Shown here: positions 1 through 64,000 of the stretch, piece after piece
Layout of the letters: each line of letters starts with the position of its first letter
How positions within the stretch are numbered: position 1 is the first letter of the stretch
NCBI GenBank assembly: GCA_016217925.1
Contig: JACRFK010000003.1
Coordinates: 8,364 to 72,363, forward strand
Source: Candidatus Kaiserbacteria bacterium
GTDB lineage: Bacteria; Patescibacteriota; Minisyncoccia; Phycocordibacterales; UBA2100
Reading direction: 5' to 3'
Length of the DNA: 64,000 nucleotides
The notes under the pieces: model-generated
Told to the model about the DNA's origin: nothing
The model's database searches: none
What the model saw: only the letters and a program-made list of their open reading frames with translations
Position numbers and translations under genes: made by a program

Positions 1-1
1 G

Positions 2-292
2 CTCGATGTGTGGGCGGCTCACGGAGTGGGCGGCTTGGCGGGAGCAATACTGACGGGCTTCTTCGCCGAGAAGGCAATCAACGCGGCGGGTAACAACGGG
101 GCGCTCTTCGGGAATCCGGACCAGGTCATGATTCAGATAGTTGCGGTCGCAGCGACGGCCGTCTACGCATTCGTCGCGACGTACGTGCTTCTCAAGGTCA
201 TCTCGTTCTTCTCGCCTTTGCGCGTCGAGTCGCACGAAGAGGAAGAAGGGCTCGACATGGCCACGCACGGCGAGTCTGCTTACAGAATGTGA
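2..292 (+). CDS. amt: Ammonium transporter, C-terminal fragment (5' end lies outside the window)
   Basis: Translation ...GVGGLAGAILTGFFA...NPDQVMIQIVAVA... matches the conserved C-terminal helices of the Amt/MEP family; the frame is open from the window edge. Confidence 0.6.
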   Translation, partial: LDVWAAHGVGGLAGAILTGFFAEKAINAAGNNGALFGNPDQVMIQIVAVAATAVYAFVATYVLLKVISFFSPLRVESHEEEEGLDMATHGESAYRM

Positions 293-328
293 ATTCAATA
301 ATTGCCTCCAAGGGAATTATTGAATTCA
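290..328 (+). terminator. Perfect 14-bp inverted repeat (TGAATTCAATAATT / AATTATTGAATTCA, 11-nt loop) abutting the amt stop; likely terminator between the convergent amt and uppS genes
   Basis: Seen directly in the sequence. A second GC hairpin, CCCGCGCG-AGTA-CGCGCGGG, sits at ~360-380 just past the uppS stop on the other strand. Confidence 0.45.
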
Positions 329-385
329 CGTCGGTTTGTTCCAAAGAAACCGACGCCCCGCCCGCGCGAGTACGCGCGGGCGAGA

Positions 386-1072
386 TCACTGACCGAGTCG
401 CCGCTCGCGTGCCGCGTACTCTTTGAGGACCGCTTCAAGATCCGCCTTCGTAAATGCGGGCCAGTGTGTTTTCAGGAAGAAGAGTTCGCTGTATGCGCTC
501 TGCCACAAAAGGAAATTAGAGAGCCGCTGTTCGCCGCCCGTCCGGATGATAAGGTCGGGATTGGGCATACCGTTCGTCCACAGGTGCTTTGCGAGCGACT
601 CCTCGGTAATTGCCTCGTTCGCTTCTTGCGCTGCACGGGCCGCATGCGTTATCTCCGCGTGGCTCCCGTATGAAAGACATACCCACACTGTCAGGCGGGG
701 TTCTCCGGGATTTTTTGCTTCGACATCGCGCATCGCTTCTTGAAGTGACGGGGAGAAACGCTCTATCTGGCCGACGAAGCGCACCGCGATGTTCTCTTGC
801 GCGAATTTCTTCATGCGCTCCCGTATCGTGGATTCGAATATTTCCATGAGGTACGAGACCTCTTCTCTGCTACGACTCCAGTTTTCAGTCGAAAATGCGT
901 ACACGGCCATGTGCTGTATCCCGAGGTCGCGCGCGGCGTAAGCGATTGATTCCACATTGTTCATTCCCCGGCGGTGACCTTCGAAAGAGGGGAGCGCGTT
1001 CTCTTTGGCCCACCTGCGATTACCGTCGAGTATGATTCCTATGCATCGGGGTATGTTGTTTTTGTCGCTCAT
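386..1072 (-). CDS. uppS: Undecaprenyl-diphosphate synthase (cis-isoprenyl transferase)
   Basis: DGNRRWA motif, ...RTGGEQRLSNFLLWQSAYSELFF...; length 228 aa. Confidence 0.9.
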   Translation of the reverse strand: MSDKNNIPRCIGIILDGNRRWAKENALPSFEGHRRGMNNVESIAYAARDLGIQHMAVYAFSTENWSRSREEVSYLMEIFESTIRERMKKFAQENIAVRFVGQIERFSPSLQEAMRDVEAKNPGEPRLTVWVCLSYGSHAEITHAARAAQEANEAITEESLAKHLWTNGMPNPDLIIRTGGEQRLSNFLLWQSAYSELFFLKTHWPAFTKADLEAVLKEYAARERRLGQ

Positions 1073-1081
1073 AGTTGAAAG

Positions 1082-1354
1082 CTAGTAGACGATATCGAAG
1101 TCGTCAAATTGTTTTGTCGCCTCTCTCCACTCACTCTCGACCGAATCCACGCGCGAAAAGAGCGGCCCATGGTGTAGCGCTTCAAGTAATTTCTCGAGAA
1201 GCCCCCTTTCTCCTTGCGCTACCACCTCGACCGTCCCATCGGAGCGGTTCTGTACGAAACCGATGAGATCGAGTTTACGGGCCGCGCGCTGCGCAAAATC
1301 ACGGAACATCACCAATTGCACACGACCGCGTATAATCGCACGGAGTTCCACCAT
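1082..1354 (-). CDS. acyP: Acylphosphatase
   Basis: 90 aa; GRVQLVMFRDFAQ and ...GFVQNRSDGTVEVVAQG... motifs typical of acylphosphatases. Confidence 0.8.
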   Translation of the reverse strand: MVELRAIIRGRVQLVMFRDFAQRAARKLDLIGFVQNRSDGTVEVVAQGERGLLEKLLEALHHGPLFSRVDSVESEWREATKQFDDFDIVY

Positions 1355-1401
1355 CGTAAAACAATACCACTTTCTTCTCAGGCCGTGTATTCTTATGTGC
1401 T

Positions 1402-2235
1402 ATGAGCCGCACTTCTTTCGCGCCGGGCAAGATAATTCTATCCGGAGAGTACGGAGCGCTCTTTGGCCGTGCGGGTATTGCGGTCCCTTCACGCTTCGGC
1501 GTACGTGCGACATTCGACGAAGACTCTGCTCTCGGACGAATCGAGATACTTTGGGAGAGCAACGAACAATGGCTGCCGTACGTCGAAAGAATAGTTGCCG
1601 CGTTCGAGGAAAGGAACAGCGCTTTCTCGGGCAGACTTACCATCAATTCAGATGTTCCAATAGGCAAGGGGATGGGCTCGTCAACTGCGCTTACTGTCGC
1701 CGTCGCGCTCTCTCTCATCGGTGATTCGCGCGAGATGACCCTTCACATCGAAAATACTCTCAGTCCCGGGAACAGCGGTTTCGACTTCGCCGTTATTTGG
1801 CAAGGTACTCCGATACTGTATAGAAAGGGTGAGGTACAGCTCATCGAGCTGCCCGCGAAACTTCTCCGGGATGCCGTACTTATCGACACGGGGGTTCCTG
1901 GAGAACCTACAAACGAACTCGTTGCATGGATGCGAGGCCGGGAACCGGACATCTGGGAGCATTTGGACACTATCGGCACTTGCACCGAGCGACTTATGCG
2001 GGGTGAACCTTTCGATATAGTCATGCGCGACCATCATAAAGCGCAGGTTGCGCTTGGCGTGGTGCCGCCGGAGGCACAACAGCTTATCGCAGCTATTGAA
2101 TCCGCGGGTGGTGCGGGAAAGGTTATCGGCGCAGGCAGCCGCGCGGGTGGCGCGGGCATGGTCCTGGCATTGGGTGATGAAAAAACGATTGGAGACATTG
2201 CGCGAAAATGGCACATGCCCACAATGACTCCATGA
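1402..2235 (+). CDS. GHMP-family kinase, first gene of the mevalonate operon (probable phosphomevalonate kinase or second mevalonate-type kinase)
   Basis: PGKIILSGEYGALFG N-terminus and PIGKGMGSSTALTVAVALSL GHMP motif II; its stop overlaps the start of the next gene as ATGA. Confidence 0.7.
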   Translation: MSRTSFAPGKIILSGEYGALFGRAGIAVPSRFGVRATFDEDSALGRIEILWESNEQWLPYVERIVAAFEERNSAFSGRLTINSDVPIGKGMGSSTALTVAVALSLIGDSREMTLHIENTLSPGNSGFDFAVIWQGTPILYRKGEVQLIELPAKLLRDAVLIDTGVPGEPTNELVAWMRGREPDIWEHLDTIGTCTERLMRGEPFDIVMRDHHKAQVALGVVPPEAQQLIAAIESAGGAGKVIGAGSRAGGAGMVLALGDEKTIGDIARKWHMPTMTP

Positions 2236-3203
2236 AAAAGATAGTGGTTTCAGCGCCGGGGAAACTCATGCTCTTGGGAGAGCATGCGGTCGTATATAAC
2301 CACTCGTGTATCGTCACGGCAGTTGGGCAGCGAATGTTCGTAACGCTTGAGCTACTGCCCGAACCAACGTTCGAACTCGAAGCGTCTGATGTAGAAGTGG
2401 CAGGATATAAAAAACGATTCGCAAGTTTGGGAGAAGGCGATATCCCAAAGGGAGCAAGGTTTGTTGAAATGGCAGTGAAGAACTTTACAAAAAGGTATCC
2501 GTTGAAAGGTGGAGTCCGAATCACTACAAAATCAGAGTTTTCTTCGTTGTTTGGTTTTGGTTCGTCTTCCGCCTCAACAGTCTGCGTTATCAAAGGGTTG
2601 GCAGAACTAACAAATACAAACCTAAGTAGCAAAGAAATATTTGAGCTAGCCTATAAAACGGTCCTTGATGTACAGGGAAAGGGTTCCGGTTTCGACGTCG
2701 CGGCGGCAATATACGGTAGGACACTTTATTTTGTCACCGGCGGAAAAGTAATCGAGCCTATTGCGTTGGACGAGCTCCCCCTTGTCGTCGGCTACACCGG
2801 GGTGAAGGCCGATACAGTGAGCTTGATTAATGCGGTCGCCGAAAAGGCTTTCCGACATCCAAAACGTATTGAAGTCATCTATACTCAGATCGGAGACATG
2901 GTCGACGAAGCTCACGCTGCATTGAAAGAAAGAAATTGGCCACTTGTGAGCGAGCTCATGGATTTCGATCAGGGCATGTTAGAGAGTCTTGGTGTCAGCA
3001 GCCAAAGGCTTGCCGGAATGATACACGCCGCGCGTGATGCAGGAGCGTGGGGCGCAAAACTTTCGGGAGCCGGCGGAGGCGACTGTATGATAGCCCTCGT
3101 CTCTCGTGAAAAAAAACAAGCCGTTTCTGAAGCGATTACGAAAGTAGGCGGACAAGTCATCGACGTGGCAACAAACGTGGAAGGCGTTAGAATCGAACTA
3201 TGA
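2232..3203 (+). CDS. mvk: Mevalonate kinase
   Basis: APGKLMLLGEHAVVY and GFGSSSASTV motifs; ATGA overlap with both the upstream and downstream genes. Confidence 0.85.
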   Translation: MKKIVVSAPGKLMLLGEHAVVYNHSCIVTAVGQRMFVTLELLPEPTFELEASDVEVAGYKKRFASLGEGDIPKGARFVEMAVKNFTKRYPLKGGVRITTKSEFSSLFGFGSSSASTVCVIKGLAELTNTNLSSKEIFELAYKTVLDVQGKGSGFDVAAAIYGRTLYFVTGGKVIEPIALDELPLVVGYTGVKADTVSLINAVAEKAFRHPKRIEVIYTQIGDMVDEAHAALKERNWPLVSELMDFDQGMLESLGVSSQRLAGMIHAARDAGAWGAKLSGAGGGDCMIALVSREKKQAVSEAITKVGGQVIDVATNVEGVRIEL

Positions 3204-4177
3204 AAGCTACCGCAACGGCACCCTCAAATATCGCTTTTATTAAGTATTGGGGACGCAAAGATGAAACGCTGCGTCTTCCCGAGAACGGAAGCTTGTCAAT
3301 GAATTTGAGTGCTCTACAGACGACCACGACTGTCGAGTTCTCACCGGATTATACCGAGGACCGTATTGAGATAAACGGCACGCGAGAACCAAACGAAAGC
3401 GGCCGAGCCGTTAAGCATTTAGATCGCGTGAGAGCATTGGCAAAAATTTCGGATTTCGCAAAGGTGGTAACCAAAAATAATTTTCCTACAGGCACCGGAC
3501 TTTCCTCATCCGCCTCGGGATTTGCGGCACTAACCGTTGCGGCTGCCAGCGCAGCGGGACTACAGCTTTCCGAGAAAGACCTGTCTATTTTGGCTCGACA
3601 AGGTTCGGGGTCTGCGTGTCGTTCGATATCCGATGGATTTGTAGAGTGGCTTGACGGGGATACATCTGATACCTCATATGCAACATCTCTGTATCCGCCG
3701 GACTATTGGGATTTAGTCGACGTTGTCGCAGTTGTAAGTGAAGGAAAAAAGGATGTCTCTACGTCCGAGGGACAAAAGGTGGTGGGTTCGAGCCCGTTCT
3801 TTCCTGTACGAAGAGCACACATAAAAGAAAAATTGGAGCAGGCAAAGACGTTACTCGCATCAAGAAACTTCCCAGAGTTTGGGGAACTGATCGAAACTGA
3901 AGCGCTGGAACTTCACGCGGTAATGCTCACCTCAAGACCTCCCCTCATCTATTGGACCTCCGGTACGCTCACCATCATGAAACTCTGTAAGAAATGGAGA
4001 ACTGAAGGACTGCAAGTTTACTTTACAATCAACACGGGCCAAGACATTCATCTCATTTGTGAACGAAAAAACCGCGAACGCGTGAAAAGCAAGTTGGCAG
4101 ATGTCGAAGGGGTAAAAGAAGTCATTGTAAATTTTCCCGCCGTTGGGGCAAGAATATCCGACGGGCACTTATTTTAA
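3200..4177 (+). CDS. mvaD: Diphosphomevalonate (or phosphomevalonate) decarboxylase
   Basis: APSNIAFIKYWGRKD signature and GTGLSSSASGFAAL motif. Confidence 0.85.
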   Translation: MKATATAPSNIAFIKYWGRKDETLRLPENGSLSMNLSALQTTTTVEFSPDYTEDRIEINGTREPNESGRAVKHLDRVRALAKISDFAKVVTKNNFPTGTGLSSSASGFAALTVAAASAAGLQLSEKDLSILARQGSGSACRSISDGFVEWLDGDTSDTSYATSLYPPDYWDLVDVVAVVSEGKKDVSTSEGQKVVGSSPFFPVRRAHIKEKLEQAKTLLASRNFPEFGELIETEALELHAVMLTSRPPLIYWTSGTLTIMKLCKKWRTEGLQVYFTINTGQDIHLICERKNRERVKSKLADVEGVKEVIVNFPAVGARISDGHLF

Positions 4178-4180
4178 GGT

Positions 4181-5347
4181 ATGGACTTGCGGAATTTTCC
4201 TGAAGAGCTCGATGCGGCGGGCCGCGTCTCAAAGCGGCGCTCTATCATCGAACAGCAACTGAACGTCGAGCTCGGCGCGCTTACGATCAGGCCAGAACAG
4301 ATCGGGACCGCAGATGAACAGAATTGCGAGCAGATGTTCGGCGCGGTCCCCGTACCTGTCGGGCTCGCAGGCCCGCTTCGCATCACCTTTAGTTCGGGAG
4401 AAACACACGACGATATCTACCTCCCGCTTGCAACGACCGAAGGCGCGCTCGTGGCGAGCGTCAATCGAGGCTGCAAGGCGCTGCGCGAAGCGGGCGGCGT
4501 CCGCGCGACGTCCGAATATGTCGGCATGACAAGGTCAATTGCGTTTGAAGTGAAAGATGCGGAAGCGGCTTCAGAGAAAATCCATGAGCTCGAATCTGCA
4601 TGGCAAAAAGTTGCCGAGGCGACGAGTAGCCACTTGAAGATACTTTCTTACGACGTTGATACGAAAGATGATGTGTTGTTTCTAACGATAGCGGCAGATA
4701 CCGATGAGGCGATGGGTATGAATATGGTGACTATCGCAGCGCAGGCAGTGGGGGAGTTCATCTCAAAAGAATTGAACATGCAGCTTCTCACGGTTGCAGG
4801 AAATGTGGATAGCGACAAAAAGCCAAGCATGCGGACAAAAACGCAGGGACGCGGGTATCGCGTGAGCGTTGAAGCCACGTTGCCCGAGGCCGTCATCCGG
4901 GAAGTCTTGAAATCGAGCGCGGACGCGCTGCTCAAAACCGCACGGGCGAAATTGGACATCGGGTCGGACATCGCGGGAGCCTTGGGGAAAAACCTGCACG
5001 TCGCGAATACCGTCGCCGCTCTCTACCTTGCGACGGGGCAGGACGCGGCGCATGTGGTGGAAGGCTCACTTGCGGACACGGCGGTGAGCAAACATAAAGA
5101 CGGCATCCGTATCAAAGTCGAGCTTCCCGCGCTGCTTGTCGGCATCCGCGGCGGCGGCACCAATCTTCCCGCACAGAAACAGTGTTTGGGTTTGGTGCTT
5201 CTTGAGAAAACAAAGCTCAGGCCGTCTACACAGCTTGCGGAGACTATTGCGGGGGCGGTCCTCGCGGGGGAGCTGTCGCTTCTCGCGGCCCAATCGACGA
5301 ACACACTCGCACGCGCACACCGCACGCTCGCGCGCAAAGGACGCTGA
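4181..5347 (+). CDS. hmgA: HMG-CoA reductase (class-I-like catalytic domain)
   Basis: ...PVGLAGPL..., ...LATTEGALVASVNRGC..., ...DAMGMNMV... conserved blocks. Confidence 0.9.
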   Translation: MDLRNFPEELDAAGRVSKRRSIIEQQLNVELGALTIRPEQIGTADEQNCEQMFGAVPVPVGLAGPLRITFSSGETHDDIYLPLATTEGALVASVNRGCKALREAGGVRATSEYVGMTRSIAFEVKDAEAASEKIHELESAWQKVAEATSSHLKILSYDVDTKDDVLFLTIAADTDEAMGMNMVTIAAQAVGEFISKELNMQLLTVAGNVDSDKKPSMRTKTQGRGYRVSVEATLPEAVIREVLKSSADALLKTARAKLDIGSDIAGALGKNLHVANTVAALYLATGQDAAHVVEGSLADTAVSKHKDGIRIKVELPALLVGIRGGGTNLPAQKQCLGLVLLEKTKLRPSTQLAETIAGAVLAGELSLLAAQSTNTLARAHRTLARKGR

Positions 5348-5386
5348 CGTTCCAGACTTCTCGTGAATTTGCTATACTCACTTTTA

Positions 5387-6418
5387 ATGAAGCATTCGGC
5401 AATTCTCGGCTTTGGCGTCTATCTGCCCAAGTACCGTATCAGGACCTCCGATATCGCGCGTCACTGGCAGCAGGACGCGGATGCGCTTGTCGCGAGCCTC
5501 GGCGTACATCAAAAATCCGTCGCGGGTCGCGACGAAGACACCTTTACAATGGCGTTCGAGGCGGCCCGCCTCGCGCTCGATATGTCGGGCGTTCCTTCCT
5601 CCCACGTGTCGGCGATCTTCGTCGGATCCGAATCCCATCCGTATGCGGTGAAACCAACGAGCGGCATGTTGGTCGCGGCACTCACACTCGATTCACTCTC
5701 CCATGCCGCTGATCTCGAATTCGCATGCAAGGCGGGTACGGCAGGCCTCCAGATGGTGGACAGTTTCGTGCGGAGCGGCCAGGTCCGTTACGGCCTCGCT
5801 ATCGGGACGGACACCGCGCAGGGCAAACCCGGCGATGCCCTCGAGTACACCGCAGCAGCGGGCGCGGCCGCCTTTGTGGTCGGGCCCGATACACACAAGA
5901 ACGCACTCTGTCGTATCGAAAAGACACTCTCGTTCACTACCGATACACCCGATTTCTGGCGGGCAAAAGGCGAGCAGTATCCGCGGCACGCGGGGCGCTT
6001 CACCGGCGAGCCGGGCTACTTTGAGCACGTTCGCGAGACCATCCGTGCGGCCCAAGATGCGTGGAAGTTGGACCTTGCGGAGATTGGCCACGTCGTATTC
6101 CACATGCCGAATGCAAAGTTCCCCATGCGCATCGCCAAAGAGTTCGGCATTACAAAGGGGCAGATGAGTGCGGGGTTTGTGGTACCCCAGATTGGCAACA
6201 CCTACAGCGCGTGCTCGCTCATCGGGCTTGTCTCCGTGCTCGAAAAAGTCAAAAAAGGGCAACGGATTCTCGTCGTTTCATACGGCTCGGGTTCCGGATG
6301 CGACGCCATCTTGATGACGGCTCAGAAAGACGGGAAGCCCCTTCCTGTCGATGTACGTGAACCTACGTACTTAGATTACAGCCAGTACCTGGAACACACC
6401 GGAGCACTTTCAGTATAA
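5387..6418 (+). CDS. HMG-CoA synthase, archaeal-type (thiolase superfamily)
   Basis: ~343 aa; GFGVYLPKYRI start and thiolase-fold condensing-enzyme blocks; lies between HMGR and the thiolase as in archaeal clusters. Confidence 0.8.
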   Translation: MKHSAILGFGVYLPKYRIRTSDIARHWQQDADALVASLGVHQKSVAGRDEDTFTMAFEAARLALDMSGVPSSHVSAIFVGSESHPYAVKPTSGMLVAALTLDSLSHAADLEFACKAGTAGLQMVDSFVRSGQVRYGLAIGTDTAQGKPGDALEYTAAAGAAAFVVGPDTHKNALCRIEKTLSFTTDTPDFWRAKGEQYPRHAGRFTGEPGYFEHVRETIRAAQDAWKLDLAEIGHVVFHMPNAKFPMRIAKEFGITKGQMSAGFVVPQIGNTYSACSLIGLVSVLEKVKKGQRILVVSYGSGSGCDAILMTAQKDGKPLPVDVREPTYLDYSQYLEHTGALSV

Positions 6419-6570
6419 ATATGCCCCGTAGTGAAATGTGCCTTCGGCTCAAACAACCTATGAAAGCAAACAACAAACGATTCCAAAAGTGCTCCGGTCG
6501 GGAGTGCATGTACCAAGCCGCGGCAGGACGGCATGCCGCCTGCCGCAAAGGCACATTCTACTGACGGGGT

Positions 6571-7695
6571 ATGCAGCAAGACATCTTCTTGGTAGGGTCC
6601 GGGCTCACACGATTTGGCGAATGGTGGGACAAAAGTCTCCGGGACCTCATGCGCGAAGCGATCGAAGCGGCACTCGAGTCGTCGGGACTCCAAGCACAAG
6701 ACGTCGACCTCATCATTGTCGCAAACATGCTTGCCGAGGTTACGAACAACCAGGCTCATATGGCGGCGCTCGCATCGTCGCTCCTTCCGCACCACCCTCC
6801 TGCACTGCGCGTCGAGGCGGCGTGCGGATCGGGCGCGCTTGCGGTCAATACGGCGTGCGCATTTCTCGAGAGCGGAAGGGCAAAAACAGTACTCGTCGTC
6901 GGAGTGGAAAAGATGACCGACGCTTCGGCCGATGCCATTTCGCAGGCACTCATGGGGGCGGCCGACAGCGAGCTCGACGCTCCGTCGGGGCTCACCTTTC
7001 CGGGAATCTTCGGCCTCATTGCGAAAAGGTACATGTACGAATTCGGTCTCACACGCGAGCAACTCAGCATCGTCAGCTCGGTACACCACAAGCACGCGAC
7101 GGAAAACGCTTTTGCGCAGTTCCGCTACGAGCTTTCACCTGAAGCGGTAAGCGCGAGCCCGCTCGTGTCAGACCCGCTGCGTCTCTTTGATTGTTCGCCC
7201 ATCTCCGACGGAGCCGCCGCGTGCGTCCTTTCGACCGTACACAGAAGCGGTATGCGGCTTGCCGCGAGCCAGATTGCGAGCGATACGCTCAGCATCACGC
7301 AGCGCCCGACCATCGTGAGCTTCCCCGCGACGCGCGCGGCGATGGAGCTGGCACTCTGCGAAGCGGACATAACACGAAAGGACATTCACGCCCTCGAAAC
7401 GCACGATTGTTTCTCAATCGCCGCCGTTATCAATATGGAGGACCTCGGGTTTGCGAAGGAAGGCGAGGGGATACGCATCTATGAAGACCTGCACGCGGGG
7501 CACGCGCCGATGTTCGTCAACATGGGCGGAGGTCTGAAGGCGTGCGGCCACCCCGTCGCGGCGACGGGCATCAAGCAGCTGATAGATGTGAGCAAGAGTC
7601 TCACACGCGGCAGGGCGCGGTACGGTCTCGCACACAATTTCGGCGGTGCGGGCGCCACCTGCGGCATTCACGTCCTCGAAAATACACACGTATGA
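6571..7695 (+). CDS. Acetyl-CoA acetyltransferase (thiolase), archaeal-type
   Basis: 374 aa; ...VEAACGSGALAV... and C-terminal ...NFGGAGATCG... thiolase blocks. Confidence 0.85.
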   Translation: MQQDIFLVGSGLTRFGEWWDKSLRDLMREAIEAALESSGLQAQDVDLIIVANMLAEVTNNQAHMAALASSLLPHHPPALRVEAACGSGALAVNTACAFLESGRAKTVLVVGVEKMTDASADAISQALMGAADSELDAPSGLTFPGIFGLIAKRYMYEFGLTREQLSIVSSVHHKHATENAFAQFRYELSPEAVSASPLVSDPLRLFDCSPISDGAAACVLSTVHRSGMRLAASQIASDTLSITQRPTIVSFPATRAAMELALCEADITRKDIHALETHDCFSIAAVINMEDLGFAKEGEGIRIYEDLHAGHAPMFVNMGGGLKACGHPVAATGIKQLIDVSKSLTRGRARYGLAHNFGGAGATCGIHVLENTHV

Positions 7696-7756
7696 ATCCC
7701 GCCCTTTCAGATTCTCCATATTGCAGCATGCTGATTATTAAGATAAAAAGAGCGGG

Positions 7757-8668
7757 ATGAATAACTCCGCTCCCATAGTGCAGCGTGCGCAGAAGCGCGA
7801 ACGGGACAAATTCCTCCCCGGCACGGTCGTTTCGTTCACGACGCTCTCGCATCCACCCGCACGCTTCGGGCCGAGGCCCCGCATGGTCGGCCTCGTCGAG
7901 CTTCAAAACGGGCGGCGCGTGCTCGCGCCGCTTGTCATGGATGCGCCGTACATCGGACAAACGGTACGCCCGCGCATGCGCCTTTCGCACGTGACCCATG
8001 AAGGCCTCCGCGTATACGAAGTCGCGTACGATGAGGCGCCCCAGGTCGCCGTGACGGAGGCGTTTTCCCGCTACCTGCTCGCTTTTACGGGCCCTTCCGG
8101 AGTCGGGAAATCAACGATAACGAAGATGCTCGCGCATGCGTGCTCCGACTACGTCGCGAAAGTACCCATCCTTACCACCCGTGCGCCGAAGCCGGGCGAC
8201 GACGGGGAGTATCTATACACGACTTCTGCTGAATTCGACCGCCTGAAGAAAACGGGGAAAATCGTCGCGATGACGGACATATCGTTTTCGAGCGAAGACT
8301 GGCGGTACGGGTACCGCGCCGCCGACATCGAGGAGATTTGGTCCGCGAGCAAAATACCGGTCGTCGTGACCGAAATGGAATTGCTCCAGGGTCTCGCCCA
8401 TCACTATGGCCGTCGTGCCGTCCTTTCGTTCGGGCTCCTCCCGCCCGGCAAGAGCAAGCGTGCGCGGCTCAGTCAACTGCTCCACCGGCTCCGTTCGCGC
8501 GGGCGTGAATCCGAAGCGCACATCCGCGACCGGCTCAAGAATGCGGAACGTGACCTCGCGTTCTTCGGAGAGCGCAAAGACCTCTTTGACCATATGGTGG
8601 TGAACGAAGACTTGTCTGCCCTTGTCGCCTCATTGAAAGAAAAAGTGCCCGGACTCTCGGGCGCTTGA
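7757..8668 (+). CDS. Fusion protein: N-terminal DUF35-like OB-fold domain (partner of the thiolase/HMGCS complex) plus C-terminal guanylate-kinase-like P-loop kinase domain
   Basis: N-terminal ...GTVVSFTTLSHPP...RMVGLVELQNGRRVLAPLV...GQTVRPRM... resembles DUF35 OB-folds; C-terminal GPSGVGKST Walker A, ...ILTTRAPKPGDDGEYLYTTSAEFDRL... and ...YGY... resemble guanylate kinase. Confidence 0.65.
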   Translation: MNNSAPIVQRAQKRERDKFLPGTVVSFTTLSHPPARFGPRPRMVGLVELQNGRRVLAPLVMDAPYIGQTVRPRMRLSHVTHEGLRVYEVAYDEAPQVAVTEAFSRYLLAFTGPSGVGKSTITKMLAHACSDYVAKVPILTTRAPKPGDDGEYLYTTSAEFDRLKKTGKIVAMTDISFSSEDWRYGYRAADIEEIWSASKIPVVVTEMELLQGLAHHYGRRAVLSFGLLPPGKSKRARLSQLLHRLRSRGRESEAHIRDRLKNAERDLAFFGERKDLFDHMVVNEDLSALVASLKEKVPGLSGA

Positions 8669-8686
8669 GCCTAATCCGGCTTTCCT

Positions 8687-9241
8687 ATGGAACCTCTTTC
8701 CGCGGAAGAAGTAGTAGTGCTCGTGGATGAAGAGAACAATGTGCTCGGCACACAAGATAAATCTGCAGTACACGGCGCGACGACACCGCTGCACCGGGGC
8801 TTTTCACTTTTCCTTTTCGACCGCAGAGGGCATCTCTTGCTCCAGCAGCGCAGCCATGTGAAAAAAACGTGGCCGCTCGTCTGGTCCAATTCGGTGTGCG
8901 GACACCCGACGCTCGGCGAGACCAACGTCGATGCTGCGAAGCGCCGGTTGTCCCATGAGCTCCGCATGAGTGCCACGCTTATCGAGGAGGTCGCACCGTA
9001 TCGCTACTGCTTCACGCGCGATGGCGTGATGGAGAATGAGATATGCCCGATACTGTTGGGTCAAACTCTCGACCAACCAAACCCTAATGGTGAGGAAGTC
9101 GAGGCGACGCGTTGGGTGCCATGGCAGGAATTCCTGCACGAGCTCGACGAGAAGCCGGGATTCTACTCGCCCTGGTGCGAAGAAGAGGCGCGGATACTCG
9201 ACGGATTGCCGCGCTTCCACGAAGTAATCCCCACGAAGTAG
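8687..9241 (+). CDS. idi: Isopentenyl-diphosphate delta-isomerase, type 1 (Nudix)
   Basis: HRGFSLFLFDRRGHLLLQQRS...WPLVWSNSVCGHP...GE... matches IDI-1. Confidence 0.85.
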   Translation: MEPLSAEEVVVLVDEENNVLGTQDKSAVHGATTPLHRGFSLFLFDRRGHLLLQQRSHVKKTWPLVWSNSVCGHPTLGETNVDAAKRRLSHELRMSATLIEEVAPYRYCFTRDGVMENEICPILLGQTLDQPNPNGEEVEATRWVPWQEFLHELDEKPGFYSPWCEEEARILDGLPRFHEVIPTK

Positions 9242-9410
9242 GTCTTTTCCAACATTTTGCCTTGGCCGGCACGTGCTCGTGCCGGCATGACACTCCTCGT
9301 ATCTGCCTTCGGCAGACACTCGGCCCCTCCGGGCGCCTCGCGGCGGTGTCAGGCCCCTCCGGCGCGGCTTATCCACAAGTGGAAGCCGCTCGGGAGGTTA
9401 TACTCACGGG

Positions 9411-11843
9411 GTGAAAAGAGCCCACCGCCAAAAAAAGACGGACGCTCACAAAAAGCTGGTTATTCGAATGGAAGAAGCGGGAATGGACGATATCGCCCTG
9501 GTCGGCGGCAAAAATGCCAGCCTCGGTGAGATGCTCTCCGCGCTCACGAAAAAAGGCATTCGCGTGCCTTCGGGTTTTATCATTACGACCGATGCCTATC
9601 GTGAATTCATCCGCGGGGCGGGACTCGAAGACCTTATCCGCTTCAATCTCGCGCACTTGAAACGGCACGACATTCATGCGCTCGAACATGCAAGTCAGGT
9701 CATCAGGGAAGCAATAGAGGGTGCGCCTCTGCCCAAAGAACTCGAGCATCAGGTCGCCGAGGCGTATGTCTCGATGGAGAAACAGTACGGCAAGCACATC
9801 GACGTCGCCATCCGCTCCTCGGCGACTGCCGAAGATTTGCCGGGCGCATCATTCGCCGGCCAACAAGACACATACCTCGGCGTGCGCGGGCGCGATCATG
9901 TGTTCAAGGCGGTGCGTTCATGTTTCGGGTCGCTCTTTACCGCACGCGCGATTTCATACCGTCACGACAAAGGCTTCGACCACATGGATGTCGCGCTTTC
10001 GGTCGCTATCCAGCGGATGGTCCGTAGCGACTTGGGCGCTTCGGGCGTCGCTTTCACGCTCGACACCGAAACGGGCTTCCGTGACGTCGTCCTCATCACT
10101 GGTACGTGGGGTCTCGGCGAACTCCTCGTGCAGGGACAGGTTGTGCCGGATGAATTTCTCGTCGCAAAGAAAATGCTGGGTCACGCGCCGCTCCCCATCA
10201 TCGGCAAACGCCGCGGCAAAAAAGATATCAAAATGGTATACGCCAAGCGCGGACACGCAGGTCCGCTCCAGGTCGTGAAGAATAAGAAGGAAGACCGGCG
10301 CCGCTTCGTCTTGAACGACAAACAAATTATCGAACTCGCAAAAGCGGCCGTACTCATCGAAAAGCACTACACCAAGATACGCGGCACTCCTTCACCCATG
10401 GACGTGGAGTGGGCGCTCGACGGCCGCACCAATGAGCTCTTCATCCTGCAAGCTCGCCCCGAGACCGTGCAGGTGAGCCGCGACACCGAGAAAATTAAGG
10501 AGTACATCCGCCGCGAAGAGGGCACCCCTATCGTGCGCGGGCTCTCGGTGGGCAACAAGATCGTGACCGGTACGGTGCGCATCATCAACGACGTCCGCGA
10601 CATGCAGGCGCTTTTGCCGGGCGAAGTCTTGGTCACCGAGATGACTGACCCGGACTGGGAACCTATCATGAAAAAAGCCGCCGCCATCGTCACCGAAAAG
10701 GGCGGCCGTACCTCGCACGCCGCGATCGTCTCCCGCGAGCTCGGGCTCACCGCCATCGTGGGGGCCGAAAAAGCGACACAGATACTGCACACCGGTCAGC
10801 TCGTCACGATTGATACGACCTCGTCGGAAGGACTCGTCTTTGACGGCGTCTTGGGTTTCAGCGTGCGCGAGACGGAACTCGGTGCGCTTCCCAAAACCAA
10901 GACCAAGATAGCGATGAACATCGCCACCCCCGACACCGCATTTGAAAAATCATTCTTACCCAACGACGGTGTGGGGCTTGCCCGCGAGGAATTCATTATC
11001 GCCGGCTCGGTGGGCGTGCACCCGCTTGCGCTTATCCACTACGACGAGCTCCCGGAGAATATGCAGCTCCAAGTCCGTAAGAAAACGCGCGGCTGGGACG
11101 ACAGGCTCGAATACTACGTGGACAATCTCGCCTTCGGCATCGCGAAGATCGCGACGGCTTTCTATCCGAAAAAAGTCATCGTCCGCTTTTCCGATTTCAA
11201 GAGCAACGAATACCGCTCGCTCCTGGGCGGTGAGCGCTTTGAGCCGGTCGAAGAAAATCCGATGCTCGGCTGGCGCGGCGCTTCCCGCTACTACGACCCC
11301 AAATTCAAGCAGGCATTTCTCCTCGAGTGCCGCGCGATGCGCAAAGTCCGCGAGACGATGGGGCTGCGCAACGTCATCCCGATGGTGCCTTTCTGCCGCA
11401 CGCTTGAAGAGGGGAGGAATGTGCTCGAAGTGATGGCCGAAGGCGGCCTCAAGCGGGGGAAGAACGGACTCAAGGTCATCGTCATGTGCGAGATTCCCTC
11501 CAACGCGATTTTGGCCGAAGAGTTTCTCAAGATTTTCGACGGCATGTCTATCGGTTCCAACGACCTCACTCAGCTCACGCTCGGCCTCGACCGTGATTCC
11601 GGTATCGTGAATCGTGTAGCCGATGAGAACGACCCGGCGGTGAAAAAGCTCATTGCGGATGTCATCAAAGTCTGTCTGAAGAGTAAAAAGTATGTCGGCA
11701 TTTGCGGCCAGGGTCCGTCCGATCACCCTTCGTTCGCGAAATTCCTCGTGGAGCAGGGGATCGAGAGCATGTCGCTCAATCCGGATTCCATCATCAAAAC
11801 AAAAATAGCCGTCGCCAAGGTGGAGAAGGGGATGAGAAAATGA
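9411..11843 (+). CDS. ppsA: Phosphoenolpyruvate synthase (pyruvate, water dikinase)
   Basis: 810 aa; ...LVGGKNASLGEM... N-terminus, ...GGRTSHAAIVSRELG... phosphohistidine motif and C-terminal PEP-utilising domain. The start is more likely the internal ATG at 9468 (MEEAGMDD...). Confidence 0.9.
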   Translation: MKRAHRQKKTDAHKKLVIRMEEAGMDDIALVGGKNASLGEMLSALTKKGIRVPSGFIITTDAYREFIRGAGLEDLIRFNLAHLKRHDIHALEHASQVIREAIEGAPLPKELEHQVAEAYVSMEKQYGKHIDVAIRSSATAEDLPGASFAGQQDTYLGVRGRDHVFKAVRSCFGSLFTARAISYRHDKGFDHMDVALSVAIQRMVRSDLGASGVAFTLDTETGFRDVVLITGTWGLGELLVQGQVVPDEFLVAKKMLGHAPLPIIGKRRGKKDIKMVYAKRGHAGPLQVVKNKKEDRRRFVLNDKQIIELAKAAVLIEKHYTKIRGTPSPMDVEWALDGRTNELFILQARPETVQVSRDTEKIKEYIRREEGTPIVRGLSVGNKIVTGTVRIINDVRDMQALLPGEVLVTEMTDPDWEPIMKKAAAIVTEKGGRTSHAAIVSRELGLTAIVGAEKATQILHTGQLVTIDTTSSEGLVFDGVLGFSVRETELGALPKTKTKIAMNIATPDTAFEKSFLPNDGVGLAREEFIIAGSVGVHPLALIHYDELPENMQLQVRKKTRGWDDRLEYYVDNLAFGIAKIATAFYPKKVIVRFSDFKSNEYRSLLGGERFEPVEENPMLGWRGASRYYDPKFKQAFLLECRAMRKVRETMGLRNVIPMVPFCRTLEEGRNVLEVMAEGGLKRGKNGLKVIVMCEIPSNAILAEEFLKIFDGMSIGSNDLTQLTLGLDRDSGIVNRVADENDPAVKKLIADVIKVCLKSKKYVGICGQGPSDHPSFAKFLVEQGIESMSLNPDSIIKTKIAVAKVEKGMRK

Positions 11844-11906
11844 GGATAATTCCGACCGTTCAATGAACGCTTCCTCTATATACAGAAGCTTGTGATGCGT
11901 ACTCTG

Positions 11907-11978
11907 CTCCCCGGGTAGGATTCGAACCTACGACCAACTCGTTAACAGCGAGCTGCGCTACCGCTGCGCTACCGGGGA
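11907..11978 (-). tRNA. tRNA-Asn (anticodon GTT)
   Basis: Manual cloverleaf: acceptor TCCCCGG/CCGGGGA, D-arm GCGC-AGCGGTA-GCGC, anticodon loop CTGTTAA, T-arm GTAGG-TTCGAAT-CCTAC, discriminator G. CCA is not encoded. Confidence 0.8.
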
Positions 11979-12199
11979 GCACAATACACATCAAATATCG
12001 CGCTGCTCGTCAGGAGTATATCCGATATTCGGCTCGGATAGAAGAGGCAAACCCAAGGCCAGGCTCGCGCATCATGATGTACAATGAAGCCATGAATAAT
12101 GAAGAAACAGGCGCGGAGGTGAAGGGGACTGAGAGATGCGGACATTGGAATTGTCGGCACCATCGCGGCGGGTCTGTTGTGCATGCGGGAGGAGGCGCC

Positions 12200-12343
12200 A
12201 TGTACGGTCTCGGCCTTATCGGAGCCGCGGTATATTTTATTCAACAAGCGGACACATTCTCCTCAGGAGCGATTGGTCTTCTGAAGGCGCTCGTGTGGCC
12301 CGCATTTTTCGTCTATAAGCTGTTCGGCTTTTTGGGGATGTAA
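12200..12343 (+). CDS. Small hydrophobic peptide (two predicted TM segments), hypothetical
   Basis: ORF 12074-12343; the plausible product starts at the internal Met (MYGLGLIGAAVYFIQQ...FFVYKLFGFLGM). Weak evidence. Confidence 0.3.
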   Translation: MYGLGLIGAAVYFIQQADTFSSGAIGLLKALVWPAFFVYKLFGFLGM

Positions 12344-12751
12344 AAGACGTCATTTTCCCCTGTTGTCACTTAAGCAGAGCGACAAGCTGACCGATTTCTC
12401 GCAGATGTTCCTGGACGGCAGTCTGGTCGCGGAACGTTTTGGAGAAAGTGGCTAATCAGGGGAGAGCCGCGAGTACGGACTCTCTTGTCGGATTGTGAAA
12501 ATCACCCTTCGTTTCTTTGAATGACTGCTCCACAATCTTGGTGCAGTAATCTCTCTCCGCTTGTTCATAGCCGCCGGTCAGGCCCAGGTGGTCCCGGTGA
12601 GCATTGAGGAAGCACTCAATTATGGCGTCGCGCACCATCTGCGGAGTGACTTCCTTGTCCGTATCAACCTCCTACGGACGAGTATCTAAACGCTGGCCGG
12701 GTTATGCAGGGCGCACATTCTCCCCGGCCCGTGGCCTGCTATAATCCACAT

Positions 12752-12928
12752 ATGAAGCACTACATTTGCACAGGCGGGTGCGAAGGTGAGTCGAAGGTGC
12801 CGGGGTCGTGTGAGGCGATCGCGTGCCCGAAGAACGGAAAGCCGCTCTCGGAATGCGACTGTGGTGATGGAAAACACAAGCCGCAGACCAAGACCCCGTT
12901 GAGACCAGAAGAACGCGAGTCGGAGTAG
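12752..12928 (+). CDS. Small cysteine-rich protein (7 Cys; possible metal-binding), hypothetical
   Basis: MKHYICTGGCEGESKVPGSCEAIACPKNGKPLSECDCGDGKH...; strong GC3 codon bias in this frame. TATAAT at 12740-12745 ends only 6 nt before the ATG, suggesting a leaderless transcript. Confidence 0.5.
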   Translation: MKHYICTGGCEGESKVPGSCEAIACPKNGKPLSECDCGDGKHKPQTKTPLRPEERESE

Positions 12929-12966
12929 ACGTCGCTGTTTCAATCCAAAACAGCAGCCAAAGTTGC

Positions 12967-13236
12967 CTACGCCCCGCGGTGGAGCCAATTCCAAAGGTAA
13001 GCGAACGCGTACCCGAATACGCACCCCATGAGGAAGGTCATGATGATTAGGGTAATCGCTGCGGTAACTTCGAACGGCCCGATGATAATGGGGAGATGTA
13101 TCATGTGCGCCCACAGAACGAAGTCATAGAGCGTCTGCGCCCAGCCGCTCAAGACCAATACCGACCAGACAGCATGCAATCCGCCGATAAACAAACCGAC
13201 TGTAAGAGCCGTTCTACTGACGCTAAGTGTGTTCAT
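12967..13236 (-). CDS. Small integral membrane protein (3 TM), hypothetical
   Basis: 89 aa, strongly hydrophobic (...LFIGGLHAVWSVLVLSGW..., ...ITLIIMTFLMGCVFGYAFAY...). Confidence 0.5.
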   Translation of the reverse strand: MNTLSVSRTALTVGLFIGGLHAVWSVLVLSGWAQTLYDFVLWAHMIHLPIIIGPFEVTAAITLIIMTFLMGCVFGYAFAYLWNWLHRGA

Positions 13237-13545
13237 AGTATTTTGATCGTTTAACTCGCACGAGGTTGGATACTATTAATAATCCTTCGCCTTCAGGACT
13301 TTATGATAGGGGGCGTCGACCTACGGCAATTATCTGCCCGAATGCGGTGGCTGACAATGGGCCCATCCCAATGTACTCATCTCATACAGAACCTTGACAA
13401 GGTATTACCCGCATGATAATCTTCCCGTATCAACCAGCGCTGATCCAGAGAAGGGGGATCGACCTACAACTCCAGCTAACTGACATTGATACCAACAGAA
13501 GACACACATCTTTGTCGGTTTATCCATCGAATAATTCTAATTGCT

Positions 13546-13749
13546 ATGCAAACAGGAACTATCGCCCGTCTCACCGATAAGGGTTTCGGGTTTATCTCTC
13601 GCGAGGGTCAGGAAAAGGATCTCTTTTTCCACTCCAACGAGCTCGTCGGGGTTTCCTTCGACGAACTTCGCGAAGGTGACAAGTTGACTTTCGAAGTCGC
13701 TGACAGCCCGAAGGGGCCGAACGCGGTCAAGGTCTCCCGCGTCTCCTAA
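13546..13749 (+). CDS. cspA: Cold-shock protein (CspA family)
   Basis: MQTGTIARLTDKGFGFISREGQEKDLFFHSNEL... (RNP1/RNP2 motifs); preceded by a ~300-nt untranslated leader. Confidence 0.9.
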   Translation: MQTGTIARLTDKGFGFISREGQEKDLFFHSNELVGVSFDELREGDKLTFEVADSPKGPNAVKVSRVS

Positions 13750-13766
13750 GCCGTAAAAGGCTCAAC

Positions 13767-13801
13767 AAAACGCCCCCGCCTATAGGCGGGGGCGTTTTGT
13801 G
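13767..13801 (+). terminator. Rho-independent terminator downstream of cspA
   Basis: AAAACGCCCCCGCC-TATAG-GCGGGGGCGTTTT: perfect 13-14 bp GC-rich stem followed by a T-tract. Confidence 0.8.
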
Positions 13802-13834
13802 TTATCAAAATATGCAACATGGTAGAATGGGCCC

Positions 13835-14452
13835 ATGCGGAACGCCTACGCGCTCCTCGGTCTCGCGTGGCTCATTATTATCGTCGCGGGAGCGTACGCA
13901 TTTAATCGCAACTTCACGCGTACCGACAATACTGGTCGGGAGGAGGTCACTCGTTCGCAGACACTCGCTTCTATGGCAACTTCAACGCTTACCCTTACAA
14001 GCCCAGCATTCGCGCACAACGGTTCCATACCGTCGCGATTCACCTGTGACGGGGACCGAACAATAAGTCCGGAGCTATCCCTCAGCAGCGTGCCGGAAGG
14101 TACGAAATCGCTCGCGCTCATCATGGACGATCCCGACGTGCCCAAGGCGCTGAAGCCCGACGGGGTCTTCGACCACTGGATACTTTTCAATGTTCCCGCG
14201 GATACAAAATCGATACAAGAGGGCGCATCAGCCGGCACCGTCGGAACGAACGGAGCAGGGAAGAACGCTTACACAGGGCCCTGCCCGCCGCCGCAATATG
14301 AGCCGTCGGAACACCGCTACGTCTTCAAGCTCTATGCGCTCGATAGCGAGCTCGCGCTTCAGGCGGATGCGACGAAAGCCGACGTCGAGCGCGCGATGGA
14401 AGGACATATCATCGCGCAGACGGAATTGGTCGGGAGGTACAAACGGAAGTAA
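13835..14452 (+). CDS. YbhB/YbcL-family PEBP (Raf-kinase-inhibitor-like) protein with signal peptide/TM
   Basis: ...FTCDGDRTISPELSLSSVPEGTKSLALIMDDPDVP...DHWILFNVP... PEBP signature. Confidence 0.8.
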   Translation: MRNAYALLGLAWLIIIVAGAYAFNRNFTRTDNTGREEVTRSQTLASMATSTLTLTSPAFAHNGSIPSRFTCDGDRTISPELSLSSVPEGTKSLALIMDDPDVPKALKPDGVFDHWILFNVPADTKSIQEGASAGTVGTNGAGKNAYTGPCPPPQYEPSEHRYVFKLYALDSELALQADATKADVERAMEGHIIAQTELVGRYKRK

Positions 14453-14456
14453 TGCC

Positions 14457-14690
14457 ATGACAGACGCGAAGTTAGTCCGTGTAAAAGTATGGCCGGATGC
14501 GGGCGAAGAATCGGTAGAAGAGGGGAAAAAAGGAGGATTGGAAATATTCGTGCGGGAGCCGCCGCTGCACAATCGCGCGAATAAACGAGTGTGTGCTCTC
14601 GTCGCGCGGCATTATAAAGTCAGGGCGGAAGATGTCCGCATCGTTTCCGGTCATCGAACTCGCGGAAAGATAGTGAGTGTGCGACAATAA
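14457..14690 (+). CDS. DUF167 (YggU/UPF0235) family protein
   Basis: MTDAKLVRVKVWPDAGEESV...LEIFVREPPLHNRANKRVCALVARHYKV...VRIVSGHRTRGKIV matches the DUF167 pattern. Confidence 0.7.
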   Translation: MTDAKLVRVKVWPDAGEESVEEGKKGGLEIFVREPPLHNRANKRVCALVARHYKVRAEDVRIVSGHRTRGKIVSVRQ

Positions 14691-14695
14691 AGGGT

Positions 14696-15064
14696 ATGGA
14701 TATCCGAATAAAGGCAACGAATTTCGAAATGACCGAGGACACGCGAGGCTACCTTGATGAGCGTCTCGATTCTCTCGAAAAACTCCTTGGTGACGATGCG
14801 GCACTTACGCGCTGCGAGGTGGAGCTTGGCCGCGATGCCGGCCGCCCGCGGCACGGCGCGAATATGTGGTTCGCCGAGATACGCATACTTTCTCCCGGCG
14901 GCATCCCCGTGAACGCGCGCAACAACGCTCCTTCGGTGAATGCCGCGATTGATGACGTGAAAGAAGAAGTCGAGCGCCAGCTTGGCCGCGAGAAGAAGTT
15001 GCACATCCGCGTCCTGCGCAAGACCGGCGCTGCCATTAAGAATTGGATGAAATTCGGTCACTAA
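14696..15064 (+). CDS. hpf: Ribosome hibernation promoting factor (HPF/RaiA family)
   Basis: MDIRIKATNFEMTEDTRGYLDERLDSLEKLL... N-terminal fold of YfiA/HPF. Confidence 0.8.
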   Translation: MDIRIKATNFEMTEDTRGYLDERLDSLEKLLGDDAALTRCEVELGRDAGRPRHGANMWFAEIRILSPGGIPVNARNNAPSVNAAIDDVKEEVERQLGREKKLHIRVLRKTGAAIKNWMKFGH

Positions 15065-15255
15065 ATTGTCCAAAAGAAAGGCCCGCCGAGCAGGCCGTGA
15101 ATGTTTTGCATGATGGCGCCTTCATGCTCTGCAAACACTCCACTCACTTGTCTCGGCGGGGGCGAGGATTTGGACCTCTGCCGTGAATTGCCGGCTACGC
15201 GATACGGTCGGATGCCAGCATCACGAAGCCACAATGGATGGAATCGGCGGAAACG

Positions 15256-16119
15256 TCAATGGGGTATGGCTCCCGAGCGCAAAAACTCTTCGTACGGCAT
15301 TTCCTTCTTTCCTTCGGGTTTTACCGTGTCGAGGATGAGTTTGGTGCCCTCTATGTGCGCGTCGAGGATGCCGACGCGGATTTTCTTACCTCCGCGTTCG
15401 AAGAATGAGTGCGTGCCGACGGTTGTATCGAACGCGCGTATCTTCAGAAGGTTCTGATAGGCGTCGGCGCTCAGGTCGAGACGGCCGTCCTCTTTCGTAT
15501 ACTTAGGGCACATGGTCGCGACGTCGTGATTTTGAGGGCGCGCCTCAATATCACCTCTTAGCCAGCTCGGTAGTATTTCGATAAGTAGTTTCGCGCTCTC
15601 TTGCGTTGCCCTATCTTCAAGCTCACTCGCCTTGGGAGGCCACTGCGGCACACTGATGCGCTTTTGCGCGACGAGCGGCCCATGGTCGATTTTTTCGTCT
15701 AGGAGGATGATGGAAGTACCAACCTCTTTATCGTTGTTTGCAATAGCCGCACGCACGGGTGAGGTACCGCGCCATCGCGGAAGGAGCGAGAAGTGGATAT
15801 TCAGGACACCGTGCTCGGGGATATCAAGAATTTCCCGCGGCAGCACCTTGCCGTAGTAAATAACGACAAACACGTCTGAGGCCGCGGCGCGAAGCGCCGC
15901 GGCTTCCTTCTCGCCGAATTCCTCTGGCTGTATCACAGAAATGCCGCGCGCTTGCGCCCAATCTTTCACCGGCGGAGCAGAGACCTCCATTCCGCGTCCG
16001 CGCACCGTGTCGGGGGTCGTAATGATAAGCGAAGGCACGAGCCCGCTTTTTTCCAGGAGGTCGAGAAAGTCACACGCACGTGCGGGTGTGCCAAAAAACA
16101 CGAAGCGGGCGTCACTCAT
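15256..16119 (-). CDS. fmt: Methionyl-tRNA formyltransferase
   Basis: ...GVLNIHFSLLPRWRGTSPV... (HxSLLPxxRG) motif; start taken at MSDARFVFFGTP. Immediately downstream of def on the same strand. Confidence 0.9.
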   Translation of the reverse strand: MSDARFVFFGTPARACDFLDLLEKSGLVPSLIITTPDTVRGRGMEVSAPPVKDWAQARGISVIQPEEFGEKEAAALRAAASDVFVVIYYGKVLPREILDIPEHGVLNIHFSLLPRWRGTSPVRAAIANNDKEVGTSIILLDEKIDHGPLVAQKRISVPQWPPKASELEDRATQESAKLLIEILPSWLRGDIEARPQNHDVATMCPKYTKEDGRLDLSADAYQNLLKIRAFDTTVGTHSFFERGGKKIRVGILDAHIEGTKLILDTVKPEGKKEMPYEEFLRSGAIPH

Positions 16120-16717
16120 GCGCTTCCGGTTCTTCCGGCTTTTCGTCATACACGTTTGTTGCTTTGTCGGTATATAAAATACCGTCGAGATGATCCATCT
16201 CGTGCTGGAAGACGTGTGCGAGAAATCCCGATGCGCCGCGAGTGAATTGCTCGCCGTTCTCGTTGTGCGCCCTCAGCATGACCTTTTCGGCGCGTGGCAC
16301 GACACCCCATTTGCCTCGAATAGAAAGGCAGCCCTCGTGTTTTTCTTTCTTCATGCGCGATATTTTGAGCAGGACGGGATTGATGTACACCTGGTCTGGC
16401 ATCGCCGGTCGCTCGTCTTTTTTCTCAGGTTCATCCGGCGAGTTACGGGAATCGCGCGCAAGCGCCCTCCCGGAGACAATAAAGAGGCGCACGGGCTCTC
16501 CCACTTGGGAGGCCGCGAGGGCTACGCCGTACTTTTCTTTCGAGAGGAGCGCTTTCATCTCGGCAATAAGCTTTTTGATGTGTTTGCCCGTGATGTCGGA
16601 TATCGGTACCTCACGCGCGATCCCCCGCAGGGCGGGATTCGAATCAGCGGGAAGAATAGTTCGCACCCCGTTAGAGGCGCTACCGCTCCGGATTTCGTAG
16701 CTTAGTTTTTTGTTCAT
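16112..16717 (-). CDS. def: Peptide deformylase
   Basis: GVALAASQVG, EGCLSI and HEMDHLDG motifs; its 3' end overlaps the fmt start by 8 nt. Confidence 0.9.
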   Translation of the reverse strand: MNKKLSYEIRSGSASNGVRTILPADSNPALRGIAREVPISDITGKHIKKLIAEMKALLSKEKYGVALAASQVGEPVRLFIVSGRALARDSRNSPDEPEKKDERPAMPDQVYINPVLLKISRMKKEKHEGCLSIRGKWGVVPRAEKVMLRAHNENGEQFTRGASGFLAHVFQHEMDHLDGILYTDKATNVYDEKPEEPEAHE

Positions 16718-16859
16718 ATTCTTACGGAAGATGTTGCACCGACGAAGGGTTCGTTAGCTCTCTAACGGGGCGCATGAGTAAAATATACCCCGTGAGATAC
16801 TGTATTCCAACACTTCCTGCACAGTCTGTCTTGTTATCTCACGGGGCAGGTCGGAAAGC

Positions 16860-17180
16860 ATGCCCCGCACCAAGCTTTGCTTTGGTGTCGGGGTGTACAA
16901 TAACGCCATGAAGCACATCGGTTCCCACCTCAAACGTTCGATAAAAGATGCGCGTATCACGGAGCGCGGAGAGTTCATGGAATACTTTTGCGAGAAACTC
17001 AACCGGGACCGAGAGCGGGACGGATACTCGAAAATAACCTTGGCGCGCATGGGGAAGACCCTCGAGAAGATACCGACCAAAGACCTCTACTACCTGAAAA
17101 AAGTGTGCGACGACGCGGGCAATTTCTCAAAGAAATTTTGGTGGGAAATCAATCCCAAGAAGCACGAAAAAGAAGCTTGA
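16860..17180 (+). CDS. Hypothetical basic protein
   Basis: 106-aa ORF with good GC3 bias; the overlapping antisense ORF 16754-17080 has poorer codon usage. The start could be an internal Met. Confidence 0.4.
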   Translation: MPRTKLCFGVGVYNNAMKHIGSHLKRSIKDARITERGEFMEYFCEKLNRDRERDGYSKITLARMGKTLEKIPTKDLYYLKKVCDDAGNFSKKFWWEINPKKHEKEA

Positions 17181-17216
17181 AAGGCCCGATTTGGAACTTT
17201 CCCGTGTTGCAGTACA

Positions 17217-18245
17217 ATGCCCGAACCTATGGCATTCTCATTTTCTCCGAAACTCGGCATCGATCTCGGCACGACGACCGTGCTCGTCTTCGTGCCGGGC
17301 AAGGGAATCGTCCTCAATGAGCCGTCCGTCGTCGCTGTGTCCGTGAAGGACAACAAGATCCTCGCCGTAGGCAACAACGCCAAAGAAATGGTCGGCCGAA
17401 CGCCCGGAGAGATCATCGCGTATCGTCCGATGAAAGACGGCGTCATCGCGGATTACCGTGTGACCGAAGCGATGTTGCGATACTACATCAAGAAATCGCT
17501 CGGCAAGTGGAACCTCTTCAAACCGGAGGTCATGATAAGCGTACCGGCAGGGGTCACATCGACGGAGCGAAGAGCTGTCGTCGAAGCGGCGACCAAAGCG
17601 GGCGCGCGCGAAGCGTATGTGGTCAAAGAGCCGATCTTGGCGGCGATAGGCGCGGGCATCCCGATACACGAGGCGCGCGGGCACATGGTCGTGGACATCG
17701 GAGGCGGCACGACCGATGTCGCGGTCATTTCGCTCGGCGGCATCGTTGCGTCAACTTCCGTGAAGTGCGCCGGAAACGCGATTGACCGCGCCATTGCCGA
17801 CTACATCAAGAAAACGTCCAATCTGGGCATCGGAGAAAAGATGGCGGAAGAGGTAAAAATACAGATAGGCTCGGCGGTGCCCGTAGACGATGAGCTCACC
17901 ATGATGGTGAAAGGCAGGGACCATCTCACCGGGTTGCCGCGCTCCATAGAAGTCGGTACCAACGAAGTCGTGCGTGCGATAGGAAAAGAATTGCGCACGA
18001 TAATCAACGCCATGAAAGATGTACTGCAGGAAACCCCGCCGGAGTTGGCCGCCGATATTATCGACAACGGCATCATCATGACAGGCGGCTCATCGCTGTT
18101 GCGTAATCTGCCCGAGCTCGTCTTCCGCCGCACGGGAGTGAAAGCGCGCGTCGCCAAAGATGCGCCCTACTGTGTGGCAAAGGGGACAGGCGAAGCCCTG
18201 AAGCACCTGGAAGCGTACAAAAAAGCAATTATTTCGAAACGTTGA
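17217..18245 (+). CDS. mreB: Actin-like rod-shape protein, MreB paralog (Mbl-like)
   Basis: ...GIDLGTTTVLVFVPGKGIVLNEPSVVA..., ...VVDIGGGTTDVAVIS... actin/Hsp70 fold motifs. A second, canonical mreB lies at 23754. Confidence 0.85.
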   Translation: MPEPMAFSFSPKLGIDLGTTTVLVFVPGKGIVLNEPSVVAVSVKDNKILAVGNNAKEMVGRTPGEIIAYRPMKDGVIADYRVTEAMLRYYIKKSLGKWNLFKPEVMISVPAGVTSTERRAVVEAATKAGAREAYVVKEPILAAIGAGIPIHEARGHMVVDIGGGTTDVAVISLGGIVASTSVKCAGNAIDRAIADYIKKTSNLGIGEKMAEEVKIQIGSAVPVDDELTMMVKGRDHLTGLPRSIEVGTNEVVRAIGKELRTIINAMKDVLQETPPELAADIIDNGIIMTGGSSLLRNLPELVFRRTGVKARVAKDAPYCVAKGTGEALKHLEAYKKAIISKR

Positions 18246-18317
18246 CTCTAGTCGTTTGAAGTGTTACTTTGCCACTCGGCAACATCCTTTCGACGTTAAC
18301 GAGGACGGAGAGCGACC

Positions 18318-18599
18318 ATGGATGAAAAACGCAGGAATGAAATCGCTTTTTTGCTTGACTTGCACGACCTCTTGTCGAGTAAAACAGAGAGGCCGTCTAC
18401 TGAAGTAAATACCGGTATCAAATACGCGGCGATAACGATGATGAAAGCAACTCTGGAGCTAGAGGAGAAAGCTAAGGAAGTCGCGAGCCATCTTCAGCGT
18501 TTGCTTAGCGATAAAGCGCCCTCAGAGGCAGAGGTCGAAGAATACATTCGCACATTGGCCAATGAAGGCATGGCTGATGAGGGACCGTTTCGCGCCTAA
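18318..18599 (+). CDS. Hypothetical protein
   Basis: 93-aa ORF with no recognisable motif. Confidence 0.35.
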   Translation: MDEKRRNEIAFLLDLHDLLSSKTERPSTEVNTGIKYAAITMMKATLELEEKAKEVASHLQRLLSDKAPSEAEVEEYIRTLANEGMADEGPFRA

Positions 18600-18722
18600 C
18601 CGCCAGTCACTGCCGTTGCTCACTGAGAATCTCGAGCCGAATCAAACTATGCCCGATGGAGTCGCCCGATACTGCGGCGGCTATGTCGGGCGATTCTTTT
18701 GCTACTCCGGCTGCTGGAAAAC

Positions 18723-19469
18723 CCAAGAGGCGTCACCTCTTGGATTTGAACTCACGATTGAGTTCGGCGTAGTAGTCACGCATTTCAGCAAGCACTACGG
18801 AAAATCGAGGAAGACGGTCGATCAAGACGCTTCGTGCCGATTCATCCAGGATGCTTCGCTCTATACGCGCGACATCACTTGCGTAGTCCGGGAAACTGGA
18901 AAAAGGGTACCGCTCGAGTTTTCGCTGAAGCGCAACAAGATTGGACACCTTGCCGCGCTTCCATGAATGCTCGAATATTTCTGCGGCATTAAGATGAATA
19001 TATTGAGCAACCCGGTATAAGTATGTGTCGGTTGATACGTGCTTTGAACGAAACGGCCTCACGAAGACATTGCCGACTCGGTCATGTTTTTCGTTAAAAT
19101 ACATACTGTATCCAGTGCCGACTTTCTGCATGAATCTCGATATGCCATCATCCTCAATCTCCTGGATCAAAAGATGGTAGTGATTCCTCATCAAACTGTA
19201 TGCGCCAATCGCGACGATGGGATGCGTCCGGGGGATGCGAAGGATATCTTCGTGCTTTCGATGATAAAAGTTCTCACGGCGAATAGGTTCGCTATCATTG
19301 GCCAGATAAAGTAGCTCGGTGAATCGCTGCGCATCGAGTTCATCCATAAAGACTATACGCTTGTCTATCCCACGAGAGTAGCAGTGATACCACTCACCGG
19401 GCGCGAACGGCACTCGCCTATATCCCATCGGTCTAGGGTATCATAAATCCAAGAGGTGACGCCTCTTGG
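18723..19469 (-). mobile_element. IS200/RAYT-like element bounded by 21-bp hairpin inverted repeats
   Basis: Left end CCAAGAGG-CGTCA-CCTCTTGG (18723-18743) and right end CCAAGAGG-TGACG-CCTCTTGG (19449-19469) are exact reverse complements of each other, and each is itself a hairpin. They bracket only the transposase gene. Confidence 0.6.
18733..19428 (-). CDS. IS200-like / REP-associated HuH tyrosine transposase (RAYT-like)
   Basis: ...EWYHCYSRGIDKRIVF...D..D...F..., ...AYSLMRNHYHLLIQE... (HuH motif), later Tyr-containing helix (YRVAQYIHLN); 231 aa. Confidence 0.75.
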   Translation of the reverse strand: MGYRRVPFAPGEWYHCYSRGIDKRIVFMDELDAQRFTELLYLANDSEPIRRENFYHRKHEDILRIPRTHPIVAIGAYSLMRNHYHLLIQEIEDDGISRFMQKVGTGYSMYFNEKHDRVGNVFVRPFRSKHVSTDTYLYRVAQYIHLNAAEIFEHSWKRGKVSNLVALQRKLERYPFSSFPDYASDVARIERSILDESARSVLIDRLPRFSVVLAEMRDYYAELNREFKSKR

Positions 19470-19486
19470 ATTGTGACAAATCCACC

Positions 19487-19957
19487 TTACTGCTTCGGTT
19501 GCTGGAGTTTTGAGATGTCGTTCATCAGCTTGCGGAGGTCGCTCTGAATGTCCACGAGCGTTTTCTTTTGTTCCGCCTTGCGCACCTCGTCCTCCGATTC
19601 GTCTTCGGTAATCTCTTCCACGTCTTCCGAAATGTCCTCCACGTCCTCTTGGAGTTCATCCACATCCTCAGCGATCTCACCGATGTCTTCCTGCATCTCT
19701 TCGATGTCCTCGCTCACCTCGGCCAATTCCTGCGTGGTGAAGTTGATTGTCATTTGTATAAAAATCGCGAGGTATATCGCTTCGAGTGAAACTATCGTCG
19801 TAAGGATGAGAAGCATGCGGTCGAAGTGCAGCCATCCCGTGAAGACCGCAAAGAAACTTCCCGCGAAAAGGACAGTGTGGACGATGATGGATGCGGGCGA
19901 GCCGACCCACCTCGTGACGGTGAGCGCGGTCTTTTGTATCTGGTCGTGCGGTTTCAT
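19487..19957 (-). CDS. DUF1003-like membrane protein with acidic heptad-repeat C-terminal region
   Basis: Start taken at MKPHDQIQK...; ...VGSPASIIVHTVLFAGSFFAVFTGW... TM core, then SEDIEEM/QEDIGEI/AEDVDEL/QEDVEDI/SEDVEEI repeats. Confidence 0.6.
   Translation of the reverse strand: MKPHDQIQKTALTVTRWVGSPASIIVHTVLFAGSFFAVFTGWLHFDRMLLILTTIVSLEAIYLAIFIQMTINFTTQELAEVSEDIEEMQEDIGEIAEDVDELQEDVEDISEDVEEITEDESEDEVRKAEQKKTLVDIQSDLRKLMNDISKLQQPKQ
19586..19718. repeat. 21-bp (7-codon) tandem repeat, ~6 units, inside the DUF1003-like gene
   Basis: Seen directly in the DNA: ...gtcttccgaaatgtcctccac / gtcctcttggagttcatccac / atcctcagcgatctcaccgat / gtcttcctgcatctcttcgat... Confidence 0.5.
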
Positions 19958-19995
19958 GGCGGGAGTATAGCATTGCAAGTTGGTATACTGTCGAG

Positions 19996-20640
19996 ATGTC
20001 AACACGCCTGGTGGGGAATACGCATTTGGTAGCCGGAAATGCGGAAATAATACCGCAGGTGTTGGCGGTCCTTGAACGGGAAGGAGTGAGGACACAGGGG
20101 AACCCTGACATCTATATCCGTGAGTATTCCAGATTCGGCATCGACGAGGCGCGCGAGCTTCGTGAGCGCGCCAATTCGAGGGCCATTGCGGGCGGCAGCC
20201 GCACATTCATCATTGCGACGCCGGGTATGACGAACGAAGCACAGAACGCGCTTTTGAAAACGCTTGAAGAGCCACCCGCGGATGCATCGTTCTTCTTTAT
20301 TGTCCCGTCGCCCGAAATGCTGCTGCAAACACTTCGCAGTCGTGCACAGATGCTTGAACTCCAACACGCAGAGAGCGTACATACGCTGAGTGCAAAAGAT
20401 TTTCTTGCCGCTGCACCGCAGAAGCGTCTCGATATGTTGAAGCCGCTTTTGGAAAAAGACGAAGACGACAAACGCGACATCAGCAGCATCATCGGCTTCT
20501 TATCGTCTCTGGAGAGGCTACTCAAAAAGAAGCCCGAAGGGCTTCATGCAATATACCGAGCGCGTAAATATATTGGTGACAAAGGCGCCCTCATCAAGCC
20601 ACTTCTCGAACAAGTGGCATTACTTGTTCCGAAGGTTTGA
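19996..20640 (+). CDS. holB: DNA polymerase III delta-prime-like subunit (minimal form without a Walker A P-loop)
   Basis: ...NALLKTLEEPP... hallmark and ...RSRAQ... sensor region; only 214 aa. Confidence 0.65.
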   Translation: MSTRLVGNTHLVAGNAEIIPQVLAVLEREGVRTQGNPDIYIREYSRFGIDEARELRERANSRAIAGGSRTFIIATPGMTNEAQNALLKTLEEPPADASFFFIVPSPEMLLQTLRSRAQMLELQHAESVHTLSAKDFLAAAPQKRLDMLKPLLEKDEDDKRDISSIIGFLSSLERLLKKKPEGLHAIYRARKYIGDKGALIKPLLEQVALLVPKV

Positions 20641-20652
20641 TATACTACACTG

Positions 20653-21207
20653 ATGGCAAACTACGATTTCAAAACGTTTGAAGGGAAAGCCGCAGCCGCA
20701 CGTGAGTGGCTGGGGAGAGAATATGGCGGCTTGCGCACCGGCCGCGCGGCACCCGCGATCCTGGACGGCATCATGGTCTCGGCATACGGTTCGATGACAC
20801 CGCTCAAACAAGTAGGTAATGTCGGTGTAGAGGACGCTCGCACACTGCGAGTCTCTGCGTACGATGCGGGACTCATCAAAGACATTGAGCGCGCCATTAC
20901 CGCCGCCAATCTCGGCGTCGGCACGACTTCCGACGGCGCGAACATCCGCGTCACATTTCCGGAACTCACATCAGAGCGCAGAGAGCAGCTCGTGAAGCTC
21001 GCCAAAGCGAAGCTTGAAGAAGCGCGTACGACCGTGCGCGTCGCACGCGATGAGGTGTGGAAGGAGATACAAGAGCGGGAAAAAGAAGGGACACTCACCG
21101 AAGACGACAAATTCGCCCTCAAAGAAGAATTGCAGAAGAAGGTGGACGCGGCGAACAAAGACTTGGAAGCCGCATTTGAGAAAAAAGAGGTGGAGATGGG
21201 TGCATGA
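20653..21207 (+). CDS. frr: Ribosome recycling factor
   Basis: 184 aa; ...REYGGLRTGRAAPAILDGIMV... typical of Frr. Confidence 0.9.
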   Translation: MANYDFKTFEGKAAAAREWLGREYGGLRTGRAAPAILDGIMVSAYGSMTPLKQVGNVGVEDARTLRVSAYDAGLIKDIERAITAANLGVGTTSDGANIRVTFPELTSERREQLVKLAKAKLEEARTTVRVARDEVWKEIQEREKEGTLTEDDKFALKEELQKKVDAANKDLEAAFEKKEVEMGA

Positions 21208-21330
21208 GACACGCGGCATTCTCGAAAAACGGGTCGCGCCTGCTGGCACGCCCATGCGGCTCGGCCTCATCGGCCTGCGCAGCTTTTCTCAAACACCGCG
21301 TGCCTCATGCTGGGGTAGAATGGTGAAAAT

Positions 21331-22422
21331 ATGATTACCGCCCTTCTCGTCATCGGCATCCTCGTTCTTCTCATCGTAGCCCACGAGCTCGGGCACTTTT
21401 TTGCCGCAAAGATTTTTGGCGTGCGCGTAGAGGAATTCGGCGTCGGCTATCCGCCGCGCGCTTTTCGGTTCGGGAAAATAGGGGATACGGAATACACCTT
21501 GAATTGGATACCCTTTGGCGGTTTCGTTCGTCTCTTTGGCGACGAAGGGGAAGCGCAACATGGCCGCGGAAGCTTCGTGGACGCGCCAAGGTGGAAACAA
21601 GCATGTGTTCTTGTCGCGGGGGTTACTGCAAACGTGCTTGTCGCCTGGGTACTCTTCGCTTTCGCGTTGCATCTCGGAGTACCAAAACCGGTAGAGACAG
21701 CACGCCCGGGTCAGTCCGTACAGCTTATCGCAGCGGATGTGGTGCCTGGTTCACCGGCCGACGCGGCCGGGATAAAACCCGGGGATGAAATAACCGGAAT
21801 GAGCGATGCTACAGGCGCTATGGTCAGGGACCTCACAGCACAAAATGTCGTCAGTTTCGTGCGGGCACGGCCCGGCAAACCAGTCGATATTTCATACGTG
21901 CATGCCGGTAAGAAGTCCACCGCGACAATAACACCGGCCAACGCCGTACTCCCGAAGGCCGCGAGCCAGCCCGCGCTCGGCATAGCGCTTGTACTCATCG
22001 CGATAGAGCCGGAACCATGGGATAGGGCTGTGGTGGATGCGTCCCGTCAAACGCTCGGCGCGTTCAAGATGGTAGGGCGCGACCTGTGGACTCTCGCGGA
22101 GGGCGCGATTCGCGGGAACCCCGACATTTCAGGGGTAGTCGGACCCGTTGGTATTGTGGGGTATGTAGGTGAGGCATCGCAGAATGGTCTGGGCGCGGTA
22201 CTCATGTTCGCCGCGCTCATCTCCATCAATCTCGCCATCATCAATCTCATACCGATACCAGCCCTCGACGGCGGCAGGCTCTTGGTACTCGGCATCGAGA
22301 CACTCATGCGCCGCGACGCTCCAAGGCTCGCGGTACAGGTATTGAATGCGCTCGGCGTTGCTCTCATCGTGCTACTTATGGTGGTCGTCACGTACAACGA
22401 CGTCGCACGTTTGTTGGCTTAA
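21331..22422 (+). CDS. rseP: RIP metalloprotease RseP (site-2 protease)
   Basis: HELGHFFAAK zinc motif in TM1, a central PDZ-like segment, and C-terminal ...LNLIPIPALDGG... motif. Confidence 0.85.
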   Translation: MITALLVIGILVLLIVAHELGHFFAAKIFGVRVEEFGVGYPPRAFRFGKIGDTEYTLNWIPFGGFVRLFGDEGEAQHGRGSFVDAPRWKQACVLVAGVTANVLVAWVLFAFALHLGVPKPVETARPGQSVQLIAADVVPGSPADAAGIKPGDEITGMSDATGAMVRDLTAQNVVSFVRARPGKPVDISYVHAGKKSTATITPANAVLPKAASQPALGIALVLIAIEPEPWDRAVVDASRQTLGAFKMVGRDLWTLAEGAIRGNPDISGVVGPVGIVGYVGEASQNGLGAVLMFAALISINLAIINLIPIPALDGGRLLVLGIETLMRRDAPRLAVQVLNALGVALIVLLMVVVTYNDVARLLA

Positions 22423-22492
22423 AACCCGCCCGGGACGGGATACCGCCGCGATTCTTTGCAAAGGGCTGTTTCATCGGTACAATGCGCGGACT

Positions 22493-23746
22493 ATGCGGCA
22501 GTCACAGCTCTTCACGAAGACCCGCAAACTCGCGCCGAAAGATGAGGTCGCGAAGAATGCTCAGCTCCTCATCCGAGCCGGCTTCATTCACAAAGAGATG
22601 GCGGGCGCATATTCATATTTGCCGCTCGGTCTTCGCGTCCTCACGAACATCGAAAATATAATCCGCGAAGAAATGAATGCGATAGGCGGGCAGGAGATAA
22701 CGATGACCGCGCTCCAATCGCCCGCACTCTGGAAAAAATCCGACCGGTGGCGCGATGATGCCATTGATGTGTGGTTCAAGACGGAATTAAAAAGCGGGGG
22801 AGAGCTCGGGCTCGCGACGACGCATGAAGAGCCCTTGACCGCGCTCATGGCGGAATATATTTCTTCATACAAAGATCTGCCGAAGTACGTCTACCAATTC
22901 CAGACCAAATTCCGCAACGAGCTCCGCGCAAAAAGCGGCATCATGCGTACGCGCGAATTCGTGATGAAGGACCTCTACTCGTTCAGCAGAAGCGAGGAAG
23001 AATTCCGCACGTTCTACGAGCAGTGCGCGGCGGCGTACGTGAAGATATTTAAACGTGTCGGCATAGGGCAGATGACGTTCCGCACCTTCGCCTCCGGCGG
23101 CTCATTCTCGAAGTACAGTGATGAATTCCAGACTCTCTGTGATGCGGGGGAGGACACTGTCCACTTGCACCGTGGAAAGGGTATCGCGGTCAACAAAGAG
23201 GTATACACGGATGAAGTGCTTGCGGACCTCGGTATCAAGAAAGAAGAGCTCGAAGAGGTGAAGGCCATCGAGGTCGGAAACATCTTTCCTCTCGGGACGC
23301 GTTTTTCTGATGCGCTCGGCCTCACGTTCAAAGACGACAAAGGGACCGAGCAGCCCGTCGTCATGGGCTCATATGGTATCGGCCCGGGGCGCTTGATGGG
23401 AACCATCGTCGAGGTACTCTCTGATGAAAAAGGAATTGTGTGGCCAAAGGAAATCTCTCCATTCCCGGTACACCTCATCTCGGTTTCGAGCGGTAATGCG
23501 GACGTCGTTGGGGAGGCCGACCGCATCTACGAGCTTCTCAAGGAGAACGGTATCGAGGCGCTCTATGACGACCGTGATATCCGCGCAGGTGAGAAATTTG
23601 CGGACGCAGACCTGATCGGCATACCGACGCGCCTCGTCGTTTCCGAAAAGACGATGACGGAAGGTGGAGTTGAAGTAAGTGGTCGGCAGAACGGCGCAAC
23701 CGCGATCGTGTCAGAGAACGAGGTGATCGAGCGCATCCGCAATTAA
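22493..23746 (+). CDS. proS: Proline--tRNA ligase
   Basis: Class II aaRS motifs (...FRNELRAKSGIMRTREFVMKDLYSF...); start taken at MRQSQLFTKT..., downstream of an in-frame N-terminal extension of the ORF. Confidence 0.85.
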   Translation: MRQSQLFTKTRKLAPKDEVAKNAQLLIRAGFIHKEMAGAYSYLPLGLRVLTNIENIIREEMNAIGGQEITMTALQSPALWKKSDRWRDDAIDVWFKTELKSGGELGLATTHEEPLTALMAEYISSYKDLPKYVYQFQTKFRNELRAKSGIMRTREFVMKDLYSFSRSEEEFRTFYEQCAAAYVKIFKRVGIGQMTFRTFASGGSFSKYSDEFQTLCDAGEDTVHLHRGKGIAVNKEVYTDEVLADLGIKKEELEEVKAIEVGNIFPLGTRFSDALGLTFKDDKGTEQPVVMGSYGIGPGRLMGTIVEVLSDEKGIVWPKEISPFPVHLISVSSGNADVVGEADRIYELLKENGIEALYDDRDIRAGEKFADADLIGIPTRLVVSEKTMTEGGVEVSGRQNGATAIVSENEVIERIRN

Positions 23747-23753
23747 CCGGCAT

Positions 23754-24833
23754 ATGGGATTCATGGAAGCAATGCGCCGCTACAAAGACCGCATACTCGG
23801 TTTGTTCTCGAATGATATCGGCATCGACCTCGGCACTGCCAATACGCTTGTCTATGTAAAAGGCCGTGGCATCGTCATCAACGAACCGTCTATCGTCGCA
23901 ATGAACACAAAGACGGGGCAGGTAGTTGCCGTCGGCGCGCAGGCCAAGGAAATGCTCGGCCGCACTCCTCCGCACATCCAGGCTGTACAGCCGGTCGTAG
24001 ACGGCGTCATTTCCGACTTCGAGGTAACCTCTGAAATGCTTGCGTATCTCATAGGAAAAGCACAGGCCGGACACACAAAGCTTTTGGGGCCGCGCGTCGT
24101 CATCGGCGTTCCTTCGGGGATAACTTCAGTAGAGGTACGTGCCGTGCGCGACGCAGCGCGCGCCGCGGGTGCCCGCGAGGTACATATAATCGAAGAGCCG
24201 ATGGCAGCAGCGATAGGCATCGAATTGCCGGTCCACGAGCCGCGCGGCAACATGATAGTTGATATCGGCGGGGGTACCACGGACATTGGAGTCATTGCGC
24301 TCGGCGGGCTCGTGAATGCAAGTAATGTACGCATCGCGGGGGACAAATTCAATGCGGATATCGTGGGGCATGTGCGCAACGAATTCAAGATGCTCATCGG
24401 GGACAAAAGCGCCGAGGAGACCAAGATTGCCATCGCATCGATCGCGCCCGGCAGAATGCCGCTTGAAGCGCTCGTGCGCGGGCGCGACCTCGTGACGGGC
24501 TTGCCGCGCGAGATGCATGTCACGGATCAGGATATTCGCAATGCGATCGGGCACTCTCTAGAAGAGCTTATTGAATCGATAAAAGGGGTGTTGGAGACAA
24601 CGCAGCCTGAGATAATTTCCGATGTCATGCAACGGGGGATATACCTTGCCGGAGGCGGCGCTTTGATACGCGGTCTGCCGGAATTCCTCACCAACGCGCT
24701 TGGCGTCGCTGTCATCGTAGCGCCTGACCCCTTGACCGCAGTCGTTCGAGGGACCTCCGTTGTCTTGAATGATCTGGACGCCTATCGTGAGGCGCTTCTC
24801 AAGAGTGATGATGAACTCGTACCGACAGAATAA
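23754..24833 (+). CDS. mreB: Rod shape-determining protein MreB
   Basis: ...IGIDLGTANTLVYVKGRGIVINEPSIVA..., ...IVDIGGGTTDIGVIALGG...; followed by mreC and mreD. Confidence 0.9.
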   Translation: MGFMEAMRRYKDRILGLFSNDIGIDLGTANTLVYVKGRGIVINEPSIVAMNTKTGQVVAVGAQAKEMLGRTPPHIQAVQPVVDGVISDFEVTSEMLAYLIGKAQAGHTKLLGPRVVIGVPSGITSVEVRAVRDAARAAGAREVHIIEEPMAAAIGIELPVHEPRGNMIVDIGGGTTDIGVIALGGLVNASNVRIAGDKFNADIVGHVRNEFKMLIGDKSAEETKIAIASIAPGRMPLEALVRGRDLVTGLPREMHVTDQDIRNAIGHSLEELIESIKGVLETTQPEIISDVMQRGIYLAGGGALIRGLPEFLTNALGVAVIVAPDPLTAVVRGTSVVLNDLDAYREALLKSDDELVPTE

Positions 24834-25602
24834 GGGCCGCAATGGGCGGGTTCTCGCCGCGACAGCACTCGTCCTTTTGTTATTCATTCTGGATGTCTTC
24901 ACCGGAGGATCGATCCGTCACAAACTGCGCGGCGGAGCCGTTGTAGTATCGCAGTGGTCGGGACGTGCCCTCACGAGCATTCGCAGCAGCGGTATACTCT
25001 CTACTCGAGCTTCGCTCGAAGCGCAAAATCGCTCTCTTGCCGAAGAGCTTGCACAATTCGAAGAACGCGCCGGCGGTTACGAGGCCCTGCGTGCAGAGAA
25101 CGAGCAGCTCCGTGCACTCGTGCGTCTTGTGGGCGTCTCTTTGCTCTCTGCACAAGGTGTGACGGCACCGGTTGTATCGTCGGTGCGGACGTCGCCATAT
25201 GGCACCTTCTTGATTGGGGCAGGTGCCGAGGATGGTATCGCACGCGGCAGTCTGGTACTTACGGGTGGCGGATTCGTCGTTGGGAAAGTCACCGATACGG
25301 GAGATCATACTGCTGTCGTTGCGGAAATATTTGCGCCGGGCGCATCGATAGACGCGGTAATAGGCAGCGCCGCCATCTCCGCTCAGGGCTCAGGCGGTGG
25401 CAATGCGCGCGCCAAGGTACCGCGAGCGCTCACGATACACATAAACCAGCCGGTCACCGCACCGGAATTAGGAGCTCGACCAATTGGGATTGTCGGGAGT
25501 ATCGCCTCAAGCTCCGCGAGCGCGTTCCAGGATGTTTTCATCATGCTTCCGGTAAATCTTCACTCACTTACGTATGTCTATATTTTACCCATCAGCGACT
25601 AG
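24808..25602 (+). CDS. mreC: Rod shape-determining protein MreC
   Basis: N-terminal TM, coiled coil (...LEAQNRSLAEELAQFEERAGGYEALRAENEQLRAL...) and C-terminal beta domain; synteny with mreB. The start codon is uncertain. Confidence 0.7.
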   Translation: MMNSYRQNKGRNGRVLAATALVLLLFILDVFTGGSIRHKLRGGAVVVSQWSGRALTSIRSSGILSTRASLEAQNRSLAEELAQFEERAGGYEALRAENEQLRALVRLVGVSLLSAQGVTAPVVSSVRTSPYGTFLIGAGAEDGIARGSLVLTGGGFVVGKVTDTGDHTAVVAEIFAPGASIDAVIGSAAISAQGSGGGNARAKVPRALTIHINQPVTAPELGARPIGIVGSIASSSASAFQDVFIMLPVNLHSLTYVYILPISD

Positions 25603-25846
25603 CATACGTGTCATCTTGGCCCTTATAGGATTTTTGGGTATTTTTTTCGCGCCCTGGTGGGTGCCTCTCATATGCATCATCGCTCTCTCACTACGCTATC
25701 CAGCATGGGAAGTCCCAATTATCGGGCTCCTCATGGATCTCTTGTGGCTTCCGGGCGAAGGATTCCAGATACCCCTGTTCCTTATCGGTAGCATCGCGCT
25801 CGTGTGGGTATGTGCGCCACTTCGCAGTCAATTTCTCCGCCCGTGA
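25574..25846 (+). CDS. mreD: Probable rod shape-determining protein MreD (small polytopic membrane protein)
   Basis: 90-aa hydrophobic ORF immediately after mreC; assigned mainly by synteny. Confidence 0.45.
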   Translation: MSIFYPSATSIRVILALIGFLGIFFAPWWVPLICIIALSLRYPAWEVPIIGLLMDLLWLPGEGFQIPLFLIGSIALVWVCAPLRSQFLRP

Positions 25847-25868
25847 GAGTCTGGGGTATAGTAGGTAA

Positions 25869-27590
25869 ATGACATTCTTCCGGCGCAAAAGAACGTATAA
25901 CGAAATCGCCCCCGACGAGATATTTCTCGATTCCTCGAATTTGCCGGGACACAACGCGGTGCAATTTGAAGGCCGCGTTGTTGCCGCACTCTCCAATCGT
26001 CCGATTCTTGCCGTCGGACTTGTCTTCATTCTTATCGGCCTCGTTTTCACCGTTCGCGCTTTCAGTCTCGGGGTAGTCGACGGAACTTCGTACGCCGATA
26101 TTTCTCGGAACAACACACTCGATCGCACCATCGTCTTTGCGACGCGTGGGCTCATCCTGGATAGGAAAGGGGAAGAGCTCGCGTGGAACGAAGTCCCGAG
26201 CGGGGACGATGCGAGCCCCGCCATGGGCGGGGCGAGTACCACCCCTTATGCGTACCGAAAATACACGGCCCGCCCCGGCCTCTCGCACACTCTTGGATTT
26301 CTCCAATATCCAAAAGCGGACTCCAAGGGCAACTGGTGGCGCGAAGACTTTGTCGGTATGTCCGGCGCGGAACGCGCATTCAATGAGACGCTGAGGGGCA
26401 CCAATGGGAGTTCGATGGTAGAGACCGACGCGCGAATGCGTGTGCAGCGGGAAAACATCGTTGATCCTCCACGGCACGGCACTGATCTCCGTCTATCAAT
26501 AGATGCAGATGTAGAAAGCGAGCTGTATAAAATACTTTCGGCGAGAGCGAAAGCACAGCAGTACCAAGGAGGTGCAGCCGTCATCATGGATGTGCGCACG
26601 GGCGAATTGCTCGCGATAACAAGCTTTCCGGAATACGACAATCGCGCGTTCAATGAGGGGAGAGGGCCTGCAGTGCGTGCAACGCTCGCCGATCCGCTCA
26701 CGCCGATGCTAGACCGCGCGATAGGCGGGCAGTACGCGCCCGGCTCCATCATGAAGCTGATATTCGCGGCCGCGGCTCTCAACGAAGGGCTTATCTCTCC
26801 GAAAAAGAAGATACTTTCGAAAGGTGCCCTCGTGCTTCCGAATCCGTACGACCCCGAGCACCCGTCTATCTTCAAGGATTGGACAGAGCACGGCTGGATC
26901 GACATGCGTGAGGCAATTGCCGTATCATCGGATGAATATTTCTACACTATCGGCGGAGGATACGGCGACCAAAAAGGTCTCGGTATAACGAAGCTCGACG
27001 AGTACGCCCGCATATTCGGCATCGGCTCGACGACCGGATTTTCGCTGCCCGGAGAGGCCGCGGGGGTCATTCCCACCCCCGCCTGGAAGGCGAAGGCATT
27101 TCCGAACGACCCAACGTGGCGCACCGGAAACACGTACCACACGTCCATCGGCCAATATGGATTTCAGATCACACCCATCCAGGCGGTACGCTTTGTCGCG
27201 GCCATCGCAAATGGCGGCCACCTTCTCACCCCGCAGCTCATCGCGAGTTCAACACCGGAATCGACTCCTATTGGTATTCCCGACGAATATTTACAGATCG
27301 TACGTGAAGGGATGCGTCTCGCCGTTACATCGACGCGACGCGACGCGACGCTGAACATGTATCAGATCCCCGGCATAGAGATCGCCGGAAAGTCCGGTAC
27401 GGCACAGATCGGCGCGCGTAATGAATGGATAAATTCATGGAATGTCGGATTCTGGCCGGTCAACGACCCGCATTACGCATTTGCGGTCGTGTTCGAGCGC
27501 GCGCCCGCGGCCACGTCTGCCGGAGCCGGACACGGAGTCGTCCCATTCTTACAATGGCTGGTGGCCACGCATCCTGAATACCTTCAGTAA
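25869..27590 (+). CDS. mrdA: Penicillin-binding protein 2 (elongasome transpeptidase)
   Basis: SIMK (SxxK), SSD (SxN-like) and KSGTA (KTG) motifs; N-terminal TM; follows mreBCD. Confidence 0.85.
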   Translation: MTFFRRKRTYNEIAPDEIFLDSSNLPGHNAVQFEGRVVAALSNRPILAVGLVFILIGLVFTVRAFSLGVVDGTSYADISRNNTLDRTIVFATRGLILDRKGEELAWNEVPSGDDASPAMGGASTTPYAYRKYTARPGLSHTLGFLQYPKADSKGNWWREDFVGMSGAERAFNETLRGTNGSSMVETDARMRVQRENIVDPPRHGTDLRLSIDADVESELYKILSARAKAQQYQGGAAVIMDVRTGELLAITSFPEYDNRAFNEGRGPAVRATLADPLTPMLDRAIGGQYAPGSIMKLIFAAAALNEGLISPKKKILSKGALVLPNPYDPEHPSIFKDWTEHGWIDMREAIAVSSDEYFYTIGGGYGDQKGLGITKLDEYARIFGIGSTTGFSLPGEAAGVIPTPAWKAKAFPNDPTWRTGNTYHTSIGQYGFQITPIQAVRFVAAIANGGHLLTPQLIASSTPESTPIGIPDEYLQIVREGMRLAVTSTRRDATLNMYQIPGIEIAGKSGTAQIGARNEWINSWNVGFWPVNDPHYAFAVVFERAPAATSAGAGHGVVPFLQWLVATHPEYLQ

Positions 27591-27724
27591 GTATGGCGTA
27601 TAGGGTATGGAGTATGGAGGAAAAAAAGAATTCAGCATTCCCGCCATACACGGTACTCTATACTCTATACATTCTCGGCTTGCTACTGCAAGCCGAAACT
27701 GTATAATACGGCGCGCACAAATAT

Positions 27725-28192
27725 ATGAACGATGACACTAATTACCTGAGCAAGGAGAAATTTGACGAGCTCACCACAGAGCTCGAACACATGAAGACGG
27801 TCCGCCGTCGCGAGATAGCCGAACAGCTCGAATACGCACGCTCTCTGGGGGACCTCTCTGAAAATGCAGAATACGAAGAGGCGCGCAATTTGCAGGCAGC
27901 GACCGAAGATCGAATCCGCGTTATTGAAGAACAATTAAGCCACGCCCGCATCATCGAACACCCAAAGGGGAACGCGGTCTCGCTCGGGAGCGTCGTCACG
28001 ATACAAAAGCAGGGGGAGAAGGAAGAGCACACATACGAAATAGTCGGTTCCGCGGAGGCGAATATGCAGGAACACAAAATATCGCACCTCTCGCCGCTCG
28101 GCTCGGCGCTGATGGACAAGAAACGCGGCGAACTTTTCTCTTTCGATACTCCCAAAGGTGCTCAGAAGTACAAGATAACGAATATCAAGTAA
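27725..28192 (+). CDS. greA: Transcription elongation factor GreA
   Basis: ...LSKEKFDELTTELEHMKTVRRREIAEQLEYARSLGDLSENAEYEEAR... is the classic GreA N-terminal coiled coil. Confidence 0.9.
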   Translation: MNDDTNYLSKEKFDELTTELEHMKTVRRREIAEQLEYARSLGDLSENAEYEEARNLQAATEDRIRVIEEQLSHARIIEHPKGNAVSLGSVVTIQKQGEKEEHTYEIVGSAEANMQEHKISHLSPLGSALMDKKRGELFSFDTPKGAQKYKITNIK

Positions 28193-28223
28193 CCTCCCGC
28201 TCGTCGGGTCAGTTTATCCCCTT

Positions 28224-28290
28224 GACCCCGTTAGAAGTGCGTCGTTATGAAGAAAGTCCAATCCACATCAAAACTTCTAACGGGGTTGAC
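28224..28290. repeat. Hairpin element with 12-14-bp arms GACCCCGTTAGAAG ... CTTCTAACGGGGT (36-nt loop) upstream of glpX
   Basis: Seen directly in the sequence; the arms are identical to those of the copy at 46516-46598. Confidence 0.45.
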
Positions 28291-28321
28291 GCTACCTATT
28301 GGCGGGGTACCCTGATGGCAC

Positions 28322-29281
28322 ATGAAATCCAACGGCGGCGGCTCGTTCGATAATCTCGCCCTCGAGTTTGTCCGTGTGACCGAAGTTGCTGCGATAGCCG
28401 CCGCGAAATGGATCGGCAAAGGAGAAGCGAAGCTCGCCGACAAAGCGGCCGTCGATGCGATGCGCACACAATTCAACACGATAGATTTCTTGGGTGAGAT
28501 AGTAATCGGCGAGGGCGCAAAAGATGAATCACATGAATTGTATATCGGCGAGAAGTTGGGCACGGGCAAAGAACCCGTTGTGGATATCGCTGTCGACCCG
28601 CTTGAGTGCACGGATTCGGTTGCCAACGGTTTTCCCAACGCGCTCACGGTCATCGCGACAGGGCCGAAGGGAAGTTTGTACCACGCTGCCGATTCATACA
28701 TGGACAAGATAGCAGTGGGTCCGGAAGCGGTGGATGTGATAGACCTCGATGCGCCAGTCGCCGACAACATCAGAAAAGTGGCGAAGGCACTCGGCAAAGA
28801 AGTCTCCGAGATAATCATAGCAACACTTGATCGTCCGCGGCACGAGAAGCTCATCGCAGAGGCGCGCGCGGCAGGCGCGCGCGTACGCCTCTTTACCGAC
28901 GGCGATGTCGCGATGGCGCTCGGCACATGCCTTTCGCGCTCAAGCGTCGACATGCTTATGGGTATCGGTGGAAGTTCCGAAGCGGTTCTCGCTGCCGCGG
29001 CGATGCGCTGTCTTGGGGGCGAACTTTTGTGCAGGTGGAAACCGAAGGACGAAAAGCACATTAAGCGTCTGAATGATGCAGGGGTGACAGACTTCTCCAC
29101 GGTATTTAGAGCGCGTGACCTCGCCAAGGGGGACGACATCAGCTTCACCGCAACAGGTGTCGTTTCGGGCCCCTTGGCCGACGGTGTGCTTTTTGCCGCC
29201 GACCACATCGTGACGCACTCGGTCGTTATGTCCACACACCCGCGCAACATCAGATTTATCAAAACTAAGCACATGCAATAA
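28322..29281 (+). CDS. glpX: Fructose-1,6-bisphosphatase class II (GlpX)
   Basis: ...LALEFVRVTEVAAIAAAKWIGKGEAKLADKAAVDAMR... aligns with the GlpX N-terminus; 319 aa. Confidence 0.9.
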   Translation: MKSNGGGSFDNLALEFVRVTEVAAIAAAKWIGKGEAKLADKAAVDAMRTQFNTIDFLGEIVIGEGAKDESHELYIGEKLGTGKEPVVDIAVDPLECTDSVANGFPNALTVIATGPKGSLYHAADSYMDKIAVGPEAVDVIDLDAPVADNIRKVAKALGKEVSEIIIATLDRPRHEKLIAEARAAGARVRLFTDGDVAMALGTCLSRSSVDMLMGIGGSSEAVLAAAAMRCLGGELLCRWKPKDEKHIKRLNDAGVTDFSTVFRARDLAKGDDISFTATGVVSGPLADGVLFAADHIVTHSVVMSTHPRNIRFIKTKHMQ

Positions 29282-29288
29282 TTTCTAT

Positions 29289-30344
29289 ATGGATATCGAA
29301 CTCTTGAAGAAGACCGCGAAGCAAATGGTCGCTCCGGGGAAGGGCATCCTTGCTGCCGACGAAAGTTCGGGTACGTGCCAAAAACGGTTTGAATCGGTCG
29401 GTGTGCCCTGCACCGAAGAGAATCGCCGTGCGTACCGCGAAACTCTGCTCACCGCAGACGGGCTTGAACAGTACATAAGCGGCGTCATTCTCTACGATGA
29501 GACCATCAGACAGGAGACCAATGAGGGAGAGGCGTTCGCGGCGGTACTCGAAAAGAAGGGCATCCTTCCGGGCATCAAAGTGGACACCGGGGCAAAAGAA
29601 CTGGCTCTCCATCCTGGAGAAAAGGTGACCGAAGGCCTCGACGGGCTCCGCGAGCGGCTTGCCGAGTACAAAACTTTGGGCGCACGTTTCGCCAAATGGC
29701 GTGCCGTCATCACGATAGGCAAAGATTTGCCATCCCCCGCCTGTATCCATGCAAATGCGCACGCAATGGCCCGCTATGCCGCGCTATGCCAAGAGGCCGG
29801 CATCGTGCCCATGGTGGAACCGGAAATACTCATAGACGGCGACCACAACATCGAGCGCTGCTATGAAATATCGACCGCGACTCTGAAGAAGACGTTTGAA
29901 GAACTCGCCGGGCAGGATGTCGCCGTCGAAGGGGTCATCCTCAAAACGAGCATGGTCATCGCGGGGAAACAAGCGAAGTCCGCCGAAGGCGGATCCTCCT
30001 CCGGAGGACAGTCGGGCATGGAGGAAGTCGCGAAGGAAACAATCCGCGCTTTCAAGGAAACGCTGCCCGCGGGGCTCACTGGCGTCGCGTTCCTTTCGGG
30101 CGGACAGACCGACGAGCAGGCGACGGAACACCTGAATGCGATGAATGCGACCGGCAAGCTTCCGTGGCCGCTCTCGTTCTCGTACGGGCGTGCTCTGCAA
30201 AACCCCGTCCTCAAGATTTGGGCCGAAAGTCCGAATGCGAACATCGCGAAGGCACAGGCGGCGCTACTTTTCCGCTCAAAGATGAATTCGCTCGCGACGC
30301 AAGGCAGATACTCAAGCGAGATGGAAAAAGAGCGACCGTACTGA
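29289..30344 (+). CDS. fba: Fructose-bisphosphate aldolase, class I
   Basis: ...GKGILAADESSGT..., ...LEGVILKTSMV..., ...FLSGGQ... class-I Schiff-base aldolase blocks. Contains the in-frame palindromic mini-element (see repeat feature). Confidence 0.85.
   Translation: MDIELLKKTAKQMVAPGKGILAADESSGTCQKRFESVGVPCTEENRRAYRETLLTADGLEQYISGVILYDETIRQETNEGEAFAAVLEKKGILPGIKVDTGAKELALHPGEKVTEGLDGLRERLAEYKTLGARFAKWRAVITIGKDLPSPACIHANAHAMARYAALCQEAGIVPMVEPEILIDGDHNIERCYEISTATLKKTFEELAGQDVAVEGVILKTSMVIAGKQAKSAEGGSSSGGQSGMEEVAKETIRAFKETLPAGLTGVAFLSGGQTDEQATEHLNAMNATGKLPWPLSFSYGRALQNPVLKIWAESPNANIAKAQAALLFRSKMNSLATQGRYSSEMEKERPY
29978..30008. repeat. Second copy of the 31-bp mini-element, in-frame in fba (30/31 nt identical to the atpA copy)
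   Basis: GTCCGCCGAAGGCGGATCCTCCTCCGGAGGA; encodes SAEGGSSSGGQ. Confidence 0.55.
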
Positions 30345-30352
30345 ATCGCTGT

Positions 30353-31018
30353 ATGGACCGCAGACGTGAAAGAGCGGCCGGCTGGCTTCTCATCCTGGGG
30401 ACGGTGTGGACCGTCGCCGCTATTTACATTGCGGAGAGCCTCACTCCGAATTACAGCCTCCGGGGAGAAGCGATAAGCGGGCTTGGTTCTACGTATTTCG
30501 CGACCATTGCGTGCATTGCAGGGCGCTGCAACGACATCTATCAACCCGCGTCACTCATTTTTGTTGCCTCCGGAGTAGTCACTGGTGCGCTTCTTCTGTT
30601 CACGGCGCGCAACCTTTCGCACGTACCCGGTAAAAAACAAGTGGCGCGCCTTATCGCACTAATGGGTGCAGGGACACTCGTTCTCAGTTCTTCGTACCTC
30701 CCGCTCTACATGGGTGAGACGTCCCTCAGCTTTTATACGGCGCTCGCGCTGCATTTCGCGAGCTCGATATTCCTGGTCGGCGTCGCGGCGTTCCTTGCCC
30801 TTCGCGCAGACGTGTTTGCGAAGCCGTGGCAGAAGCTAACTTCGCGGACGATGGGTGTGGTAATCGTAGTTGCGGTGCCTTTGTATACCTATATGGCCGT
30901 CGTAAATTCTCTCTGGGGCCCCGGATTTGGCGGAGTGGAACGCATCGGCTTCTACACAATTTTTCTGTGGTTCGTGATGTACGGCGTGTATCTCCTGAAC
31001 GCATCAAGGCGCAGTTAA
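30353..31018 (+). CDS. Polytopic membrane protein (DUF998-like), hypothetical
   Basis: 221 aa with ~6 hydrophobic helices and an ...ISGLGS... motif. Confidence 0.45.
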   Translation: MDRRRERAAGWLLILGTVWTVAAIYIAESLTPNYSLRGEAISGLGSTYFATIACIAGRCNDIYQPASLIFVASGVVTGALLLFTARNLSHVPGKKQVARLIALMGAGTLVLSSSYLPLYMGETSLSFYTALALHFASSIFLVGVAAFLALRADVFAKPWQKLTSRTMGVVIVVAVPLYTYMAVVNSLWGPGFGGVERIGFYTIFLWFVMYGVYLLNASRRS

Positions 31019-31024
31019 CTTTTG

Positions 31025-31095
31025 TGGACTTACCGGGAATCGAACCCGGGCCTCGTCAATGCGAATGACGCGTAATACCACTTTACTATAAGCCC
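31025..31095 (-). tRNA. tRNA-Ala (anticodon CGC)
   Basis: Cloverleaf with acceptor GGGCTTA/TAAGTCC including the G3:U70 Ala identity pair, anticodon loop TTCGCAT, T-loop TTCGATT. Confidence 0.75.
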
Positions 31096-31144
31096 GTATA
31101 CAACGGACCCGTGCGGAGAAATATAACAGATACAACGTATTCAC

Positions 31145-31615
31145 TCAATTCAACAGCCAGACGCCCATGGTCAGATATCCGGCAAAAATGATCCAGAGCA
31201 AATATGCCGCCATCAAATATACGGCGCGGCGGTCAATGTCGGCTGCACTTGCAGTGAGCGCGAGAACGATCGCTCCCAGGAACAAGATGTCTACGAAGGC
31301 AATAAAGGGAGAATGGAACCCAAAGAAAAACATCGTGTAACACGTACTGAAAAGTAGCTGTATGAAGAAGAAGCGCACCCATCCGGCAGTGTGGGCTGCG
31401 GGGAATTTTCTCGTCCACACAATGGCGAGTGCTGCGGCCGTCATACCGTAAAGGATCAGCCAGACAATGGTAAATGTAGTGTCTGATGGTGTGAAAGAGG
31501 GCTTATTGAGATTGGCGTACCAACTCGAGTCTCCGACATCTACGAAGAGAAATCCAATAAGGCCTGAGCCGTAAGAGGCGAGGAGGGCGATCAACACCCG
31601 AACGAGTCGGCCCAT
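31145..31615 (-). CDS. tspO: TspO/MBR (tryptophan-rich sensory protein) family
   Basis: 156 aa, 5 TM; ...SWYANLNKPSFTP...WLILYGMTAAALAIVW... Trp-rich pattern. Confidence 0.75.
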   Translation of the reverse strand: MGRLVRVLIALLASYGSGLIGFLFVDVGDSSWYANLNKPSFTPSDTTFTIVWLILYGMTAAALAIVWTRKFPAAHTAGWVRFFFIQLLFSTCYTMFFFGFHSPFIAFVDILFLGAIVLALTASAADIDRRAVYLMAAYLLWIIFAGYLTMGVWLLN

Positions 31616-31684
31616 ACAGCCTCAGCATATGCCCCTCATATTTCTGCGCTATTATGGTTATCCACACCTAAAGAGTGACACTGA

Positions 31685-31755
31685 TCGGGCCGCCGAGAAT
31701 CGAACTCGGGCTACAAGACCCCCAGCCTTGCGTACTGCCACTATACGACGGCCCG
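31685..31755 (-). tRNA. tRNA-Pro (anticodon GGG)
   Basis: Acceptor CGGGCCG/CGGCCCG, anticodon loop CTGGGGG, T-arm CCGAG-TTCGATT-CTCGG. Confidence 0.75.
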
Positions 31756-31774
31756 CGCTCGATAAAGTCTCTTG

Positions 31775-31845
31775 TCGGGCCGCCGGGAATCGAACCCGGT
31801 CTTTACGAACCCGAATCGCACGTACTACCGGTATACTACGGCCCG
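31775..31845 (-). tRNA. tRNA-Pro (anticodon CGG)
   Basis: Same acceptor stem as its neighbour; anticodon loop TTCGGGT; T-arm CCGGG-TTCGATT-CCCGG. Confidence 0.75.
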
Positions 31846-32010
31846 GCAAAAGACTTCATCGATACTCACATGCAAGGTGGTCACAAATATTTCCTCGCCG
31901 TCGCTCGGAAATTTCGCGACCCCGGCTCGCGGTCGCGCGTACTCGCGCGACATCGCTCCGCCCTGCACAGCGCGGGCAAATGTGCCGTAGGGCACATTTT
32001 CCCGTCGCTG

Positions 32011-32084
32011 TGCACCTTTCAGGATTCGAACCTGAGACCTTTCGAATGTGAATCGAACGCTCTAACCAACTGAGCTAAAGGTGC
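32011..32084 (-). tRNA. tRNA-Val (anticodon CAC)
   Basis: GCACCTT acceptor, D-arm GCTC-AGTTGGTTA-GAGC, anticodon loop TTCACAT, T-loop TTCGAAT. Confidence 0.8.
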
Positions 32085-32289
32085 GTCCCGCATCCGTTAA
32101 CACTGAGCCCCGACGCTTACGGTCGGGGCCCCGACTGAAACGTCGGGGCTAAAGGTGCGTTGTGGGATTATAACGGCTAGCGAGTCGAACCGCGAGTGCT
32201 TGCACTCATGGTCGGCGAGCGAAGACGTTATATGGTACTCCATATAACGGGTGGCGGGTAAACGGGGAAGCTGGTATACTTTATTCTCA

Positions 32290-33246
32290 ATGGAGTACAA
32301 GATCTTCAGCCTGGGGGCAAACGATGAGCTCGCGAAGAAAATAGCTGCGCGCCTCGGGATGCCTCTCGGAGAGATCAAATGCCGCTCGTTCAGCGATGGC
32401 GAACAGCAAGTGCAATTTTTGGAGAACTTGCGCGGGAAAGACGTGTTCCTCATCCAGCCGACGAATCCTCCTGCCGAGAACTGGGTACGTCTTCTTCTTG
32501 CGATTGACGCTGCGCGCAACGCGTCGGCACGCGAGGTTACCGCTGTCGTTCCGTACTTCGGTTACTCGCGCCAAGACCGCAAGTCAAAACCCCGTGAACC
32601 GATCTCGGCAAGCGTCTTTGCAAAGACGCTTGAAGGTGTCGGTGCCACCCGACTGCTCACGATGGATCTTCACAATGACGCCATCGGTGGTTTTTTCCGG
32701 CGCACCATCGTGGACAATCTCTACGCTCGACGGGTCTTCATTTCTCATTTTCGCGATGTATTCAAAGACGCGCTTGCTGCTGACGATCTCGTCGTTGTCT
32801 CACCCGACGCGGGCGGTGTCGTCCGCGCTCAATCGTACGCCAAGCGGCTCATGAAGTCAGCCGACCTTGCCATCATCCACAAAGAGCGCGAGATACCCAA
32901 TCAGATAGCGCGCATGAAGCTTATCGGAGACGTGAAGGGGAAAATCGCGCTCATCACAGACGACATGGCGGATACCTGCGGTACCTTGGCACGCGCATCC
33001 GCGCTTCTCATGGAAAATGGCGCAAAAGAAGTGTACGCGATGGCAACACACGGAGTCCTCTCGGGTGAGGCAATGAAGACCCTCGAGGCCTCTCCCATCA
33101 AGAAGCTCTTCATCACCGATACGATAAACGGCAATCGCGAGCTAGGGACAAAGATAGAGGTCGTGTCGGTAGGCGACACCTTCGGCGACGCCATAGAGCG
33201 CATTGAATCGGGGGAGTCGCTCAGCGCTCTATTTGAAACCGAATAG
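32290..33246 (+). CDS. prs: Ribose-phosphate pyrophosphokinase
   Basis: ...MEYKIFSLGANDELAKKIA...RSFSDGE...VVPYFGYSRQDRK...TDDMADTCGT... PRPP synthetase motifs. Confidence 0.9.
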   Translation: MEYKIFSLGANDELAKKIAARLGMPLGEIKCRSFSDGEQQVQFLENLRGKDVFLIQPTNPPAENWVRLLLAIDAARNASAREVTAVVPYFGYSRQDRKSKPREPISASVFAKTLEGVGATRLLTMDLHNDAIGGFFRRTIVDNLYARRVFISHFRDVFKDALAADDLVVVSPDAGGVVRAQSYAKRLMKSADLAIIHKEREIPNQIARMKLIGDVKGKIALITDDMADTCGTLARASALLMENGAKEVYAMATHGVLSGEAMKTLEASPIKKLFITDTINGNRELGTKIEVVSVGDTFGDAIERIESGESLSALFETE

Positions 33247-33339
33247 GTGAATGCTAAGGTAGAACGCATCGCTCCCATATTTCATATGGAAGCGGCGTTC
33301 AGGGAAAGTGAATGCTTGCATTCACTTTGCCCCTCACTT

Positions 33340-33411
33340 GCTCCCATAGTTTAATGGATAGAACGTAAGCTTCCGGAGCTTATGATCGAGGTTCGATTCC
33401 TCGTGGGAGCA
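33340..33411 (+). tRNA. tRNA-Arg (anticodon CCG)
   Basis: Acceptor GCTCCCA/TGGGAGC, anticodon loop TTCCGGA, T-arm CGAGG-TTCGATT-CCTCG. Confidence 0.8.
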
Positions 33412-33461
33412 CAAACGATTGCTCGCGTTGACGTTTTTGTTTTGTTAAGATGCTCCGCGAC

Positions 33462-33534
33462 GGGCCATTAGCTCACTTGGTAGAGCGCTTCCATGGCATG
33501 GAAGAGGTAACCGGTTCGATTCCGGTATGGTCCA
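33462..33534 (+). tRNA. tRNA-Ala (anticodon GGC)
   Basis: Acceptor GGGCCAT/ATGGTCC with G3:U70, D-arm GCTC-ACTTGGTA-GAGC, anticodon loop ATGGCAT. Confidence 0.8.
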
Positions 33535-33595
33535 CAAAAAGCAAAGCTCTAGACGGCGCCGACCGGAGGTGTATTATCTCTCCGCCGCCGGAGCT

Positions 33596-34126
33596 ATGAA
33601 AGTGTCAACTATCAACCTGGTACTGACGGCGATGATCTGCATTTTCCTGGTTCTCATCGTTGTCTCCTCCCTCCCAAAGACCTCTGTGACCGCACCGGTC
33701 ACTATTTCCACTTCCACCCGGCCGGGTTGGAGTGTTTACACGAGCAAGCGGTACAATTTCACTTTTGAATATCCCGAGGGTTACAGGGTCGAGGAACGGG
33801 TCGGCGGTTTTTTCGTCATCTCCGCGCCCGATGAGCGTACACCACAAAGCGGTATAAGCATCGATATGCGGTCGCAAGGTCTTTTCGCCACGTATTCGGA
33901 GGCGCTCGAACAGGTCGAACGTTCTCTCACGTTGTCGAGCGATATGAATGTCGGAAGCTGGCGCGTCTTTACGGGTGTCGGCAAGGAGGGCATGATGTCC
34001 GGTATTGAATTTAAGCAGGCGGTCATGCGGATCGCGTCGGGCGCCGTCGTTGCAGAGACCATCAACAGGGAGCCGTATAAAAGTATATTCAACGACGTCG
34101 TCGGGTCGTTCAAATTGGTAAGGTAG
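33596..34126 (+). CDS. Hypothetical exported/membrane-anchored protein
   Basis: N-terminal TM (MKVSTINLVLTAMICIFLVLIVV), then a soluble domain with no recognisable motifs. Confidence 0.45.
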   Translation: MKVSTINLVLTAMICIFLVLIVVSSLPKTSVTAPVTISTSTRPGWSVYTSKRYNFTFEYPEGYRVEERVGGFFVISAPDERTPQSGISIDMRSQGLFATYSEALEQVERSLTLSSDMNVGSWRVFTGVGKEGMMSGIEFKQAVMRIASGAVVAETINREPYKSIFNDVVGSFKLVR

Positions 34127-34189
34127 AGCGCCTTTCACTTATCAGCATCCCCTGATATACAATTTCTTCCACCCCTTTATACTGTTTCC

Positions 34190-34774
34190 ATGGAAGCCGC
34201 TCGCAAGATCTTCGTACTCGTGGGGCACACCTGCCTCGACGGATTTACGGGGGAGCTTGCCGACGCCTATGAAAAAGCGGCACGCGCCGCGGGTCATGAG
34301 GTCAAACGGTTGAACCTCGGCGAGTTGCGGTTCGATCCGATCCTCCACAAAGGATACGAAAAAATCCAGCCTCTTGAGCCCGATCTCGTCTCGGTGCAGG
34401 AAAACATACGCTGGGCCGATCATCTGATCATCCTGTACCCCAACTGGTGGATAAGTATGCCTGCCATCCTCAAGGGCATGTTCGACCGAATATGGCTTCC
34501 TGGCTTTGCGTTTCATTTTGACAAAGCAACTCACGACGTTATAGAATTGCTGAAGGGAAAGACTGCGCGCGTCATCGTCGTTGATGGTGCACATAGCCCA
34601 TTTATGACCCGGCTCAAGTACGGCGATTATACGAACGAGATATCGCGGGGGATTCTTGGTTTTTCGGGTATGAGTGTACAGGTGACGACCATGGGTCCGT
34701 GTGAACATCCGGATCCAAAGAAGCACGACGAGTGGGTAGCGCAAGTGCGAGAACTTGGTTCACAAGGTATATGA
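34190..34774 (+). CDS. Flavodoxin-like-fold NAD(P)H-dependent oxidoreductase (NAD(P)H quinone reductase family)
   Basis: ...IFVLVGHTCLDGF..., ...LYPNWWISMPAILKGMFDRIWLPGFAF...; ~50% identical to the paralog at 59391. Confidence 0.7.
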   Translation: MEAARKIFVLVGHTCLDGFTGELADAYEKAARAAGHEVKRLNLGELRFDPILHKGYEKIQPLEPDLVSVQENIRWADHLIILYPNWWISMPAILKGMFDRIWLPGFAFHFDKATHDVIELLKGKTARVIVVDGAHSPFMTRLKYGDYTNEISRGILGFSGMSVQVTTMGPCEHPDPKKHDEWVAQVRELGSQGI

Positions 34775-35274
34775 CAGTAATGAAATTCTTGATACTCATG
34801 CATGTGATAGGCACTGTCCTTGGCGTCGGCGCTGCGACGTTTGCCGAGATTTTCTACACGCGTTTCAACAGTGACAACATCATCAACGACGACGAACGCA
34901 AAACGCTCGCGGTGACTTACACCGTAATGCGGACGGGCCTCTTCCTACTTGTCATTTCAGGTTTTGGGTTCCTCCTCTACTTCCGGCTCACCGAGCACGT
35001 AGGGATTTTCAGCAGCCCGTCCTTCTGGGCAAAAATGACCGTGGTCGCAGTATTGGTCTGTAATTCGCTTCTGCTACAAGCACGTCTGATGCCGTTCCTT
35101 ATCGGTACCGCCGTATCGCTCACTTCGTGGTACGCCGCGCTCACGCTGGGCGTCCTCGGCAAGATTAGTGCGTCCTATTTTGAAATACTCGCATACTACG
35201 CAGTTGCCATGGTAGTCGTCACTCTCGGATTATGGTGGATACGCACCCACCTGCACGGGCCTAAAAAAGTATGA
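34771..35274 (+). CDS. Membrane protein (4 TM), hypothetical
   Basis: MTVMKFLILMHVIGTVLGVGAATFAEI...; first of three adjacent small membrane proteins. Confidence 0.5.
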   Translation: MTVMKFLILMHVIGTVLGVGAATFAEIFYTRFNSDNIINDDERKTLAVTYTVMRTGLFLLVISGFGFLLYFRLTEHVGIFSSPSFWAKMTVVAVLVCNSLLLQARLMPFLIGTAVSLTSWYAALTLGVLGKISASYFEILAYYAVAMVVVTLGLWWIRTHLHGPKKV

Positions 35275-35717
35275 CGACCACACTTGCCGCCCTGCTCATC
35301 ATTCACGTCATTGGCGGTGTTATCGCGATTGGTATCCACAATGTCATCCTCATGCACCTCCTCAAGAAAACACCCAACTACGTTTTCATCTCGCGTCTTG
35401 CGTGGTCGGCTGTGGCGCTCTTTTTGCTTTCGTGGGCGACATCTGCCTACTACTACGTGATGTACTATGGCACGGCTGTCAAACCGCGTATACTCGCGGG
35501 CGATGCGCCATTCGCACACACTTTTTTTATGGAGACAAAAGAGCACATCTTTCTTTTGCTTCCGTTCGTGGCTATCTCGATCGCGCTGTGTACTTCGTAT
35601 CTACGTGCCAATCCTGATGACGGACTCCGAAAAAGCACGGCATTCTTAACGTTAATAGCGCTTGGTATCGGTGTGGCGACCGCCGTATCCGGCATGCTCG
35701 TCTCCGGCTCAATATGA
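35271..35717 (+). CDS. Membrane protein (4 TM), hypothetical, loosely similar to the preceding gene
   Basis: MTTTLAALLIIHVIGGVIAIGIH...; ATGA overlap with the previous gene. Confidence 0.5.
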   Translation: MTTTLAALLIIHVIGGVIAIGIHNVILMHLLKKTPNYVFISRLAWSAVALFLLSWATSAYYYVMYYGTAVKPRILAGDAPFAHTFFMETKEHIFLLLPFVAISIALCTSYLRANPDDGLRKSTAFLTLIALGIGVATAVSGMLVSGSI

Positions 35718-36034
35718 ATCACTCGGAATTAACGGCATGGGTACGTTCAGTTGCGATAGCGGCCATCGTCGCGGGCCTCATGCTTGCCGTACTCATCGTT
35801 GCTGCGGAAGAGATACCCACATTGAAGAATTGGCTCAAGGCAACCTTCTATCACCACTGGCTCGGCAAGGGAGCTCTCGCGCTCGGTTTATTCGCCATTG
35901 TGAGCGTTGCCCTCTCGAAACAGCGCAGTGCGACGCGACTTTCCACCGTTATATTCTACGAGGCCGTTGCCGTGTGCGTTTCGGTCGGTATTATCACTGG
36001 ATTCTTTTTACTCCACACGCTCAAGCTCGTGTAG
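35714..36034 (+). CDS. Small membrane protein, hypothetical
   Basis: 106 aa with 3 hydrophobic segments; ATGA overlap with the previous gene. Confidence 0.4.
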   Translation: MNHSELTAWVRSVAIAAIVAGLMLAVLIVAAEEIPTLKNWLKATFYHHWLGKGALALGLFAIVSVALSKQRSATRLSTVIFYEAVAVCVSVGIITGFFLLHTLKLV

Positions 36035-37694
36035 CCGCCGGAGGCAATACCACGGGACGCATCATCCAGTGCTCGATGTCCTCTAGCGTGCCGCCTACTT
36101 TCTTGCCGGGATTGAAAATGTTTTGCGGGTCAAAGATACGCTTGGTCTCTGCGAATAACGCAAGGATTTCCGGAGAATACATCATCGATAGGAACGGCGT
36201 ACGTATAATGCCGTCGCCATGTTCGCCCGTAATCGAACCCTTATACTTTGCCACCAGCTCGTAGATTTTGGGCGTGAGCTCCATGATGGCTTTGCGGTGC
36301 GCGGGATTTCCGAGGTTGACGAGGGGGATGATGTGGAAATTGGCATCGCCGATATGGCCCGCTATCGTGTGCATCAGGTCGTATTGCGCGAGAAGGGCGC
36401 TCAACTCCGGCAGAAATCGCGGGTAGTCGTCGGGGTGGACGACGATGTCGTCTATGAACGGCGCGGCGTGCAGACCATGCACGTGCTTGCGCAAGAGCGC
36501 GAAGCTTTCGCGGCGTATCTTCCAGTATTTCTTTTCCATCGTTCCGAGCGCGAATTGCGTGCGCACGGAGAGGTCCGCAAGCGCCGCCTGCGCCTTGTGG
36601 GCTTTGCCCTGTGCCTCCTCGTCAGTATCCTCAGCGAATTCCGCAAGTAGGACGAGCTGGGGCACCCGCCGCGTCCAAAGCGCCCAGACTTCCGGCACGA
36701 ATGCCATAGCAAGCGAAATTGTCTGCTTGAAATTCAAGTGCTTGAGGAATTCGTACCCGTAGCGGGCGGCGAGTTTGAACGTGTGGTCGTCGTACGACTC
36801 AAATGACTCGGGGCCGAATTCGCGGACACGCCGCACGATTTCGGGCAGTTTCCCCATGTCGGAAAGGAAAATGACGAGCATGGCGTGATGAGGCTTGGTC
36901 TTTACGAGCGAAACGCGGGCTTTGGTAATGATGCCGAGCGTGCCCTGTGAGCCGACGAGAAGCTTGGTGAGGTCGAAAGTGCCGCGTTTCCGGTCCGCCA
37001 CGTTCCATAACGCGTAGCCCGCCGAATTTTTCGTCACGTTCGGGCGCGCCGCCTCGATAACCTCTCCGCTATGCGTGAGAAGCTCATCCACACGGCGGTA
37101 TATCTCTCCTTCGAGCGTCTGCTGCTCTTTCTTGTCCTCCAGCCCCGCAGCCGAGAGCGCGCGAAACGTCGCCTGCGAGCCGTCGGCGAGTACCACGTCG
37201 AGCTCTTGCACGTACGCGTCCATTTTGCCGTACCGCAAAGTCAATTCGCCGCCGGCGTTGTCCGCTATCATGCCGCCGAGCGCGCACATCTCGCGTGATG
37301 CGGGGTAGGGCGGCAGTATCGAGCCGTTCTTTGCGAGCGTCAGTTTTTCAAAATCACGATAGTACATGCCCGGTTCGGCGACGGCGAAATCCGTCCCGAC
37401 CTCGTGCATCGCATTCATATACTTCGTAAAAGAAACCACCACGGAATCGGTGAGAGGGCCGCCCGACATGTCGGTCCCGGCGGCGCGTGCCGTGAGAGAG
37501 ATATCCTCGCCGCGCTTCTTTGCTTCGGCTGCGAATCGTACAAGTGCCACCACGTCGTCGGCGTCTTTGGGCGAGACGACGAGCGAGGGTTTGCGCTCGA
37601 AAATGCTCGTATCGCGGCTGAATTTCTTGAGAGTTTCGGGATCGTTTTCTGCGTCGCCTTTAATGAGCGGGGCTATCGCGGCGCGTAAATCCAT
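36021..37694 (-). CDS. FAD-linked oxidase (FAD-binding PCMH-type domain; GlcD/D-lactate dehydrogenase-like)
   Basis: 557 aa; N-terminal FAD-binding blocks (...RAAGTDMSGGPL..., ...GGMIADNAGG...) and C-terminal ...SITGEHGDGIIRTPF... oxidase signature. Confidence 0.8.
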   Translation of the reverse strand: MDLRAAIAPLIKGDAENDPETLKKFSRDTSIFERKPSLVVSPKDADDVVALVRFAAEAKKRGEDISLTARAAGTDMSGGPLTDSVVVSFTKYMNAMHEVGTDFAVAEPGMYYRDFEKLTLAKNGSILPPYPASREMCALGGMIADNAGGELTLRYGKMDAYVQELDVVLADGSQATFRALSAAGLEDKKEQQTLEGEIYRRVDELLTHSGEVIEAARPNVTKNSAGYALWNVADRKRGTFDLTKLLVGSQGTLGIITKARVSLVKTKPHHAMLVIFLSDMGKLPEIVRRVREFGPESFESYDDHTFKLAARYGYEFLKHLNFKQTISLAMAFVPEVWALWTRRVPQLVLLAEFAEDTDEEAQGKAHKAQAALADLSVRTQFALGTMEKKYWKIRRESFALLRKHVHGLHAAPFIDDIVVHPDDYPRFLPELSALLAQYDLMHTIAGHIGDANFHIIPLVNLGNPAHRKAIMELTPKIYELVAKYKGSITGEHGDGIIRTPFLSMMYSPEILALFAETKRIFDPQNIFNPGKKVGGTLEDIEHWMMRPVVLPPAATRA

Positions 37695-37711
37695 CGGGAT
37701 AGTATATCATT

Positions 37712-38050
37712 TCAATCTTCCACGGCTTGAAGCAGGTGCAGGAGTCGTAACAACCGGACGAGCCGGAGCGACTGTGTAAGCGGCGTTGTGACGGGAATGG
37801 CGGCGAGCAGCACCCATGAGTGGTATTTGAGGAACGTCATTCTGTCTTTTGCGAGAAAAAGCTTGACCCCGAACTCCGCGAGAAATATCAGGGCAATGAC
37901 GAGGTCGATGATGTTGAATACAAAGATTTGATACGGCGAGAGGCCGTCCGTCAGTTCGCGGATCAACATATAACCGCTCACGAGCGCGAGCGAGCCCATG
38001 ACCATCTCGAGCCACAAATGATGGCGGGAGACTTTCTTCTTTGCGACCAT
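37712..38050 (-). CDS. Small membrane protein with an S4-like RLVRLLRLLHLL helix, hypothetical
   Basis: 112 aa; 2-3 TM with a periodic-Arg helix. Confidence 0.4.
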   Translation of the reverse strand: MVAKKKVSRHHLWLEMVMGSLALVSGYMLIRELTDGLSPYQIFVFNIIDLVIALIFLAEFGVKLFLAKDRMTFLKYHSWVLLAAIPVTTPLTQSLRLVRLLRLLHLLQAVED

Positions 38051-38130
38051 ACGCTACAGCGTACTACACAACCGGCGCGATTTTTGGATTATCAACTCCG
38101 CTCCGTGGTTTGTCGAAGGAAAAAAGGAGA

Positions 38131-39033
38131 TTATACGGCCGGTACAACTATGGTGGTTTCCTGTTTTTGTATGAGATATATTCCAAAGCTGGTCAGAACG
38201 AATCCTGCGAACATCCAAACGGTGAAAGATTCTTGAAAAAAGACCAAGGAATAGAGTGCTGCGAACACCGGTATGAGCAGATTGAAAGATGCCGCCACAT
38301 GCGCATCGAGATGTTTCAGGCTGCTGTTCCAAATGACCCACGGTATCGCTGTCCCGAATATCCCGATAGCAAGCATCGGGAGAGCTAACGACGGCGTGAG
38401 CGCGGTTAGCCCGTCAAAGCCTCCCCGCAGACCGATGAACATCGCGAGCAGTAGAGAGCCGAGCGTGACCGAGAAAAAGGTCACGTACAAGCCGTCGTAC
38501 TTGCGGACATAGACTTTCGAGTATGTTTTGTTCAAAGCGGATAATGACGCCGCGAAAAGTAATACCATCGAACCGAGAAAATACGCACTATCGGCATTCG
38601 CAAAGGGGTTCGCGCCGTTGAGAACGACTAAAATAACACCGAGGAACCCGATGCCAAGCCCCACCATCTTCCTATGCGATACCTGCTCGCTGAGAAGCAG
38701 CGTCGCAAGAACCGCAACAATGAGTGAGTTCGCATTTATAAGTATGGCGGCGACGACACTGTTGGTACTCGCAATTCCCATGACGATAAGGGGCGTGGGA
38801 GCGACAGCGCAGAAGGCGACCAATAGGAAGAAAACAAGGTCTCTCTTGGGCGGCAAGTGCAGAGAGTTCCGGTACGCCATAACCGGAACGAGGACAAGCG
38901 ACGCAATGAAGAAACGAAAAAAAGCTATCAGGTAGGGGTCTACCGTTCCGTTCAACGCTTTCACTATCGGGTAAAAAACCGCAATACCGGCCATGGAGAG
39001 GACCAGCAAAAAGGTCCACGTAAGTTTATTCAT
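38131..39033 (-). CDS. EamA/DMT-family transporter
   Basis: 300 aa, 10 TM; duplicated EamA-like halves. Confidence 0.75.
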   Translation of the reverse strand: MNKLTWTFLLVLSMAGIAVFYPIVKALNGTVDPYLIAFFRFFIASLVLVPVMAYRNSLHLPPKRDLVFFLLVAFCAVAPTPLIVMGIASTNSVVAAILINANSLIVAVLATLLLSEQVSHRKMVGLGIGFLGVILVVLNGANPFANADSAYFLGSMVLLFAASLSALNKTYSKVYVRKYDGLYVTFFSVTLGSLLLAMFIGLRGGFDGLTALTPSLALPMLAIGIFGTAIPWVIWNSSLKHLDAHVAASFNLLIPVFAALYSLVFFQESFTVWMFAGFVLTSFGIYLIQKQETTIVVPAV

Positions 39034-39049
39034 ATAAGTTGCGGATGAC

Positions 39050-40651
39050 TCAACCCCATTCTATCGTCGCTGGTGGTTTGTCACTGATGCGGTAGACGAC
39101 TGCCCCCACTTCGCGGACTTCGTTGGTGATTCGACGGGAGACCTTTTCGAGAAATTCATAGGGTAGTTGGGCGAAGCGGGCGGTAAAGCCGTTGACACTC
39201 CACACAGCCCAGAGTGCGACCACGTGTCCGATTCCTGCGCCGTCGCCTTTGCTTTCGGTGTGCATAGAGTGGGTAAGCGTTGCGCCCGCTTGCCACACGG
39301 TCTGGTAGAGATTTGCCGCACGTAGCTCTTCTATGTAAATACCATCAATTGCCCGTGCAACGCGCAGACTCTCGGCCGTTACCTCGCCCTCGATACGGAC
39401 GACGAGCCCGGGGCCGGGGAATGGATGGCGCACGAGCAGGTCTTCGGGCACACTCATATCGCGGCCGATCTGGCGTGCGGAATCTTTGACCTCAGTCTCA
39501 AGCGGAGCGATTTCCGGTATGGAAAAACCAAGCTTCACGTTGTGGTGGACTTTAATCTCCGCGACGCGCGCTCCCGTCGCGTGGCCGTGTCCGCTTTCGC
39601 GCACGTCGGTGTAGAGCGTGCCTTGTGCGATGAAGTCCGCTCCGAATTCTTCTATCTGTTCCTCAAGTACTTCCTTATATACGCCGCGCATGACAAGACG
39701 CTTCTCGCGCATCGTCACGTGACCTTTGAGCGCTTTCAAGAATTCTTTCGTCGCATCAACTATTTCCAGCTCTATCCAATCCTCGTCGCTGAAGTATTTC
39801 TTCACATACGCCTCGTCGTCCGGCCTGTCGATGCCGCGAATGTACACGCCCTTGAGTGTAGCCCCCGCCTCTTTGAGCAGGTATGCAACGACCGAAGAAT
39901 CAGAGCCACCTGAAAGTGCGATAAGCACTTTCTTCCCCATGATCAATTTCTTGAGTGCGTCGATCTTTGCCTGCGCGACACTGTGAGCGGGGAAGCGGTC
40001 AGTGATGCCGCAGATTTTTACGAAATTTTCGTACATTTTTACACCTTCGGTCGTGTCGGTAACCTCCGGATGGAATTGCACGCCCCAAAGATGTCCGGAA
40101 TGCCCCGCTGCAACTTCGGTGTTGTCCGTCGAGCCGAGGACTTCGAACGGCGCATTGCTGATGGCATCGCCGTGACTCTCGAGGACCGGTGTTTCCTTCG
40201 CCACACCTTCAAAAAGCGGCGAGTCAGCTTTGATACGGAACGTATGGACGCCGAACTCGCGCTTCTCTTGCGGGGTAACCACTGCGCCGGCGTGCTTTGC
40301 CCACATCTGGAATCCGAGGCACACGCCGAGGGTGGGGATGCCGAGGTCGAAAATTGAGTTATCAAAAGGCGGCGGCTCGTTGAAGACGGATGCCGGTCCG
40401 CCCGAGAGAATGATGCCGGCGGGGGCGGCCATTTTCACATCTCCCGCTTTCACACTTGCCGGGTCGGCGACGACGGCGAAGACGCCGAGCTTTGCGAGTT
40501 GCTGCACGATGAGATGGTCGAACTGCGACCCCATCGAAAAAAGGAGAATAAAGTGCTTCGTCTGCCGCACCCGCATTTCCTCCGCTATCTCATTGAGAGC
40601 TTCAGGGCTGGCTCCCTTGAAGATGGTCAACATGGAAGGATAATACCACAT
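39050..40651 (-). CDS. guaA: GMP synthase (glutamine-hydrolysing)
   Basis: GATase-1 domain (...GVCLGFQMW...H...), ATP-PPase SGGSDSS motif, C-terminal ...KPPATIEWG dimerisation end. Confidence 0.9.
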   Translation of the reverse strand: MWYYPSMLTIFKGASPEALNEIAEEMRVRQTKHFILLFSMGSQFDHLIVQQLAKLGVFAVVADPASVKAGDVKMAAPAGIILSGGPASVFNEPPPFDNSIFDLGIPTLGVCLGFQMWAKHAGAVVTPQEKREFGVHTFRIKADSPLFEGVAKETPVLESHGDAISNAPFEVLGSTDNTEVAAGHSGHLWGVQFHPEVTDTTEGVKMYENFVKICGITDRFPAHSVAQAKIDALKKLIMGKKVLIALSGGSDSSVVAYLLKEAGATLKGVYIRGIDRPDDEAYVKKYFSDEDWIELEIVDATKEFLKALKGHVTMREKRLVMRGVYKEVLEEQIEEFGADFIAQGTLYTDVRESGHGHATGARVAEIKVHHNVKLGFSIPEIAPLETEVKDSARQIGRDMSVPEDLLVRHPFPGPGLVVRIEGEVTAESLRVARAIDGIYIEELRAANLYQTVWQAGATLTHSMHTESKGDGAGIGHVVALWAVWSVNGFTARFAQLPYEFLEKVSRRITNEVREVGAVVYRISDKPPATIEWG

Positions 40652-40771
40652 TCTTAGCCCAGGGTTTAAGCGGTGCCTTGCCGCCGCGAGTTTTCCACAC
40701 TTTTGTTCCCAATTGGGTTGCGATAGGCTATAGTGGTATATACTTTATCGCAGTGGGATAGAGTGGGAAAT

Positions 40772-41215
40772 ATGGCAAATCTGCTAATTGGTGAATACGA
40801 ACACACGCTCGACGAAAAGAAGCGGGTCTCGCTTCCGAAAGTCTTCCGGTCCGCGATGGGGAAAAAGATCGTCGTGACGCGAGGGCTGGACCATTGTCTG
40901 TACGCATATTCGCGCGACGCGTGGGATATCGTCGCGAAGAAGTTGCAATCACTGTCGATGGTCAATCCCGACACGCGCGGATTCAACAGGTTCATGCTTT
41001 CGGGTGCTGCGGAAGTGGATGTGGACGGAGTGGGGAGAATACTCATTCCGGACCATCAGAAAGAATTCGCGGGCCTGAAGAAGAGGATTATATTTGCCGG
41101 TATTTCGGATCACGTCGAGATCTGGAACACGGAGGCGTGGAGTACCTACAAAGCGCATATCGAGAAGAACGCCGACAAGATGGCGGCGAAGCTCGACCAG
41201 ATAGGCGCCCTCTAA
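40772..41215 (+). CDS. mraZ: Transcriptional regulator MraZ
   Basis: ...GEYEHTLDEKKRVSLP... and second ...GVGRILIP... repeat; first gene of the dcw fragment. Confidence 0.85.
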   Translation: MANLLIGEYEHTLDEKKRVSLPKVFRSAMGKKIVVTRGLDHCLYAYSRDAWDIVAKKLQSLSMVNPDTRGFNRFMLSGAAEVDVDGVGRILIPDHQKEFAGLKKRIIFAGISDHVEIWNTEAWSTYKAHIEKNADKMAAKLDQIGAL

Positions 41216-41454
41216 TTTCCGAGCACAAAAAATGAACTCATCTGCTTCGTTACGGGGCCCCGTGCAATTCTCCGCCGTACTGCGTGTACGTCTCCGAATT
41301 TCACTTCCCCGTGCCTCGCATCTGAATTCATCTTTCGGCTCTTTTCCAAATTGGCAGCATCAGATTGCTGGAGAATTTCAATAACGTCATGCGCACACGA
41401 CGCTCTCAATTCTCCGGCAATCCGATGTTATCAAGGCCCCCCGTCGCTAAAGCT

Positions 41455-42381
41455 ATGGAGGGTAAACATCGAAGTGTTCTTTTACATGAAGCAATTGAAC
41501 AGTTGGCGATAGAACCAGACGATACGGTACTGGACGCGACACTCGGCGGTGCGGGTCACGCACTCGCGATTGCGCAAAAGCTCGACAAGGGGGGAACCCT
41601 TATCGGGATAGATGCAGATCACGATGCGGTAGTCCGCGCACAAGAAGCGCTCGCAGGTGTTGCGCCGAAAGTGCATCTCGTCGAGGGAAACTTCCGCAAT
41701 CTGAAAGCGGAGCTCGACAAACTCGGCGTCGCGTACATAACGAAAGCCCTCTTCGATTTAGGGTGGAGCTCATTTCAGCTCGACTCCGGAAGAGGATTCT
41801 CGTTGAAAGCAGATGAACCGCTTCTCATGACCTACTCCTCCTCCGAAGGAGGATCGGCCTCCGGCGGAAAGGACCCCGGCGCGCTTACGGCGGCGGCAAT
41901 CGTCAATGAGTGGTCCGAGGAATCGATCGCGGACGTCATCTTTGGGTGGGGCGAAGAGCGGTACTCGCGGCGTATTGCGAAGTGCATCGTGGAAAGACGC
42001 GAAAAGAAACCTTTCACGACCGCACGCGAGCTTGCAGAAGCCATCTACGAGGCGGTGCCTCCGAGATACCGCTTCGGCAAAATCCATCCCGCTACGCGCA
42101 CGTTCCAGGCACTGCGTATCGCGGTCAACGATGAGCTGGGGAGCCTATCGCAGGGACTCGCCGACGGATGGCAAGCGCTGTCGTGCGGCGGACGTATCGC
42201 GGTAATCACGTTCCACTCCATCGAAGACAGGCTCGTCAAACAAACGTTCAAGCAATGGGAGGAGGCGGGGGAGGGCAAACGCGTAACAAAAAAGCCCATC
42301 GTTGCCGGTGAGACAGAAACCTCCTCAAATCCAAGGTCCCGCAGCGCTAAATTGCGCGTCATCCAGAAAGTCCCGACGTAA
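41455..42381 (+). CDS. rsmH: 16S rRNA (cytosine1402-N4)-methyltransferase RsmH
   Basis: ...HRSVLLHEAIEQL...LDATLGGAGHA..., ...GGRIAVITFHSIEDRLVK... Contains an inverted copy of the in-frame mini-element. Confidence 0.85.
   Translation: MEGKHRSVLLHEAIEQLAIEPDDTVLDATLGGAGHALAIAQKLDKGGTLIGIDADHDAVVRAQEALAGVAPKVHLVEGNFRNLKAELDKLGVAYITKALFDLGWSSFQLDSGRGFSLKADEPLLMTYSSSEGGSASGGKDPGALTAAAIVNEWSEESIADVIFGWGEERYSRRIAKCIVERREKKPFTTARELAEAIYEAVPPRYRFGKIHPATRTFQALRIAVNDELGSLSQGLADGWQALSCGGRIAVITFHSIEDRLVKQTFKQWEEAGEGKRVTKKPIVAGETETSSNPRSRSAKLRVIQKVPT
41836..41869. repeat. Third copy of the mini-element, reverse-complement orientation, in-frame in rsmH
   Basis: TCCTCCTCCGAAGGAGGATCGGCCTCCGGCGGA matches the reverse complement of the atpA copy with 2 mismatches in the ~30-nt core; encodes SSSEGGSASGG. 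Confidence 0.5.
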
Positions 42382-42419
42382 AGTCGGGATCCCGACCGGA
42401 GCGTCGGGACTTCGTGTGA

Positions 42420-42839
42420 TTGAAAAAATATAAAATCATGAGAGCTCATATACACAAAATAAGTAAATACGCTCCCTCGATATTTCAAGGGAGATTTAAT
42501 TTTTCGTCCGCAGGGCGCGGCGTATCGCTTTCGATGGAACACCCTACAGAAGCAATAGCGCTCCGCGTGCTTTCTGTCGCGTTCATCCTTGTGGTGTGCG
42601 GCTATCTATATTTTGTCTCGGCATCAATTTTAAACGTCATCGCCCGCAAAGAAGCGCTCACGCGCATCTCGGTCATTCAGGGGACGATAGGGGGTTCGGA
42701 GCAGCGCTACTTCGAGCTTTCCAAGGGCATATCGCCAGCATCAGGACCTGCGCTCGGCCTCGCACCCATCGGCAAACAAGCCTACGTCTACCGTCCGGGC
42801 AATGTTGGAGCTGCTACAATTGCCCGTAATGAGATCTAG
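42420..42839 (+). CDS. FtsL-like single-TM protein (assigned by synteny)
   Basis: 139 aa with one TM (ALRVLSVAFILVVCGYLYFV); lies between rsmH and ftsI. Confidence 0.4.
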   Translation: MKKYKIMRAHIHKISKYAPSIFQGRFNFSSAGRGVSLSMEHPTEAIALRVLSVAFILVVCGYLYFVSASILNVIARKEALTRISVIQGTIGGSEQRYFELSKGISPASGPALGLAPIGKQAYVYRPGNVGAATIARNEI

Positions 42840-42857
42840 CAGGTATCGCTCTAGGCT

Positions 42858-44570
42858 ATGAAAGCGCGATTTGTCCTCCGCACACGGATACTGTGCGGCT
42901 GCTTTGTTTTTGTGGCGCTTCTTTTCATCGTGCGCCTCTACTTCGTGCAAATAGTGCATGGAAGTGCTTATCGAGACACCGCAAGCGCTCATTACGTGAA
43001 GCCGGATCCGGATACGGAGAATCGAGGCACTATTTATTTCACTACGAAAGATGGAGAGCTCGTATCGGCAGCAGTCATGCAGACAGGATGGCGGATAGCC
43101 ATCAAGCCGGACGAGATACGGGACGCCGAGAGTGTATATGCGCAGCTCAATGCACTTACGCCGATAGACCACGAACGTTTCTCTGCGAACGCAGCAAAAA
43201 AGGGCGACCCATATGAAGAGGTCGCGTTCCGTGTTCCGGACGATGTGGCACAGAAGATTCGTCCGCTCAAGATACCAGGAATCTTGCTCGTGCAGGATCA
43301 GTGGCGGTTTTATCCTGCCCGTGAACTTGCTGCACAAGCCATTGGCTTTGTCGGATACCAGGGAGATAGGCGCGTGGGTGTCTACGGCCTCGAGAAGAGT
43401 TGGCAGGACACACTCGTGCAGACGCAGAACGGCCTCTACATAAATCCTTTTGCCGAGATATTCACGAATTTGCAAGCGGTCACGTCGGTACATCCGGCAG
43501 GACAGCAAGGGTCAATCGTGACTTCTATCGAACCCTCTGTCCAACGTAATTTGGAAGATGTACTTGGCGGCGTCATGAAAAGTTATACGCCAAATCTCGC
43601 GGGCGGTATCATTATGGATCCACACACGGGTGCCATCATCGCCATGGCCATCCGTCCCACGTACGACCCGAATACATATAGTACCGTCACAAATCCGGCT
43701 GTTTTCCGCAACGCGCTCGTCGAAAGCACGTTCGAGATGGGCTCTATCATGAAACCGCTCACGATGGCGGCAGGCATCGACAAAGGGGTCGTAACGCCCG
43801 CGACCATGTACAAGGATACGGGTTGCATCGAGAAGAGCGGAAAGACAGTTTGCAATTCAGACCAAAAAGCCCACGGTCTCGTCAGCATGCAGATAGTGCT
43901 CAATCAATCCCTCAACACCGGCGCATCTTTTGTCGTCGACAGGATCGGCCACGAGGCTTTTGGTACATTCTTGCACGACTTGGAGCTCGACAAAAAGACA
44001 AACCTTGGCCTGCCGAGCGAAGCGGCGGGGCAGCTCAAATCGATAGAGAACGGCTACGATCTCGATTACGCGAGCGCTTCCTTTGGGCAGGGAATATCGG
44101 TCTCTGCCGTAGAAATGATCCGCGCGCTCTCCGTTCTTGCAAATGGAGGAGTCCTTCCAAATCCGCATGTAGTTACCGCGGTCAAACTCAGCAACGGCAT
44201 CACACGCTCCATAGACACCGGTTCCGGGCCGAGGGTCTTGAGCGCAAGCTCTACAGAAGCCGTGACCAACATGCTCGTCGAGACCTACGACACGGCACTC
44301 GCCGGCGGCTCCTTGAAACAAGAACATTACTCGCTCGCGGCGAAGACCGGCACCGCACAGATCGCAATACCAGGCGGCGGGGGATACTACACGGACCGCA
44401 CGCTTCACTCATTCTTCGGGTATTTCCCCGCGCGTGACCCGAAATTCATCATCTTTCTCATGGCCGTCGAACCGCACGGACAAGAATTCTCCGCCGCGAC
44501 ACTCTCGCGCCCGTTCTCCAACCTCGCGAAATACCTCATCAACTACTACAGCATTCCACCTGACAGGTAG
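42858..44570 (+). CDS. ftsI: Penicillin-binding protein (FtsI/PBP3-like transpeptidase)
   Basis: N-terminal TM; SIMK (SxxK), SLN (SxN) and KTGTA motifs. Confidence 0.85.
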   Translation: MKARFVLRTRILCGCFVFVALLFIVRLYFVQIVHGSAYRDTASAHYVKPDPDTENRGTIYFTTKDGELVSAAVMQTGWRIAIKPDEIRDAESVYAQLNALTPIDHERFSANAAKKGDPYEEVAFRVPDDVAQKIRPLKIPGILLVQDQWRFYPARELAAQAIGFVGYQGDRRVGVYGLEKSWQDTLVQTQNGLYINPFAEIFTNLQAVTSVHPAGQQGSIVTSIEPSVQRNLEDVLGGVMKSYTPNLAGGIIMDPHTGAIIAMAIRPTYDPNTYSTVTNPAVFRNALVESTFEMGSIMKPLTMAAGIDKGVVTPATMYKDTGCIEKSGKTVCNSDQKAHGLVSMQIVLNQSLNTGASFVVDRIGHEAFGTFLHDLELDKKTNLGLPSEAAGQLKSIENGYDLDYASASFGQGISVSAVEMIRALSVLANGGVLPNPHVVTAVKLSNGITRSIDTGSGPRVLSASSTEAVTNMLVETYDTALAGGSLKQEHYSLAAKTGTAQIAIPGGGGYYTDRTLHSFFGYFPARDPKFIIFLMAVEPHGQEFSAATLSRPFSNLAKYLINYYSIPPDR

Positions 44571-44602
44571 TCGTTATCGTAAGTATTATCCACGATAGAA
44601 CA

Positions 44603-44628
44603 CTCTCATATTCTTAAGAATGTGAGAG
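44603..44628. promoter_or_regulatory. 26-bp palindrome CTCTCAtATTCTTAAGAATgTGAGAG upstream of the ArsR-family gene; probable operator
   Basis: Seen directly; ends 10 nt before the ATG. A second copy lies at 44914-44939. Confidence 0.5.
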
Positions 44629-44637
44629 TATGATGAA

Positions 44638-44928
44638 ATGGTTGAAAAGAAGCTAAAAGGGCCAAAGAAGCTTGAACGGCATTTCAAAGGCGTTTCAAAT
44701 CACCGCCGTATTCAGATACTTATCCTGGTAGCAAAGCATCCGGAAATATCACTCTTTGACATCGCGGATTCGGTGAAAGGCAACGTGAAGACCATCTCGG
44801 AACACGTTCGGCGTCTTACGCTCGCGGGTTTGGTAGAGAAGCGCTACTCGGGTAGGGAAGTCCGACACGTCCTCACTCCCTACGGACGGACCTTCCATTC
44901 GTTTATAGAAAGATTCTCACGTTCTTAA
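44638..44928 (+). CDS. ArsR/SmtB-family HTH transcriptional regulator
   Basis: ...HFKGVSNHRRIQILILVAKHPEISLFDIADSVKGNVKTISEHVRRLTLAGLV... winged-HTH pattern. Confidence 0.75.
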   Translation: MVEKKLKGPKKLERHFKGVSNHRRIQILILVAKHPEISLFDIADSVKGNVKTISEHVRRLTLAGLVEKRYSGREVRHVLTPYGRTFHSFIERFSRS

Positions 44929-44939
44929 GAATGTGAGAG
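44914..44939. promoter_or_regulatory. Second copy of the ATTCTTAAGAAT-centred palindrome; it overlaps the last codons and the TAA stop of the ArsR gene
   Basis: tCTCACgTTCTTAAGAATgTGAGAG; 22 nt identical to the upstream copy, with GTATG following both copies. Confidence 0.45.
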
Positions 44940-45034
44940 TATGGGGAATCTCGGTATCGGTCAAGTGGAAAAGAGTAGGATTTTAGGTATTATTTCAAGG
45001 ACGGGCCTATCGATTTTGATAGGCACCTGTTGAC

Positions 45035-45106
45035 GGCCCTATCGTCTATCGGTTAGGACACAAGCTTCTCAAGCTTGGAAGCCGGGTTCGATTCCCGGTA
45101 GGGTCA
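45035..45106 (+). tRNA. tRNA-Glu (anticodon CTC)
   Basis: Acceptor GGCCCTA/TAGGGTC, anticodon arm CAAGC-TTCTCAA-GCTTG, T-arm CCGGG-TTCGATT-CCCGG. Confidence 0.75.
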
Positions 45107-45114
45107 AAAAAATT

Positions 45115-45549
45115 ATGCACTACCTGCACACCATGGTTCGCGTAGAAAACCTCGAACGGGCGCTGGATTTTTATTGCGGAAAGTTGGGGCTGGTGGAAGT
45201 GAACAGACGGGAAGATAAAAAGGGGAGATATACGAATGTTTTTCTCAAGGCGCCGAATGATGATGTCTCGGCGCGACGGGCGCCGCTGCTTGAGCTCACG
45301 TACAACTGGGACGAAGAGAAGTACACGGGCGGGAGGAACTTCGGGCACTTGGCCTACGCGGTGGAAAATATTTATGACTACTGCGCGGAGCTGATGAAAA
45401 AGGGAGTCACTATCAATCGGCCGCCGCGCGACGGGCGCATGGCCTTTATCCGTTCACCCGAGGGAATCTCAATCGAGCTTTTGCAGATAGGGGAGGCGCT
45501 CGCACCGGCAGAGCCCTGGCAATCGATGCCGAGCGTCGGGACGTGGTAA
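45115..45549 (+). CDS. gloA: Lactoylglutathione lyase (glyoxalase I)
   Basis: ...[22 protein letters not shown]...[14 protein letters not shown]... VOC fold. Confidence 0.85.
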
Positions 45550-45559
45550 AGTCTGTGAT

Positions 45560-46498
45560 ATGTCAAAAATACTGGTCGCAGGGTCCATCGCGTACGACCG
45601 CATCATGGATTACGGCGGTAATTTCACGGACTCTTTCGTTCCGGACAAATTGCATACGCTCAGCGTCAGCTTCCAGGTAGAGCGCATCAAAGAAGAATTT
45701 GGCGGAGTCGCAGGTAATCTTGCCTACAATCTGAAGCTTCTCGGAGAGGAGCCCGAAATGCTCGGGACCGCCGGCTCCGATTTCGGCCGGTATGCGCAAT
45801 ATCTGCAGAAGCTCGGCATCGGCGTCGGTTCTATACACATAGACCCGTCCGACCTCACTTCTGTCGCGCACATTGTGACCGACCGCGCCAACAATCAAAT
45901 AGCAGCCTTTGCGATGGCGGCGGGCGCGAAGCCGTACGGCCCCCTGCCCGACGAAGCTTTCGAGTGCGCCATCTTGGGCGCGGGATGTGTCAGCGATACT
46001 ATTGCCATCGCTGCACATGCAAAGGCGAAAGGCATCAAGTATTATTTTGACCCCGGCCAGGCAATGCCCGCATTTTCGTCCGAAGACCTGAAACAAGTAA
46101 TTTCCGGAGCAGCTGGTCTTTTTTGCAACGACTACGAGCTCGGTCTTATTGAAGAAAAAACGGGCTGGGATGAAGCCGCGCTCCCCACAGAGACGCCGCT
46201 TCTTGTCGTCACCCTCGGCGCAAAAGGCTCACGCATCAGCACCACAGAGGGTGTCGTCGAAGTTTCCGCCGTCCCACTAAAAAAACTTGTGGACCCGACG
46301 GGCGCGGGAGACGCGCACCGCGCGGGATTCATAAAGGGAATTATTGCGGGCTTGCCGCTCAAGCAGTGTGGGCAGTTGGCGAGCGTCGTCGCCGCATACG
46401 CGGTGGAAAATTTCGGCACACAAAATCACCGGTTCACTATTGCAGAGGCGAGCGAACGATACGAAAAAGCATACCGAGAAAAAATCGCACTACTGTAG
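45560..46498 (+). CDS. PfkB-family carbohydrate/nucleoside kinase (adenosine kinase-like)
   Basis: ...DPTGAGDAHRAGF... ribokinase-family anion-hole motif and GG N-terminal motif. The adenosine kinase assignment is inferred from adjacency to ahcY. Confidence 0.7.
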   Translation: MSKILVAGSIAYDRIMDYGGNFTDSFVPDKLHTLSVSFQVERIKEEFGGVAGNLAYNLKLLGEEPEMLGTAGSDFGRYAQYLQKLGIGVGSIHIDPSDLTSVAHIVTDRANNQIAAFAMAAGAKPYGPLPDEAFECAILGAGCVSDTIAIAAHAKAKGIKYYFDPGQAMPAFSSEDLKQVISGAAGLFCNDYELGLIEEKTGWDEAALPTETPLLVVTLGAKGSRISTTEGVVEVSAVPLKKLVDPTGAGDAHRAGFIKGIIAGLPLKQCGQLASVVAAYAVENFGTQNHRFTIAEASERYEKAYREKIALL

Positions 46499-46515
46499 TA
46501 TAATCACACTCCATG

Positions 46516-47854
<1,339 letters not shown>

Positions 47855-47856
47855 AG

Positions 47857-47972
47857 GCCCTATAACAACCCTATCTGCTGCGTTGCGGAGCCTCTGCGAT
47901 TTCCTCACCGTACAAATGTACGTCTCGGAAATCACTTTCTCCGCGCCTTGCATCTCGGGCCGTTCTAGGGCT
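47857..47972 (+). ncRNA. Candidate structured RNA / palindromic intergenic element, copy A (downstream of ahcY)
   Basis: ~75% identical to copy B at 62177-62291, same orientation. Shared blocks CTGCGTTG(T)TGCGGAGCCTCTG, TCACCGTACAA(A/C)ATGTACG, CTTTCTCC(G/A)CGCCT(T/C)GCATCT(C/G)GGCC; internal stems change in a compensatory way. Confidence 0.4.
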
Positions 47973-47982
47973 TCATATAGGA

Positions 47983-48876
47983 ATGACTACCAAAATGCGT
48001 TCGTGTTTCCATATCGAAATAGTCACGCCGAAGAGGGTAGTACTCGACGGACTTTGGTTCGGTCTCAGGAAACCGAAGCGGCTGATTATTTTTGTGCACG
48101 GCCTCACCGGCTCACTCTTCAGCATGCGCCGTATAATGGATGTGATGGTGGGCGGTGGCACTGCGGTTCTTGTATTCAACAACCGCGGCTTCGAGCACGT
48201 CAGTGAATACAAGCAAAAGAAAGGAAAGAATTCGAAGTGGAAGGTCGGCGGGGCGGGGCATGAGATTTTTACGGAATGCGCCGACGACATCGAAGGTGCG
48301 GTGCGCTTCGCCCGCAGGGCGGGAGTAAAGAATGTATATTTGGCCGGACACTCGACCGGCTGCCAGAAGGCGGTCTACTGGGCGAGCAAGCACGCGGGGG
48401 GTCGGGCCGTAAAAGGCATCATTTGCCTGGGCCCCCTCAGTGACTATGCGATCGCTCTGGAACAGGATAGCGGCGGCAAACTGAAGCGCGCGGTCGCGTA
48501 TGCCCGTGCACTGGTAGCGAAAGGCAAGCCGCACGAGCTCATGCCGGTAGCGCTTGGACCGTGGTTTACGTGCGACGCGCAGCGGTTCTTGAGCTTGTGT
48601 ACGCCGGATAGCCCGGAAGAAATATTTTCGTACGCGCAACCAAAGAAGATGCCGCGCGCTTTGCGCGCGCTCCGAATACCTGTGCTTACGTTGCTTGCCG
48701 GAAATGAGGAGCACACCAAGCGACCGGCGGAGGATATCGCGAAGTGGCTCGAGGAGAATATCCGCACTCCGCACCGGGTCGTTATCGTGCTTGATGTCGG
48801 GCACGGATTCAAGGGCGGAGAGAGAGTCGTCCTCCGGACAATACGACAATTTTTAGCCTCTACGACGATACAATGA
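47983..48876 (+). CDS. Alpha/beta-hydrolase-fold protein
   Basis: ...LIIFVHGLTGSLF..., nucleophile elbow GHSTGC (GxSxG); 297 aa. Confidence 0.7.
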   Translation: MTTKMRSCFHIEIVTPKRVVLDGLWFGLRKPKRLIIFVHGLTGSLFSMRRIMDVMVGGGTAVLVFNNRGFEHVSEYKQKKGKNSKWKVGGAGHEIFTECADDIEGAVRFARRAGVKNVYLAGHSTGCQKAVYWASKHAGGRAVKGIICLGPLSDYAIALEQDSGGKLKRAVAYARALVAKGKPHELMPVALGPWFTCDAQRFLSLCTPDSPEEIFSYAQPKKMPRALRALRIPVLTLLAGNEEHTKRPAEDIAKWLEENIRTPHRVVIVLDVGHGFKGGERVVLRTIRQFLASTTIQ

Positions 48877-48930
48877 GATGTCATCTCATTGTATCACGAT
48901 GCAGGTGAGAAATATGTTAGACTAGCGCGC

Positions 48931-49979
<1,049 letters not shown>

Positions 49980-50107
49980 TTTTGACGCATTGCTTCGTTG
50001 GACATCGGTCACCCGCACTCGCCGTACATTTCAGTACGACTCGTTTGGTTCCCTCGTCCGCCTCGCACTGCATTCAAAATTAAGTAAATTGGTTGTAGTA
50101 TCAAATC

Positions 50108-50557
50108 ATGTCAGAGCTATTCGAAGCATTCGGTGTCAATTGGAAACTGCTTCTCGTGCAAGCGGTCAATTTCGGATTGCTGCTCGCCGTTCTCACATAC
50201 TTCCTCTACAAGCCGGTTCTGCGCATCATTGACGAACGACAGAAAAAGATCGCGGAAGGGGTGAAAACGGCCGAGGAGGCCGCGAGAAAACTCGCCGACG
50301 CCAAGGTAGAGGGTGACGGCATTGTGGGAACCGCGTCGCGTGAAGCGGAGCATCTGGTCGCCACAGCCCGCAGCCGTGCGGACGAGAAGGGTGCGGAGAT
50401 AGTAAAAGCCGCCGAGGCCCGTGCCAATGCCGTCATTAAGGAGGCGGGCGCGCACGCCGAGGAGGCGAAACGCATGGCGCTTTCGGAGAGCTCCAAAGAG
50501 ATCGCACGGGCGGCAATGCTCGCAGCCGAAAAGATACTTCGCGAGAAATCCGCATAA
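50108..50557 (+). CDS. atpF: ATP synthase Fo subunit b
   Basis: N-terminal TM followed by a long Ala/Glu/Lys-rich helix; operon position. Confidence 0.8.
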   Translation: MSELFEAFGVNWKLLLVQAVNFGLLLAVLTYFLYKPVLRIIDERQKKIAEGVKTAEEAARKLADAKVEGDGIVGTASREAEHLVATARSRADEKGAEIVKAAEARANAVIKEAGAHAEEAKRMALSESSKEIARAAMLAAEKILREKSA

Positions 50558-50561
50558 CAAT

Positions 50562-50948
50562 ATGGAACGGTCGTACGCACAGGCATTGTGGAAGATGGTA
50601 GAAGGCGGGGTGACACCGGCCAAAGCCGTGCATGCGCTTCGGGACACCTTGAAGGCGCACGGCCGCGATGCGCTTCTGCCTCGTATCGCGAGCGCGTTTT
50701 CGCGTATCGCAGAGCGTGAAGCGAAACGCACTGACGTGGTACTCACGGTCGCACGCGAGAAGGATGAACGTCACGCACACAGGGACATTAGGGGATTGCT
50801 CAGAGAGATGGGGGTCGAGGCAAAAGATCTCAAGACGCAAGTCGACGATACGCTTGTCGGCGGCTGGCGCCTCGAGGGCAGAGAGCATTTGGTAGATGCG
50901 AGTTATAAGAAACAATTATTGGATTTGTATACAAGGGTCACGAGTTGA
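50562..50948 (+). CDS. atpH: ATP synthase F1 subunit delta (short form, ~128 aa)
   Basis: Operon position between atpF and atpA; helical OSCP-like N-terminus (MERSYAQALWKMVEGG...). Confidence 0.65.
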   Translation: MERSYAQALWKMVEGGVTPAKAVHALRDTLKAHGRDALLPRIASAFSRIAEREAKRTDVVLTVAREKDERHAHRDIRGLLREMGVEAKDLKTQVDDTLVGGWRLEGREHLVDASYKKQLLDLYTRVTS

Positions 50949-50976
50949 TTTTTACTACTAACTACCAACTATTCCT

Positions 50977-52575
50977 ATGGATTCAGCAACCGTCGAGAAG
51001 ATAATCAAAGAGATAGGCAACATCGCACCTGCACACGAAGGTGAGCACGTAGGCCGGGTGGTCGCGGTCGGCGACGGCGTTGTCGCCATCGACGGACTTT
51101 CCAAGGCGGTGATGAGCGAAGTGCTCCTCTTCGAAGAGGGCAAAGGCAAGAAGCTGAAGGATACATTGTCCGCCGGAGGCGGATCCTCCTCCGGAGGAGA
51201 AACACAGGGGGAACTCTACGGCCTCATTTTGAACCTCGAAGAAGACGGCGTGCGCGCGACCATTCTTGGCGACACTGCCCGTGTGAGCGAAGGCATGACC
51301 GTCAAATCGACCGGAAGGATCCTCTCGGTGCCGGCAAGCGAAGAGCTGCTCGGCCGGGTAGTGAATGCCCTCGGCGAGCCGATAGACGGTAAAGGACCAT
51401 TCAAGAAAACGAAACTCATGCCGATAGAACGACAAGCGGCGGGTGTTATCGACCGCAAGTCGGTGTCGGTCCCACTTGCGACCGGTACCAAAGCAATTGA
51501 CGCGATGATTCCCATCGGTCGCGGCCAACGCGAGCTCATCATCGGCGACCGCGGCACGGGGAAGACCACTGTCGCCATTGACGCCATCATCAACCAAAAG
51601 TACGAACCGGAAGCGACCCGCCCCATCTGCATCTATGTCGCCATCGGCCAGAAGGAGAGTAAGACCGCACGCATCGCGCAGCAATTGCGCGAACAGGGTG
51701 CGATGGACTACACCATCATCGTCGACGCTCCCGCGTCCGCTCCCGCCGCGCTCCAGTACCTGTCGCCGTTTAGCGGCGTTGCCATCGGTGAATACTTCAT
51801 GGACAAAGGCCGCGACGTCCTCATTGTCTATGATGACCTCTCCAAGCAGGCTACCGCTTACCGTCAGCTCTCGCTCCTTCTGCGCCGTCCGCCGGGTCGC
51901 GAAGCGTATCCGGGCGACGTATTTTACTTACACTCGCGATTACTTGAACGCGCATGCCGCCTGAACGAGGAAAAGGGCGGCGGTTCTATCACAGCGCTCC
52001 CTATCATCGAGACGCAGGAAGGCGACGTCTCCGGATACATCCCGACCAACGTCATCTCCATCACCGACGGCCAGATGTTCCTCGTGGCTGACCTCTTCAA
52101 CAAAGGCATCAAGCCGGCCATCGACGTCGGCATCTCGGTCTCACGCGTCGGTTCCGCCGCGCAGACCAAGGCGATGAAAGGCGTCGCCGGCGGCATCAAG
52201 CTGGAGCTCGCGCAATTCCGCGAGCTTGAAGCATTCATGCAATTCGCTTCAGACCTCGACAAAGCCACTGCCGACCGCATCGAATCGGGCCGCCGCATGG
52301 TGGAGGTCTTGAAACAGAAAAACGGCGCTCCGATACCCCTCGAGCGTCAGGTCGCCGCGTTGTACGCCGCAGGACACGCGTTTTTTCTCGACGTACCGGT
52401 GAATAAAGTTACCGAAGTCGAGCGTCAGCTCATGGAATTTCTCGATGGTCAGTACTCGAAAACTCTTGCAGCTATCAAGAAGACGGGCCAACTTTCCGAG
52501 GACGCGAAGAAAGAGCTGAACAATGCGATGGAGGAGTTCAGGCTTGCGCATCCGGAGTTGTTTGCGACGAAATAA
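50977..52575 (+). CDS. atpA: ATP synthase F1 subunit alpha
   Basis: ...GDRGTGKT... P-loop, ...VYVAIGQK..., ...DDLSKQA... Carries a ~24-aa Gly/Ser-rich insertion in the N-terminal barrel, encoded by the palindromic mini-element. Confidence 0.9.
51168..51198. repeat. 31-bp double-palindrome mini-element (GTCCGCCGGAGGC-GGATCC-TCCTCCGGAGGA) in-frame in atpA
   Basis: Contains the hairpin CCGCC-GGA-GGCGG and the perfect 12-bp palindrome TCCTCCGGAGGA; encodes [11 protein letters not shown]. Confidence 0.55.
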
Positions 52576-52603
52576 ATATCCGGGCGATGTCTCCACGTGA
52601 GTT

Positions 52604-53542
52604 ATGGCAAACCTGAAAAGCATCAAATCAAAGATTCTCTCGTACAAGAAGACGGGGACAGTGACGCACGCTATGGAAGCGGTCTCCGCCGTCAAGATGC
52701 GCAAGTCGCAGGGGCGCGCACTTTCTACGCGCGCGTACGCCCGCGCGGCGCTTCGCATACTTTCGCATATCGCGGGAAGTATCGACGTGCAGCGGCATCC
52801 GCTCGTACACAAGGACCCGAGCAAAGACATAACGTGCATCGTCCTCGTGACGAGCGACAAGGGGCTTGCCGGGAGCCTCAACGCCGCTGTCATCAGAAAA
52901 GTGCTGGAGTTCATCAAGGAACACAACCTGTCGCCGAAGACCCTGGAATTTATCTGTCTGGGAAGGCGCGGATATGAATTTGCGCAGCGCAACGGGTACC
53001 GGGTACTGCACCACATGACCAACATTACCGACGGGGTCTCTGAACTCGAAGTCCGCGATATAACAGGCCGTATAACCGAGCTGCAAACTTCGGGAGATGC
53101 CCGCAAGGTGTATATGGCGTACACGAATTTCTGCTCAACATTTGAACAGGAGCCTATCATGCGGCAGATCTTGCCGCTGCGCAGACAAATTATTCAGGAG
53201 ATTGTTGACGGTATTGTGCCTGAAAAAGGGAAATACGCCGCTATAGCGACGAGAGAAGGCAAACATGCGAATGGGGAAGGACCCGCCGCATACACGATGG
53301 AGCCGGACGCCGCATCCGTGCTTGCGGAAGTACTCCCGAAGCTCGCGAACGTCGCGGTATTTCACGCCCTTCTCGAGACCAAAGCATCGGAACACAGTGC
53401 ACGCATGGTCGCGATGAAAAGTGCGACCGACAAAGCAAAGGAGATGGCAAGCAGTCTCACGCGCACGTTCAACAAAGTCCGCCAAGCATCCATCACCCGC
53501 GAAGTGTCCGAAATCACATCCGGCATCGAGGCGATGAAGTAA
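52604..53542 (+). CDS. atpG: ATP synthase F1 subunit gamma
   Basis: MANLKSIKSKILSYKKTGTVTHAMEAVSAVKMRK... and C-terminal ...ITREVSEITSGIEAMK helix. Confidence 0.9.
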   Translation: MANLKSIKSKILSYKKTGTVTHAMEAVSAVKMRKSQGRALSTRAYARAALRILSHIAGSIDVQRHPLVHKDPSKDITCIVLVTSDKGLAGSLNAAVIRKVLEFIKEHNLSPKTLEFICLGRRGYEFAQRNGYRVLHHMTNITDGVSELEVRDITGRITELQTSGDARKVYMAYTNFCSTFEQEPIMRQILPLRRQIIQEIVDGIVPEKGKYAAIATREGKHANGEGPAAYTMEPDAASVLAEVLPKLANVAVFHALLETKASEHSARMVAMKSATDKAKEMASSLTRTFNKVRQASITREVSEITSGIEAMK

Positions 53543-53543
53543 T

Positions 53544-53903
53544 ATGCTCGAAGCGGGAAAAAAAGAAGGGACGGTCGAGGCACTTATCGGAAGAGCTAAT
53601 CCAAAGGCGTACGTTGCGGACGCAGCTCAGTTGGCAATACGAGAGGTTGGGATGGAGTATAGGTTGGGGAAAAAGAACGAAGACATGGTCATCAATGGCA
53701 TAAAAGAGGCGATGGTTCGTTTTTCTGCCGGGGAAACGCCTCAGACCGTGACTGAATGGAAGAGAATTGCCTTTATAAGCGGCGAAGAGCTCTTGAGGGA
53801 TCTTGCACTACTCGGATTTGATGAGAGCGAAGGAATGATCGGAGCGTATCACGAGGCCGTAGACGCTTACCTTGCGGAGATCTTGAAGGAGAAGCGGGAG
53901 TGA
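53544..53903 (+). CDS. Hypothetical protein inserted between atpG and atpD
   Basis: 119-aa ORF with lower local GC and weaker GC3 bias than neighbouring genes; no recognisable motif. Confidence 0.45.
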   Translation: MLEAGKKEGTVEALIGRANPKAYVADAAQLAIREVGMEYRLGKKNEDMVINGIKEAMVRFSAGETPQTVTEWKRIAFISGEELLRDLALLGFDESEGMIGAYHEAVDAYLAEILKEKRE

Positions 53904-53919
53904 GGGTTTTTTATTCACC

Positions 53920-55362
<1,443 letters not shown>

Positions 55363-55369
55363 AATTGCT

Positions 55370-55624
55370 ATGGCTGGCAATCAAAACACGTTCCACCTCA
55401 CGATAGCGAGCGTCGGGGAGACGCGCTTTGACGGCGCCGCGGTCTCCGCGACGTTACCGGGTGCCTCGGGGGAGCTCACCATACTCGCGCACCATGAACC
55501 CATCGTGACAACGCTGAAGCCGGGAACCATTACTGTGCGTGAGGCGGATGCAGAGCCAAAACAATTCAAGATAGACAGCGGCATTCTCGAGTGCTCGGAA
55601 AGTCGCGCCATCGTTCTGTTGTAG
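55370..55624 (+). CDS. atpC: ATP synthase F1 subunit epsilon (N-terminal beta-sandwich only; C-terminal helical hairpin absent)
   Basis: 84 aa; ...FHLTIASVGETRFDGAAVSATLPGASGELTILAHHEPIVTTLKPG... Confidence 0.75.
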   Translation: MAGNQNTFHLTIASVGETRFDGAAVSATLPGASGELTILAHHEPIVTTLKPGTITVREADAEPKQFKIDSGILECSESRAIVLL

Positions 55625-55671
55625 ACTTGTTTTCAACAGTGAAGCGCCCTCAATGCTCGCGAGGCAGTACA

Positions 55672-57633
55672 ATGGACGTAATGCGTCACGCGCGTATTTT
55701 TTTGATGTTGTTTGTTGCAGCCGCGGTACTTACGCCTGCACCGGCGGTGCAGGCGGCGCTTGCAGTAAACGGCCAAAATATCTGTCCCACGGGCACAACC
55801 GGCGATCCGAGCGGTTCAAAAGAGTTTCCCGTCCCCACTGACACAAAAAAAATCGATGCGTATCTCAAACAGAAAGTGATGTGCCCAAATGCATGCTTCA
55901 ATATCAGAGTCTCGCTCTCGGCAAAAATATCAGAACGGTTGCTCACCATCAAGACGACCGCATCGAATGCTTGCGGAACTCCAAATCCGACCGCTGAAGA
56001 CGCAAAAAATAAGAATCGCGGGTGTTCGAAAGGGCAAACCCCGCCCACCATTTTCGTCCAGTCTCCGGCAATTTTCGGGGTCCTCTCGAAGCCGCGGTCC
56101 GAAGGGCCACGATCACGTTGCGATCCTGCGGTATCGCGGGTAATCGGAACTTTCGCACAAGGCGACCTTGAGCAGGGATTTAATGGGATTGCCAGTTTGC
56201 AAGCTGCCGCTACCGTGCAGGGTCCTGCAACGGTCGACTTGAGCATCCCTACTGACCGCAACCAGATAGCTATGGAGCTTGCCGCGGGCACGAATATATC
56301 GGTTGACGATGCGAAGGCAATAGTTGCGCGAGACCCTGAGGCCGCTATCAAAGCGATAAATGCTATTTCGACCGGAAGCGACGCTGAAATAAAGACGGCG
56401 GTAGCCGCAATAGGACTCAATCCTGATCTTACCGACAAAGCGGCACTTCAAGCAGTTGTTGCACAAAACAATGGACTGCCAGTGAACGACCCAAACGATA
56501 CTCTAGAACTATCCGCCCTCAGTACGTTTAGGCAGAGTCCAGACGAAGCCACCGGTCCAAATATTGCCGAGAGACTCGCGCCTATGTGCTATCAGCAGGG
56601 AATGGGCGGGTGCGGCAATGCGTGCAATGTACCGAATCCGAGCACGCTCACGTGCGCGGCCAACAATCCCGGCGCGCTCACATTTACGGCGTGGCAGACT
56701 CAGTATGGGGGCCGCCCGTGCGGGTTGGCCAACAACACCACGTGTTACGACACCATCGAGGGCGGCATCGCCGCGCAGGCGAATCTGCTCATGACAAGCC
56801 CCCGGTACTTCGGAACAGGCAACAACACGATATTGGGCGCGTTTTGCGGCGGGTACACTGCAAATCGTGACCAATGTGCTCCGTATGCAGCTTTCATATC
56901 CGCGCAGACAGGCATCCCGATTAACCAGACAATAGACCCCAACAACACAGAGCAGATCGCGGCCATCATGATGGCGTCGTCCCGTTTCGAGAATGGTCGC
57001 GGCGTTATTTACACACCCGAGCAACTCCAAAAAGGGCTGCAGGTGGCACTCGGTACGGATGTATTGCCTGAGGGCACGCCGGGCTACATCCCGAGAACTA
57101 TGTACGGGACGAACGGCGGCACGCAATTCGGTTCTGCGTTCAGCATGAGCTCGGCCGCTCCGCCCGCGGCCGCGCCGGTAGGATACGGAAGCCCATTCGC
57201 ACAAGGTTCTAATGTCCCGATTGCGCAAACACAAACACAATCGAGCGTACAGCAGACAGCACCGGTCCAGATCTCACAACAAATTCAGCGCGTGCAGGAC
57301 AGCATCCCGTCTTCATCGGTCGCAGAGCAATTGCAGCAAGCCTTGAGCGGCGCCTCTTCCACTCCCGAGAAATCGCCCATCGCTATCATCGTTCAGCCAA
57401 AAGAAGTGACGAAGGGAGAGCAGGTCACCGTTTCGTGGTCGTCGAAAGGAATGAGTACGGAAATACCGTGCGTCTTACGCATAGGCTCAGCCATCATCGC
57501 ACGCAAAAATCAGGGAGCGAGCGTCGTACAGACAAGCCCGCTCATGGCGACAGGTTCACTTGTCTTTACGCTCTCGTGCACCACCCCGTCGGGTACGCAG
57601 ATACAACGCAACGCGGCGGTGTTCGTCCGGTGA
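55672..57633 (+). CDS. Large secreted cysteine-rich protein with Gln/Ser-rich linker and C-terminal Ig-like region, hypothetical
   Basis: Signal peptide MDVMRHARIFLMLFVAAAVLTPAPAVQA; >20 Cys in clustered CxxC/CGNAC motifs; no identifiable family. Confidence 0.55.
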   Translation: MDVMRHARIFLMLFVAAAVLTPAPAVQAALAVNGQNICPTGTTGDPSGSKEFPVPTDTKKIDAYLKQKVMCPNACFNIRVSLSAKISERLLTIKTTASNACGTPNPTAEDAKNKNRGCSKGQTPPTIFVQSPAIFGVLSKPRSEGPRSRCDPAVSRVIGTFAQGDLEQGFNGIASLQAAATVQGPATVDLSIPTDRNQIAMELAAGTNISVDDAKAIVARDPEAAIKAINAISTGSDAEIKTAVAAIGLNPDLTDKAALQAVVAQNNGLPVNDPNDTLELSALSTFRQSPDEATGPNIAERLAPMCYQQGMGGCGNACNVPNPSTLTCAANNPGALTFTAWQTQYGGRPCGLANNTTCYDTIEGGIAAQANLLMTSPRYFGTGNNTILGAFCGGYTANRDQCAPYAAFISAQTGIPINQTIDPNNTEQIAAIMMASSRFENGRGVIYTPEQLQKGLQVALGTDVLPEGTPGYIPRTMYGTNGGTQFGSAFSMSSAAPPAAAPVGYGSPFAQGSNVPIAQTQTQSSVQQTAPVQISQQIQRVQDSIPSSSVAEQLQQALSGASSTPEKSPIAIIVQPKEVTKGEQVTVSWSSKGMSTEIPCVLRIGSAIIARKNQGASVVQTSPLMATGSLVFTLSCTTPSGTQIQRNAAVFVR

Positions 57634-57642
57634 TATAGAAGT

Positions 57643-57936
57643 ATGGGTTTCAAGAGAACTGTGGAAGATTTTACCTGCGAACATTGCGGTACTTACGTAA
57701 AAGGTGACGGGTACACCAATCACTGTCCAAAATGTCTATGGAGCAAGCACTTGGATGTAGAGCCAGGGGATAGAGCCGCGGTATGTGGCGGTATGATGGA
57801 GCCCATAGCCCTTGAGGGTACGACGCCGAAGTATCGCATCATACAACGCTGCCTTCGCTGTAAAGTGGAGCGTCCGATCGGGATTTCAAAGGGCGATGAC
57901 ATGCGCGCAGCCCTTGCTATTGCGGGAAATCGCTGA
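57643..57936 (+). CDS. RNHCP-domain protein (zinc-ribbon-like)
   Basis: ...CEHCGTYV...YTNHCPKCLWSKHLD...RCLRC... matches the RNHCP pattern. Confidence 0.65.
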   Translation: MGFKRTVEDFTCEHCGTYVKGDGYTNHCPKCLWSKHLDVEPGDRAAVCGGMMEPIALEGTTPKYRIIQRCLRCKVERPIGISKGDDMRAALAIAGNR

Positions 57937-57955
57937 CGTGGCATTATACGGGAAT

Positions 57956-58507
57956 ATGTCAGAAGGTGGAGGCGGAGATGGTGGCGGCGACGGCGGATTG
58001 GCCGATTTTTTTTGGGGGACGACGAACACCGGCCCCAGGAAAATCCCTCATTACTACGGTGATTCCGTACGCCAGCTCTTATTGGGTGCTGCCGCCCTCA
58101 TGATCATCTCATCGCCCCTCTATACCAACACACTTCGACGAGAGTTCCCGCTCATCGTTATCGCCGCCCTCGCGGCAGCTGCACTTTCGGCGATCATTAA
58201 TCCGCGAGATCGATGGATCCCCATGGCCACGGCTCTTCTCTCTGGGGTCGGATTGGTCTCCTACGCGATGTGGGGAATGTTCCAGTACGAGAACATTGGC
58301 CCGCTCCCATTTATCCTGCGTATGGCGATTGCCGTTATATTCCTGTTCGCGTTCTATTTCAGTATGAAAACACTTCGCGCCTTCATGCTTCACCAGATAG
58401 GTAAACGCGAGACGATAGACGAATTTGAGGAGCCGGATGAAAAAATCGACCAGGAAATGCTTGAACGTGAACAAATGCTCAATGGAAAACAGGGGCGCGA
58501 TCAGTAG
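57956..58507 (+). CDS. Membrane protein with Gly/Asp-rich N-terminus, hypothetical
   Basis: MSEGGGGDGGGDGG... followed by 4 TM. Confidence 0.45.
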   Translation: MSEGGGGDGGGDGGLADFFWGTTNTGPRKIPHYYGDSVRQLLLGAAALMIISSPLYTNTLRREFPLIVIAALAAAALSAIINPRDRWIPMATALLSGVGLVSYAMWGMFQYENIGPLPFILRMAIAVIFLFAFYFSMKTLRAFMLHQIGKRETIDEFEEPDEKIDQEMLEREQMLNGKQGRDQ

Positions 58508-59292
58508 CTGTGTGCCCGACGTTCCCTCATCCACGTGCGTAGCAGTTTGTAGAGGACAAAGACGACAAAGAGGAGGAGGCCATAGAAAAGCACCCGCAGA
58601 TTACAGATAAAGAGCAGCGTGCTCAGAGCGCCGCGCCACAGAGAGCCGAGAATAGAGGCACTTTTCTCGTTGGGCGAGTCGGTGGCGTCACGTGACGTTT
58701 GAGAGGTTGAAGTACCGAGGACCTGCGCTCTCAGACCCTCAGACGCCGCGAGTTGTCTTTTGAGCGCCTCAACGGCACCCTGTCGGACGGATTCCGTCAT
58801 GCCGTAGAAACTTTGCGCTATGTTCGTAACGACAGGAGTCGACGACGCGATAATATTTGTCACGGTGTTGGTGTACTGCGAAAGGGGTGATGGGACGGCC
58901 TCGGCTACTTTGATGCTTACCGAATTCGTTTCAACATTCGCAATGGTGCCGCTTACGCCGGTGACGTTCCGAAGCGATGCGCCGAATGTATGCGTCCCTC
59001 CGGTAGCGGTCCAAGCAGACGAAAGTATTTGTGTTTCTCCGGCAGCGAGCTTGAAATGTTGGGTGCCAATCTCTTTCGTATCGACATTGAATACGACATC
59101 GCCCTCGATTGCGGAGGTACTGCTGTCATAGACGACCGTGTAGATCTTCAGCGTCTCGCCGGCAACTACTTCGGTCTTGGAAAACCAGAGCGATCCGGTG
59201 GCAAATCCGGCGGGCACCGCGCTTGTGGCCGCGAATACAAAGAACGGAAGGAAGGCAAATACTCCGAGAAGTGCGCCAATACGTACTCTCAT
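58501..59292 (-). CDS. Exported Thr/Ser-rich protein with C-terminal membrane anchor, hypothetical
   Basis: Signal peptide MRVRIGALLGVFAFLPFFVFAATSA and C-terminal hydrophobic tail (...LLFICNLRVLFYGLLLFVVFVLYKLL). Confidence 0.45.
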   Translation of the reverse strand: MRVRIGALLGVFAFLPFFVFAATSAVPAGFATGSLWFSKTEVVAGETLKIYTVVYDSSTSAIEGDVVFNVDTKEIGTQHFKLAAGETQILSSAWTATGGTHTFGASLRNVTGVSGTIANVETNSVSIKVAEAVPSPLSQYTNTVTNIIASSTPVVTNIAQSFYGMTESVRQGAVEALKRQLAASEGLRAQVLGTSTSQTSRDATDSPNEKSASILGSLWRGALSTLLFICNLRVLFYGLLLFVVFVLYKLLRTWMRERRAHSY

Positions 59293-59390
59293 ACGTAAAT
59301 GATATACTCGGATATCGTTTAATGCGAATACTATTGAACGATCCAAAATACTCCTTACAGTTCCGCCAGGCAGACCAGCTAGAGCATATT

Positions 59391-59984
59391 ATGAAAAAGA
59401 AAAATATATTCGTCCTTCTCGGACATCCGGATAAGAGCGGTTTTTGTGGTGAAATGGCCGATGCCTACTGCGAAAGCGCACGTGCTGCGGGGCACACGGT
59501 GGAGCGAATGAATATCGGTGAGATGCAATTCGACCCCATCCTCCGTCGTGGTTACCGCGCGCGCCAAGAGCTTGAGCCAGATCTTGCGCGTTTCCAACAA
59601 TTAATCACCGCATGCGAGCATTTTGTCGTCATCCATCCCGTGTGGTGGGTGGGTATGCCGGCGATACTCAAGGGTCTCTTTGACAGAGCGTGGCTTCCGG
59701 GCTCGGCGTTCCGCTATATGAAGTTACCAAACGGCAAGCGCAGCGTCTTTTGGCATCGCCTTATGAGTGGCAAAAGCGCACGCACGATAATCGCAAGTGG
59801 TACGCATCCGTGGATGGTGCGCCTTTTGCCGGGCAACGTGAACGCGCAGCTGAAGTGGGGGATACTGTGGTTCGCCGGATTCTCCGTACGCACGACGTGG
59901 TTCGGACCGTCGGAAAACATTCCCGAAAAATGCAGATCACGCTGGCTCGCGCGCGTTCGGGAGATCGGACGCAAAGGGACATAG
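59391..59984 (+). CDS. Flavodoxin-like-fold NAD(P)H-dependent oxidoreductase (paralog of 34190-34774)
   Basis: ...IFVLLGHPDKSGF..., ...IHPVWWVGMPAILKGLFDRAWLPGSAF... Confidence 0.7.
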   Translation: MKKKNIFVLLGHPDKSGFCGEMADAYCESARAAGHTVERMNIGEMQFDPILRRGYRARQELEPDLARFQQLITACEHFVVIHPVWWVGMPAILKGLFDRAWLPGSAFRYMKLPNGKRSVFWHRLMSGKSARTIIASGTHPWMVRLLPGNVNAQLKWGILWFAGFSVRTTWFGPSENIPEKCRSRWLARVREIGRKGT

Positions 59985-60016
59985 CACCGGCAGTATTTTT
60001 CCGATAGTATAGTCCG

Positions 60017-61117
60017 ATGTCGCTGTCAATTGGTATTGTTGGGTTACCGAACGTCGGGAAATCGACGCTTTTTAATGCTCTTACAAAGAAGGGTGTGCCC
60101 GCGGAAAATTATCCTTTTTGTACCATTGACCCCTCGGTGGGTATCGTCGCCGTACCGGATTTCCGGCTTGATAAACTCGCGGAGATGTCGCATTCAAAGA
60201 AGAAGGTGTCGGCGGTCGTTGAGTTCGTTGATATCGCGGGCCTTGTAAAGGGGGCCTCGCAGGGCGAGGGGCTCGGCAATCAATTCCTCACGCATATCCG
60301 CGAGGTGGACGCGATAGCGGAGGTCGTACGCATGTTCGACGATGAGGATGTGCATCATGTCGCAGGACAAGTGGACCCGCTCTCTGATATCGAGACCATA
60401 GACCTGGAGCTCGTACTCGCCGACATGCAAACCGCGGAGAAGCGGCTTGAGCGCGTCGAGCGTGATTCCAAAGGCGGGGATAAAGAATTCGTGGCGGAGC
60501 GAGATGTGCTTAGGAAGATTGTGCCCGTATTGAAGCAAGGCCGTGCCGCGCGGACCGTGGGGCTTGATGTCAAAGAGCAGGTTGTCGCGAAAAGCCTCCA
60601 CTTGCTCACCATGAAGCCGGTCTTGTACATCCTCAATAGAAAAAGTGGCACGGTGAACGTGGATGCGGAAGGAGGGGATAGGTGGGCAGCCCTCAAACAG
60701 TTCCTCGATTCATCCGCTTCACAATATGTCGTTGTCGATGCGGGGGTGGAGAGCGACTTGTCGGACGTACACGATGATGAACGCGCGGATTTCCGCCGCG
60801 AGCTCGGCGTGCCGAACGACGGGCTCGATGACCTCATCAAAGCGGGATACCGCCTTCTCGACCTCATATCATTCTTTACAACGGGAGAAGACGAATCCCG
60901 CGCGTGGACGATACGGCGGGGCGGGGCGGCACCTGAGGCGGGAGCTGCGATACACACCGACTTCCGCGACAAGTTCATCCGCGCCGAAGTCATCCATTGG
61001 GACAAGCTGTTGGAAGTCGGCTCGTGGAGCAAGGCTCGCGATAAGGGAGTTCTTCGAACGGAAGGGAAAGAATATATTGTTCAAGATGGCGATGTAATGG
61101 AATTCTTGCATAGCTAA
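60017..61117 (+). CDS. ychF: Ribosome-binding ATPase YchF (Obg-like)
   Basis: ...IGIVGLPNVGKSTLFNALT... G1, ...DIAGLV... G3, C-terminal TGS domain. Confidence 0.9.
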   Translation: MSLSIGIVGLPNVGKSTLFNALTKKGVPAENYPFCTIDPSVGIVAVPDFRLDKLAEMSHSKKKVSAVVEFVDIAGLVKGASQGEGLGNQFLTHIREVDAIAEVVRMFDDEDVHHVAGQVDPLSDIETIDLELVLADMQTAEKRLERVERDSKGGDKEFVAERDVLRKIVPVLKQGRAARTVGLDVKEQVVAKSLHLLTMKPVLYILNRKSGTVNVDAEGGDRWAALKQFLDSSASQYVVVDAGVESDLSDVHDDERADFRRELGVPNDGLDDLIKAGYRLLDLISFFTTGEDESRAWTIRRGGAAPEAGAAIHTDFRDKFIRAEVIHWDKLLEVGSWSKARDKGVLRTEGKEYIVQDGDVMEFLHS

Positions 61118-61177
61118 CGTGATGTCATGCCCGCCCCGTAGGAGGCTGTGCTTTCCTGCGAGGGAATTTCTCCATAG

Positions 61178-62185
61178 TTGACATCCGCAGTCTGGCTTGT
61201 ACCATTTCACCATATGGATAAACCAAAGGTAACGCCCAAGGACTTCGTCCTCTGGGTAGGTGCGATGGCCTCGCTCTATGCGGGTGTCGTGGCTTTTATT
61301 ACGCTCGTGTTCGAGTACATTAATAAAGCATTTCCGAATCCAGTTACATCTTCTTACTACTACGGCGATCCGTATTCGAGCAACATCAGCTACGAGACAG
61401 CGGCGCTCATTGTGCTCACGCCGGTCTTCCTCATCCTCATGCGCTTCATCCGGCGCGATATCGCAGCCGACCCATCGCGCAATGATATCTGGGTCCGGCG
61501 CTGGGCGCTCTTCCTCACACTTTTCCTCGCGGGCGCAACCGTTGTCGTGGACCTCATCGTGCTACTCAACACGTACCTACAGGGTGAAGACCTCACCGTA
61601 GGTTTTTTGCTCAAGGTGCTGACCGTCCTTCTCGTCGCAGGCCTCGGCTTCATGCACTTCATCGCCGACCTGTGGGGGTATTGGGAACGTGAACAAGCGC
61701 GCGCACGGATGGTCAATTGGGGCGTCGGCCTGTTGGTCGTGGTCACCATTATCGCGGGATTCTTCATCGTTGGCACTCCGCAGCAGATACGCGCGCAAAA
61801 ACAAGATGCGATACGTGTGCAGGACCTGCAGAACGTCCAGTGGCAGATAGTCAATTACTGGCAACAGAAGGAAAAATTGCCTGCGACGCTTGCCGAACTC
61901 AACGACCCTATCGCCAATAACATCATCCCGGTCGACCCGCAGACCGATGAGGCGTACGAATACGCATCAACGGGCGCACGCTCGTTCAAGCTCTGTGCGA
62001 CGTTCGCGGGCGAGGGCGGTACCAACACTCTGCAAGGACGTTCTGTGCCAATACCCGCTGAGCCCACCTTGGTAACGGGCAAAGATGTTCAGGACAATTG
62101 GCAGCATGCTGCCGGAAAGGTCTGTTTCGACCGCACTATAGACCCACAACGATACCCCCCGTACTCCAAGCAAAAGTCCCTATAA
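61178..62185 (+). CDS. DUF5671-like membrane protein with C-terminal pseudopilin-like globular domain, hypothetical
   Basis: 4 TM, then ...DAIRVQDLQNVQWQIVNYWQQKEKLPATLAELNDP...PVDPQTDEAYEY... Alternative start at 61214 (MDKPK...). Confidence 0.55.
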   Translation: MTSAVWLVPFHHMDKPKVTPKDFVLWVGAMASLYAGVVAFITLVFEYINKAFPNPVTSSYYYGDPYSSNISYETAALIVLTPVFLILMRFIRRDIAADPSRNDIWVRRWALFLTLFLAGATVVVDLIVLLNTYLQGEDLTVGFLLKVLTVLLVAGLGFMHFIADLWGYWEREQARARMVNWGVGLLVVVTIIAGFFIVGTPQQIRAQKQDAIRVQDLQNVQWQIVNYWQQKEKLPATLAELNDPIANNIIPVDPQTDEAYEYASTGARSFKLCATFAGEGGTNTLQGRSVPIPAEPTLVTGKDVQDNWQHAAGKVCFDRTIDPQRYPPYSKQKSL

Positions 62186-62291
62186 AAGCCCAACTGCGTT
62201 GTTGCGGAGCCTCTGAGTCTCACTCACCGTACAACATGTACGCCTCGTGAGCCTCTTTCTCCACGCCTCGCATCTGGGCCCTTATAGTGGC
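62177..62291 (+). ncRNA. Candidate structured RNA / palindromic intergenic element, copy B (upstream of leuS)
   Basis: See copy A. The outer closing stem CCCTATAA...TTATAG(T)GG is shared; copy B has stem GTCTCAC/GTGAGCC where copy A has GATTTCC/GGAAATC. Confidence 0.4.
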
Positions 62292-62327
62292 TTTTTGATT
62301 CAATGTTCTGTATGTTAGGCTACTCCA

Positions 62328-64000
62328 ATGGGAGGTTACGACCACAAGAAAATCGAGAAAAAGTGGCAAAAGAAATGGGAGAAAGACGGCCTCTACAAGA
62401 CACCCGATACATCCAAAGGGAAAGATAATTTTCACCTCCTCGTCGAATTTCCGTATCCTTCGGGCAATCTCCATGTGGGGCACTGGTACGCATTTGCCGT
62501 GCCCGATATTTTGGCCAGGCACTTGCGCATGCAGGGGAAGAACGTTTTGTACCCGATAGGGTTTGATGCCTTCGGGCTTCCGGCTGAGAACGCGGCTATC
62601 AAGAACAAACTCAATCCGCGGAAGTGGACGCTCGGCAATATCGAGTACATGAAGAAGCAAATCCGCTCGATGGGCACCTCATTCGACTGGTCGCGCGAAG
62701 TCGTCACCTGCGACCCCAGCTACTACAAATGGACGCAGTGGCTTTTCCTCCAACTCTTTAAGGCGGGATTGGTCTACCGCAAAGAAACCGCCGTGAATTG
62801 GTGCCCCAAGGATAAGACCGTGCTTGCCAACGAGCAGGTGGTAGACGGCAAGTGTGAGCGGTGCGACAGCGAGGTCGTGCAGAAGCAGATGCTTCAGTGG
62901 AACATCAAAATTACCGACTATGCGGAGCGCCTCATAGGTGACCTCGATGCCCTCGATTGGCCGAAAGAGATAAAGGAATCGCAGAAGAATTGGATAGGCC
63001 GCTCCGAAGGCGCGGAGATAGATTTCCCGCTCACGGGTGCTGTCAAAGACGACTCTCGTTTCCTTTTGTTGCACGGTAGAGAAAGCTCATCAGAAGGGGA
63101 GTACCAGCCGTGGCTCAAAGCCGAACTTGAAAAGCGCGGTTATGAAGTTGAGGTCGTTGATATGCCAAATCCCAGTGAGCCCGATGACGAGGAACAGGCA
63201 GATCATGTAGAGAAACACTGCACACTCGACGAGCGAACGGTCGTCGTCGGGCATTCATTTGGCGGAGTCGTCGCGATGCGCCTCTTGGAGCGAGGAAATA
63301 AAGTCAGGCGCGTTGTGTTCGTCGCGACGGCGGTTTCCGGGAAGTTCTTGGACGGGAAGATCCGCAAGAGCGTTACCAGAGCATGTAAGAAAGGTTTTGA
63401 TTTTGAGAAAATAAAAAAACAGGCGCGTACCTTTATGGTCGTCCCGGACCTCACCGACAAGATAATCCCGATATCCGACGCCGAAGCGTTAGCAAAAAAT
63501 CTAAACGCGATGTATGTGCCCGGCAAGGGGAATTCGCCGCATTTTACCGGCGAGAAAGAGCCGGATGTATTGATGATGTGCGCGCCGACCATTCGAGTAT
63601 TCACAACCCGTGCCGACACGCTCTTTGGCGGTACCTACCTCGTGCTTGCCCCGGAGCATCCTTGGGTGACGCTCGCTCTCGATAACAAACACAATGTCCT
63701 GAAGAATAAGGAAGAAGTGCTGACCTATGTTGGGAAGGCGAAAAAGAAAACGGAAATCGAGCGGCAGGCAGTCGAAAAAGAAAAGACGGGAGTCGAATTG
63801 AAGGGTGTGAAGGCAATCAATCCGGCTACTGGCCGTGAGATTCCGGTGTGGGTGGCAGACTTTGTACTCGGCCACTATGGCACAGGAGCGGTGTTTGCCG
63901 ATGCGCATGACGAACGCGATTTCGCTTTTGCGAAGAAATACGGAATACCGCTCAAGGAAACACTGGAGCCGCTTGTCGTGCGCACATCGGGAGCGGATAC
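62328..64000 (+). CDS. leuS: Leucine--tRNA ligase, 5' portion (continues past the window), carrying an inserted ~190-aa alpha/beta-hydrolase-like domain
   Basis: ...FPYPSGNLHVGHW... HIGH motif, ...NWIGRSEGAEIDFPL..., then the insertion (...FLLLHGRESSSEGEYQPWLK...VVVGHSFGGVVAMRLL...VVFVATA...), then ...VFTTRADTLFGGTYLVLAPEHP... (start of CP1/editing). Reading frame verified codon by codon. Confidence 0.85.
   Translation, partial: MGGYDHKKIEKKWQKKWEKDGLYKTPDTSKGKDNFHLLVEFPYPSGNLHVGHWYAFAVPDILARHLRMQGKNVLYPIGFDAFGLPAENAAIKNKLNPRKWTLGNIEYMKKQIRSMGTSFDWSREVVTCDPSYYKWTQWLFLQLFKAGLVYRKETAVNWCPKDKTVLANEQVVDGKCERCDSEVVQKQMLQWNIKITDYAERLIGDLDALDWPKEIKESQKNWIGRSEGAEIDFPLTGAVKDDSRFLLLHGRESSSEGEYQPWLKAELEKRGYEVEVVDMPNPSEPDDEEQADHVEKHCTLDERTVVVGHSFGGVVAMRLLERGNKVRRVVFVATAVSGKFLDGKIRKSVTRACKKGFDFEKIKKQARTFMVVPDLTDKIIPISDAEALAKNLNAMYVPGKGNSPHFTGEKEPDVLMMCAPTIRVFTTRADTLFGGTYLVLAPEHPWVTLALDNKHNVLKNKEEVLTYVGKAKKKTEIERQAVEKEKTGVELKGVKAINPATGREIPVWVADFVLGHYGTGAVFADAHDERDFAFAKKYGIPLKETLEPLVVRTSGAD

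What the first reader, a model, noticed from the sequence alone, without database searches (positions are those of the whole stretch)
7757..8668. DUF35-like OB-fold scaffold fused to a guanylate-kinase-like P-loop domain inside the mevalonate operon
In archaea the thiolase and HMG-CoA synthase form a complex with a small DUF35 (OB-fold/Zn-ribbon) protein. Here the ORF directly after the thiolase has a DUF35-like OB-fold N-terminus but continues into a ~200-residue P-loop kinase with GPSGVGKST, ILTTRAPKPGDDGEYLYTTSAEFDRL and YGY motifs typical of guanylate kinase. Two GHMP kinases are also present, but some lineages use a non-GHMP enzyme for the second phosphorylation. Animal phosphomevalonate kinase is itself an NMP-kinase-fold P-loop enzyme. 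This fusion could therefore be either a true guanylate kinase that has hitch-hiked onto the scaffold protein, or an isoprenoid-phosphate kinase tethered to the thiolase/HMGCS complex for channeling.
Basis: partly seen in the sequence, partly recalled or inferred. Interest (0 to 1): 0.68.

Follow-up and report, generated by a model that had tools for sequence, protein, structure and literature searches.

The report
Scaffold-tethered kinase completing a mevalonate pathway
A small scaffold protein of the first two mevalonate-pathway enzymes is fused here to a kinase that looks like guanylate kinase but has lost the residues that read guanine, and it is the best candidate for a pathway kinase that genome surveys of these bacteria could not find.

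Summary
ORF 7757-8668 (+) is one uninterrupted 303-aa protein. Residues 1-100 are a zinc-ribbon-less DUF35 OB domain, followed by a flexible linker and a ~200-aa guanylate-kinase-fold P-loop domain. The fusion is not a frameshift artefact: more than 100 protein clusters, named Peregrinibacteria/Peribacteria where named, have the same ~303-aa architecture directly after the archaeal-type thiolase.

It is very unlikely to be the housekeeping Gmk. ATP- and phosphate-binding residues are kept. The guanine-reading triad (Ser34/Glu69/Ser-Thr80), invariant in 77 canonical Gmks, is fixed as Ile/Ala/Tyr. A complete relative genome also carries a separate 200-aa gmk.

All eight relatives whose locus includes the decarboxylase have one GHMP kinase and a decarboxylase with the wild-type phosphomevalonate-decarboxylase signature. 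The one complete genome has no annotated PMK or IPK. Other CPR operons have a stand-alone 100-aa DUF35, two GHMP kinases and a Lys21 decarboxylase, and no GK-like domain.

Best reading: a new isoprenoid-phosphate kinase tethered to the thiolase/HMG-CoA synthase complex. Isopentenyl phosphate to IPP is favoured; phosphomevalonate kinase is the rival. No activity has been tested. This window is atypical: its decarboxylase was replaced by a lower-GC MVK+decarboxylase cassette.

The parts
7757..8056 (+). N-terminal mini-DUF35 module (aa 1-100): one helix (aa 5-17) plus an OB fold (aa 22-93), with no zinc ribbon
   Evidence: PF01796 scores 39.2 bits on this piece alone. A profile of 11 family N-termini finds as best PDB match the DUF35 subunit of the archaeal thiolase/HMGCS complex (6esq_E/6et9), E 1e-6, aligned to its OB part 51-125. 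hhalign against the stand-alone 100-aa DUF35 of other CPR operons gives 96.9% probability, end to end. There is no Cys in aa 1-103.
8042..8065 (+). Inter-domain linker (aa 96-103)
   Evidence: This is the least conserved stretch of the family alignment (top-residue frequency 0.12-0.42 at aa 96-102). pLDDT is below 50 at aa 98-103.
8066..8668 (+). Guanylate-kinase-fold P-loop kinase domain (aa 104-303) plus stop codon; proposed isoprenoid-phosphate kinase
   Evidence: PF00625 scores 44.2 bits. TIGR03263 scores 75.8 against a cutoff of 160. Foldseek's best PDB match is yeast GK 1gky, TM 0.84 normalised to the target, 26% identity. Identity to E. coli Gmk is about 27%.
8090..8116 (+). P-loop GPSGVGKST (aa 112-120)
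   Evidence: G112, P113, S114, G115, V116, G117 and K118 are invariant in 63 family members.
8162..8326 (+). Acceptor-binding (NMP-binding) subdomain, aa 136-190. Phosphate ligands are kept (R142, K145, Y152, Y184). Guanine ligands are replaced (I138, A171, Y186). A family-specific 4-residue insertion lies at aa 178-181.
   Evidence: Alignments with yeast Guk1 and E. coli Gmk give these equivalences. Among 77 canonical Gmks, position 34 is Ser or Thr in 77/77, position 69 is Glu in 77/77 and position 80 is Thr in 77/77.
8282..8302 (+). Window-specific substitutions P176S, S177F and R182W in the family-specific loop
   Evidence: These columns are 92%, 93% and 98% conserved in the family. The 95%-identical homologue P0001 keeps P, S and R.
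8450..8542 (+). LID region with conserved arginines (R235, R244, R246, R248, R250, R259)
   Evidence: These are invariant or nearly invariant in the family. R244, R248 and R259 align with yeast R131, R135 and R146.
6571..7695 (+). Archaeal-type acetoacetyl-CoA thiolase, the expected partner of the DUF35 module
   Evidence: NF004720 scores 372 bits and NF053570 AcCoTHIOL_METTL 330 bits. The gene is adjacent to the fusion in every related locus.
5363..6418 (+). Archaeal-type HMG-CoA synthase
   Evidence: NF003274 scores 424 bits (cutoff 244) and TIGR00748 scores 382.7 (cutoff 353).
4181..5347 (+). Class-I HMG-CoA reductase
   Evidence: PF00368 scores 328.9 bits and TIGR00533 scores 295.7 bits.
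3200..4177 (+). MDD-family decarboxylase, part of a swapped-in cassette. Arg occupies the Lys21 site and Gln the Met/His site, so the substrate (MVAP or MVAPP) is ambiguous.
   Evidence: The best PDB match is the Anaerolinea phosphomevalonate decarboxylase 6n0x/6n0z at 303 bits, against 232 bits for the best DMD. Identity is 30-34% to the relatives' decarboxylases and 51-91% to those of typical CPR operons.
2208..3203 (+). Canonical-looking mevalonate kinase (331 aa), absent from all nine related fusion loci that cover this part of the operon; part of the swapped-in cassette
   Evidence: TIGR00549 scores 197 bits (cutoff 163). tblastn finds no homologue in L001/L003, and no second GHMP kinase is called in L081-L089. 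GC is 46-51% here against 55-62% in the flanks.
1402..2235 (+). Divergent MVK-like GHMP kinase (277 aa), the only GHMP kinase in the relatives' operons
   Evidence: TIGR00549 scores 76 bits. All PDB matches are mevalonate kinases. Identity to the Peribacteria homologues is 41-43%. The orthologue in Ca. Peribacter riflensis is annotated K00869 MVK.
8687..9241 (+). Type-1 isopentenyl-diphosphate isomerase
   Evidence: NF002995 scores 200.5 bits (cutoff 127).
386..1072 (-). Undecaprenyl-diphosphate synthase (cis-prenyltransferase), the consumer of IPP
   Evidence: PF01255 scores 260.6 bits. The gene is part of or adjacent to the operon in most related loci. It also lies next to the stand-alone GK-like kinases.

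Best explanation
The protein fuses the CPR-type mini-DUF35 to a kinase that descends from guanylate kinase and has changed its phosphate acceptor. The mini-DUF35 is a 100-residue, zinc-ribbon-less OB protein. Its archaeal and bacterial homologues bridge acetoacetyl-CoA thiolase and HMG-CoA synthase.

The kinase keeps the P-loop, the LID arginines and the four residues that hold the acceptor's phosphate. It should therefore still transfer the gamma-phosphate of ATP onto a phosphomonoester to make a diphosphate. The three residues that read the guanine base are replaced by Ile, Ala and Tyr, so the acceptor is not GMP.

I propose that the acceptor is isopentenyl phosphate. The pathway in this lineage would then be mevalonate -> mevalonate-5-P (the divergent GHMP kinase) -> isopentenyl-P (a phosphomevalonate decarboxylase) -> IPP (this kinase). 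It would be a non-homologous replacement of the amino-acid-kinase-family IPK.

The OB module would dock the kinase onto the thiolase/HMGCS particle, so the enzymes of the first and last steps would be made and held together in fixed stoichiometry.

Shown: the domain architecture, its conservation, the residue pattern, the operon contexts and the existence of a separate gmk in a relative. Inferred: catalytic competence, the identity of the acceptor, and complex formation.
For: 1. Not Gmk.
- In 77 canonical Gmks, position 34 is Ser/Thr in 77/77, position 69 is Glu in 77/77 and position 80 is Thr in 77/77. The family has Ile (99%), Ala (86%) and Tyr (100%) at these positions.
- The phosphate- and ATP-binding residues R38, R41 (as K), Y50, Y78, R131, R135 and R146 are kept.
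- TIGR03263 scores 75.8 against a cutoff of 160.
- The complete genome of Ca. Peribacter riflensis has a stand-alone 200-aa gmk (gene _213, 157.7 bits). It also has the 312-aa fusion (gene _643) directly after the thiolase.

2. A kinase step is missing.
- That complete genome has one MVK (K00869) and one MVD (K01597). It has no K00938 (PMK) and no K06981 (IPK). Its authors called the pathway 'near-complete'.
- In nine related fusion loci the operon holds only one GHMP kinase.

3. The missing step is probably IPK.
- In 8 of 8 relatives' decarboxylases the motifs are KYWGN and GSTEGH. These match wild-type Anaerolinea PMD (6n0x) at the two positions that differ in the deposited variant 6n0z (N->K, H->M).
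- These decarboxylases are 38-42% identical to that PMD and 28-33% identical to E. faecalis DMD.
- PMC9254496 identifies 6n0x as PMD and reports that PMD was converted to DMD by mutagenesis. Dellas 2013, Table 4, lists Lys21 as a conserved phosphate-binding residue of MDDs that MPDs lack.

4. Complementary operon types.
- 80 loci of other CPR bacteria have thiolase, then a stand-alone 100-aa DUF35, then a second GHMP kinase, MVK, and a decarboxylase that mostly has Lys21. None has a GK-like domain.

5. The link to isoprenoid genes does not depend on the fusion.
- Stand-alone 194-224-aa members with the same Ile/Ala/Tyr signature exist.
- In 3 of 4 contexts examined they sit beside undecaprenyl-PP synthase. 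One of these also has a trans-prenyl-diphosphate synthase. No MVA genes are nearby.

6. The N-terminal module is the DUF35 scaffold.
- The best PDB match is the DUF35 chain of the archaeal thiolase/HMGCS complex. hhalign gives 96.9% probability to the CPR mini-DUF35.
- The tripartite HMGS/ACAT/DUF35 architecture is conserved in bacteria, and an HMGS-DUF35 fusion is known.
Against: - No enzymology exists. The substrate assignment rests on residue patterns and gene content.
- In this window the PMD-type decarboxylase has been replaced by one with Arg at the Lys21 site and Gln at the Met/His site. This type co-occurs with two GHMP kinases in other CPR operons. Here the pathway could run through mevalonate diphosphate, and an IP kinase would be dispensable or only used for salvage.
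- The window's own kinase has three substitutions at positions that are 92-98% conserved, in the putative acceptor loop: P176S, S177F and R182W. This could mean relaxed constraint.
- The kinase occupies the gene position held by the second GHMP kinase (the presumed PMK) in other CPR operons. That is a positional argument for PMK.
- The family conserves several charged residues in the acceptor subdomain (E180, R182, R187) that might suit the carboxylate of phosphomevalonate.
- The complete Peribacter genome encodes an orphan 265-aa ProB-like amino-acid-kinase-fold protein with no proA or proC. It could be a cryptic IPK.
- I inferred the PMD/DMD determinants from the sequence difference between two PDB entries. 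The primary paper could not be read.
- Only one complete genome was checked for gmk, PMK and IPK.
Confidence: 0.45

Rival explanations
1. The GK-like domain is a phosphomevalonate kinase (mevalonate-5-P -> mevalonate-5-PP). It would be a third, independent PMK type after the GHMP PMK and the animal P-loop PMK, and the MDD-like enzymes would act as diphosphomevalonate decarboxylases.
For: - The chemistry (phosphate onto a phosphomonoester) and the missing-step argument are the same as for IPK.
- The domain sits where other CPR operons encode the second GHMP kinase, right after DUF35.
- The window's own decarboxylase has a basic residue (Arg) at the Lys21 site, like DMDs.
- Conserved E180/R182/R187 could bind a carboxylate and a hydroxyl.
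- KEGG and TIGRFAM call the decarboxylases MVD.
Against: - 8 of 8 relatives' decarboxylases carry Asn and His at the two positions that distinguish wild-type Anaerolinea PMD from its engineered variant. They are also closer to PMD than to DMD.
- Stand-alone family members lie next to prenyltransferases with no MVA genes nearby, and some are attributed to a gammaproteobacterial symbiont. A PMK would have no obvious substrate there.
Confidence: 0.25
2. It is a kinase for another phosphomonoester of isoprenoid or cell-envelope metabolism, for example dimethylallyl, geranyl or farnesyl phosphate, or a sugar or lipid-carrier phosphate. It would serve salvage or homeostasis rather than the main pathway.
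For: - Stand-alone members are translationally coupled to a 212-217-aa histidine-phosphatase-family gene. They sit beside UPP synthase, a trans-prenyl synthase, and Epimerase_2/Wzy-type envelope genes.
- Hydrophobic replacements (Ile, Ala, Tyr) line the former base pocket.
- No FPP synthase is annotated in the complete Peribacter genome.
Against: This does not explain why genomes with the fusion lack any annotated enzyme for the second phosphorylation. It also does not explain why the domain is fused to the scaffold of the first two MVA enzymes in more than 100 clusters.
Confidence: 0.15
3. The domain no longer acts as a metabolic kinase. It would be a nucleotide- or metabolite-binding regulatory or structural module of the thiolase/HMGCS complex, in the way MAGUK GK domains became protein-binding modules.
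For: - GK folds have been converted to non-enzymatic modules before (PDB 4f4j title).
- The window's copy carries unusual substitutions in the acceptor loop.
Against: The P-loop is invariant, and the LID arginines and phosphate-binding Arg/Lys/Tyr residues are conserved across the family down to 38% identity. That is the pattern expected of an active phosphotransferase.
Confidence: 0.08
4. It is a genuine guanylate kinase that became fused to the scaffold protein by chance.
For: - Pfam Guanylate_kin scores above its gathering threshold.
- KEGG K00942 scores 103.7 bits against a threshold of 60 in Peribacter.
- JGI names many family members 'guanylate kinase'.
- The fold matches GMP-bound GK.
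Against: - The guanine-binding Ser34, Glu69 and Thr/Ser80 are all replaced and fixed.
- The score is below the NCBIfam equivalog cutoff.
- A separate canonical gmk exists in a complete relative genome.
- The family forms a discrete clade, at E 1e-33 to 1e-72 against about 1e-13 for canonical Gmks.
Confidence: 0.04

Closest known systems
Guanylate kinase (Gmk/Guk1, EC 2.7.4.8; PF00625, TIGR03263)
   Same: The three-part fold (core, NMP-binding, LID) is the same, with TM 0.84 to 1gky. The P-loop, LID arginines and acceptor-phosphate ligands (R38, R41 as K, Y50, Y78) are kept.
   Different: The guanine-recognition residues Ser34, Glu69 and Ser/Thr80 are Ile, Ala and Tyr. There is a 4-residue insertion before the YGY motif and a 6-7-residue insertion before the LID. 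The equivalog score is half the cutoff. The domain is fused to an OB domain, encoded in an MVA operon, and co-exists with a real gmk in a relative.
[quoted passage not shown]
   Same: The OB fold is homologous: it is the best PDB match, E 1e-6. The gene lies directly after the thiolase and HMGS genes.
   Different: [quoted passage not shown] It carries a 200-residue kinase at its C-terminus. Its scaffold role here has not been tested.
Stand-alone 100-aa DUF35 of other CPR mevalonate operons (e.g. L096 7652-7951)
   Same: It has the same length and layout (helix plus OB, no zinc ribbon) and the same position after the thiolase. hhalign gives 96.9% probability, end to end.
   Different: It is not fused. 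It is followed by a second GHMP kinase instead of a GK-like domain.
Isopentenyl phosphate kinase (amino-acid-kinase family, K06981) of archaea and Chloroflexi
   Same: The proposed reaction (IP + ATP -> IPP) is the same. So is the pathway logic: it co-occurs with MVK and a phosphomevalonate decarboxylase, with no PMK.
   Different: The fold is unrelated (P-loop GK fold against AAK fold). The activity is not demonstrated.
Animal phosphomevalonate kinase (PF04275, NMP-kinase-like P-loop) and Thermoplasma mevalonate-3-phosphate 5-kinase
   Same: Both are precedents for recruiting a non-GHMP kinase to a mevalonate-pathway phosphorylation. The statements about these two enzymes rest on my own knowledge.
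   Different: There is no detectable sequence relationship (PF04275 was not hit at E<=0.1). The parent family, lineage and domain architecture all differ.
MAGUK guanylate-kinase-like domains
   Same: They are GK folds that no longer act on GMP.
   Different: MAGUK domains lost the catalytic apparatus (own knowledge). This family keeps an invariant P-loop and LID.

Membership tests
Guanylate kinase (EC 2.7.4.8) | GK fold with core, NMP-binding and LID parts; Pfam PF00625 above its gathering score | tested here: met
   PF00625 scores 44.2 bits against 25.2. Foldseek gives 1gky, E 5e-16, TM 0.84 normalised to the target.
Guanylate kinase (EC 2.7.4.8) | P-loop GxxGxGK[ST] and LID arginines | tested here: met
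   GPSGVGKS is invariant. R244, R248 and R259 align with yeast R131, R135 and R146.
Guanylate kinase (EC 2.7.4.8) | Guanine-recognition residues Ser34, Glu69 and Ser/Thr80 (yeast numbering) | tested here: not met
   The window and family have Ile (or Pro, depending on the alignment), Ala and Tyr. In 77 canonical Gmks, position 34 is Ser/Thr, position 69 is Glu and position 80 is Thr in 77/77 each.
Guanylate kinase (EC 2.7.4.8) | Score above the NCBIfam equivalog cutoff (TIGR03263, 160.45 bits) | tested here: not met
   The score is 75.8 bits.
Guanylate kinase (EC 2.7.4.8) | It is the genome's GMP kinase, with no other gmk present | tested here: inconclusive
   There is no other gmk in the 64-kb window, and the rest of this genome is not available. 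The complete genome of Ca. Peribacter riflensis has a separate 200-aa gmk as well as the fusion.
Guanylate kinase (EC 2.7.4.8) | GMP + ATP -> GDP + ADP activity | not testable with these tools
   This needs an enzyme assay.
DUF35 scaffold of thiolase/HMG-CoA synthase complexes | C-terminal OB fold (PF01796) | tested here: met
   PF01796 scores 36.7-39.2 bits against 27.1. The family profile hits the 6esq_E DUF35 chain at E 1e-6.
DUF35 scaffold of thiolase/HMG-CoA synthase complexes | [quoted passage not shown] | tested here: not met
   There is no Cys in aa 1-103 and no DUF35_N hit. The same is true of the stand-alone CPR DUF35 proteins.
DUF35 scaffold of thiolase/HMG-CoA synthase complexes | Encoded next to archaeal-type thiolase and HMG-CoA synthase | tested here: met
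   This holds in the window. It also holds in all related fusion loci whose sequence reaches the upstream genes.
DUF35 scaffold of thiolase/HMG-CoA synthase complexes | Physically bridges the thiolase and HMGS subunits | not testable with these tools
   This needs co-purification or a structure.
Isopentenyl phosphate kinase (AAK family, K06981) | Amino-acid-kinase fold (PF00696) with a catalytic His | tested here: not met
   The fold is GK, and there is no AA_kinase hit. The protein can only be a functional analogue, not a member.
Isopentenyl phosphate kinase (AAK family, K06981) | Occurs with MVK and a phosphomevalonate decarboxylase, without PMK | tested here: met
   This is met in relatives: 8 of 8 decarboxylases carry the PMD signature, the operon has one GHMP kinase, and the complete genome has no K00938. 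It is ambiguous in this window because of the swapped decarboxylase and the extra MVK.
Isopentenyl phosphate kinase (AAK family, K06981) | IP + ATP -> IPP activity | not testable with these tools
   This needs an enzyme assay.
Phosphomevalonate kinase (GHMP type TIGR01220/NF040957; animal type PF04275) | Sequence membership in either PMK family | tested here: not met
   Neither family is among the Pfam or NCBIfam hits of the fusion at E<=0.1.

The most novel reading that the evidence does not exclude
Peregrinibacteria-type CPR bacteria would run the phosphomevalonate-decarboxylase route, which a 2018 survey attributed among bacteria only to Chloroflexi. They would finish it with a previously unrecognised class of isopentenyl-phosphate kinase derived from guanylate kinase. 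In these organisms that kinase would be covalently tethered, through the DUF35 scaffold, to the thiolase/HMG-CoA synthase complex, so that the enzymes of the first and last steps of IPP synthesis sit in one particle. Stand-alone members next to prenyltransferases in other bacteria would make the same kinase class a wider IP-to-IPP salvage enzyme that is currently mis-annotated as gmk.
Probability: 0.35. Interest if true: 0.8.

Novelty: new variant of a known kind. Interest (0 to 1): 0.66.

Why it matters
- It offers a specific, testable candidate for the step left open when the mevalonate pathway of Peribacteria was described as 'near-complete'.
- If confirmed, it would add another independent solution to the variable lower half of the mevalonate pathway.
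- It would change the published view that CPR bacteria carry the same GHMP enzyme set as other bacteria. That view is used in arguments about the ancestral isoprenoid pathway.
- It flags a systematic mis-annotation. The family is called 'guanylate kinase' by KEGG- and JGI-type pipelines, which inflates apparent nucleotide-synthesis capacity in small genomes.
- A compact P-loop IP kinase and a natural scaffold-enzyme fusion could also be useful parts for pathway engineering.

Tried and rejected
- **Genome scan swamped.** The genome-contig scan with the family alignment was swamped by canonical gmk genes, because one search pattern was the P-loop. Only three fusion loci (L001-L003) came back.
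- **L035 is a false lead.** It looked like a full-length match in a Phycisphaerae genome. It is an ordinary 194-aa gmk preceded by an unrelated gene, and the extended alignment was spurious.
- **No IPK beside IDI.** I looked for an amino-acid-kinase-type IPK beside IDI in typical CPR operons, as Hoshino and Gaucher describe. The seven loci examined have other genes in and around that gap, such as an unidentified 177-195-aa ORF or prenyl-synthase-like ORFs, and none looks like an IPK. This complementarity test gave nothing.
- **Papers not held.** The primary papers on PMD specificity (Thomas 2019), on Haloferax PMD/IPK (VanNice 2014) and on the archaeal complex (Vögeli 2018) were unavailable. 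I inferred the PMD determinants from the two PDB sequences and from secondary citations.
- **Kentrum context uninformative.** The context of the 'Candidatus Kentrum' stand-alone homologue told nothing. A literature search on Kentron isoprenoid metabolism found nothing relevant.
- **No prior description found.** Literature searches for any earlier report of a DUF35-guanylate-kinase fusion or a GK-like IPK/PMK found none.
- **Frameshift or misassembly rejected.** The conserved single-ORF architecture rules it out.
- **Degeneration of the window's copy not established.** It deviates at 4 of 97 highly conserved columns. The family median is 2 and the maximum is 7, so it is not an outlier overall, although three of the four changes cluster in one loop.
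Full report
**1. The observation**

ORF 7757-8668 on the + strand is a single 303-codon reading frame.
- Pfam places the DUF35 OB fold (PF01796) at residues 22-74 and Guanylate_kin (PF00625) at residues 109-295. Both score above their gathering thresholds.
- The gene follows an archaeal-type thiolase and lies in an operon. In order, the operon holds a divergent GHMP kinase (1402-2235), a canonical-looking mevalonate kinase (2208-3203), an MDD-family decarboxylase (3200-4177), class-I HMG-CoA reductase, archaeal-type HMG-CoA synthase, the thiolase, the fusion and type-1 IDI. Undecaprenyl-PP synthase is encoded upstream on the other strand.
- The rest of the window encodes ordinary housekeeping genes of a small bacterial genome: MreB, PBPs, aldolase, PRPP synthetase, GMP synthase and ATP synthase. 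Overall GC is 55%.

**2. The fusion is real and conserved**

- A search of 5.8 billion proteins returned 545 homologues. The best 120 clusters are almost all 282-334 aa, and most carry both domains. Where named, they come from Candidatus Peregrinibacteria or Peribacteria, with one labelled 'Kaiserbacteria'.
- Sixty-three aligned members, down to 52% identity, share 46 invariant columns.
- The linker (aa 96-103) is the least conserved segment. It has pLDDT below 50 in an otherwise confident AlphaFold model with mean pLDDT 84.6.
- A frameshift or assembly artefact is therefore excluded.

**3. The N-terminal module**

- Residues 1-103 contain no cysteine, so the rubredoxin-like zinc ribbon of classical DUF35 proteins is absent.
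- A profile of eleven family N-termini finds, as its best match in the PDB, the DUF35 subunit of the Methanothermococcus thiolase/HMG-CoA synthase complex (6esq/6et9). The E-value is 1e-6, and the alignment covers its OB part.
- Other CPR mevalonate operons recovered from metagenomes encode a stand-alone 98-103-residue protein directly after the thiolase. It has the same helix-plus-OB layout, also without a zinc ribbon, and scores 36-57 bits on PF01796.
- hhalign matches that protein end to end with the fusion's first 92 residues at 96.9% probability.
- The N-terminus is therefore the complete CPR version of the scaffold, not a fragment.
- A 2026 structural study shows that the HMGS/ACAT/DUF35 tripartite architecture is conserved in bacteria. 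It also describes an HMGS-DUF35 fusion, so fusions of this scaffold have precedent.

**4. The C-terminal domain is a guanylate-kinase fold but not a guanylate kinase**

- Foldseek's best PDB matches are GMP-bound guanylate kinases, led by 1gky with TM 0.84 normalised to the target and 26% identity.
- Sequence similarity is weak. It is about 27% to E. coli Gmk, and PDB matches have E around 1e-10.
- The NCBIfam equivalog score is 75.8 against a cutoff of 160.
- The alignment with yeast Guk1 and E. coli Gmk gives these equivalences:

| Role | Yeast residue | Window/family residue |
|---|---|---|
| P-loop | GxxGxGK | GPSGVGK, invariant |
| Acceptor phosphate | R38, R41, Y50, Y78 | R142, K145, Y152, Y184 |
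| LID | R131, R135, R146 | R244, R248, R259 |
| Guanine recognition | Ser34 | Ile138 (99% of the family) |
| Guanine recognition | Glu69 | Ala171 (86%) |
| Guanine recognition | Ser/Thr80 | Tyr186 (100%) |

- As a control, 77 canonical Gmks from diverse bacterial phyla have Ser/Thr at position 34, Glu at 69 and Thr at 80, in 77/77 each.
- The exhaustive search of 1.84 billion representatives shows the family as a discrete group at E 1e-33 to 1e-72. Canonical Gmks begin around 1e-13.
- That group includes stand-alone 194-224-aa proteins with the same Ile/Leu/Met, Ala/Ser and Tyr signature.
- The pattern is an intact phosphotransfer machinery and phosphate site with a rebuilt, more hydrophobic base pocket. 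This is what one expects of a kinase that still phosphorylates a phosphomonoester but no longer takes GMP.

**5. A separate gmk exists**

- The window has no second gmk, but 64 kb cannot decide the matter.
- The supplementary gene table of the complete Ca. Peribacter riflensis genome lists two K00942 hits.
  - Gene _213 is a stand-alone 200-aa gmk at 157.7 bits.
  - Gene _643 is a 312-aa protein at 103.7 bits, directly after the thiolase. This is the fusion.

**6. A kinase step is missing in these genomes**

- The same table has one MVK (K00869) and one MVD (K01597). It has no PMK (K00938) and no IPK (K06981).
- The authors described the pathway as near-complete. They listed formation of mevalonate-5-P and conversion of mevalonate-5-PP, but not the step between them.
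- I examined nine related fusion loci whose kinase is 45-77% identical to the window's. The operon is always one GHMP kinase of 275-285 aa, HMGR, HMGS, thiolase and the fusion, with UPPS and IDI at one end or the other. A decarboxylase of 330-339 aa follows the GHMP kinase in eight of the nine loci, and L003 lacks one in the fetched stretch. None of the nine has a second GHMP kinase.

**7. Which step is missing**

- The window's decarboxylase matches the Anaerolinea thermophila enzyme 6n0x/6n0z best, at 303 bits against 232 for the best diphosphomevalonate decarboxylase.
- PMC9254496 identifies 6n0x as the phosphomevalonate decarboxylase with MVA5P bound. It also states that its specificity was changed to DMD by mutagenesis.
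- The two deposited sequences differ at two positions, WGN->WGK and QGH->QGM. I take these to be the main determinants. The first coincides with the Lys21 that Dellas et al. list as conserved in MDDs and replaced in MPDs.
- All eight relatives' decarboxylases read KYWGN and GSTEGH, which is the wild-type PMD state at both positions. They are 38-42% identical to the PMD and 28-33% identical to an Enterococcus DMD.
- This points to the route MVK -> PMD -> IP, which needs an IP kinase.
- The GK-like domain is the only unassigned kinase in the operon, and its chemistry fits.

**8. A complementary operon type**

- Scanning metagenomes with the window's decarboxylase returned 80 loci from other CPR bacteria.
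- Where enough sequence is present, the order is HMGR, HMGS, thiolase, mini-DUF35, a GHMP kinase of 311-363 aa, an MVK of about 324 aa, the decarboxylase, then UPPS or IDI.
- The decarboxylase has Lys at position 21 in most loci. No locus contains a GK-like domain.
- The two designs are therefore:

| Design | DUF35 | GHMP kinases | Decarboxylase |
|---|---|---|---|
| Other CPR | stand-alone | two | mostly Lys21 |
| Peregrinibacteria type | fused to a GK-like kinase | one | Asn21/His |

- This is the pattern expected if the GK-like kinase supplies the second phosphorylation.
- The literature surveyed treats CPR as having the same GHMP set as other bacteria, and treats Chloroflexi as the only bacterial users of the MPD route. 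I found no paper describing this fusion or a GK-derived IPK or PMK.

**9. Stand-alone members**

- In three of the four stand-alone contexts examined, the kinase directly follows a 212-217-aa histidine-phosphatase-family gene, overlapping it or within a few bases of it. It also lies within two genes of undecaprenyl-PP synthase.
- In one of the three a trans-prenyl-diphosphate synthase is also present. No mevalonate genes are within 10 kb.
- The fourth context, from 'Candidatus Kentrum', is uninformative.
- The association with IPP-consuming enzymes, independent of the DUF35 fusion, fits an IPP-forming or prenyl-phosphate kinase better than a phosphomevalonate kinase.

**10. This window is atypical**

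- Its backbone matches the Peregrinibacteria type. HMGR, HMGS and thiolase are 52-68% identical to the Peribacteria proteins, and the layout matches L085.
- Between the native GHMP kinase and HMGR it carries an MVK (331 aa) and a decarboxylase that are 40-65% and 51-79% identical to those of the other CPR design. The short 91%-identical contig L093 is higher still. The decarboxylase is only 30-34% identical to the relatives' PMDs.
- The segment has 46-51% GC against 55-62% in its neighbours.
- I read it as a horizontally acquired cassette that replaced the PMD. L093 shows the same cassette.
- The cassette's decarboxylase has Arg at position 21 and Gln at the His/Met position, so its substrate cannot be called.
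- The window's kinase also carries P176S, S177F and R182W at positions that are 92-98% conserved, in the family-specific loop. Its 95%-identical homologue keeps the consensus.
- In this particular genome the kinase's role may therefore be altered or under relaxed constraint. The functional inference is stronger for the family than for this copy.

**11. Caveats**

- No activity has been measured.
- Only one complete genome could be checked for gmk, PMK and IPK. That genome has an orphan 265-aa ProB-like amino-acid-kinase-fold gene without proA or proC, which might be a cryptic IPK.
- The kinase sits where the other design has its second GHMP kinase. That is a positional argument for PMK.
- The specificity determinants of the decarboxylases are inferred, because the primary paper could not be read.

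**12. Verdict**

- The 'hitch-hiking guanylate kinase' reading is very unlikely.
- The 'tethered isoprenoid-phosphate kinase' reading is supported by several independent lines of comparative evidence.
- My probabilities for the acceptor or role are: isopentenyl phosphate about 0.45, phosphomevalonate about 0.25, another prenyl or envelope phosphate about 0.15, non-catalytic about 0.08, true Gmk about 0.04.
- This is a new variant of a known kind: non-orthologous recruitment of a kinase into the variable lower mevalonate pathway, combined with a new scaffold-enzyme fusion. It is directly testable.

Noticed in passing
window 2208-4177: The 331-aa mevalonate kinase and the decarboxylase form a lower-GC block (46-51% against 55-62% in the flanks). 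Nine related fusion operons lack it. Its closest relatives are in a different CPR operon type, so it looks like a horizontally acquired cassette that replaced the native phosphomevalonate decarboxylase.
   Followed up: yes
window 8282-8302: This window's kinase has P176S, S177F and R182W at positions that are 92-98% conserved, in the family-specific acceptor loop. The changes are consistent with C-to-T transitions. A 95%-identical homologue keeps the consensus residues. This could mean relaxed constraint or altered specificity.
   Followed up: partly
L091 7870-10651; L092 650-3283; L173 5561-10060: Stand-alone members of the GK-like subfamily directly follow a 212-217-aa histidine-phosphatase-family gene, overlapping it or within a few bases. 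They sit beside undecaprenyl-PP synthase, and in L173 also beside a trans-prenyl synthase. The function of the phosphatase-kinase pair is unexplained.
   Followed up: partly
L096 7652-7954, L101 7710-8009, L105 7791-8093 and others: Other CPR mevalonate operons encode a ~100-aa DUF35 that lacks the zinc ribbon, overlapping the thiolase stop codon. It is followed by two MVK-like GHMP kinases that both score near the MVK equivalog cutoff.
   Followed up: yes
Ca. Peribacter riflensis complete genome (supplement 2 of PMC4736985), genes _735 and _544: There is an orphan 265-aa ProB-like kinase (K00931, 173.9 bits, below its threshold) with no proA or proC. There is also a 437-aa weak ArgB-like protein. 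No farnesyl-PP synthase is annotated, although UPP synthase is present.
   Followed up: partly
window 7696-7756: A 61-nt spacer separates the thiolase and the fusion here. In most relatives examined the two genes overlap by 4-8 nt. The spacer contains a CCCGC...GCGGG inverted repeat just before the start codon.
   Followed up: no
window 9411-11843: An 810-aa PEP synthase/PPDK-like gene follows IDI. The same IDI-PPS arrangement is seen in relative L085.
   Followed up: no
window 18733-19428 (-): This ORF has a weak IS200-like Y1 transposase domain (27.4 bits). A similar weak Y1_Tnp gene lies at the edge of relative locus L085.
   Followed up: no
window 17217-18245 and 23754-24833: Two MreB paralogues lie about 5.5 kb apart. 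Nearby are a PBP2-like transpeptidase (25869-27590) and a second transpeptidase (42858-44570) after MraW.
   Followed up: no
L114, L117, L120, L126 (decarboxylase genes): A minority of the other CPR decarboxylases have Val or Leu at position 21 and His at the Met/His site, which is PMD-like. In L117, the only one of these four loci long enough to show it, two GHMP kinases still accompany the decarboxylase. The lower pathway may therefore vary within CPR more than has been described.
   Followed up: no
L174 10001-10795: A 264-aa family member after HMGS and thiolase was called without the OB Pfam hit and with a 130-nt upstream gap. Its start codon is probably mis-called. HMGR, MVK and the decarboxylase are not in this locus.
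   Followed up: no

What the first reader, a model, noticed from the sequence alone, without database searches (positions are those of the whole stretch)
29978..30008. Second copy of the palindromic mini-element, in-frame in class I fructose-bisphosphate aldolase
GTCCGCCGAAGGCGGATCCTCCTCCGGAGGA differs from the atpA copy by one G/A change in the first hairpin loop. It encodes ...KSAEGGSSSGGQSG..., which lengthens the loop following the ...LEGxxLKxxMV... block by about 9 residues relative to class I aldolases such as the rabbit muscle enzyme (...PGHACTQKYSHEEIAMATV...). Near-identity to the atpA copy implies recent common origin of the inserted DNA.
Basis: seen in the sequence. Interest (0 to 1): 0.7.

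Follow-up and report, generated by a model that had tools for sequence, protein, structure and literature searches.

The report
30-bp twin-hairpin repeat inside genes
The flagged sequence is a real copy of a 30-base palindromic repeat, apparently undescribed, that is scattered through the tiny genomes of candidate-phyla-radiation bacteria and persists inside essential genes because it is translated in frame as a harmless Ser/Ala/Gly loop in either orientation.

Summary
TCCGCCGAAGGCGGATCCTCCTCCGGAGGA lies at 29979-30008, in frame in a class I fructose-bisphosphate aldolase. A second copy with one mismatch lies in atpA (51169-51198).

The closest orthologues of all three proteins lack the block, so it is an insertion. 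The same 30-mer occurs in at least 105 stretches from 46 species-level genomes, nearly all labelled Patescibacteria. A looser pattern finds at least 120 metagenome contigs, mostly TCCGCC-NNN-GGCGGA twice.

- Copies fold as two 6-bp hairpins with triloops, and compensatory changes support that fold.
- Copies enter as exact 30-bp blocks without target duplication, preferentially at T-N|N-A.
- 87% of copies inside genes are in the phase that reads S-A-x-G-G-S-(A/S)-x-G-G in either orientation.
- Copies also lie in intergenic DNA and in anticodon loops of tRNA gene fragments.

In the aldolase the insert is the only low-confidence stretch of the predicted structure, in a coil after the strand that holds the catalytic lysine.

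Best reading: a very small non-autonomous mobile repeat, filtered by selection on the peptide it encodes. The enzyme that moves it is unknown. It resembles Rickettsia palindromic elements in behaviour but is about five times smaller. I found no description of it in the papers searched.

The parts
29979..30008 (+). Repeat copy 1. Forward orientation, stems TCCGCC/GGCGGA then TCCTCC/GGAGGA, loops GAA and TCC. Encodes aldolase residues 231-240, SAEGGSSSGG.
   Evidence: absent from the closest orthologues; only segment of the predicted structure with pLDDT below 50
29289..30344 (+). Host gene: class I fructose-bisphosphate aldolase, 351 aa. K219 is the Schiff-base lysine by homology.
   Evidence: Pfam PF00274 E 4e-128; PDB 3mmt_A E 6e-114; same gene order (glpX-fba-DUF998-TspO) in L106-L108, which lack the insert
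51169..51198 (+). Repeat copy 2. Forward orientation, loops GGA and TCC. Encodes [10 protein letters not shown] in the N-terminal beta-barrel domain of the ATP synthase alpha subunit.
   Evidence: most of 120 orthologues have an empty site (..DSM|ETQ..); the nearest relatives, 94% identical, are empty
50977..52575 (+). Host gene: atpA (F1 alpha subunit, 532 aa).
   Evidence: Pfam PF00006, PF00306 and PF02874; the PF02874 match is interrupted before residue 77
41839..41868 (-). Repeat copy 3, inverted relative to copies 1 and 2. Its reverse complement is TCCGCCGGAGGCCGATCCTCCTTCGGAGGA. On the + strand it reads SSEGGSASGG in rsmH.
   Evidence: insert absent from most orthologues but present in P0242, P0245, P0267 and in L037
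41455..42381 (+). Host gene: rsmH/mraW (16S rRNA m4C1402 methyltransferase). The start is taken from the 308-aa database protein P0241, which is 100% identical.
   Evidence: Pfam PF01795 E 1e-91; P0241

Best explanation
The sequence is one copy of a family of 30-bp twin-hairpin repeats that multiply within and between genomes of Patescibacteria (Kaiserbacteria-like and other Parcubacteria/Paceibacteria) as non-autonomous mobile DNA.

Shown:
- The unit is two adjacent hairpins of 6 bp with a 3-nt loop. The general form is TCCGCC-NRA-GGCGGA-TCC(G/T)CC-TYN-GG(C/A)GGA.
- It enters DNA as an exact 30-bp block with no target-site duplication, in either orientation, preferentially between T-N and N-A.
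- It is 10 codons long and has no stop codon in any of the six frames.
- It is built from reverse-complementary codon pairs (TCC/GGA, GCC/GGC). In phase 0 it therefore reads S-A-x-G-G-S-(A/S)-x-G-G whichever way round it sits.

Inferred:
- Insertion is largely blind to reading phase, and purifying selection removes the harmful insertions. What remains are copies in permissive surface loops and protein termini (mostly phase 0, rarely the Pro/acidic phase), in intergenic DNA and in dispensable tRNA gene fragments.
- In this aldolase the copy is translated as a disordered 10-residue extension of the coil between the beta6 strand (Schiff-base K219) and the next helix, and is probably near neutral.
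- The moving enzyme acts in trans and reads hairpin structure, probably on single-stranded DNA. Candidates are a HUH/Y1 enzyme of the IS200/RAYT kind or a structure-specific nuclease such as the small GIY-YIG proteins. This step is not shown.
For: Insertion, not ancestral sequence:
- The closest aldolase, AtpA and RsmH orthologues lack the block.
- Proteins that carry an insert have empty nearest relatives at 88-97% identity.
- tRNA-Glu in L092 gives a base-exact comparison: CCCTTT-[30 nt]-CACGG against the intact CCCTTTCACGG.

Dispersed family:
- At least 120 metagenome contigs with a pattern that leaves the loops and one stem pair of each hairpin free.
- Flanks of the copies are unrelated.
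- Only 4 lone half-sites in 750 kb, so the 30-mer behaves as one indivisible unit.

Structure:
- The predicted fold is twin hairpins on both strands: DNA -10.7 kcal/mol, RNA -17.4 kcal/mol.
- On 25 distinct variants, 96% of cells are paired and 5 pairs change on both sides; 0 of 500 shuffles reach the observed values.
- A single 15-bp hairpin shows no covariation.

Target:
- Position -2 is T in 77/110 copies and +2 is A in 96/110; in the independent metagenome set 107/126 and 105/126.
- In tRNA-Glu these two bases already exist in the uninterrupted gene, so they belong to the target, not the element.

No duplication:
- 102 of 111 copies have no flanking direct repeat. The 7-nt repeats around 11-13 copies are explained by insertion into pre-existing heptamer arrays.

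Selection on the peptide:
- 123 of 141 copies internal to ORFs are in phase 0, against 47% expected from T-N|N-A sites alone (p 1e-23).
- Both orientations are equally common, 33 and 35.
- Diverged and shortened copies stay in frame (STGG, SAGG, SSGG).

Location in the aldolase:
- AlphaFold2 gives mean pLDDT 92 and pTM 0.91. Residues 230-240 are the only segment below 50, in a coil between strand 217-220 and helix 244-258.

Candidate enzymes are present:
- A Y1_Tnp gene lies in the window at 18733-19428.
- GIY-YIG genes lie within 75 nt of the repeat in 7 of the 13 places where they occur.
Against: - No enzyme is linked to the repeat.
- The RAYT-like genes here and in L052 and L064 are flanked by their own genome-specific hairpins, which differ from this repeat. 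They are not adjacent to it more often than chance would give.
- The only recurrent non-host neighbour is GIY-YIG, and that association is confined to one context, tRNA-Glu cassettes.
- A symmetric T-N|N-A target and equal orientations are not what IS200/IS605 elements show; by my knowledge of that family they insert 3' of a one-sided 4-5-nt target.
- A stem sequence that is the same across many genera is unusual for REP-like repeats, which are normally specific to one genome.
- No pair of near-identical genomes differing by one copy was found, so ongoing mobility is inferred from patchy distribution, not observed.
- Translation of the insert is inferred, not shown.
- The AtpA structure model was too poor to locate that insert.
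Confidence: 0.75

Rival explanations
1. The repeat is a DNA signal with a host function, such as a binding site for a nucleoid, segregation, restriction-modification or DNA-uptake protein. It would spread by biased recombination or uptake rather than transposition, with the coding copies as tolerated by-products.
For: The stems are nearly invariant across many genera while the loops vary, as expected if a conserved protein reads the stems. The centre is the palindrome GGATCC. DNA-uptake sequences of other bacteria also sit in coding regions in tolerated frames (my knowledge).
Against: Copies are exact 30-bp additions relative to empty sites, not accumulated substitutions, and biased uptake cannot create new copies at new loci. 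Density is low, 3 per 64 kb in the window. The same inter-codon site in AtpA was hit by three different family members.
Confidence: 0.1
2. The block is a protein-level module: a flexible Ser/Gly linker selected for function in each host protein. The nucleotide identity would come from gene conversion or codon preference.
For: The peptide resembles an engineered flexible linker. Copies are retained in frame in essential enzymes.
Against: About a quarter of copies are intergenic or in tRNA gene fragments. Identical codons are used in genomes with different G+C content (55% in the window, 44% in the metagenome loci). Both orientations occur. A second phase is also translated ([10 protein letters not shown] in LeuRS- and LigA-like ORFs, identified by eye). 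The closest orthologues do without the block.
Confidence: 0.05
3. The 30 nt are not translated. They would be removed from the RNA like an intron, or skipped by the ribosome like the translational bypass elements of T4 gene 60 or yeast mitochondria.
For: The RNA would form two stable hairpins, -17.4 kcal/mol. Copies lie in tRNA anticodon loops, where introns normally sit.
Against: If the block were removed, phase would not matter, yet 87% of copies are in phase 0. Diverged and partly deleted copies keep the reading frame although their hairpins are damaged. Every tRNA copy examined is a truncated gene fragment, and where ARAGORN was run and called a tRNA gene an intact tRNA lies alongside. No Rfam family matches.
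Confidence: 0.04
4. The copies are an artefact: a linker or adaptor sequence, or an assembly chimera.
For: The sequence contains a BamHI site and looks like a synthetic (Gly/Ser) linker. The only literature hits for its substrings are cloning primers.
Against: It is present in MAGs from many independent projects and assemblers. It is nearly always in frame. It shows diverged, compensated and partly deleted variants. The same insertion is present at the same position in related genomes (L037, and L034 with L048).
Confidence: 0.01

Closest known systems
Rickettsia palindromic elements (RPEs)
   Same: Selfish palindromic repeats inserted many times, in frame, into unrelated housekeeping genes. 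They are translated as extra peptide segments that remain compatible with the fold (review PMC10969869).
   Different: RPEs are about 100-150 bp, occur in Rickettsia and fall into several sequence families. This unit is 30 bp, occurs in Patescibacteria, is a bare pair of hairpins, and reads the same kind of peptide in both orientations. No sequence relationship was seen.
REP/REPIN repeats with RAYT (Y1 HUH) transposases
   Same: Size (20-40 nt), G+C-rich imperfect palindromes and hairpin-based recognition. Pairs of inverted units form the mobile entity in REPINs. A RAYT-like gene flanked by inverted hairpins exists in this window.
   Different: REPs are extragenic, usually carry a GTAG or CGTC tag (PMC3733652, by its title) and match the hairpins that flank their own RAYT gene. 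This repeat is mostly inside genes, has no such tag, and differs from the hairpins flanking the local RAYT-like genes.
Bacterial MITEs (Correia, ERIC, BOX, RUP and others)
   Same: Short non-autonomous repeats with inverted-repeat symmetry that can fuse in frame with genes (PMC10969869).
   Different: MITEs are typically 50-500 bp with terminal inverted repeats around an internal segment, and they create target-site duplications. This repeat has no internal segment and makes no duplication.
IS200/IS605-derived palindrome-associated elements
   Same: No target duplication, hairpins at both ends, and single-strand DNA chemistry (my knowledge of the family).
   Different: Those elements need sub-terminal hairpins plus guide and cleavage sequences. 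They insert 3' of a one-sided 4-5-nt target in one orientation. This repeat has a symmetric target, both orientations and only 30 nt.
Mobile GC clusters and translational bypass elements of yeast mitochondria
   Same: Very short G+C-rich palindromic mobile inserts in an A+T-richer genome, sometimes inside protein-coding genes (recalled from memory, not tested here).
   Different: Those occur in a different host and compartment, and bypass elements are skipped by the ribosome. The phase bias here argues for translation.

Membership tests
Rickettsia palindromic elements | Unit of about 100-150 bp encoding a conserved peptide of about 30-50 residues | tested here: not met
   The unit is 30 bp and 10 residues.
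Rickettsia palindromic elements | Repeated in-frame insertion into unrelated conserved genes | tested here: met
   Hosts include the aldolase, AtpA, RsmH, DnaK, aminoacyl-tRNA synthetases, DnaG, S19, S3, DnaJ and TrmD. 123 of 141 copies are in phase 0.
Rickettsia palindromic elements | Sequence similarity to an RPE family | not tested
Host and length make homology unlikely.
REP / REPIN with RAYT | Imperfect palindrome of 20-40 nt | tested here: met
   30 nt, twin 6-bp hairpins.
REP / REPIN with RAYT | Predominantly extragenic location | tested here: not met
   About three quarters of copies lie inside long ORFs.
REP / REPIN with RAYT | Conserved GTAG or CGTC tag at one end | tested here: not met
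   The ends are TCC...GGA, and the flank logo shows only T at -2 and A at +2.
REP / REPIN with RAYT | The same repeat flanks the cognate RAYT gene | tested here: not met
   The RAYT-like genes in the window, L052 and L064 are flanked by other, genome-specific hairpins.
MITE | Target-site duplication of fixed length | tested here: not met
   Exact 30-bp gain in tRNA-Glu. 102 of 111 copies have no flanking repeat, and the 7-nt cases lie in pre-existing heptamer arrays.
MITE | Terminal inverted repeats shared with a parent insertion sequence | tested here: inconclusive
   The two halves are 13/15 complementary, but no longer element bounded by separated halves was found in 750 kb. Whole genomes were not available.
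IS200/IS605-type single-strand transposition | Insertion 3' of a specific 4-5-nt target, in one orientation relative to it | tested here: not met
   The target T-N|N-A is symmetric, and both orientations occur at the same tRNA-Glu site.
IS200/IS605-type single-strand transposition | Bias to the lagging-strand template | not testable with these tools
   This needs complete genomes with a mapped origin and terminus.
DNA uptake sequences | About one copy per kb, arising by substitution within existing sequence | tested here: not met
   3 copies in 64 kb. Copies are 30-bp additions.

The most novel reading that the evidence does not exclude
This may be the smallest transposable unit yet seen in bacteria: a 30-bp pair of hairpins whose codon-level palindrome has been shaped for life inside genes, moved by a mechanism that fits no described transposase family. 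That mechanism makes a blunt, duplication-free insertion at T-N|N-A, possibly through a structure-specific GIY-YIG or HUH enzyme. Together with its 16-nt relative TCCGCCAGCTGGCGGA, it would be a steady source of new surface loops and tails across the proteomes of candidate-phyla-radiation bacteria.
Probability: 0.35. Interest if true: 0.9.

Novelty: new variant of a known kind. Interest (0 to 1): 0.78.

Why it matters
- Patescibacteria have some of the smallest and most streamlined genomes known. A repeat that nevertheless colonises their core enzymes (glycolysis, ATP synthase, ribosome, chaperones, tRNA synthetases) shows that selfish DNA can persist there by hiding in reading frames.
- It offers a natural experiment on which protein positions tolerate a 10-residue flexible insert.
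- It explains a recurrent class of Ser/Ala/Gly insertions that disturb alignments and domain matches in these lineages. One example is the interrupted PF02874 match in AtpA.
- It could mislead phylogenies and orthology calls.
- It points to an unidentified DNA-insertion activity with a very short substrate, which is of potential interest as a tool.

Tried and rejected
1. Insertion at the tips of larger hairpins. Flanking complementarity is no greater than at control T-N|N-A sites.
2. A 7-bp target duplication. It is seen around 11-13 copies only. Period-7 arrays are abundant everywhere (317 in 780 kb) and only 12 touch a copy.
3. A long autonomous version bounded by the two halves. Only 4 lone half-sites were found, probably by chance.
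4. Phage carriage. There were 0 matches in IMG/VR.
5. A single 15-bp hairpin or cruciform as the selected structure. It shows no covariation.
6. A gene recurrently next to copies. Clustering 923 neighbouring ORFs gave only housekeeping hosts and the GIY-YIG/tRNA-Glu context.
7. A known RNA family. Rfam finds only tRNAs in the window.
8. Look-up of the window's own proteins in the assembly index. Nothing was on record.
9. AtpA structure model. Mean pLDDT was 60, too poor to use.
10. Literature. Four keyword searches and two literal-sequence searches returned only general reviews and cloning primers.
11. Whether the one contig binned as Omnitrophica (L093) is mis-binned. A comparison of its ORFs with the other loci was not decisive.

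Full report
**Observation**

The 31-mer reported at 29978-30008 is present exactly as written. Its only other match in the window within three mismatches is 51168-51198, which differs by one G/A change; shuffled sequence gave no matches.

The first copy lies in a 351-codon ORF (29289-30344) that matches the class I aldolase family at E 4e-128. The second lies in atpA (50977-52575).

Aligning 150 nt around each copy shows that similarity stops at the block. The shared unit is 30 nt, and the leading G is flank.

A repeat search then found a third copy at 41839-41868 in the opposite orientation, 2 mismatches from the atpA copy. It is in frame in rsmH. A degenerate search finds no further copies in the window.

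**Anatomy**

The unit is TCCGCC-GRA-GGCGGA followed by TCCTCC-TYC-GGAGGA, that is, two 6-bp stems with 3-nt loops. Each strand is predicted to fold into twin hairpins (DNA -10.7 kcal/mol, RNA -17.4 kcal/mol).

It has no stop codon in any frame and is built from reverse-complementary codon pairs. In phase 0 the forward orientation reads SA(E/G)GGSSSGG and the inverted one SS(E/G)GGSASGG.

**It is an insertion**

- *Aldolase.* The closest homologues (92-93% identical, 342 aa, one named Kaiserbacteria) lack the block. A DNA alignment with the syntenic locus L107 (86% identical) shows a 27-nt gap. The best solved structure, 3mmt, aligns with a gap of exactly the ten residues.
- *AtpA.* Most of 120 orthologues read ..DSM|ETQ.. 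with nothing in between.
- *RsmH.* Most orthologues read ..TYS|KE...
- *Patchy distribution.* Proteins that carry an insert have empty nearest relatives at 88-97% identity, so gains or precise losses recur.
- *tRNA-Glu.* A fragment in L092 reads CCCTTT-[30 nt]-CACGG beside an intact gene that reads CCCTTTCACGG. This is an exact 30-bp gain with no duplicated target bases.

**Family and distribution**

- The named records are Kaiser-, Lipton-, Jorgensen- and Nomurabacteria, Parcubacteria, Paceibacterota or the Patescibacteria group.
- Several are labelled only 'bacterium'.
- One 8-kb contig is binned as Omnitrophica; this was checked but not resolved.
- MAGs labelled Saccharibacteria include a locus (L037) with the same rsmH insertion and closely similar flanks, so that label looks unreliable.

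IMG/VR viral contigs hold no copy.

A metagenome scan with the loops and one stem pair of each hairpin left free (TCCNCCNNNGGNGGATCCNCCNNNGGNGGA) also stopped at its limit, with 120 contigs. There the commonest form has TCCGCC/GGCGGA stems in both hairpins and variable loops of the form N-R-A. The window's form is therefore a subfamily. Inserts such as SAQGRSASGG in other AtpA proteins fit the form with TCCGCC/GGCGGA stems in both hairpins; their DNA was not read.

**Structure is conserved**

Among 25 distinct variants the twin-hairpin pairing holds in 96% of cells. Five pairs change on both sides (for example G4:C12 to A:T, T1:A15 to C:G, T19:A27 to G:C). No shuffle or shifted register reaches these values.

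A single long hairpin shows no covariation. Lone half-sites are nearly absent.

**Target and mechanism clues**

The flanks show T at -2 and A at +2 in 70-87% of copies in two independent samples. In tRNA-Glu these bases belong to the uninterrupted gene, so they reflect target choice.

There is no target duplication. The 7-nt repeats around about a tenth of copies reflect insertion into heptamer arrays, which are abundant in these genomes' intergenic DNA. Flanks do not form larger hairpins.

Copies recur between anticodon positions 35 and 36 of tRNA-Glu fragments, and at what appears by eye to be the same position in tRNA-Ser and Gln-like fragments, in both orientations. These fragments usually lie beside an intact tRNA, and for tRNA-Glu beside a small GIY-YIG gene.

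The window also holds a Y1 (IS200/RAYT-like) gene at 18733-19428, flanked by inverted hairpins. Those hairpins, and the ones around its homologues in L052 and L064, differ from this repeat.

No gene family is otherwise recurrently adjacent to copies. The mobilising enzyme is therefore unknown. Hairpin covariation and the lack of duplication make a structure-reading, single-strand-acting enzyme the best guess.

**Selection on the peptide**

Of 141 copies well inside long ORFs, 123 are in phase 0, 11 in the Pro/acidic phase and 7 in the Arg-rich phase. T-N|N-A sites alone would give 47% in phase 0 (p 1e-23).

A few copies in the Pro/acidic phase sit in real genes (LeuRS-like and LigA-like, identified by eye). 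Several phase-0 copies form C-terminal tails of what look by eye like ribosomal proteins.

Hosts include DnaK, DnaJ, DnaG, aminoacyl-tRNA synthetases, S3, S19 and TrmD. Older copies diverge or shrink in multiples of three. This pattern argues that the block is translated and that harmful insertions have been purged.

**Location in the aldolase**

An AlphaFold2 model built from 66 sequences has mean pLDDT 92 and pTM 0.91. Its only segment below pLDDT 50 is residues 230-240, which is the insert. That segment lies in a coil between strand 217-220 and helix 244-258.

K219 on that strand is invariant. By homology it corresponds to the Schiff-base lysine (Lys229 of the rabbit muscle enzyme, established knowledge). 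Other aldolases carry family members in the same loop at a neighbouring position, so the loop is permissive. An effect on catalysis or on the C-terminal tail cannot be judged from these data.

**Comparison and novelty**

In behaviour the closest known system is the Rickettsia palindromic element. It is also a selfish palindrome inserted in frame in many housekeeping genes, but it is about 100-150 bp long and sits in a different lineage (PMC10969869).

REP/RAYT repeats share the size and the hairpins. They fail on location, on the end tag and on the match to a cognate RAYT gene. MITEs fail on target duplication and architecture.

Four keyword searches and two literal-sequence searches found no description of this repeat. 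That library does not hold most subscription-journal papers. I therefore rate the finding as a new variant of a known kind.

**Caveats**

- Both collection scans were truncated, so counts are lower bounds and taxonomic limits are provisional.
- Mobility is inferred from comparative patterns, not observed.
- Translation is inferred.
- The AtpA model was unusable.

Noticed in passing
window 18733-19428 (-), hairpins at 18720-18747 and 19445-19472: An IS200/RAYT-like Y1 transposase gene (PF01797, HYH motif) is flanked by inverted 28-nt hairpin repeats (TCCAAGAGG-N5-CCTCTTGGA). Homologues in L052 and L064 are flanked by different hairpins specific to their genomes. This looks like a REP/RAYT arrangement in a candidate-phyla-radiation genome.
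   Followed up: partly
L109 1950-1965, L110 1695-1710, L111 629-644; also L057 5647, L078 1859, L096 5638: A second mini-insert, the 16-nt palindrome TCCGCC-AGCT-GGCGGA (loop also AGCC or GGCT), shares its stem with hairpin 1 of the 30-mer. It reads x-P-P-A-G-G. It sits at the same inter-codon sites as the 30-mer in RsmH and AtpA, and in another aldolase loop. It adds a net 4 residues although it is 16 nt long.
   Followed up: partly
L100 390-810, L072, L207, L102, L026, L092 2985-3205, L104 1040-1180: There is a recurrent arrangement: a tRNA-Glu fragment split by the 30-mer at anticodon position 35|36, then a small GIY-YIG nuclease gene, then an intact tRNA-Glu. In L026 the GIY-YIG/tRNA unit is tandemly duplicated. 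This may be a homing cassette that targets tRNA-Glu.
   Followed up: partly
window 27590-27619, 27654-27670, 50954-50971; all loci: Short tandem arrays (about 30 nt, 4-5 copies) of A+T-rich 6- or 7-nt units are very common between genes in these genomes (317 arrays of period 7 and 361 of period 6 in 780 kb). One lies just upstream of the atpA start. Their function is unknown.
   Followed up: no
L004 4600-4810, L028, L059 60-260, L062 2090-2240: In one MAG (CAZYWN01, at least 18 stretches with the 30-mer) the 30-mer sits at the centre of a repeated intergenic palindrome of about 150 nt made of heptamer arrays (TAAATCC...GGATTTA). At least four similar copies were seen.
   Followed up: no
L037, L048, L103 and other loci from TPA assemblies: MAGs labelled 'uncultured Candidatus Saccharibacteria' carry a locus (L037) with the same rsmH insertion as this Kaiserbacteria-like window and closely similar flanks, so the label appears wrong. 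One contig with a copy (L093) is binned as Omnitrophica.
   Followed up: partly
window 31025-33534: Six tRNA genes lie within 2.5 kb, two of them similar neighbours at 31685-31755 and 31775-31845. None is interrupted by the repeat.
   Followed up: no
L098 1053-1154: Two copies of the 30-mer lie 72 nt apart inside one ORF, in a tandem duplication of the copy together with its flanks.
   Followed up: no

What the first reader, a model, noticed from the sequence alone, without database searches (positions are those of the whole stretch)
41836..41869. Third copy of the mini-element in rsmH, in reverse-complement orientation and still in-frame
TCCTCCTCCGAAGGAGGATCGGCCTCCGGCGGA matches the reverse complement of the atpA element (TCTCCTCCGGAGGAGGATCCGCCTCCGGCGGAC) with 2 mismatches over the core. 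In this orientation it encodes ...YSSSEGGSASGGKDPG..., inserted where E. coli RsmH has ...DMRMDPTRGQSAAEWL.... Because the element reads as Gly/Ser on either strand, it is tolerated in both orientations. That is a property expected of a selfish element which has been filtered for coding neutrality.
Basis: seen in the sequence. Interest (0 to 1): 0.7.

Follow-up and report, generated by a model that had tools for sequence, protein, structure and literature searches.

The report
30-bp double-hairpin insert in rsmH
The rsmH gene of this Kaiserbacteria genome carries a 30-base, two-hairpin DNA element that is scattered through many ultra-small (CPR) bacteria, is read as a floppy Ser/Gly loop whichever way round it sits, and has a likely home next to a small GIY-YIG nuclease gene, which makes it a new kind of miniature insertion element.

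Summary
Window 41839-41868 is an exact 30-nt insertion in rsmH. It is the reverse-oriented copy of the elements in a class I aldolase gene (29979-30008) and in atpA (51169-51198).

**Anatomy.** The element ("E") is two adjacent 15-nt hairpins, [TCCGCC-GRA-GGCGGA][TCCTCC-TYC-GGAGGA]. It has no stop codon in any frame and makes no target duplication. It sits at TTN|NAA sites.

**Insertion status.** An rsmH orthologue has the empty site (TAC TCA|AAA GAT). Only 5 of 120 close RsmH homologues carry E.

**Spread.** A pattern scan found at least 105 further stretches in 45 assemblies. All but one, an Omnitrophica-labelled contig, carry Patescibacteria or unspecific "bacterium" titles. Flanks are unrelated between copies.

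**Reading phase.** Of 73 copies inside long ORFs, 61 are in the Ser/Gly/Ala phase (30 forward, 31 reverse). Target sites predict only 39% (p=6e-15).

**Structure.** Diverged copies keep both stems through compensatory changes. AlphaFold places the encoded peptide in the only disordered loop of RsmH.

**New lead.** The same double hairpin sits just upstream of a small UPF0213-type GIY-YIG nuclease gene, inside a truncated tRNA copy beside an intact tRNA. It was found in 7 of 8 and in 41 of 77 loci sampled without regard to E.

**Verdict.** E is a new family of ultra-short, translated insertion element. The nuclease as its mobiliser is a hypothesis only.

The parts
41839..41868 (-). Element E, the copy in rsmH. 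On the + strand it reads TCCTCC-GAA-GGAGGA TCGGCC-TCC-GGCGGA. The canonical A-to-B orientation is on the minus strand. One stem pair is broken (G to C). It encodes SSEGGSASGG in rsmH phase 0.
   Evidence: 47.3 bits, E 1.6e-9. Empty-site orthologue. Absent from 114 of 120 RsmH homologues. Falls in the low-confidence AlphaFold loop.
41458..42381 (+). rsmH (16S rRNA m4C1402 methyltransferase), the host gene. The mechanical ORF runs 41365-42381; the probable start is near 41458.
   Evidence: PDB 1wg8, 1m6y, 3tka; P0001, 100% identical, Ca. Kaiserbacteria, PF01795.
29979..30008 (+). Element E, the copy in the class I fructose-bisphosphate aldolase gene (ORF 29289-30344). Sequence TCCGCC-GAA-GGCGGA TCCTCC-TCC-GGAGGA. 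It encodes SAEGGSSSGG.
   Evidence: The alignment to PDB 3mmt has a gap of exactly 10 residues here.
51169..51198 (+). Element E, the consensus copy, in atpA (ORF 50977-52575). It encodes [10 protein letters not shown] and lies inside a larger segment of about 21 extra residues in the N-terminal domain.
   Evidence: 52.4 bits. The alignments to F1 alpha subunits break between query residues 55 and 80.
9302..9316 (.). Possible solitary or decayed half element: a single 15-nt hairpin TCTGCC-TTC-GGCAGA in the intergenic gap 9242-9410. Weak evidence.
   Evidence: 21.4 bits, E 0.0024.

Best explanation
The 30 bases at 41839-41868 are one copy of a miniature, non-autonomous insertion element (E). 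E is found in Paceibacteria/Parcubacteria-type CPR bacteria.

Shown here:
- E is a fixed 30-bp unit of two adjacent 6-bp-stem, 3-nt-loop hairpins. Its reverse complement has the same form.
- It is inserted precisely, without target-site duplication, at T-rich|A-rich junctions (TTN|NAA) in many unrelated places.
- Orthologous genes exist with and without it.
- Inside genes it survives almost only in the phase that reads Ser/Gly/Ala on either strand. In RsmH that stretch is the only disordered loop of the model.
- Diverged copies keep the two stems by compensatory substitutions.

Inferred:
- Insertion is blind to reading phase, and purifying selection removes most copies read as Pro/Glu-rich or Arg-rich peptides.
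- The hairpins, probably extruded in DNA, are what the mobilising machinery recognises.

Hypothesis (about one chance in three): the mobilising enzyme is the small UPF0213/SLX1-like GIY-YIG nuclease. Its gene almost always has an E-type double hairpin 9-60 nt upstream, inside a truncated tRNA copy next to an intact tRNA. The relation would resemble that of REP sequences to their RAYT transposase. A structure-specific nuclease cutting at the hairpin bases would account for both the exact 30-bp boundaries and the missing duplication.
For: - Three window copies, none expected by chance.
- At least 105 further stretches in 45 assemblies with unrelated flanks. All but one carry Patescibacteria or unspecific 'bacterium' titles.
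- DNA-level empty site and a 12-nt remnant in rsmH orthologues. Patchy presence among 120 RsmH homologues; carriers are not monophyletic in a rough NJ tree.
- Exact 10-residue gap against a solved aldolase.
- Phase 0 in 61 of 73 ORF copies, 30 forward and 31 reverse, against 39% expected from target availability; p=6e-15.
- Non-coding copies show the same TTT|MAA flanks, so this is a target preference and not a codon effect.
- The two-hairpin structure is 95% paired, with 7 of 12 pairs changed on both sides; 0 of 500 shuffles reach this. A single long hairpin has no such support.
- The RsmH model has mean pLDDT 90.3. Its only segment below 50 is residues 131-139, which fall within the E peptide and its flank.
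- Independent insertions, in different phase and orientation, lie in the same LeuRS loop in two genomes.
- GIY-YIG link: 5 of 8 GIY-YIG ORFs in the E-selected loci abut E. In loci chosen without regard to E, 7 of 8 and 41 of 77 have it. Most remaining loci have variant hairpins at the same place.
- The protein is PF01541 and UPF0213-like.
Against: - No enzyme has been shown to move E, and no GIY-YIG gene lies in the 64-kb window.
- E occurs in either orientation inside the nuclease module. It could therefore simply have landed in a neutral pseudo-tRNA whose anticodon loop (CTTT|CAC) is an ideal target.
- In the module the stems are kept by compensatory change and GGAGGA sits at Shine-Dalgarno distance from the start codon. 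This suggests a local, possibly regulatory, role rather than pure selfishness.
- The 112 canonical copies were retrieved with a near-exact pattern, so their uniformity says nothing about age.
- All rsmH carriers share the same orientation and the same GAA loop. That fits one insertion followed by losses or recombination as well as it fits recurrent insertion.
- 16 of 110 copies are abutted by 7-nt direct repeats. These lie within heptamer arrays and are not explained.
Confidence: 0.7

Rival explanations
1. E is a host-selected cis element rather than a selfish one. On this view it is a structured DNA or RNA motif, for example a ribosome-binding-site-sequestering or processing hairpin, or a protein-binding site. 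Its primary place would be the pseudo-tRNA/GIY-YIG/tRNA module. Copies in genes such as rsmH would be by-products, spread mainly by homologous recombination between related genomes.
For: - Stems are kept by compensatory changes and by wholly different stem sequences at the same module position.
- GGAGGA lies 9-14 nt before the GIY-YIG start codon. It also lies upstream of rplM- and rplN-like genes.
- All rsmH carriers share orientation and loop variant, although they are not monophyletic.
Against: - Most copies sit inside unrelated housekeeping genes, where no regulatory role is apparent.
- They occur in both orientations equally.
- The strong phase filter shows that these copies are tolerated rather than used.
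- New sites still need an insertion mechanism.
Confidence: 0.13
2. E is a footprint: the joined ends left behind when a larger element, such as a GIY-YIG cassette bounded by one hairpin at each end, excises.
For: - E is two half-sites joined head to tail around a central GGATCC.
- Its boundaries are exact and there is no target duplication.
- It is physically linked to a nuclease gene.
Against: - No isolated half-sites and no hairpin-ORF-hairpin arrangement were found in about 750 kb of E-bearing DNA.
- In the modules, E is intact on the 5' side of the gene only.
- A 300-nt cassette would first have to disrupt essential genes such as atpA and rsmH.
Confidence: 0.07
3. There is no common origin. 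On this view the Gly/Ser-rich linkers arose independently by slippage or convergent selection, or the sequence is an assembly or synthetic-linker artefact.
For: The peptide looks like an engineered GS linker, and the centre of the element is a BamHI site (GGATCC).
Against: - The three copies are identical at 27-28 of the 30 core positions, including synonymous positions and across orientations.
- Non-coding copies have the same sequence.
- E is present in assemblies from many independent projects, in mid-contig positions.
- It is absent from viral contigs.
- It always occurs as a double unit and never in longer arrays.
Confidence: 0.02

Closest known systems
Rickettsia palindromic elements (RPE; Ogata et al. 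2000, listed in PMC3184786)
   Same: Short palindromic repeats that insert in frame into protein-coding genes. They are translated and are tolerated at non-critical positions of the host protein.
   Different: RPEs are about 105-146 bp, are confined to Rickettsia, and have an unrelated sequence. E is 30 bp, is built of two mini-hairpins, reads as the same kind of peptide in both orientations, and is found in CPR bacteria. No nuclease partner is known for RPEs (my recollection).
Mitochondrial double-hairpin elements, GC clusters and repetitive hairpin-forming elements (PMC10085805, PMC2800124)
   Same: Very short GC-rich elements that fold into two hairpins. They are scattered in intergenic regions, rRNA genes and occasionally protein genes, and are not removed from transcripts. 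Stems are conserved and loops vary. Identical copies occur across species, and the mobility mechanism is unknown.
   Different: They occur in organelle genomes of fungi and sponges and are mostly intergenic. No systematic reading-phase filter and no symmetric coding design is described. No sequence relation to E.
REP/REPIN elements and their RAYT transposases (PMC3733652)
   Same: 20-40 bp GC-rich palindromes in many copies. A single-copy nuclease gene is characteristically flanked by the repeat. Some copies lie inside genes.
   Different: Most REPs carry a GTAG or CGTC tag, are largely extragenic, and are linked to a Y1 (HUH) transposase. E has neither tag. No Y1 transposase was found. The linked gene is a GIY-YIG nuclease, with E on its 5' side only.
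MITEs, and hairpin-ended derivatives of IS200/IS605 (PMC3184786)
   Same: Non-autonomous short derivatives that depend on an enzyme supplied in trans. IS200/IS605 elements likewise make no target duplication and use terminal hairpins (from my knowledge of that family).
   Different: MITEs are 50-400 bp with terminal inverted repeats and target duplications. E is 30 bp with no duplication at the proven empty site. No transposase homologue was found.
Free-standing homing-endonuclease genes that replace part of their target gene and leave the displaced part as a pseudogene (known from phage and fungal mitochondrial genes; from my own knowledge)
   Same: In the module, a GIY-YIG ORF sits directly upstream of an intact tRNA, and a displaced copy of tRNA nt 1 to about 40 lies upstream of the ORF.
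   Different: The protein is a bare 80-95 aa UPF0213 domain without the DNA-binding extension of I-TevI-type enzymes. The double hairpin at the junction has no counterpart.

Membership tests
REP / REPIN (RAYT-associated) | Unpaired GTAG or CGTC tag at one end of the palindrome (PMC3733652) | tested here: not met
   The 30-nt consensus TCCGCCGRAGGCGGATCCTCCTYCGGAGGA and its flank profile contain neither motif.
REP / REPIN (RAYT-associated) | A Y1 (IS200/IS605-like) RAYT gene in the genome, flanked by the repeat | tested here: inconclusive
   phmmer found no hit among 3417 ORFs of about 750 kb of E-bearing DNA. Whole genomes were not available.
MITE | Terminal inverted repeats around a core, a target-site duplication, and a length of about 50-400 bp | tested here: not met
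   The length is 30 bp. The empty and filled rsmH sites show no duplication. The 7-nt direct repeats at 16 of 110 copies are part of heptamer arrays.
Rickettsia palindromic elements | In-frame insertion into protein genes, with the inserted peptide tolerated | tested here: met
Rickettsia palindromic elements | Sequence or length family of about 105-146 bp, in Rickettsia | tested here: not met
   E is 30 bp and its hosts are Patescibacteria. Sequence similarity to RPEs was not computed.
Double-hairpin elements (mitochondrial) | A short GC-rich unit folding into two adjacent hairpins, with stems conserved and loops variable | tested here: met
   Only the loop-centre positions vary among canonical copies, and the stems covary.
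Double-hairpin elements (mitochondrial) | Common descent with, or sequence relation to, the fungal elements | not tested
   No fungal element sequences were compared. The hosts are unrelated (bacterial chromosome against mitochondria).
DNA uptake sequences | Very high density (about 1 per kb), arising by point mutation in place rather than by insertion | tested here: not met
   There are 3 copies in 64 kb. The copies are insertions relative to orthologues.
Intron, or bypassed or spliced insert | Removed from the RNA or skipped in translation, so that the reading phase is irrelevant | tested here: not met
   The strong phase bias (61 of 73 against 39% expected) implies the insert is translated. 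Direct RNA or protein evidence is not testable here.
GIY-YIG (PF01541, UPF0213 type) nuclease-associated element | The element is found next to the nuclease gene far more often than chance | tested here: met
   7 of 8 and 41 of 77 loci chosen through the protein alone. About 1 E per 3 kb there, against 1 per 21 kb in the window.
GIY-YIG (PF01541, UPF0213 type) nuclease-associated element | The nuclease binds, cuts or moves the element | not testable with these tools
   This needs biochemistry or genetics.

The most novel reading that the evidence does not exclude
E and the small UPF0213-type GIY-YIG nuclease form a previously unrecognised mobile system, analogous to REP/RAYT but built on a structure-specific GIY-YIG nuclease. 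The nuclease gene would sit in a pseudo-tRNA/tRNA module that carries the master double hairpin. The enzyme would excise and re-insert the 30-nt hairpin pair at TTN|NAA sites across the genome. Over time this would seed Ser/Gly loops into essential proteins throughout Paceibacteria.
Probability: 0.3. Interest if true: 0.88.

Novelty: new variant of a known kind. Interest (0 to 1): 0.75.

Why it matters
- It would be the shortest well-supported insertion element in bacteria. Its sequence is arranged so that both strands encode a harmless flexible linker, which lets it persist inside essential genes (ATP synthase alpha, RsmH, aldolase, LeuRS, DNA ligase) of organisms with very small genomes.
- It gives a concrete source for the lineage-specific loops seen in CPR proteins.
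- It is a sequence marker for Paceibacteria-type genomes in metagenomes.
- It may mislead gene callers, because its GGAGGA resembles a ribosome-binding site and some called proteins include E in false N-terminal extensions.
- The link to a UPF0213 GIY-YIG nuclease and to truncated tRNA copies offers a testable function for a widespread nuclease family of unknown role. It also suggests a possible new route of DNA mobility.

Tried and rejected
- **Single 15-bp hairpin:** counting pairs for one long hairpin over the whole element gave nothing above shuffles.
- **Insertion into hairpin loops of the target:** not supported. 53% of reconstructed empty sites place the junction in a hairpin loop, against 51% of motif-matched controls.
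- **Target-site duplication:** none at the proven empty site. A first test was off by one base. The corrected test found 7-nt repeats at 16 of 110 copies, but these belong to heptamer arrays.
- **Y1 (IS200/IS605, RAYT) transposase:** no hit in E-bearing loci (queries recalled from memory, so this is a weak negative).
- **Half elements or longer arrays:** none. E is always a double unit.
- **Other double hairpins in the window:** only the three E copies plus part of an unrelated repeat.
- **Viral contigs:** no match.
- **Rfam at gathering threshold:** only tRNAs in the window.
- **NCBIfam:** names no family for the nuclease.
- **Literature:** no paper holds the sequence. No paper on CPR repeats, GIY-YIG or tRNA describes it.
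- **Codon-phase bias from target preference alone:** rejected.
- **RNA folding energy of single copies with flanks:** not distinctive (z from -0.8 to -2.1).

Full report
**What is there.** Two related copies lie at 29978-30010 and 51168-51200. None is expected by chance (0 matches in 100 shuffles). The repeat finder groups the three both as a direct family and as an inverted pair (D6 and I1).

This is explained by the anatomy. The unit is 30 nt, [TCCGCC-GRA-GGCGGA][TCCTCC-TYC-GGAGGA]: two 15-nt hairpins, each with a 6-bp stem and a 3-nt loop. Its reverse complement has the same layout, with only the fourth stem pair of each hairpin exchanged. No frame on either strand holds a stop codon. The six readings are [47 protein letters not shown] and LRRRIRLRR.

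The hosts in the window are a class I fructose-bisphosphate aldolase (29289-30344), rsmH and atpA (50977-52575). Each copy begins on a codon boundary. A fuzzy scan, a generic double-hairpin scan and a covariance model with filters off found no further full copy in the 64 kb. They found only a weak single hairpin at 9302-9316.

**It is an insertion.** Against solved structures, the aldolase alignment has a gap of exactly ten residues at the element. RsmH has extra residues at the same place. In AtpA the alignment breaks around a larger extra segment that contains the element.

The window is from a Candidatus Kaiserbacteria contig (P0001, 100% identical). Among 120 close RsmH homologues, five carry SSSEGG(S/L)AS(G/R)G at this site. 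One carries a four-residue remnant, and all others read ...MTYS|K(E/D)....

At DNA level the orthologue L106 has TAC TCA|AAA GAT, where the window has TAC TCC[30 nt]AAG GAC. There is no target duplication. L107 keeps a 12-nt remnant, TCTTCCGGAGGA, which looks like an internal slippage deletion.

In a rough neighbour-joining tree the carriers are not monophyletic. However, they all share orientation and the GAA loop. Loss or recombination therefore cannot be separated from recurrent insertion.

AlphaFold2 on an 84-sequence alignment gives mean pLDDT 90.3. The only segment below 50 is residues 131-139, which fall within the E-encoded stretch (S129-G138) and its flanking residue.

**Distribution.** These come from 45 assemblies labelled Kaiser-, Lipton-, Jorgensen- or Nomurabacteria, Paceibacterota, Minisyncoccia, Parcubacteria, generic Patescibacteria or 'bacterium'. 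One 8-kb contig is labelled Omnitrophica.

Flanks are unrelated from copy to copy. There is no match in viral contigs. No paper in the library holds the sequence or describes such an element in CPR bacteria.

Because the search pattern was near-exact, the uniformity of these 112 copies is not evidence of conservation. A looser scan of the same loci found about 20 further diverged copies.

**Target and phase.** The first base is T in 98% of copies. The three bases before the element are T-rich. The three after it read (A/C)-A-A, with A at +2 in 87% of copies. Non-coding copies show this even more strongly (A94% at +2). It is therefore a target preference and not a codon effect.

Taking the longest spanning ORF, 73 copies lie well inside ORFs of at least 120 codons, and 61 of these are in phase 0: 30 forward and 31 reverse. 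Inspection of the 12 exceptions gave the following:
- Five are really 5' leaders of downstream genes whose N-termini read as L13, L14, a pilin and one other.
- At least four are genuine coding insertions in other phases: LeuRS, LigA and MnmA as PPEEDPPPA-type peptides, and RNase HII as RRRRILLRR.

Scoring the target motif across 354 kb of long ORFs gives 39/31/30% over the three codon phases. The excess of phase 0 (p=6e-15) therefore needs selection after insertion.

Two genomes carry the element in the same LeuRS loop but in different phase and orientation. Single genes can hold two copies. This argues for repeated independent insertion.

**Structure.** Among canonical copies only the two loop centres vary freely, and one stem position varies in about 6% of copies. 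Diverged copies show paired changes, for example TCCACC/GGTGGA, CCCTCC/GGAGGG and CCCGCC/GGCGGG.

Counted on 29 distinct sequences, the two-hairpin structure is 95% paired, with double-sided changes at 7 of 12 pairs. No shuffle out of 500 reaches this, and slid controls reach 29-55% paired. A single long hairpin performs no better than shuffles.

The GRA loop closed by C-G is the stable DNA GNA triloop (my own knowledge). This points to DNA hairpins, but I could not separate DNA from RNA function.

**Where the element seems at home.** Several copies interrupt truncated tRNA copies exactly between anticodon nucleotides 35 and 36: CTTT|CAC and TTTT|CAA for Glu, CTTT|GAA for Gln, CTTG|AAA for Ser. 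The truncated copy lies just upstream of an intact tRNA of the same kind.

In the Glu cases, the DNA after the element encodes a protein of about 80-96 aa with PF01541. It resembles the UPF0213 structures 1ywl and 1zg2, with a faint resemblance to SLX1. Its last codons run into the intact tRNA.

I then sampled this protein family without reference to the element:
- Seven of eight loci fetched by exact protein identity have [tRNA nt 1-35]-[E or a stem-compensated variant, in either orientation]-[nt 36 to about 40]-about 10 nt-ATG.
- In 80 metagenome loci found through the protein alignment, 68 ORFs end at a tRNA gene (Glu 51, Ser 14, Tyr 2, Cys 1).
- Of the 77 loci with enough upstream DNA, 41 have a strict E-type double hairpin ending 9-61 nt before the ORF.
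- Most of the remainder have hairpins of other sequence or length at the same two places in the pseudo-tRNA. Examples are TCCCGC-AAA-GCGGGA CCACGC-TCC-GCGTGG, and one case with a further insertion nested in the second loop.

Density is about 1 element per 3 kb in these loci, against 1 per 21 kb in the window.

**How it most likely works.**

*Shown:*
- a fixed 30-bp structured unit;
- precise insertion at TTN|NAA without duplication;
- presence/absence among orthologues;
- a strong filter for the Ser/Gly/Ala phase;
- location in a disordered loop;
- stem covariation.

*Inferred:*
- insertion is blind to phase, and selection removes most copies in the other phases;
- the hairpins are the recognition feature.

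*Hypothesis:* the UPF0213-type GIY-YIG nuclease mobilises the element, much as RAYT is thought to mobilise REPs. Cuts at the bases of extruded hairpins would give the exact boundaries, the lack of duplication and the apparent precise losses. The solo flank consensus TTT|MAA(G) mirrors the tRNA-Glu anticodon loop.

The competing reading is that the pseudo-tRNA is merely a neutral, ideal landing site, and that the element there has been co-opted. In the module its GGAGGA sits at ribosome-binding distance from the start codon. I cannot decide between the two readings. No GIY-YIG gene lies in the window itself.

**Comparison with known kinds.** In behaviour the element resembles Rickettsia palindromic elements (in-frame, translated; PMC3184786). 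In form it resembles mitochondrial double-hairpin elements and GC clusters (PMC10085805, PMC2800124). In its relation to a nuclease gene it resembles REP/RAYT (PMC3733652).

It fails the defining features of three families:
- REPs: no GTAG or CGTC tag, and no Y1 transposase found.
- MITEs: no target duplication, and only 30 bp long.
- Uptake sequences: low density, and insertional origin.

I therefore rate it a new variant of a known kind: a very small, symmetric, translated double-hairpin insertion element of CPR bacteria with a candidate GIY-YIG partner.

**Limits.**
- ORF assignment was mechanical.
- The tree is rough.
- The transposase queries were recalled from memory.
- Whole genomes were not available, so co-occurrence of the element and the nuclease per genome remains untested.

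Noticed in passing
window 41232-41345, 47865-47975, 62184-62295: A second, unrelated repeat of about 110 nt occurs three times, always in intergenic gaps and on the + strand. One copy lies between mraZ and rsmH. It folds as one long imperfect hairpin, with 15 of 42 pairs changed on both sides among the three copies. It ends in a terminator-like stem followed by a T run. No Rfam family matches it.
   Followed up: partly
L102 393-806; L074, L104, L027, L094; L109-L115; L116-L195: A conserved module: a truncated tRNA copy (nt 1 to about 40) interrupted by GC-rich mini-hairpins, then a UPF0213-type GIY-YIG ORF of about 80-96 aa, then an intact tRNA (Glu, less often Ser, Tyr or Cys). The ORF's last codons overlap the intact tRNA. 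The layout resembles a free-standing homing-endonuclease insertion that displaced the 5' part of the tRNA.
   Followed up: yes
window 51133-51213 (atpA residues about 56-79): The atpA copy lies in a larger extra segment of about 21 residues ([15 protein letters not shown]) that solved F1 alpha subunits lack. More than the 30-nt element was therefore added at this place.
   Followed up: no
L009 (LeuRS), L068 4835 (LeuRS), L014, L015, L046, L077, L090 and others: In 16 of 110 copies (2.8 expected) the element is abutted on both sides by the same 7-nt word. That word is itself repeated two to four times, for example (GGAATTT)n and (AAAGTAG)n. This occurs even inside the conserved LeuRS gene. Either the element lands in heptamer arrays, or it provokes local duplications.
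   Followed up: partly
L004 4709, L029, L061 116, L064 (all from assembly CAZYWN01): Four near-identical copies of a larger palindromic unit of about 150 bp, with CTAAATCCTAA-type inverted ends, carry the element at their centre. It looks as if a MITE-like repeat picked the element up and then multiplied.
   Followed up: no
L100 1053-1154: A 72-nt tandem duplication includes the element, giving two copies in one short ORF.
   Followed up: no
L153 about 1110-1190; L115 614-686; L111 about 600-690: The pseudo-tRNA copies collect several hairpin inserts. L115 has a second full element after the D-arm. L111 has a lone 15-nt hairpin in the D-loop. L153 has an insertion of about 34 nt nested in the loop of the element's second hairpin.
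   Followed up: partly
L114 about 1030-1100: Downstream of the intact tRNA-Glu lies another element followed by a copy of the tRNA 3' half (nt 36-76). This is the mirror image of the usual 5'-half arrangement.
   Followed up: no
window 9302-9316: A single 15-nt hairpin, TCTGCC-TTC-GGCAGA, lies in an intergenic gap. It is a weak covariance-model match (21.4 bits) and may be a lone or decayed half element.
   Followed up: partly
L095 (MHGP01000070.1): One element-bearing 8-kb contig is binned as Omnitrophica WOR_2. It may be a mis-binned CPR contig or a rare occurrence outside Patescibacteria.
   Followed up: no
P0128, P0141, P0153: Some database gene calls for the nuclease begin upstream, in the pseudo-tRNA and the element. 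This produces false N-terminal extensions such as ...[19 protein letters not shown]... and ...GGSASGGH....
   Followed up: no
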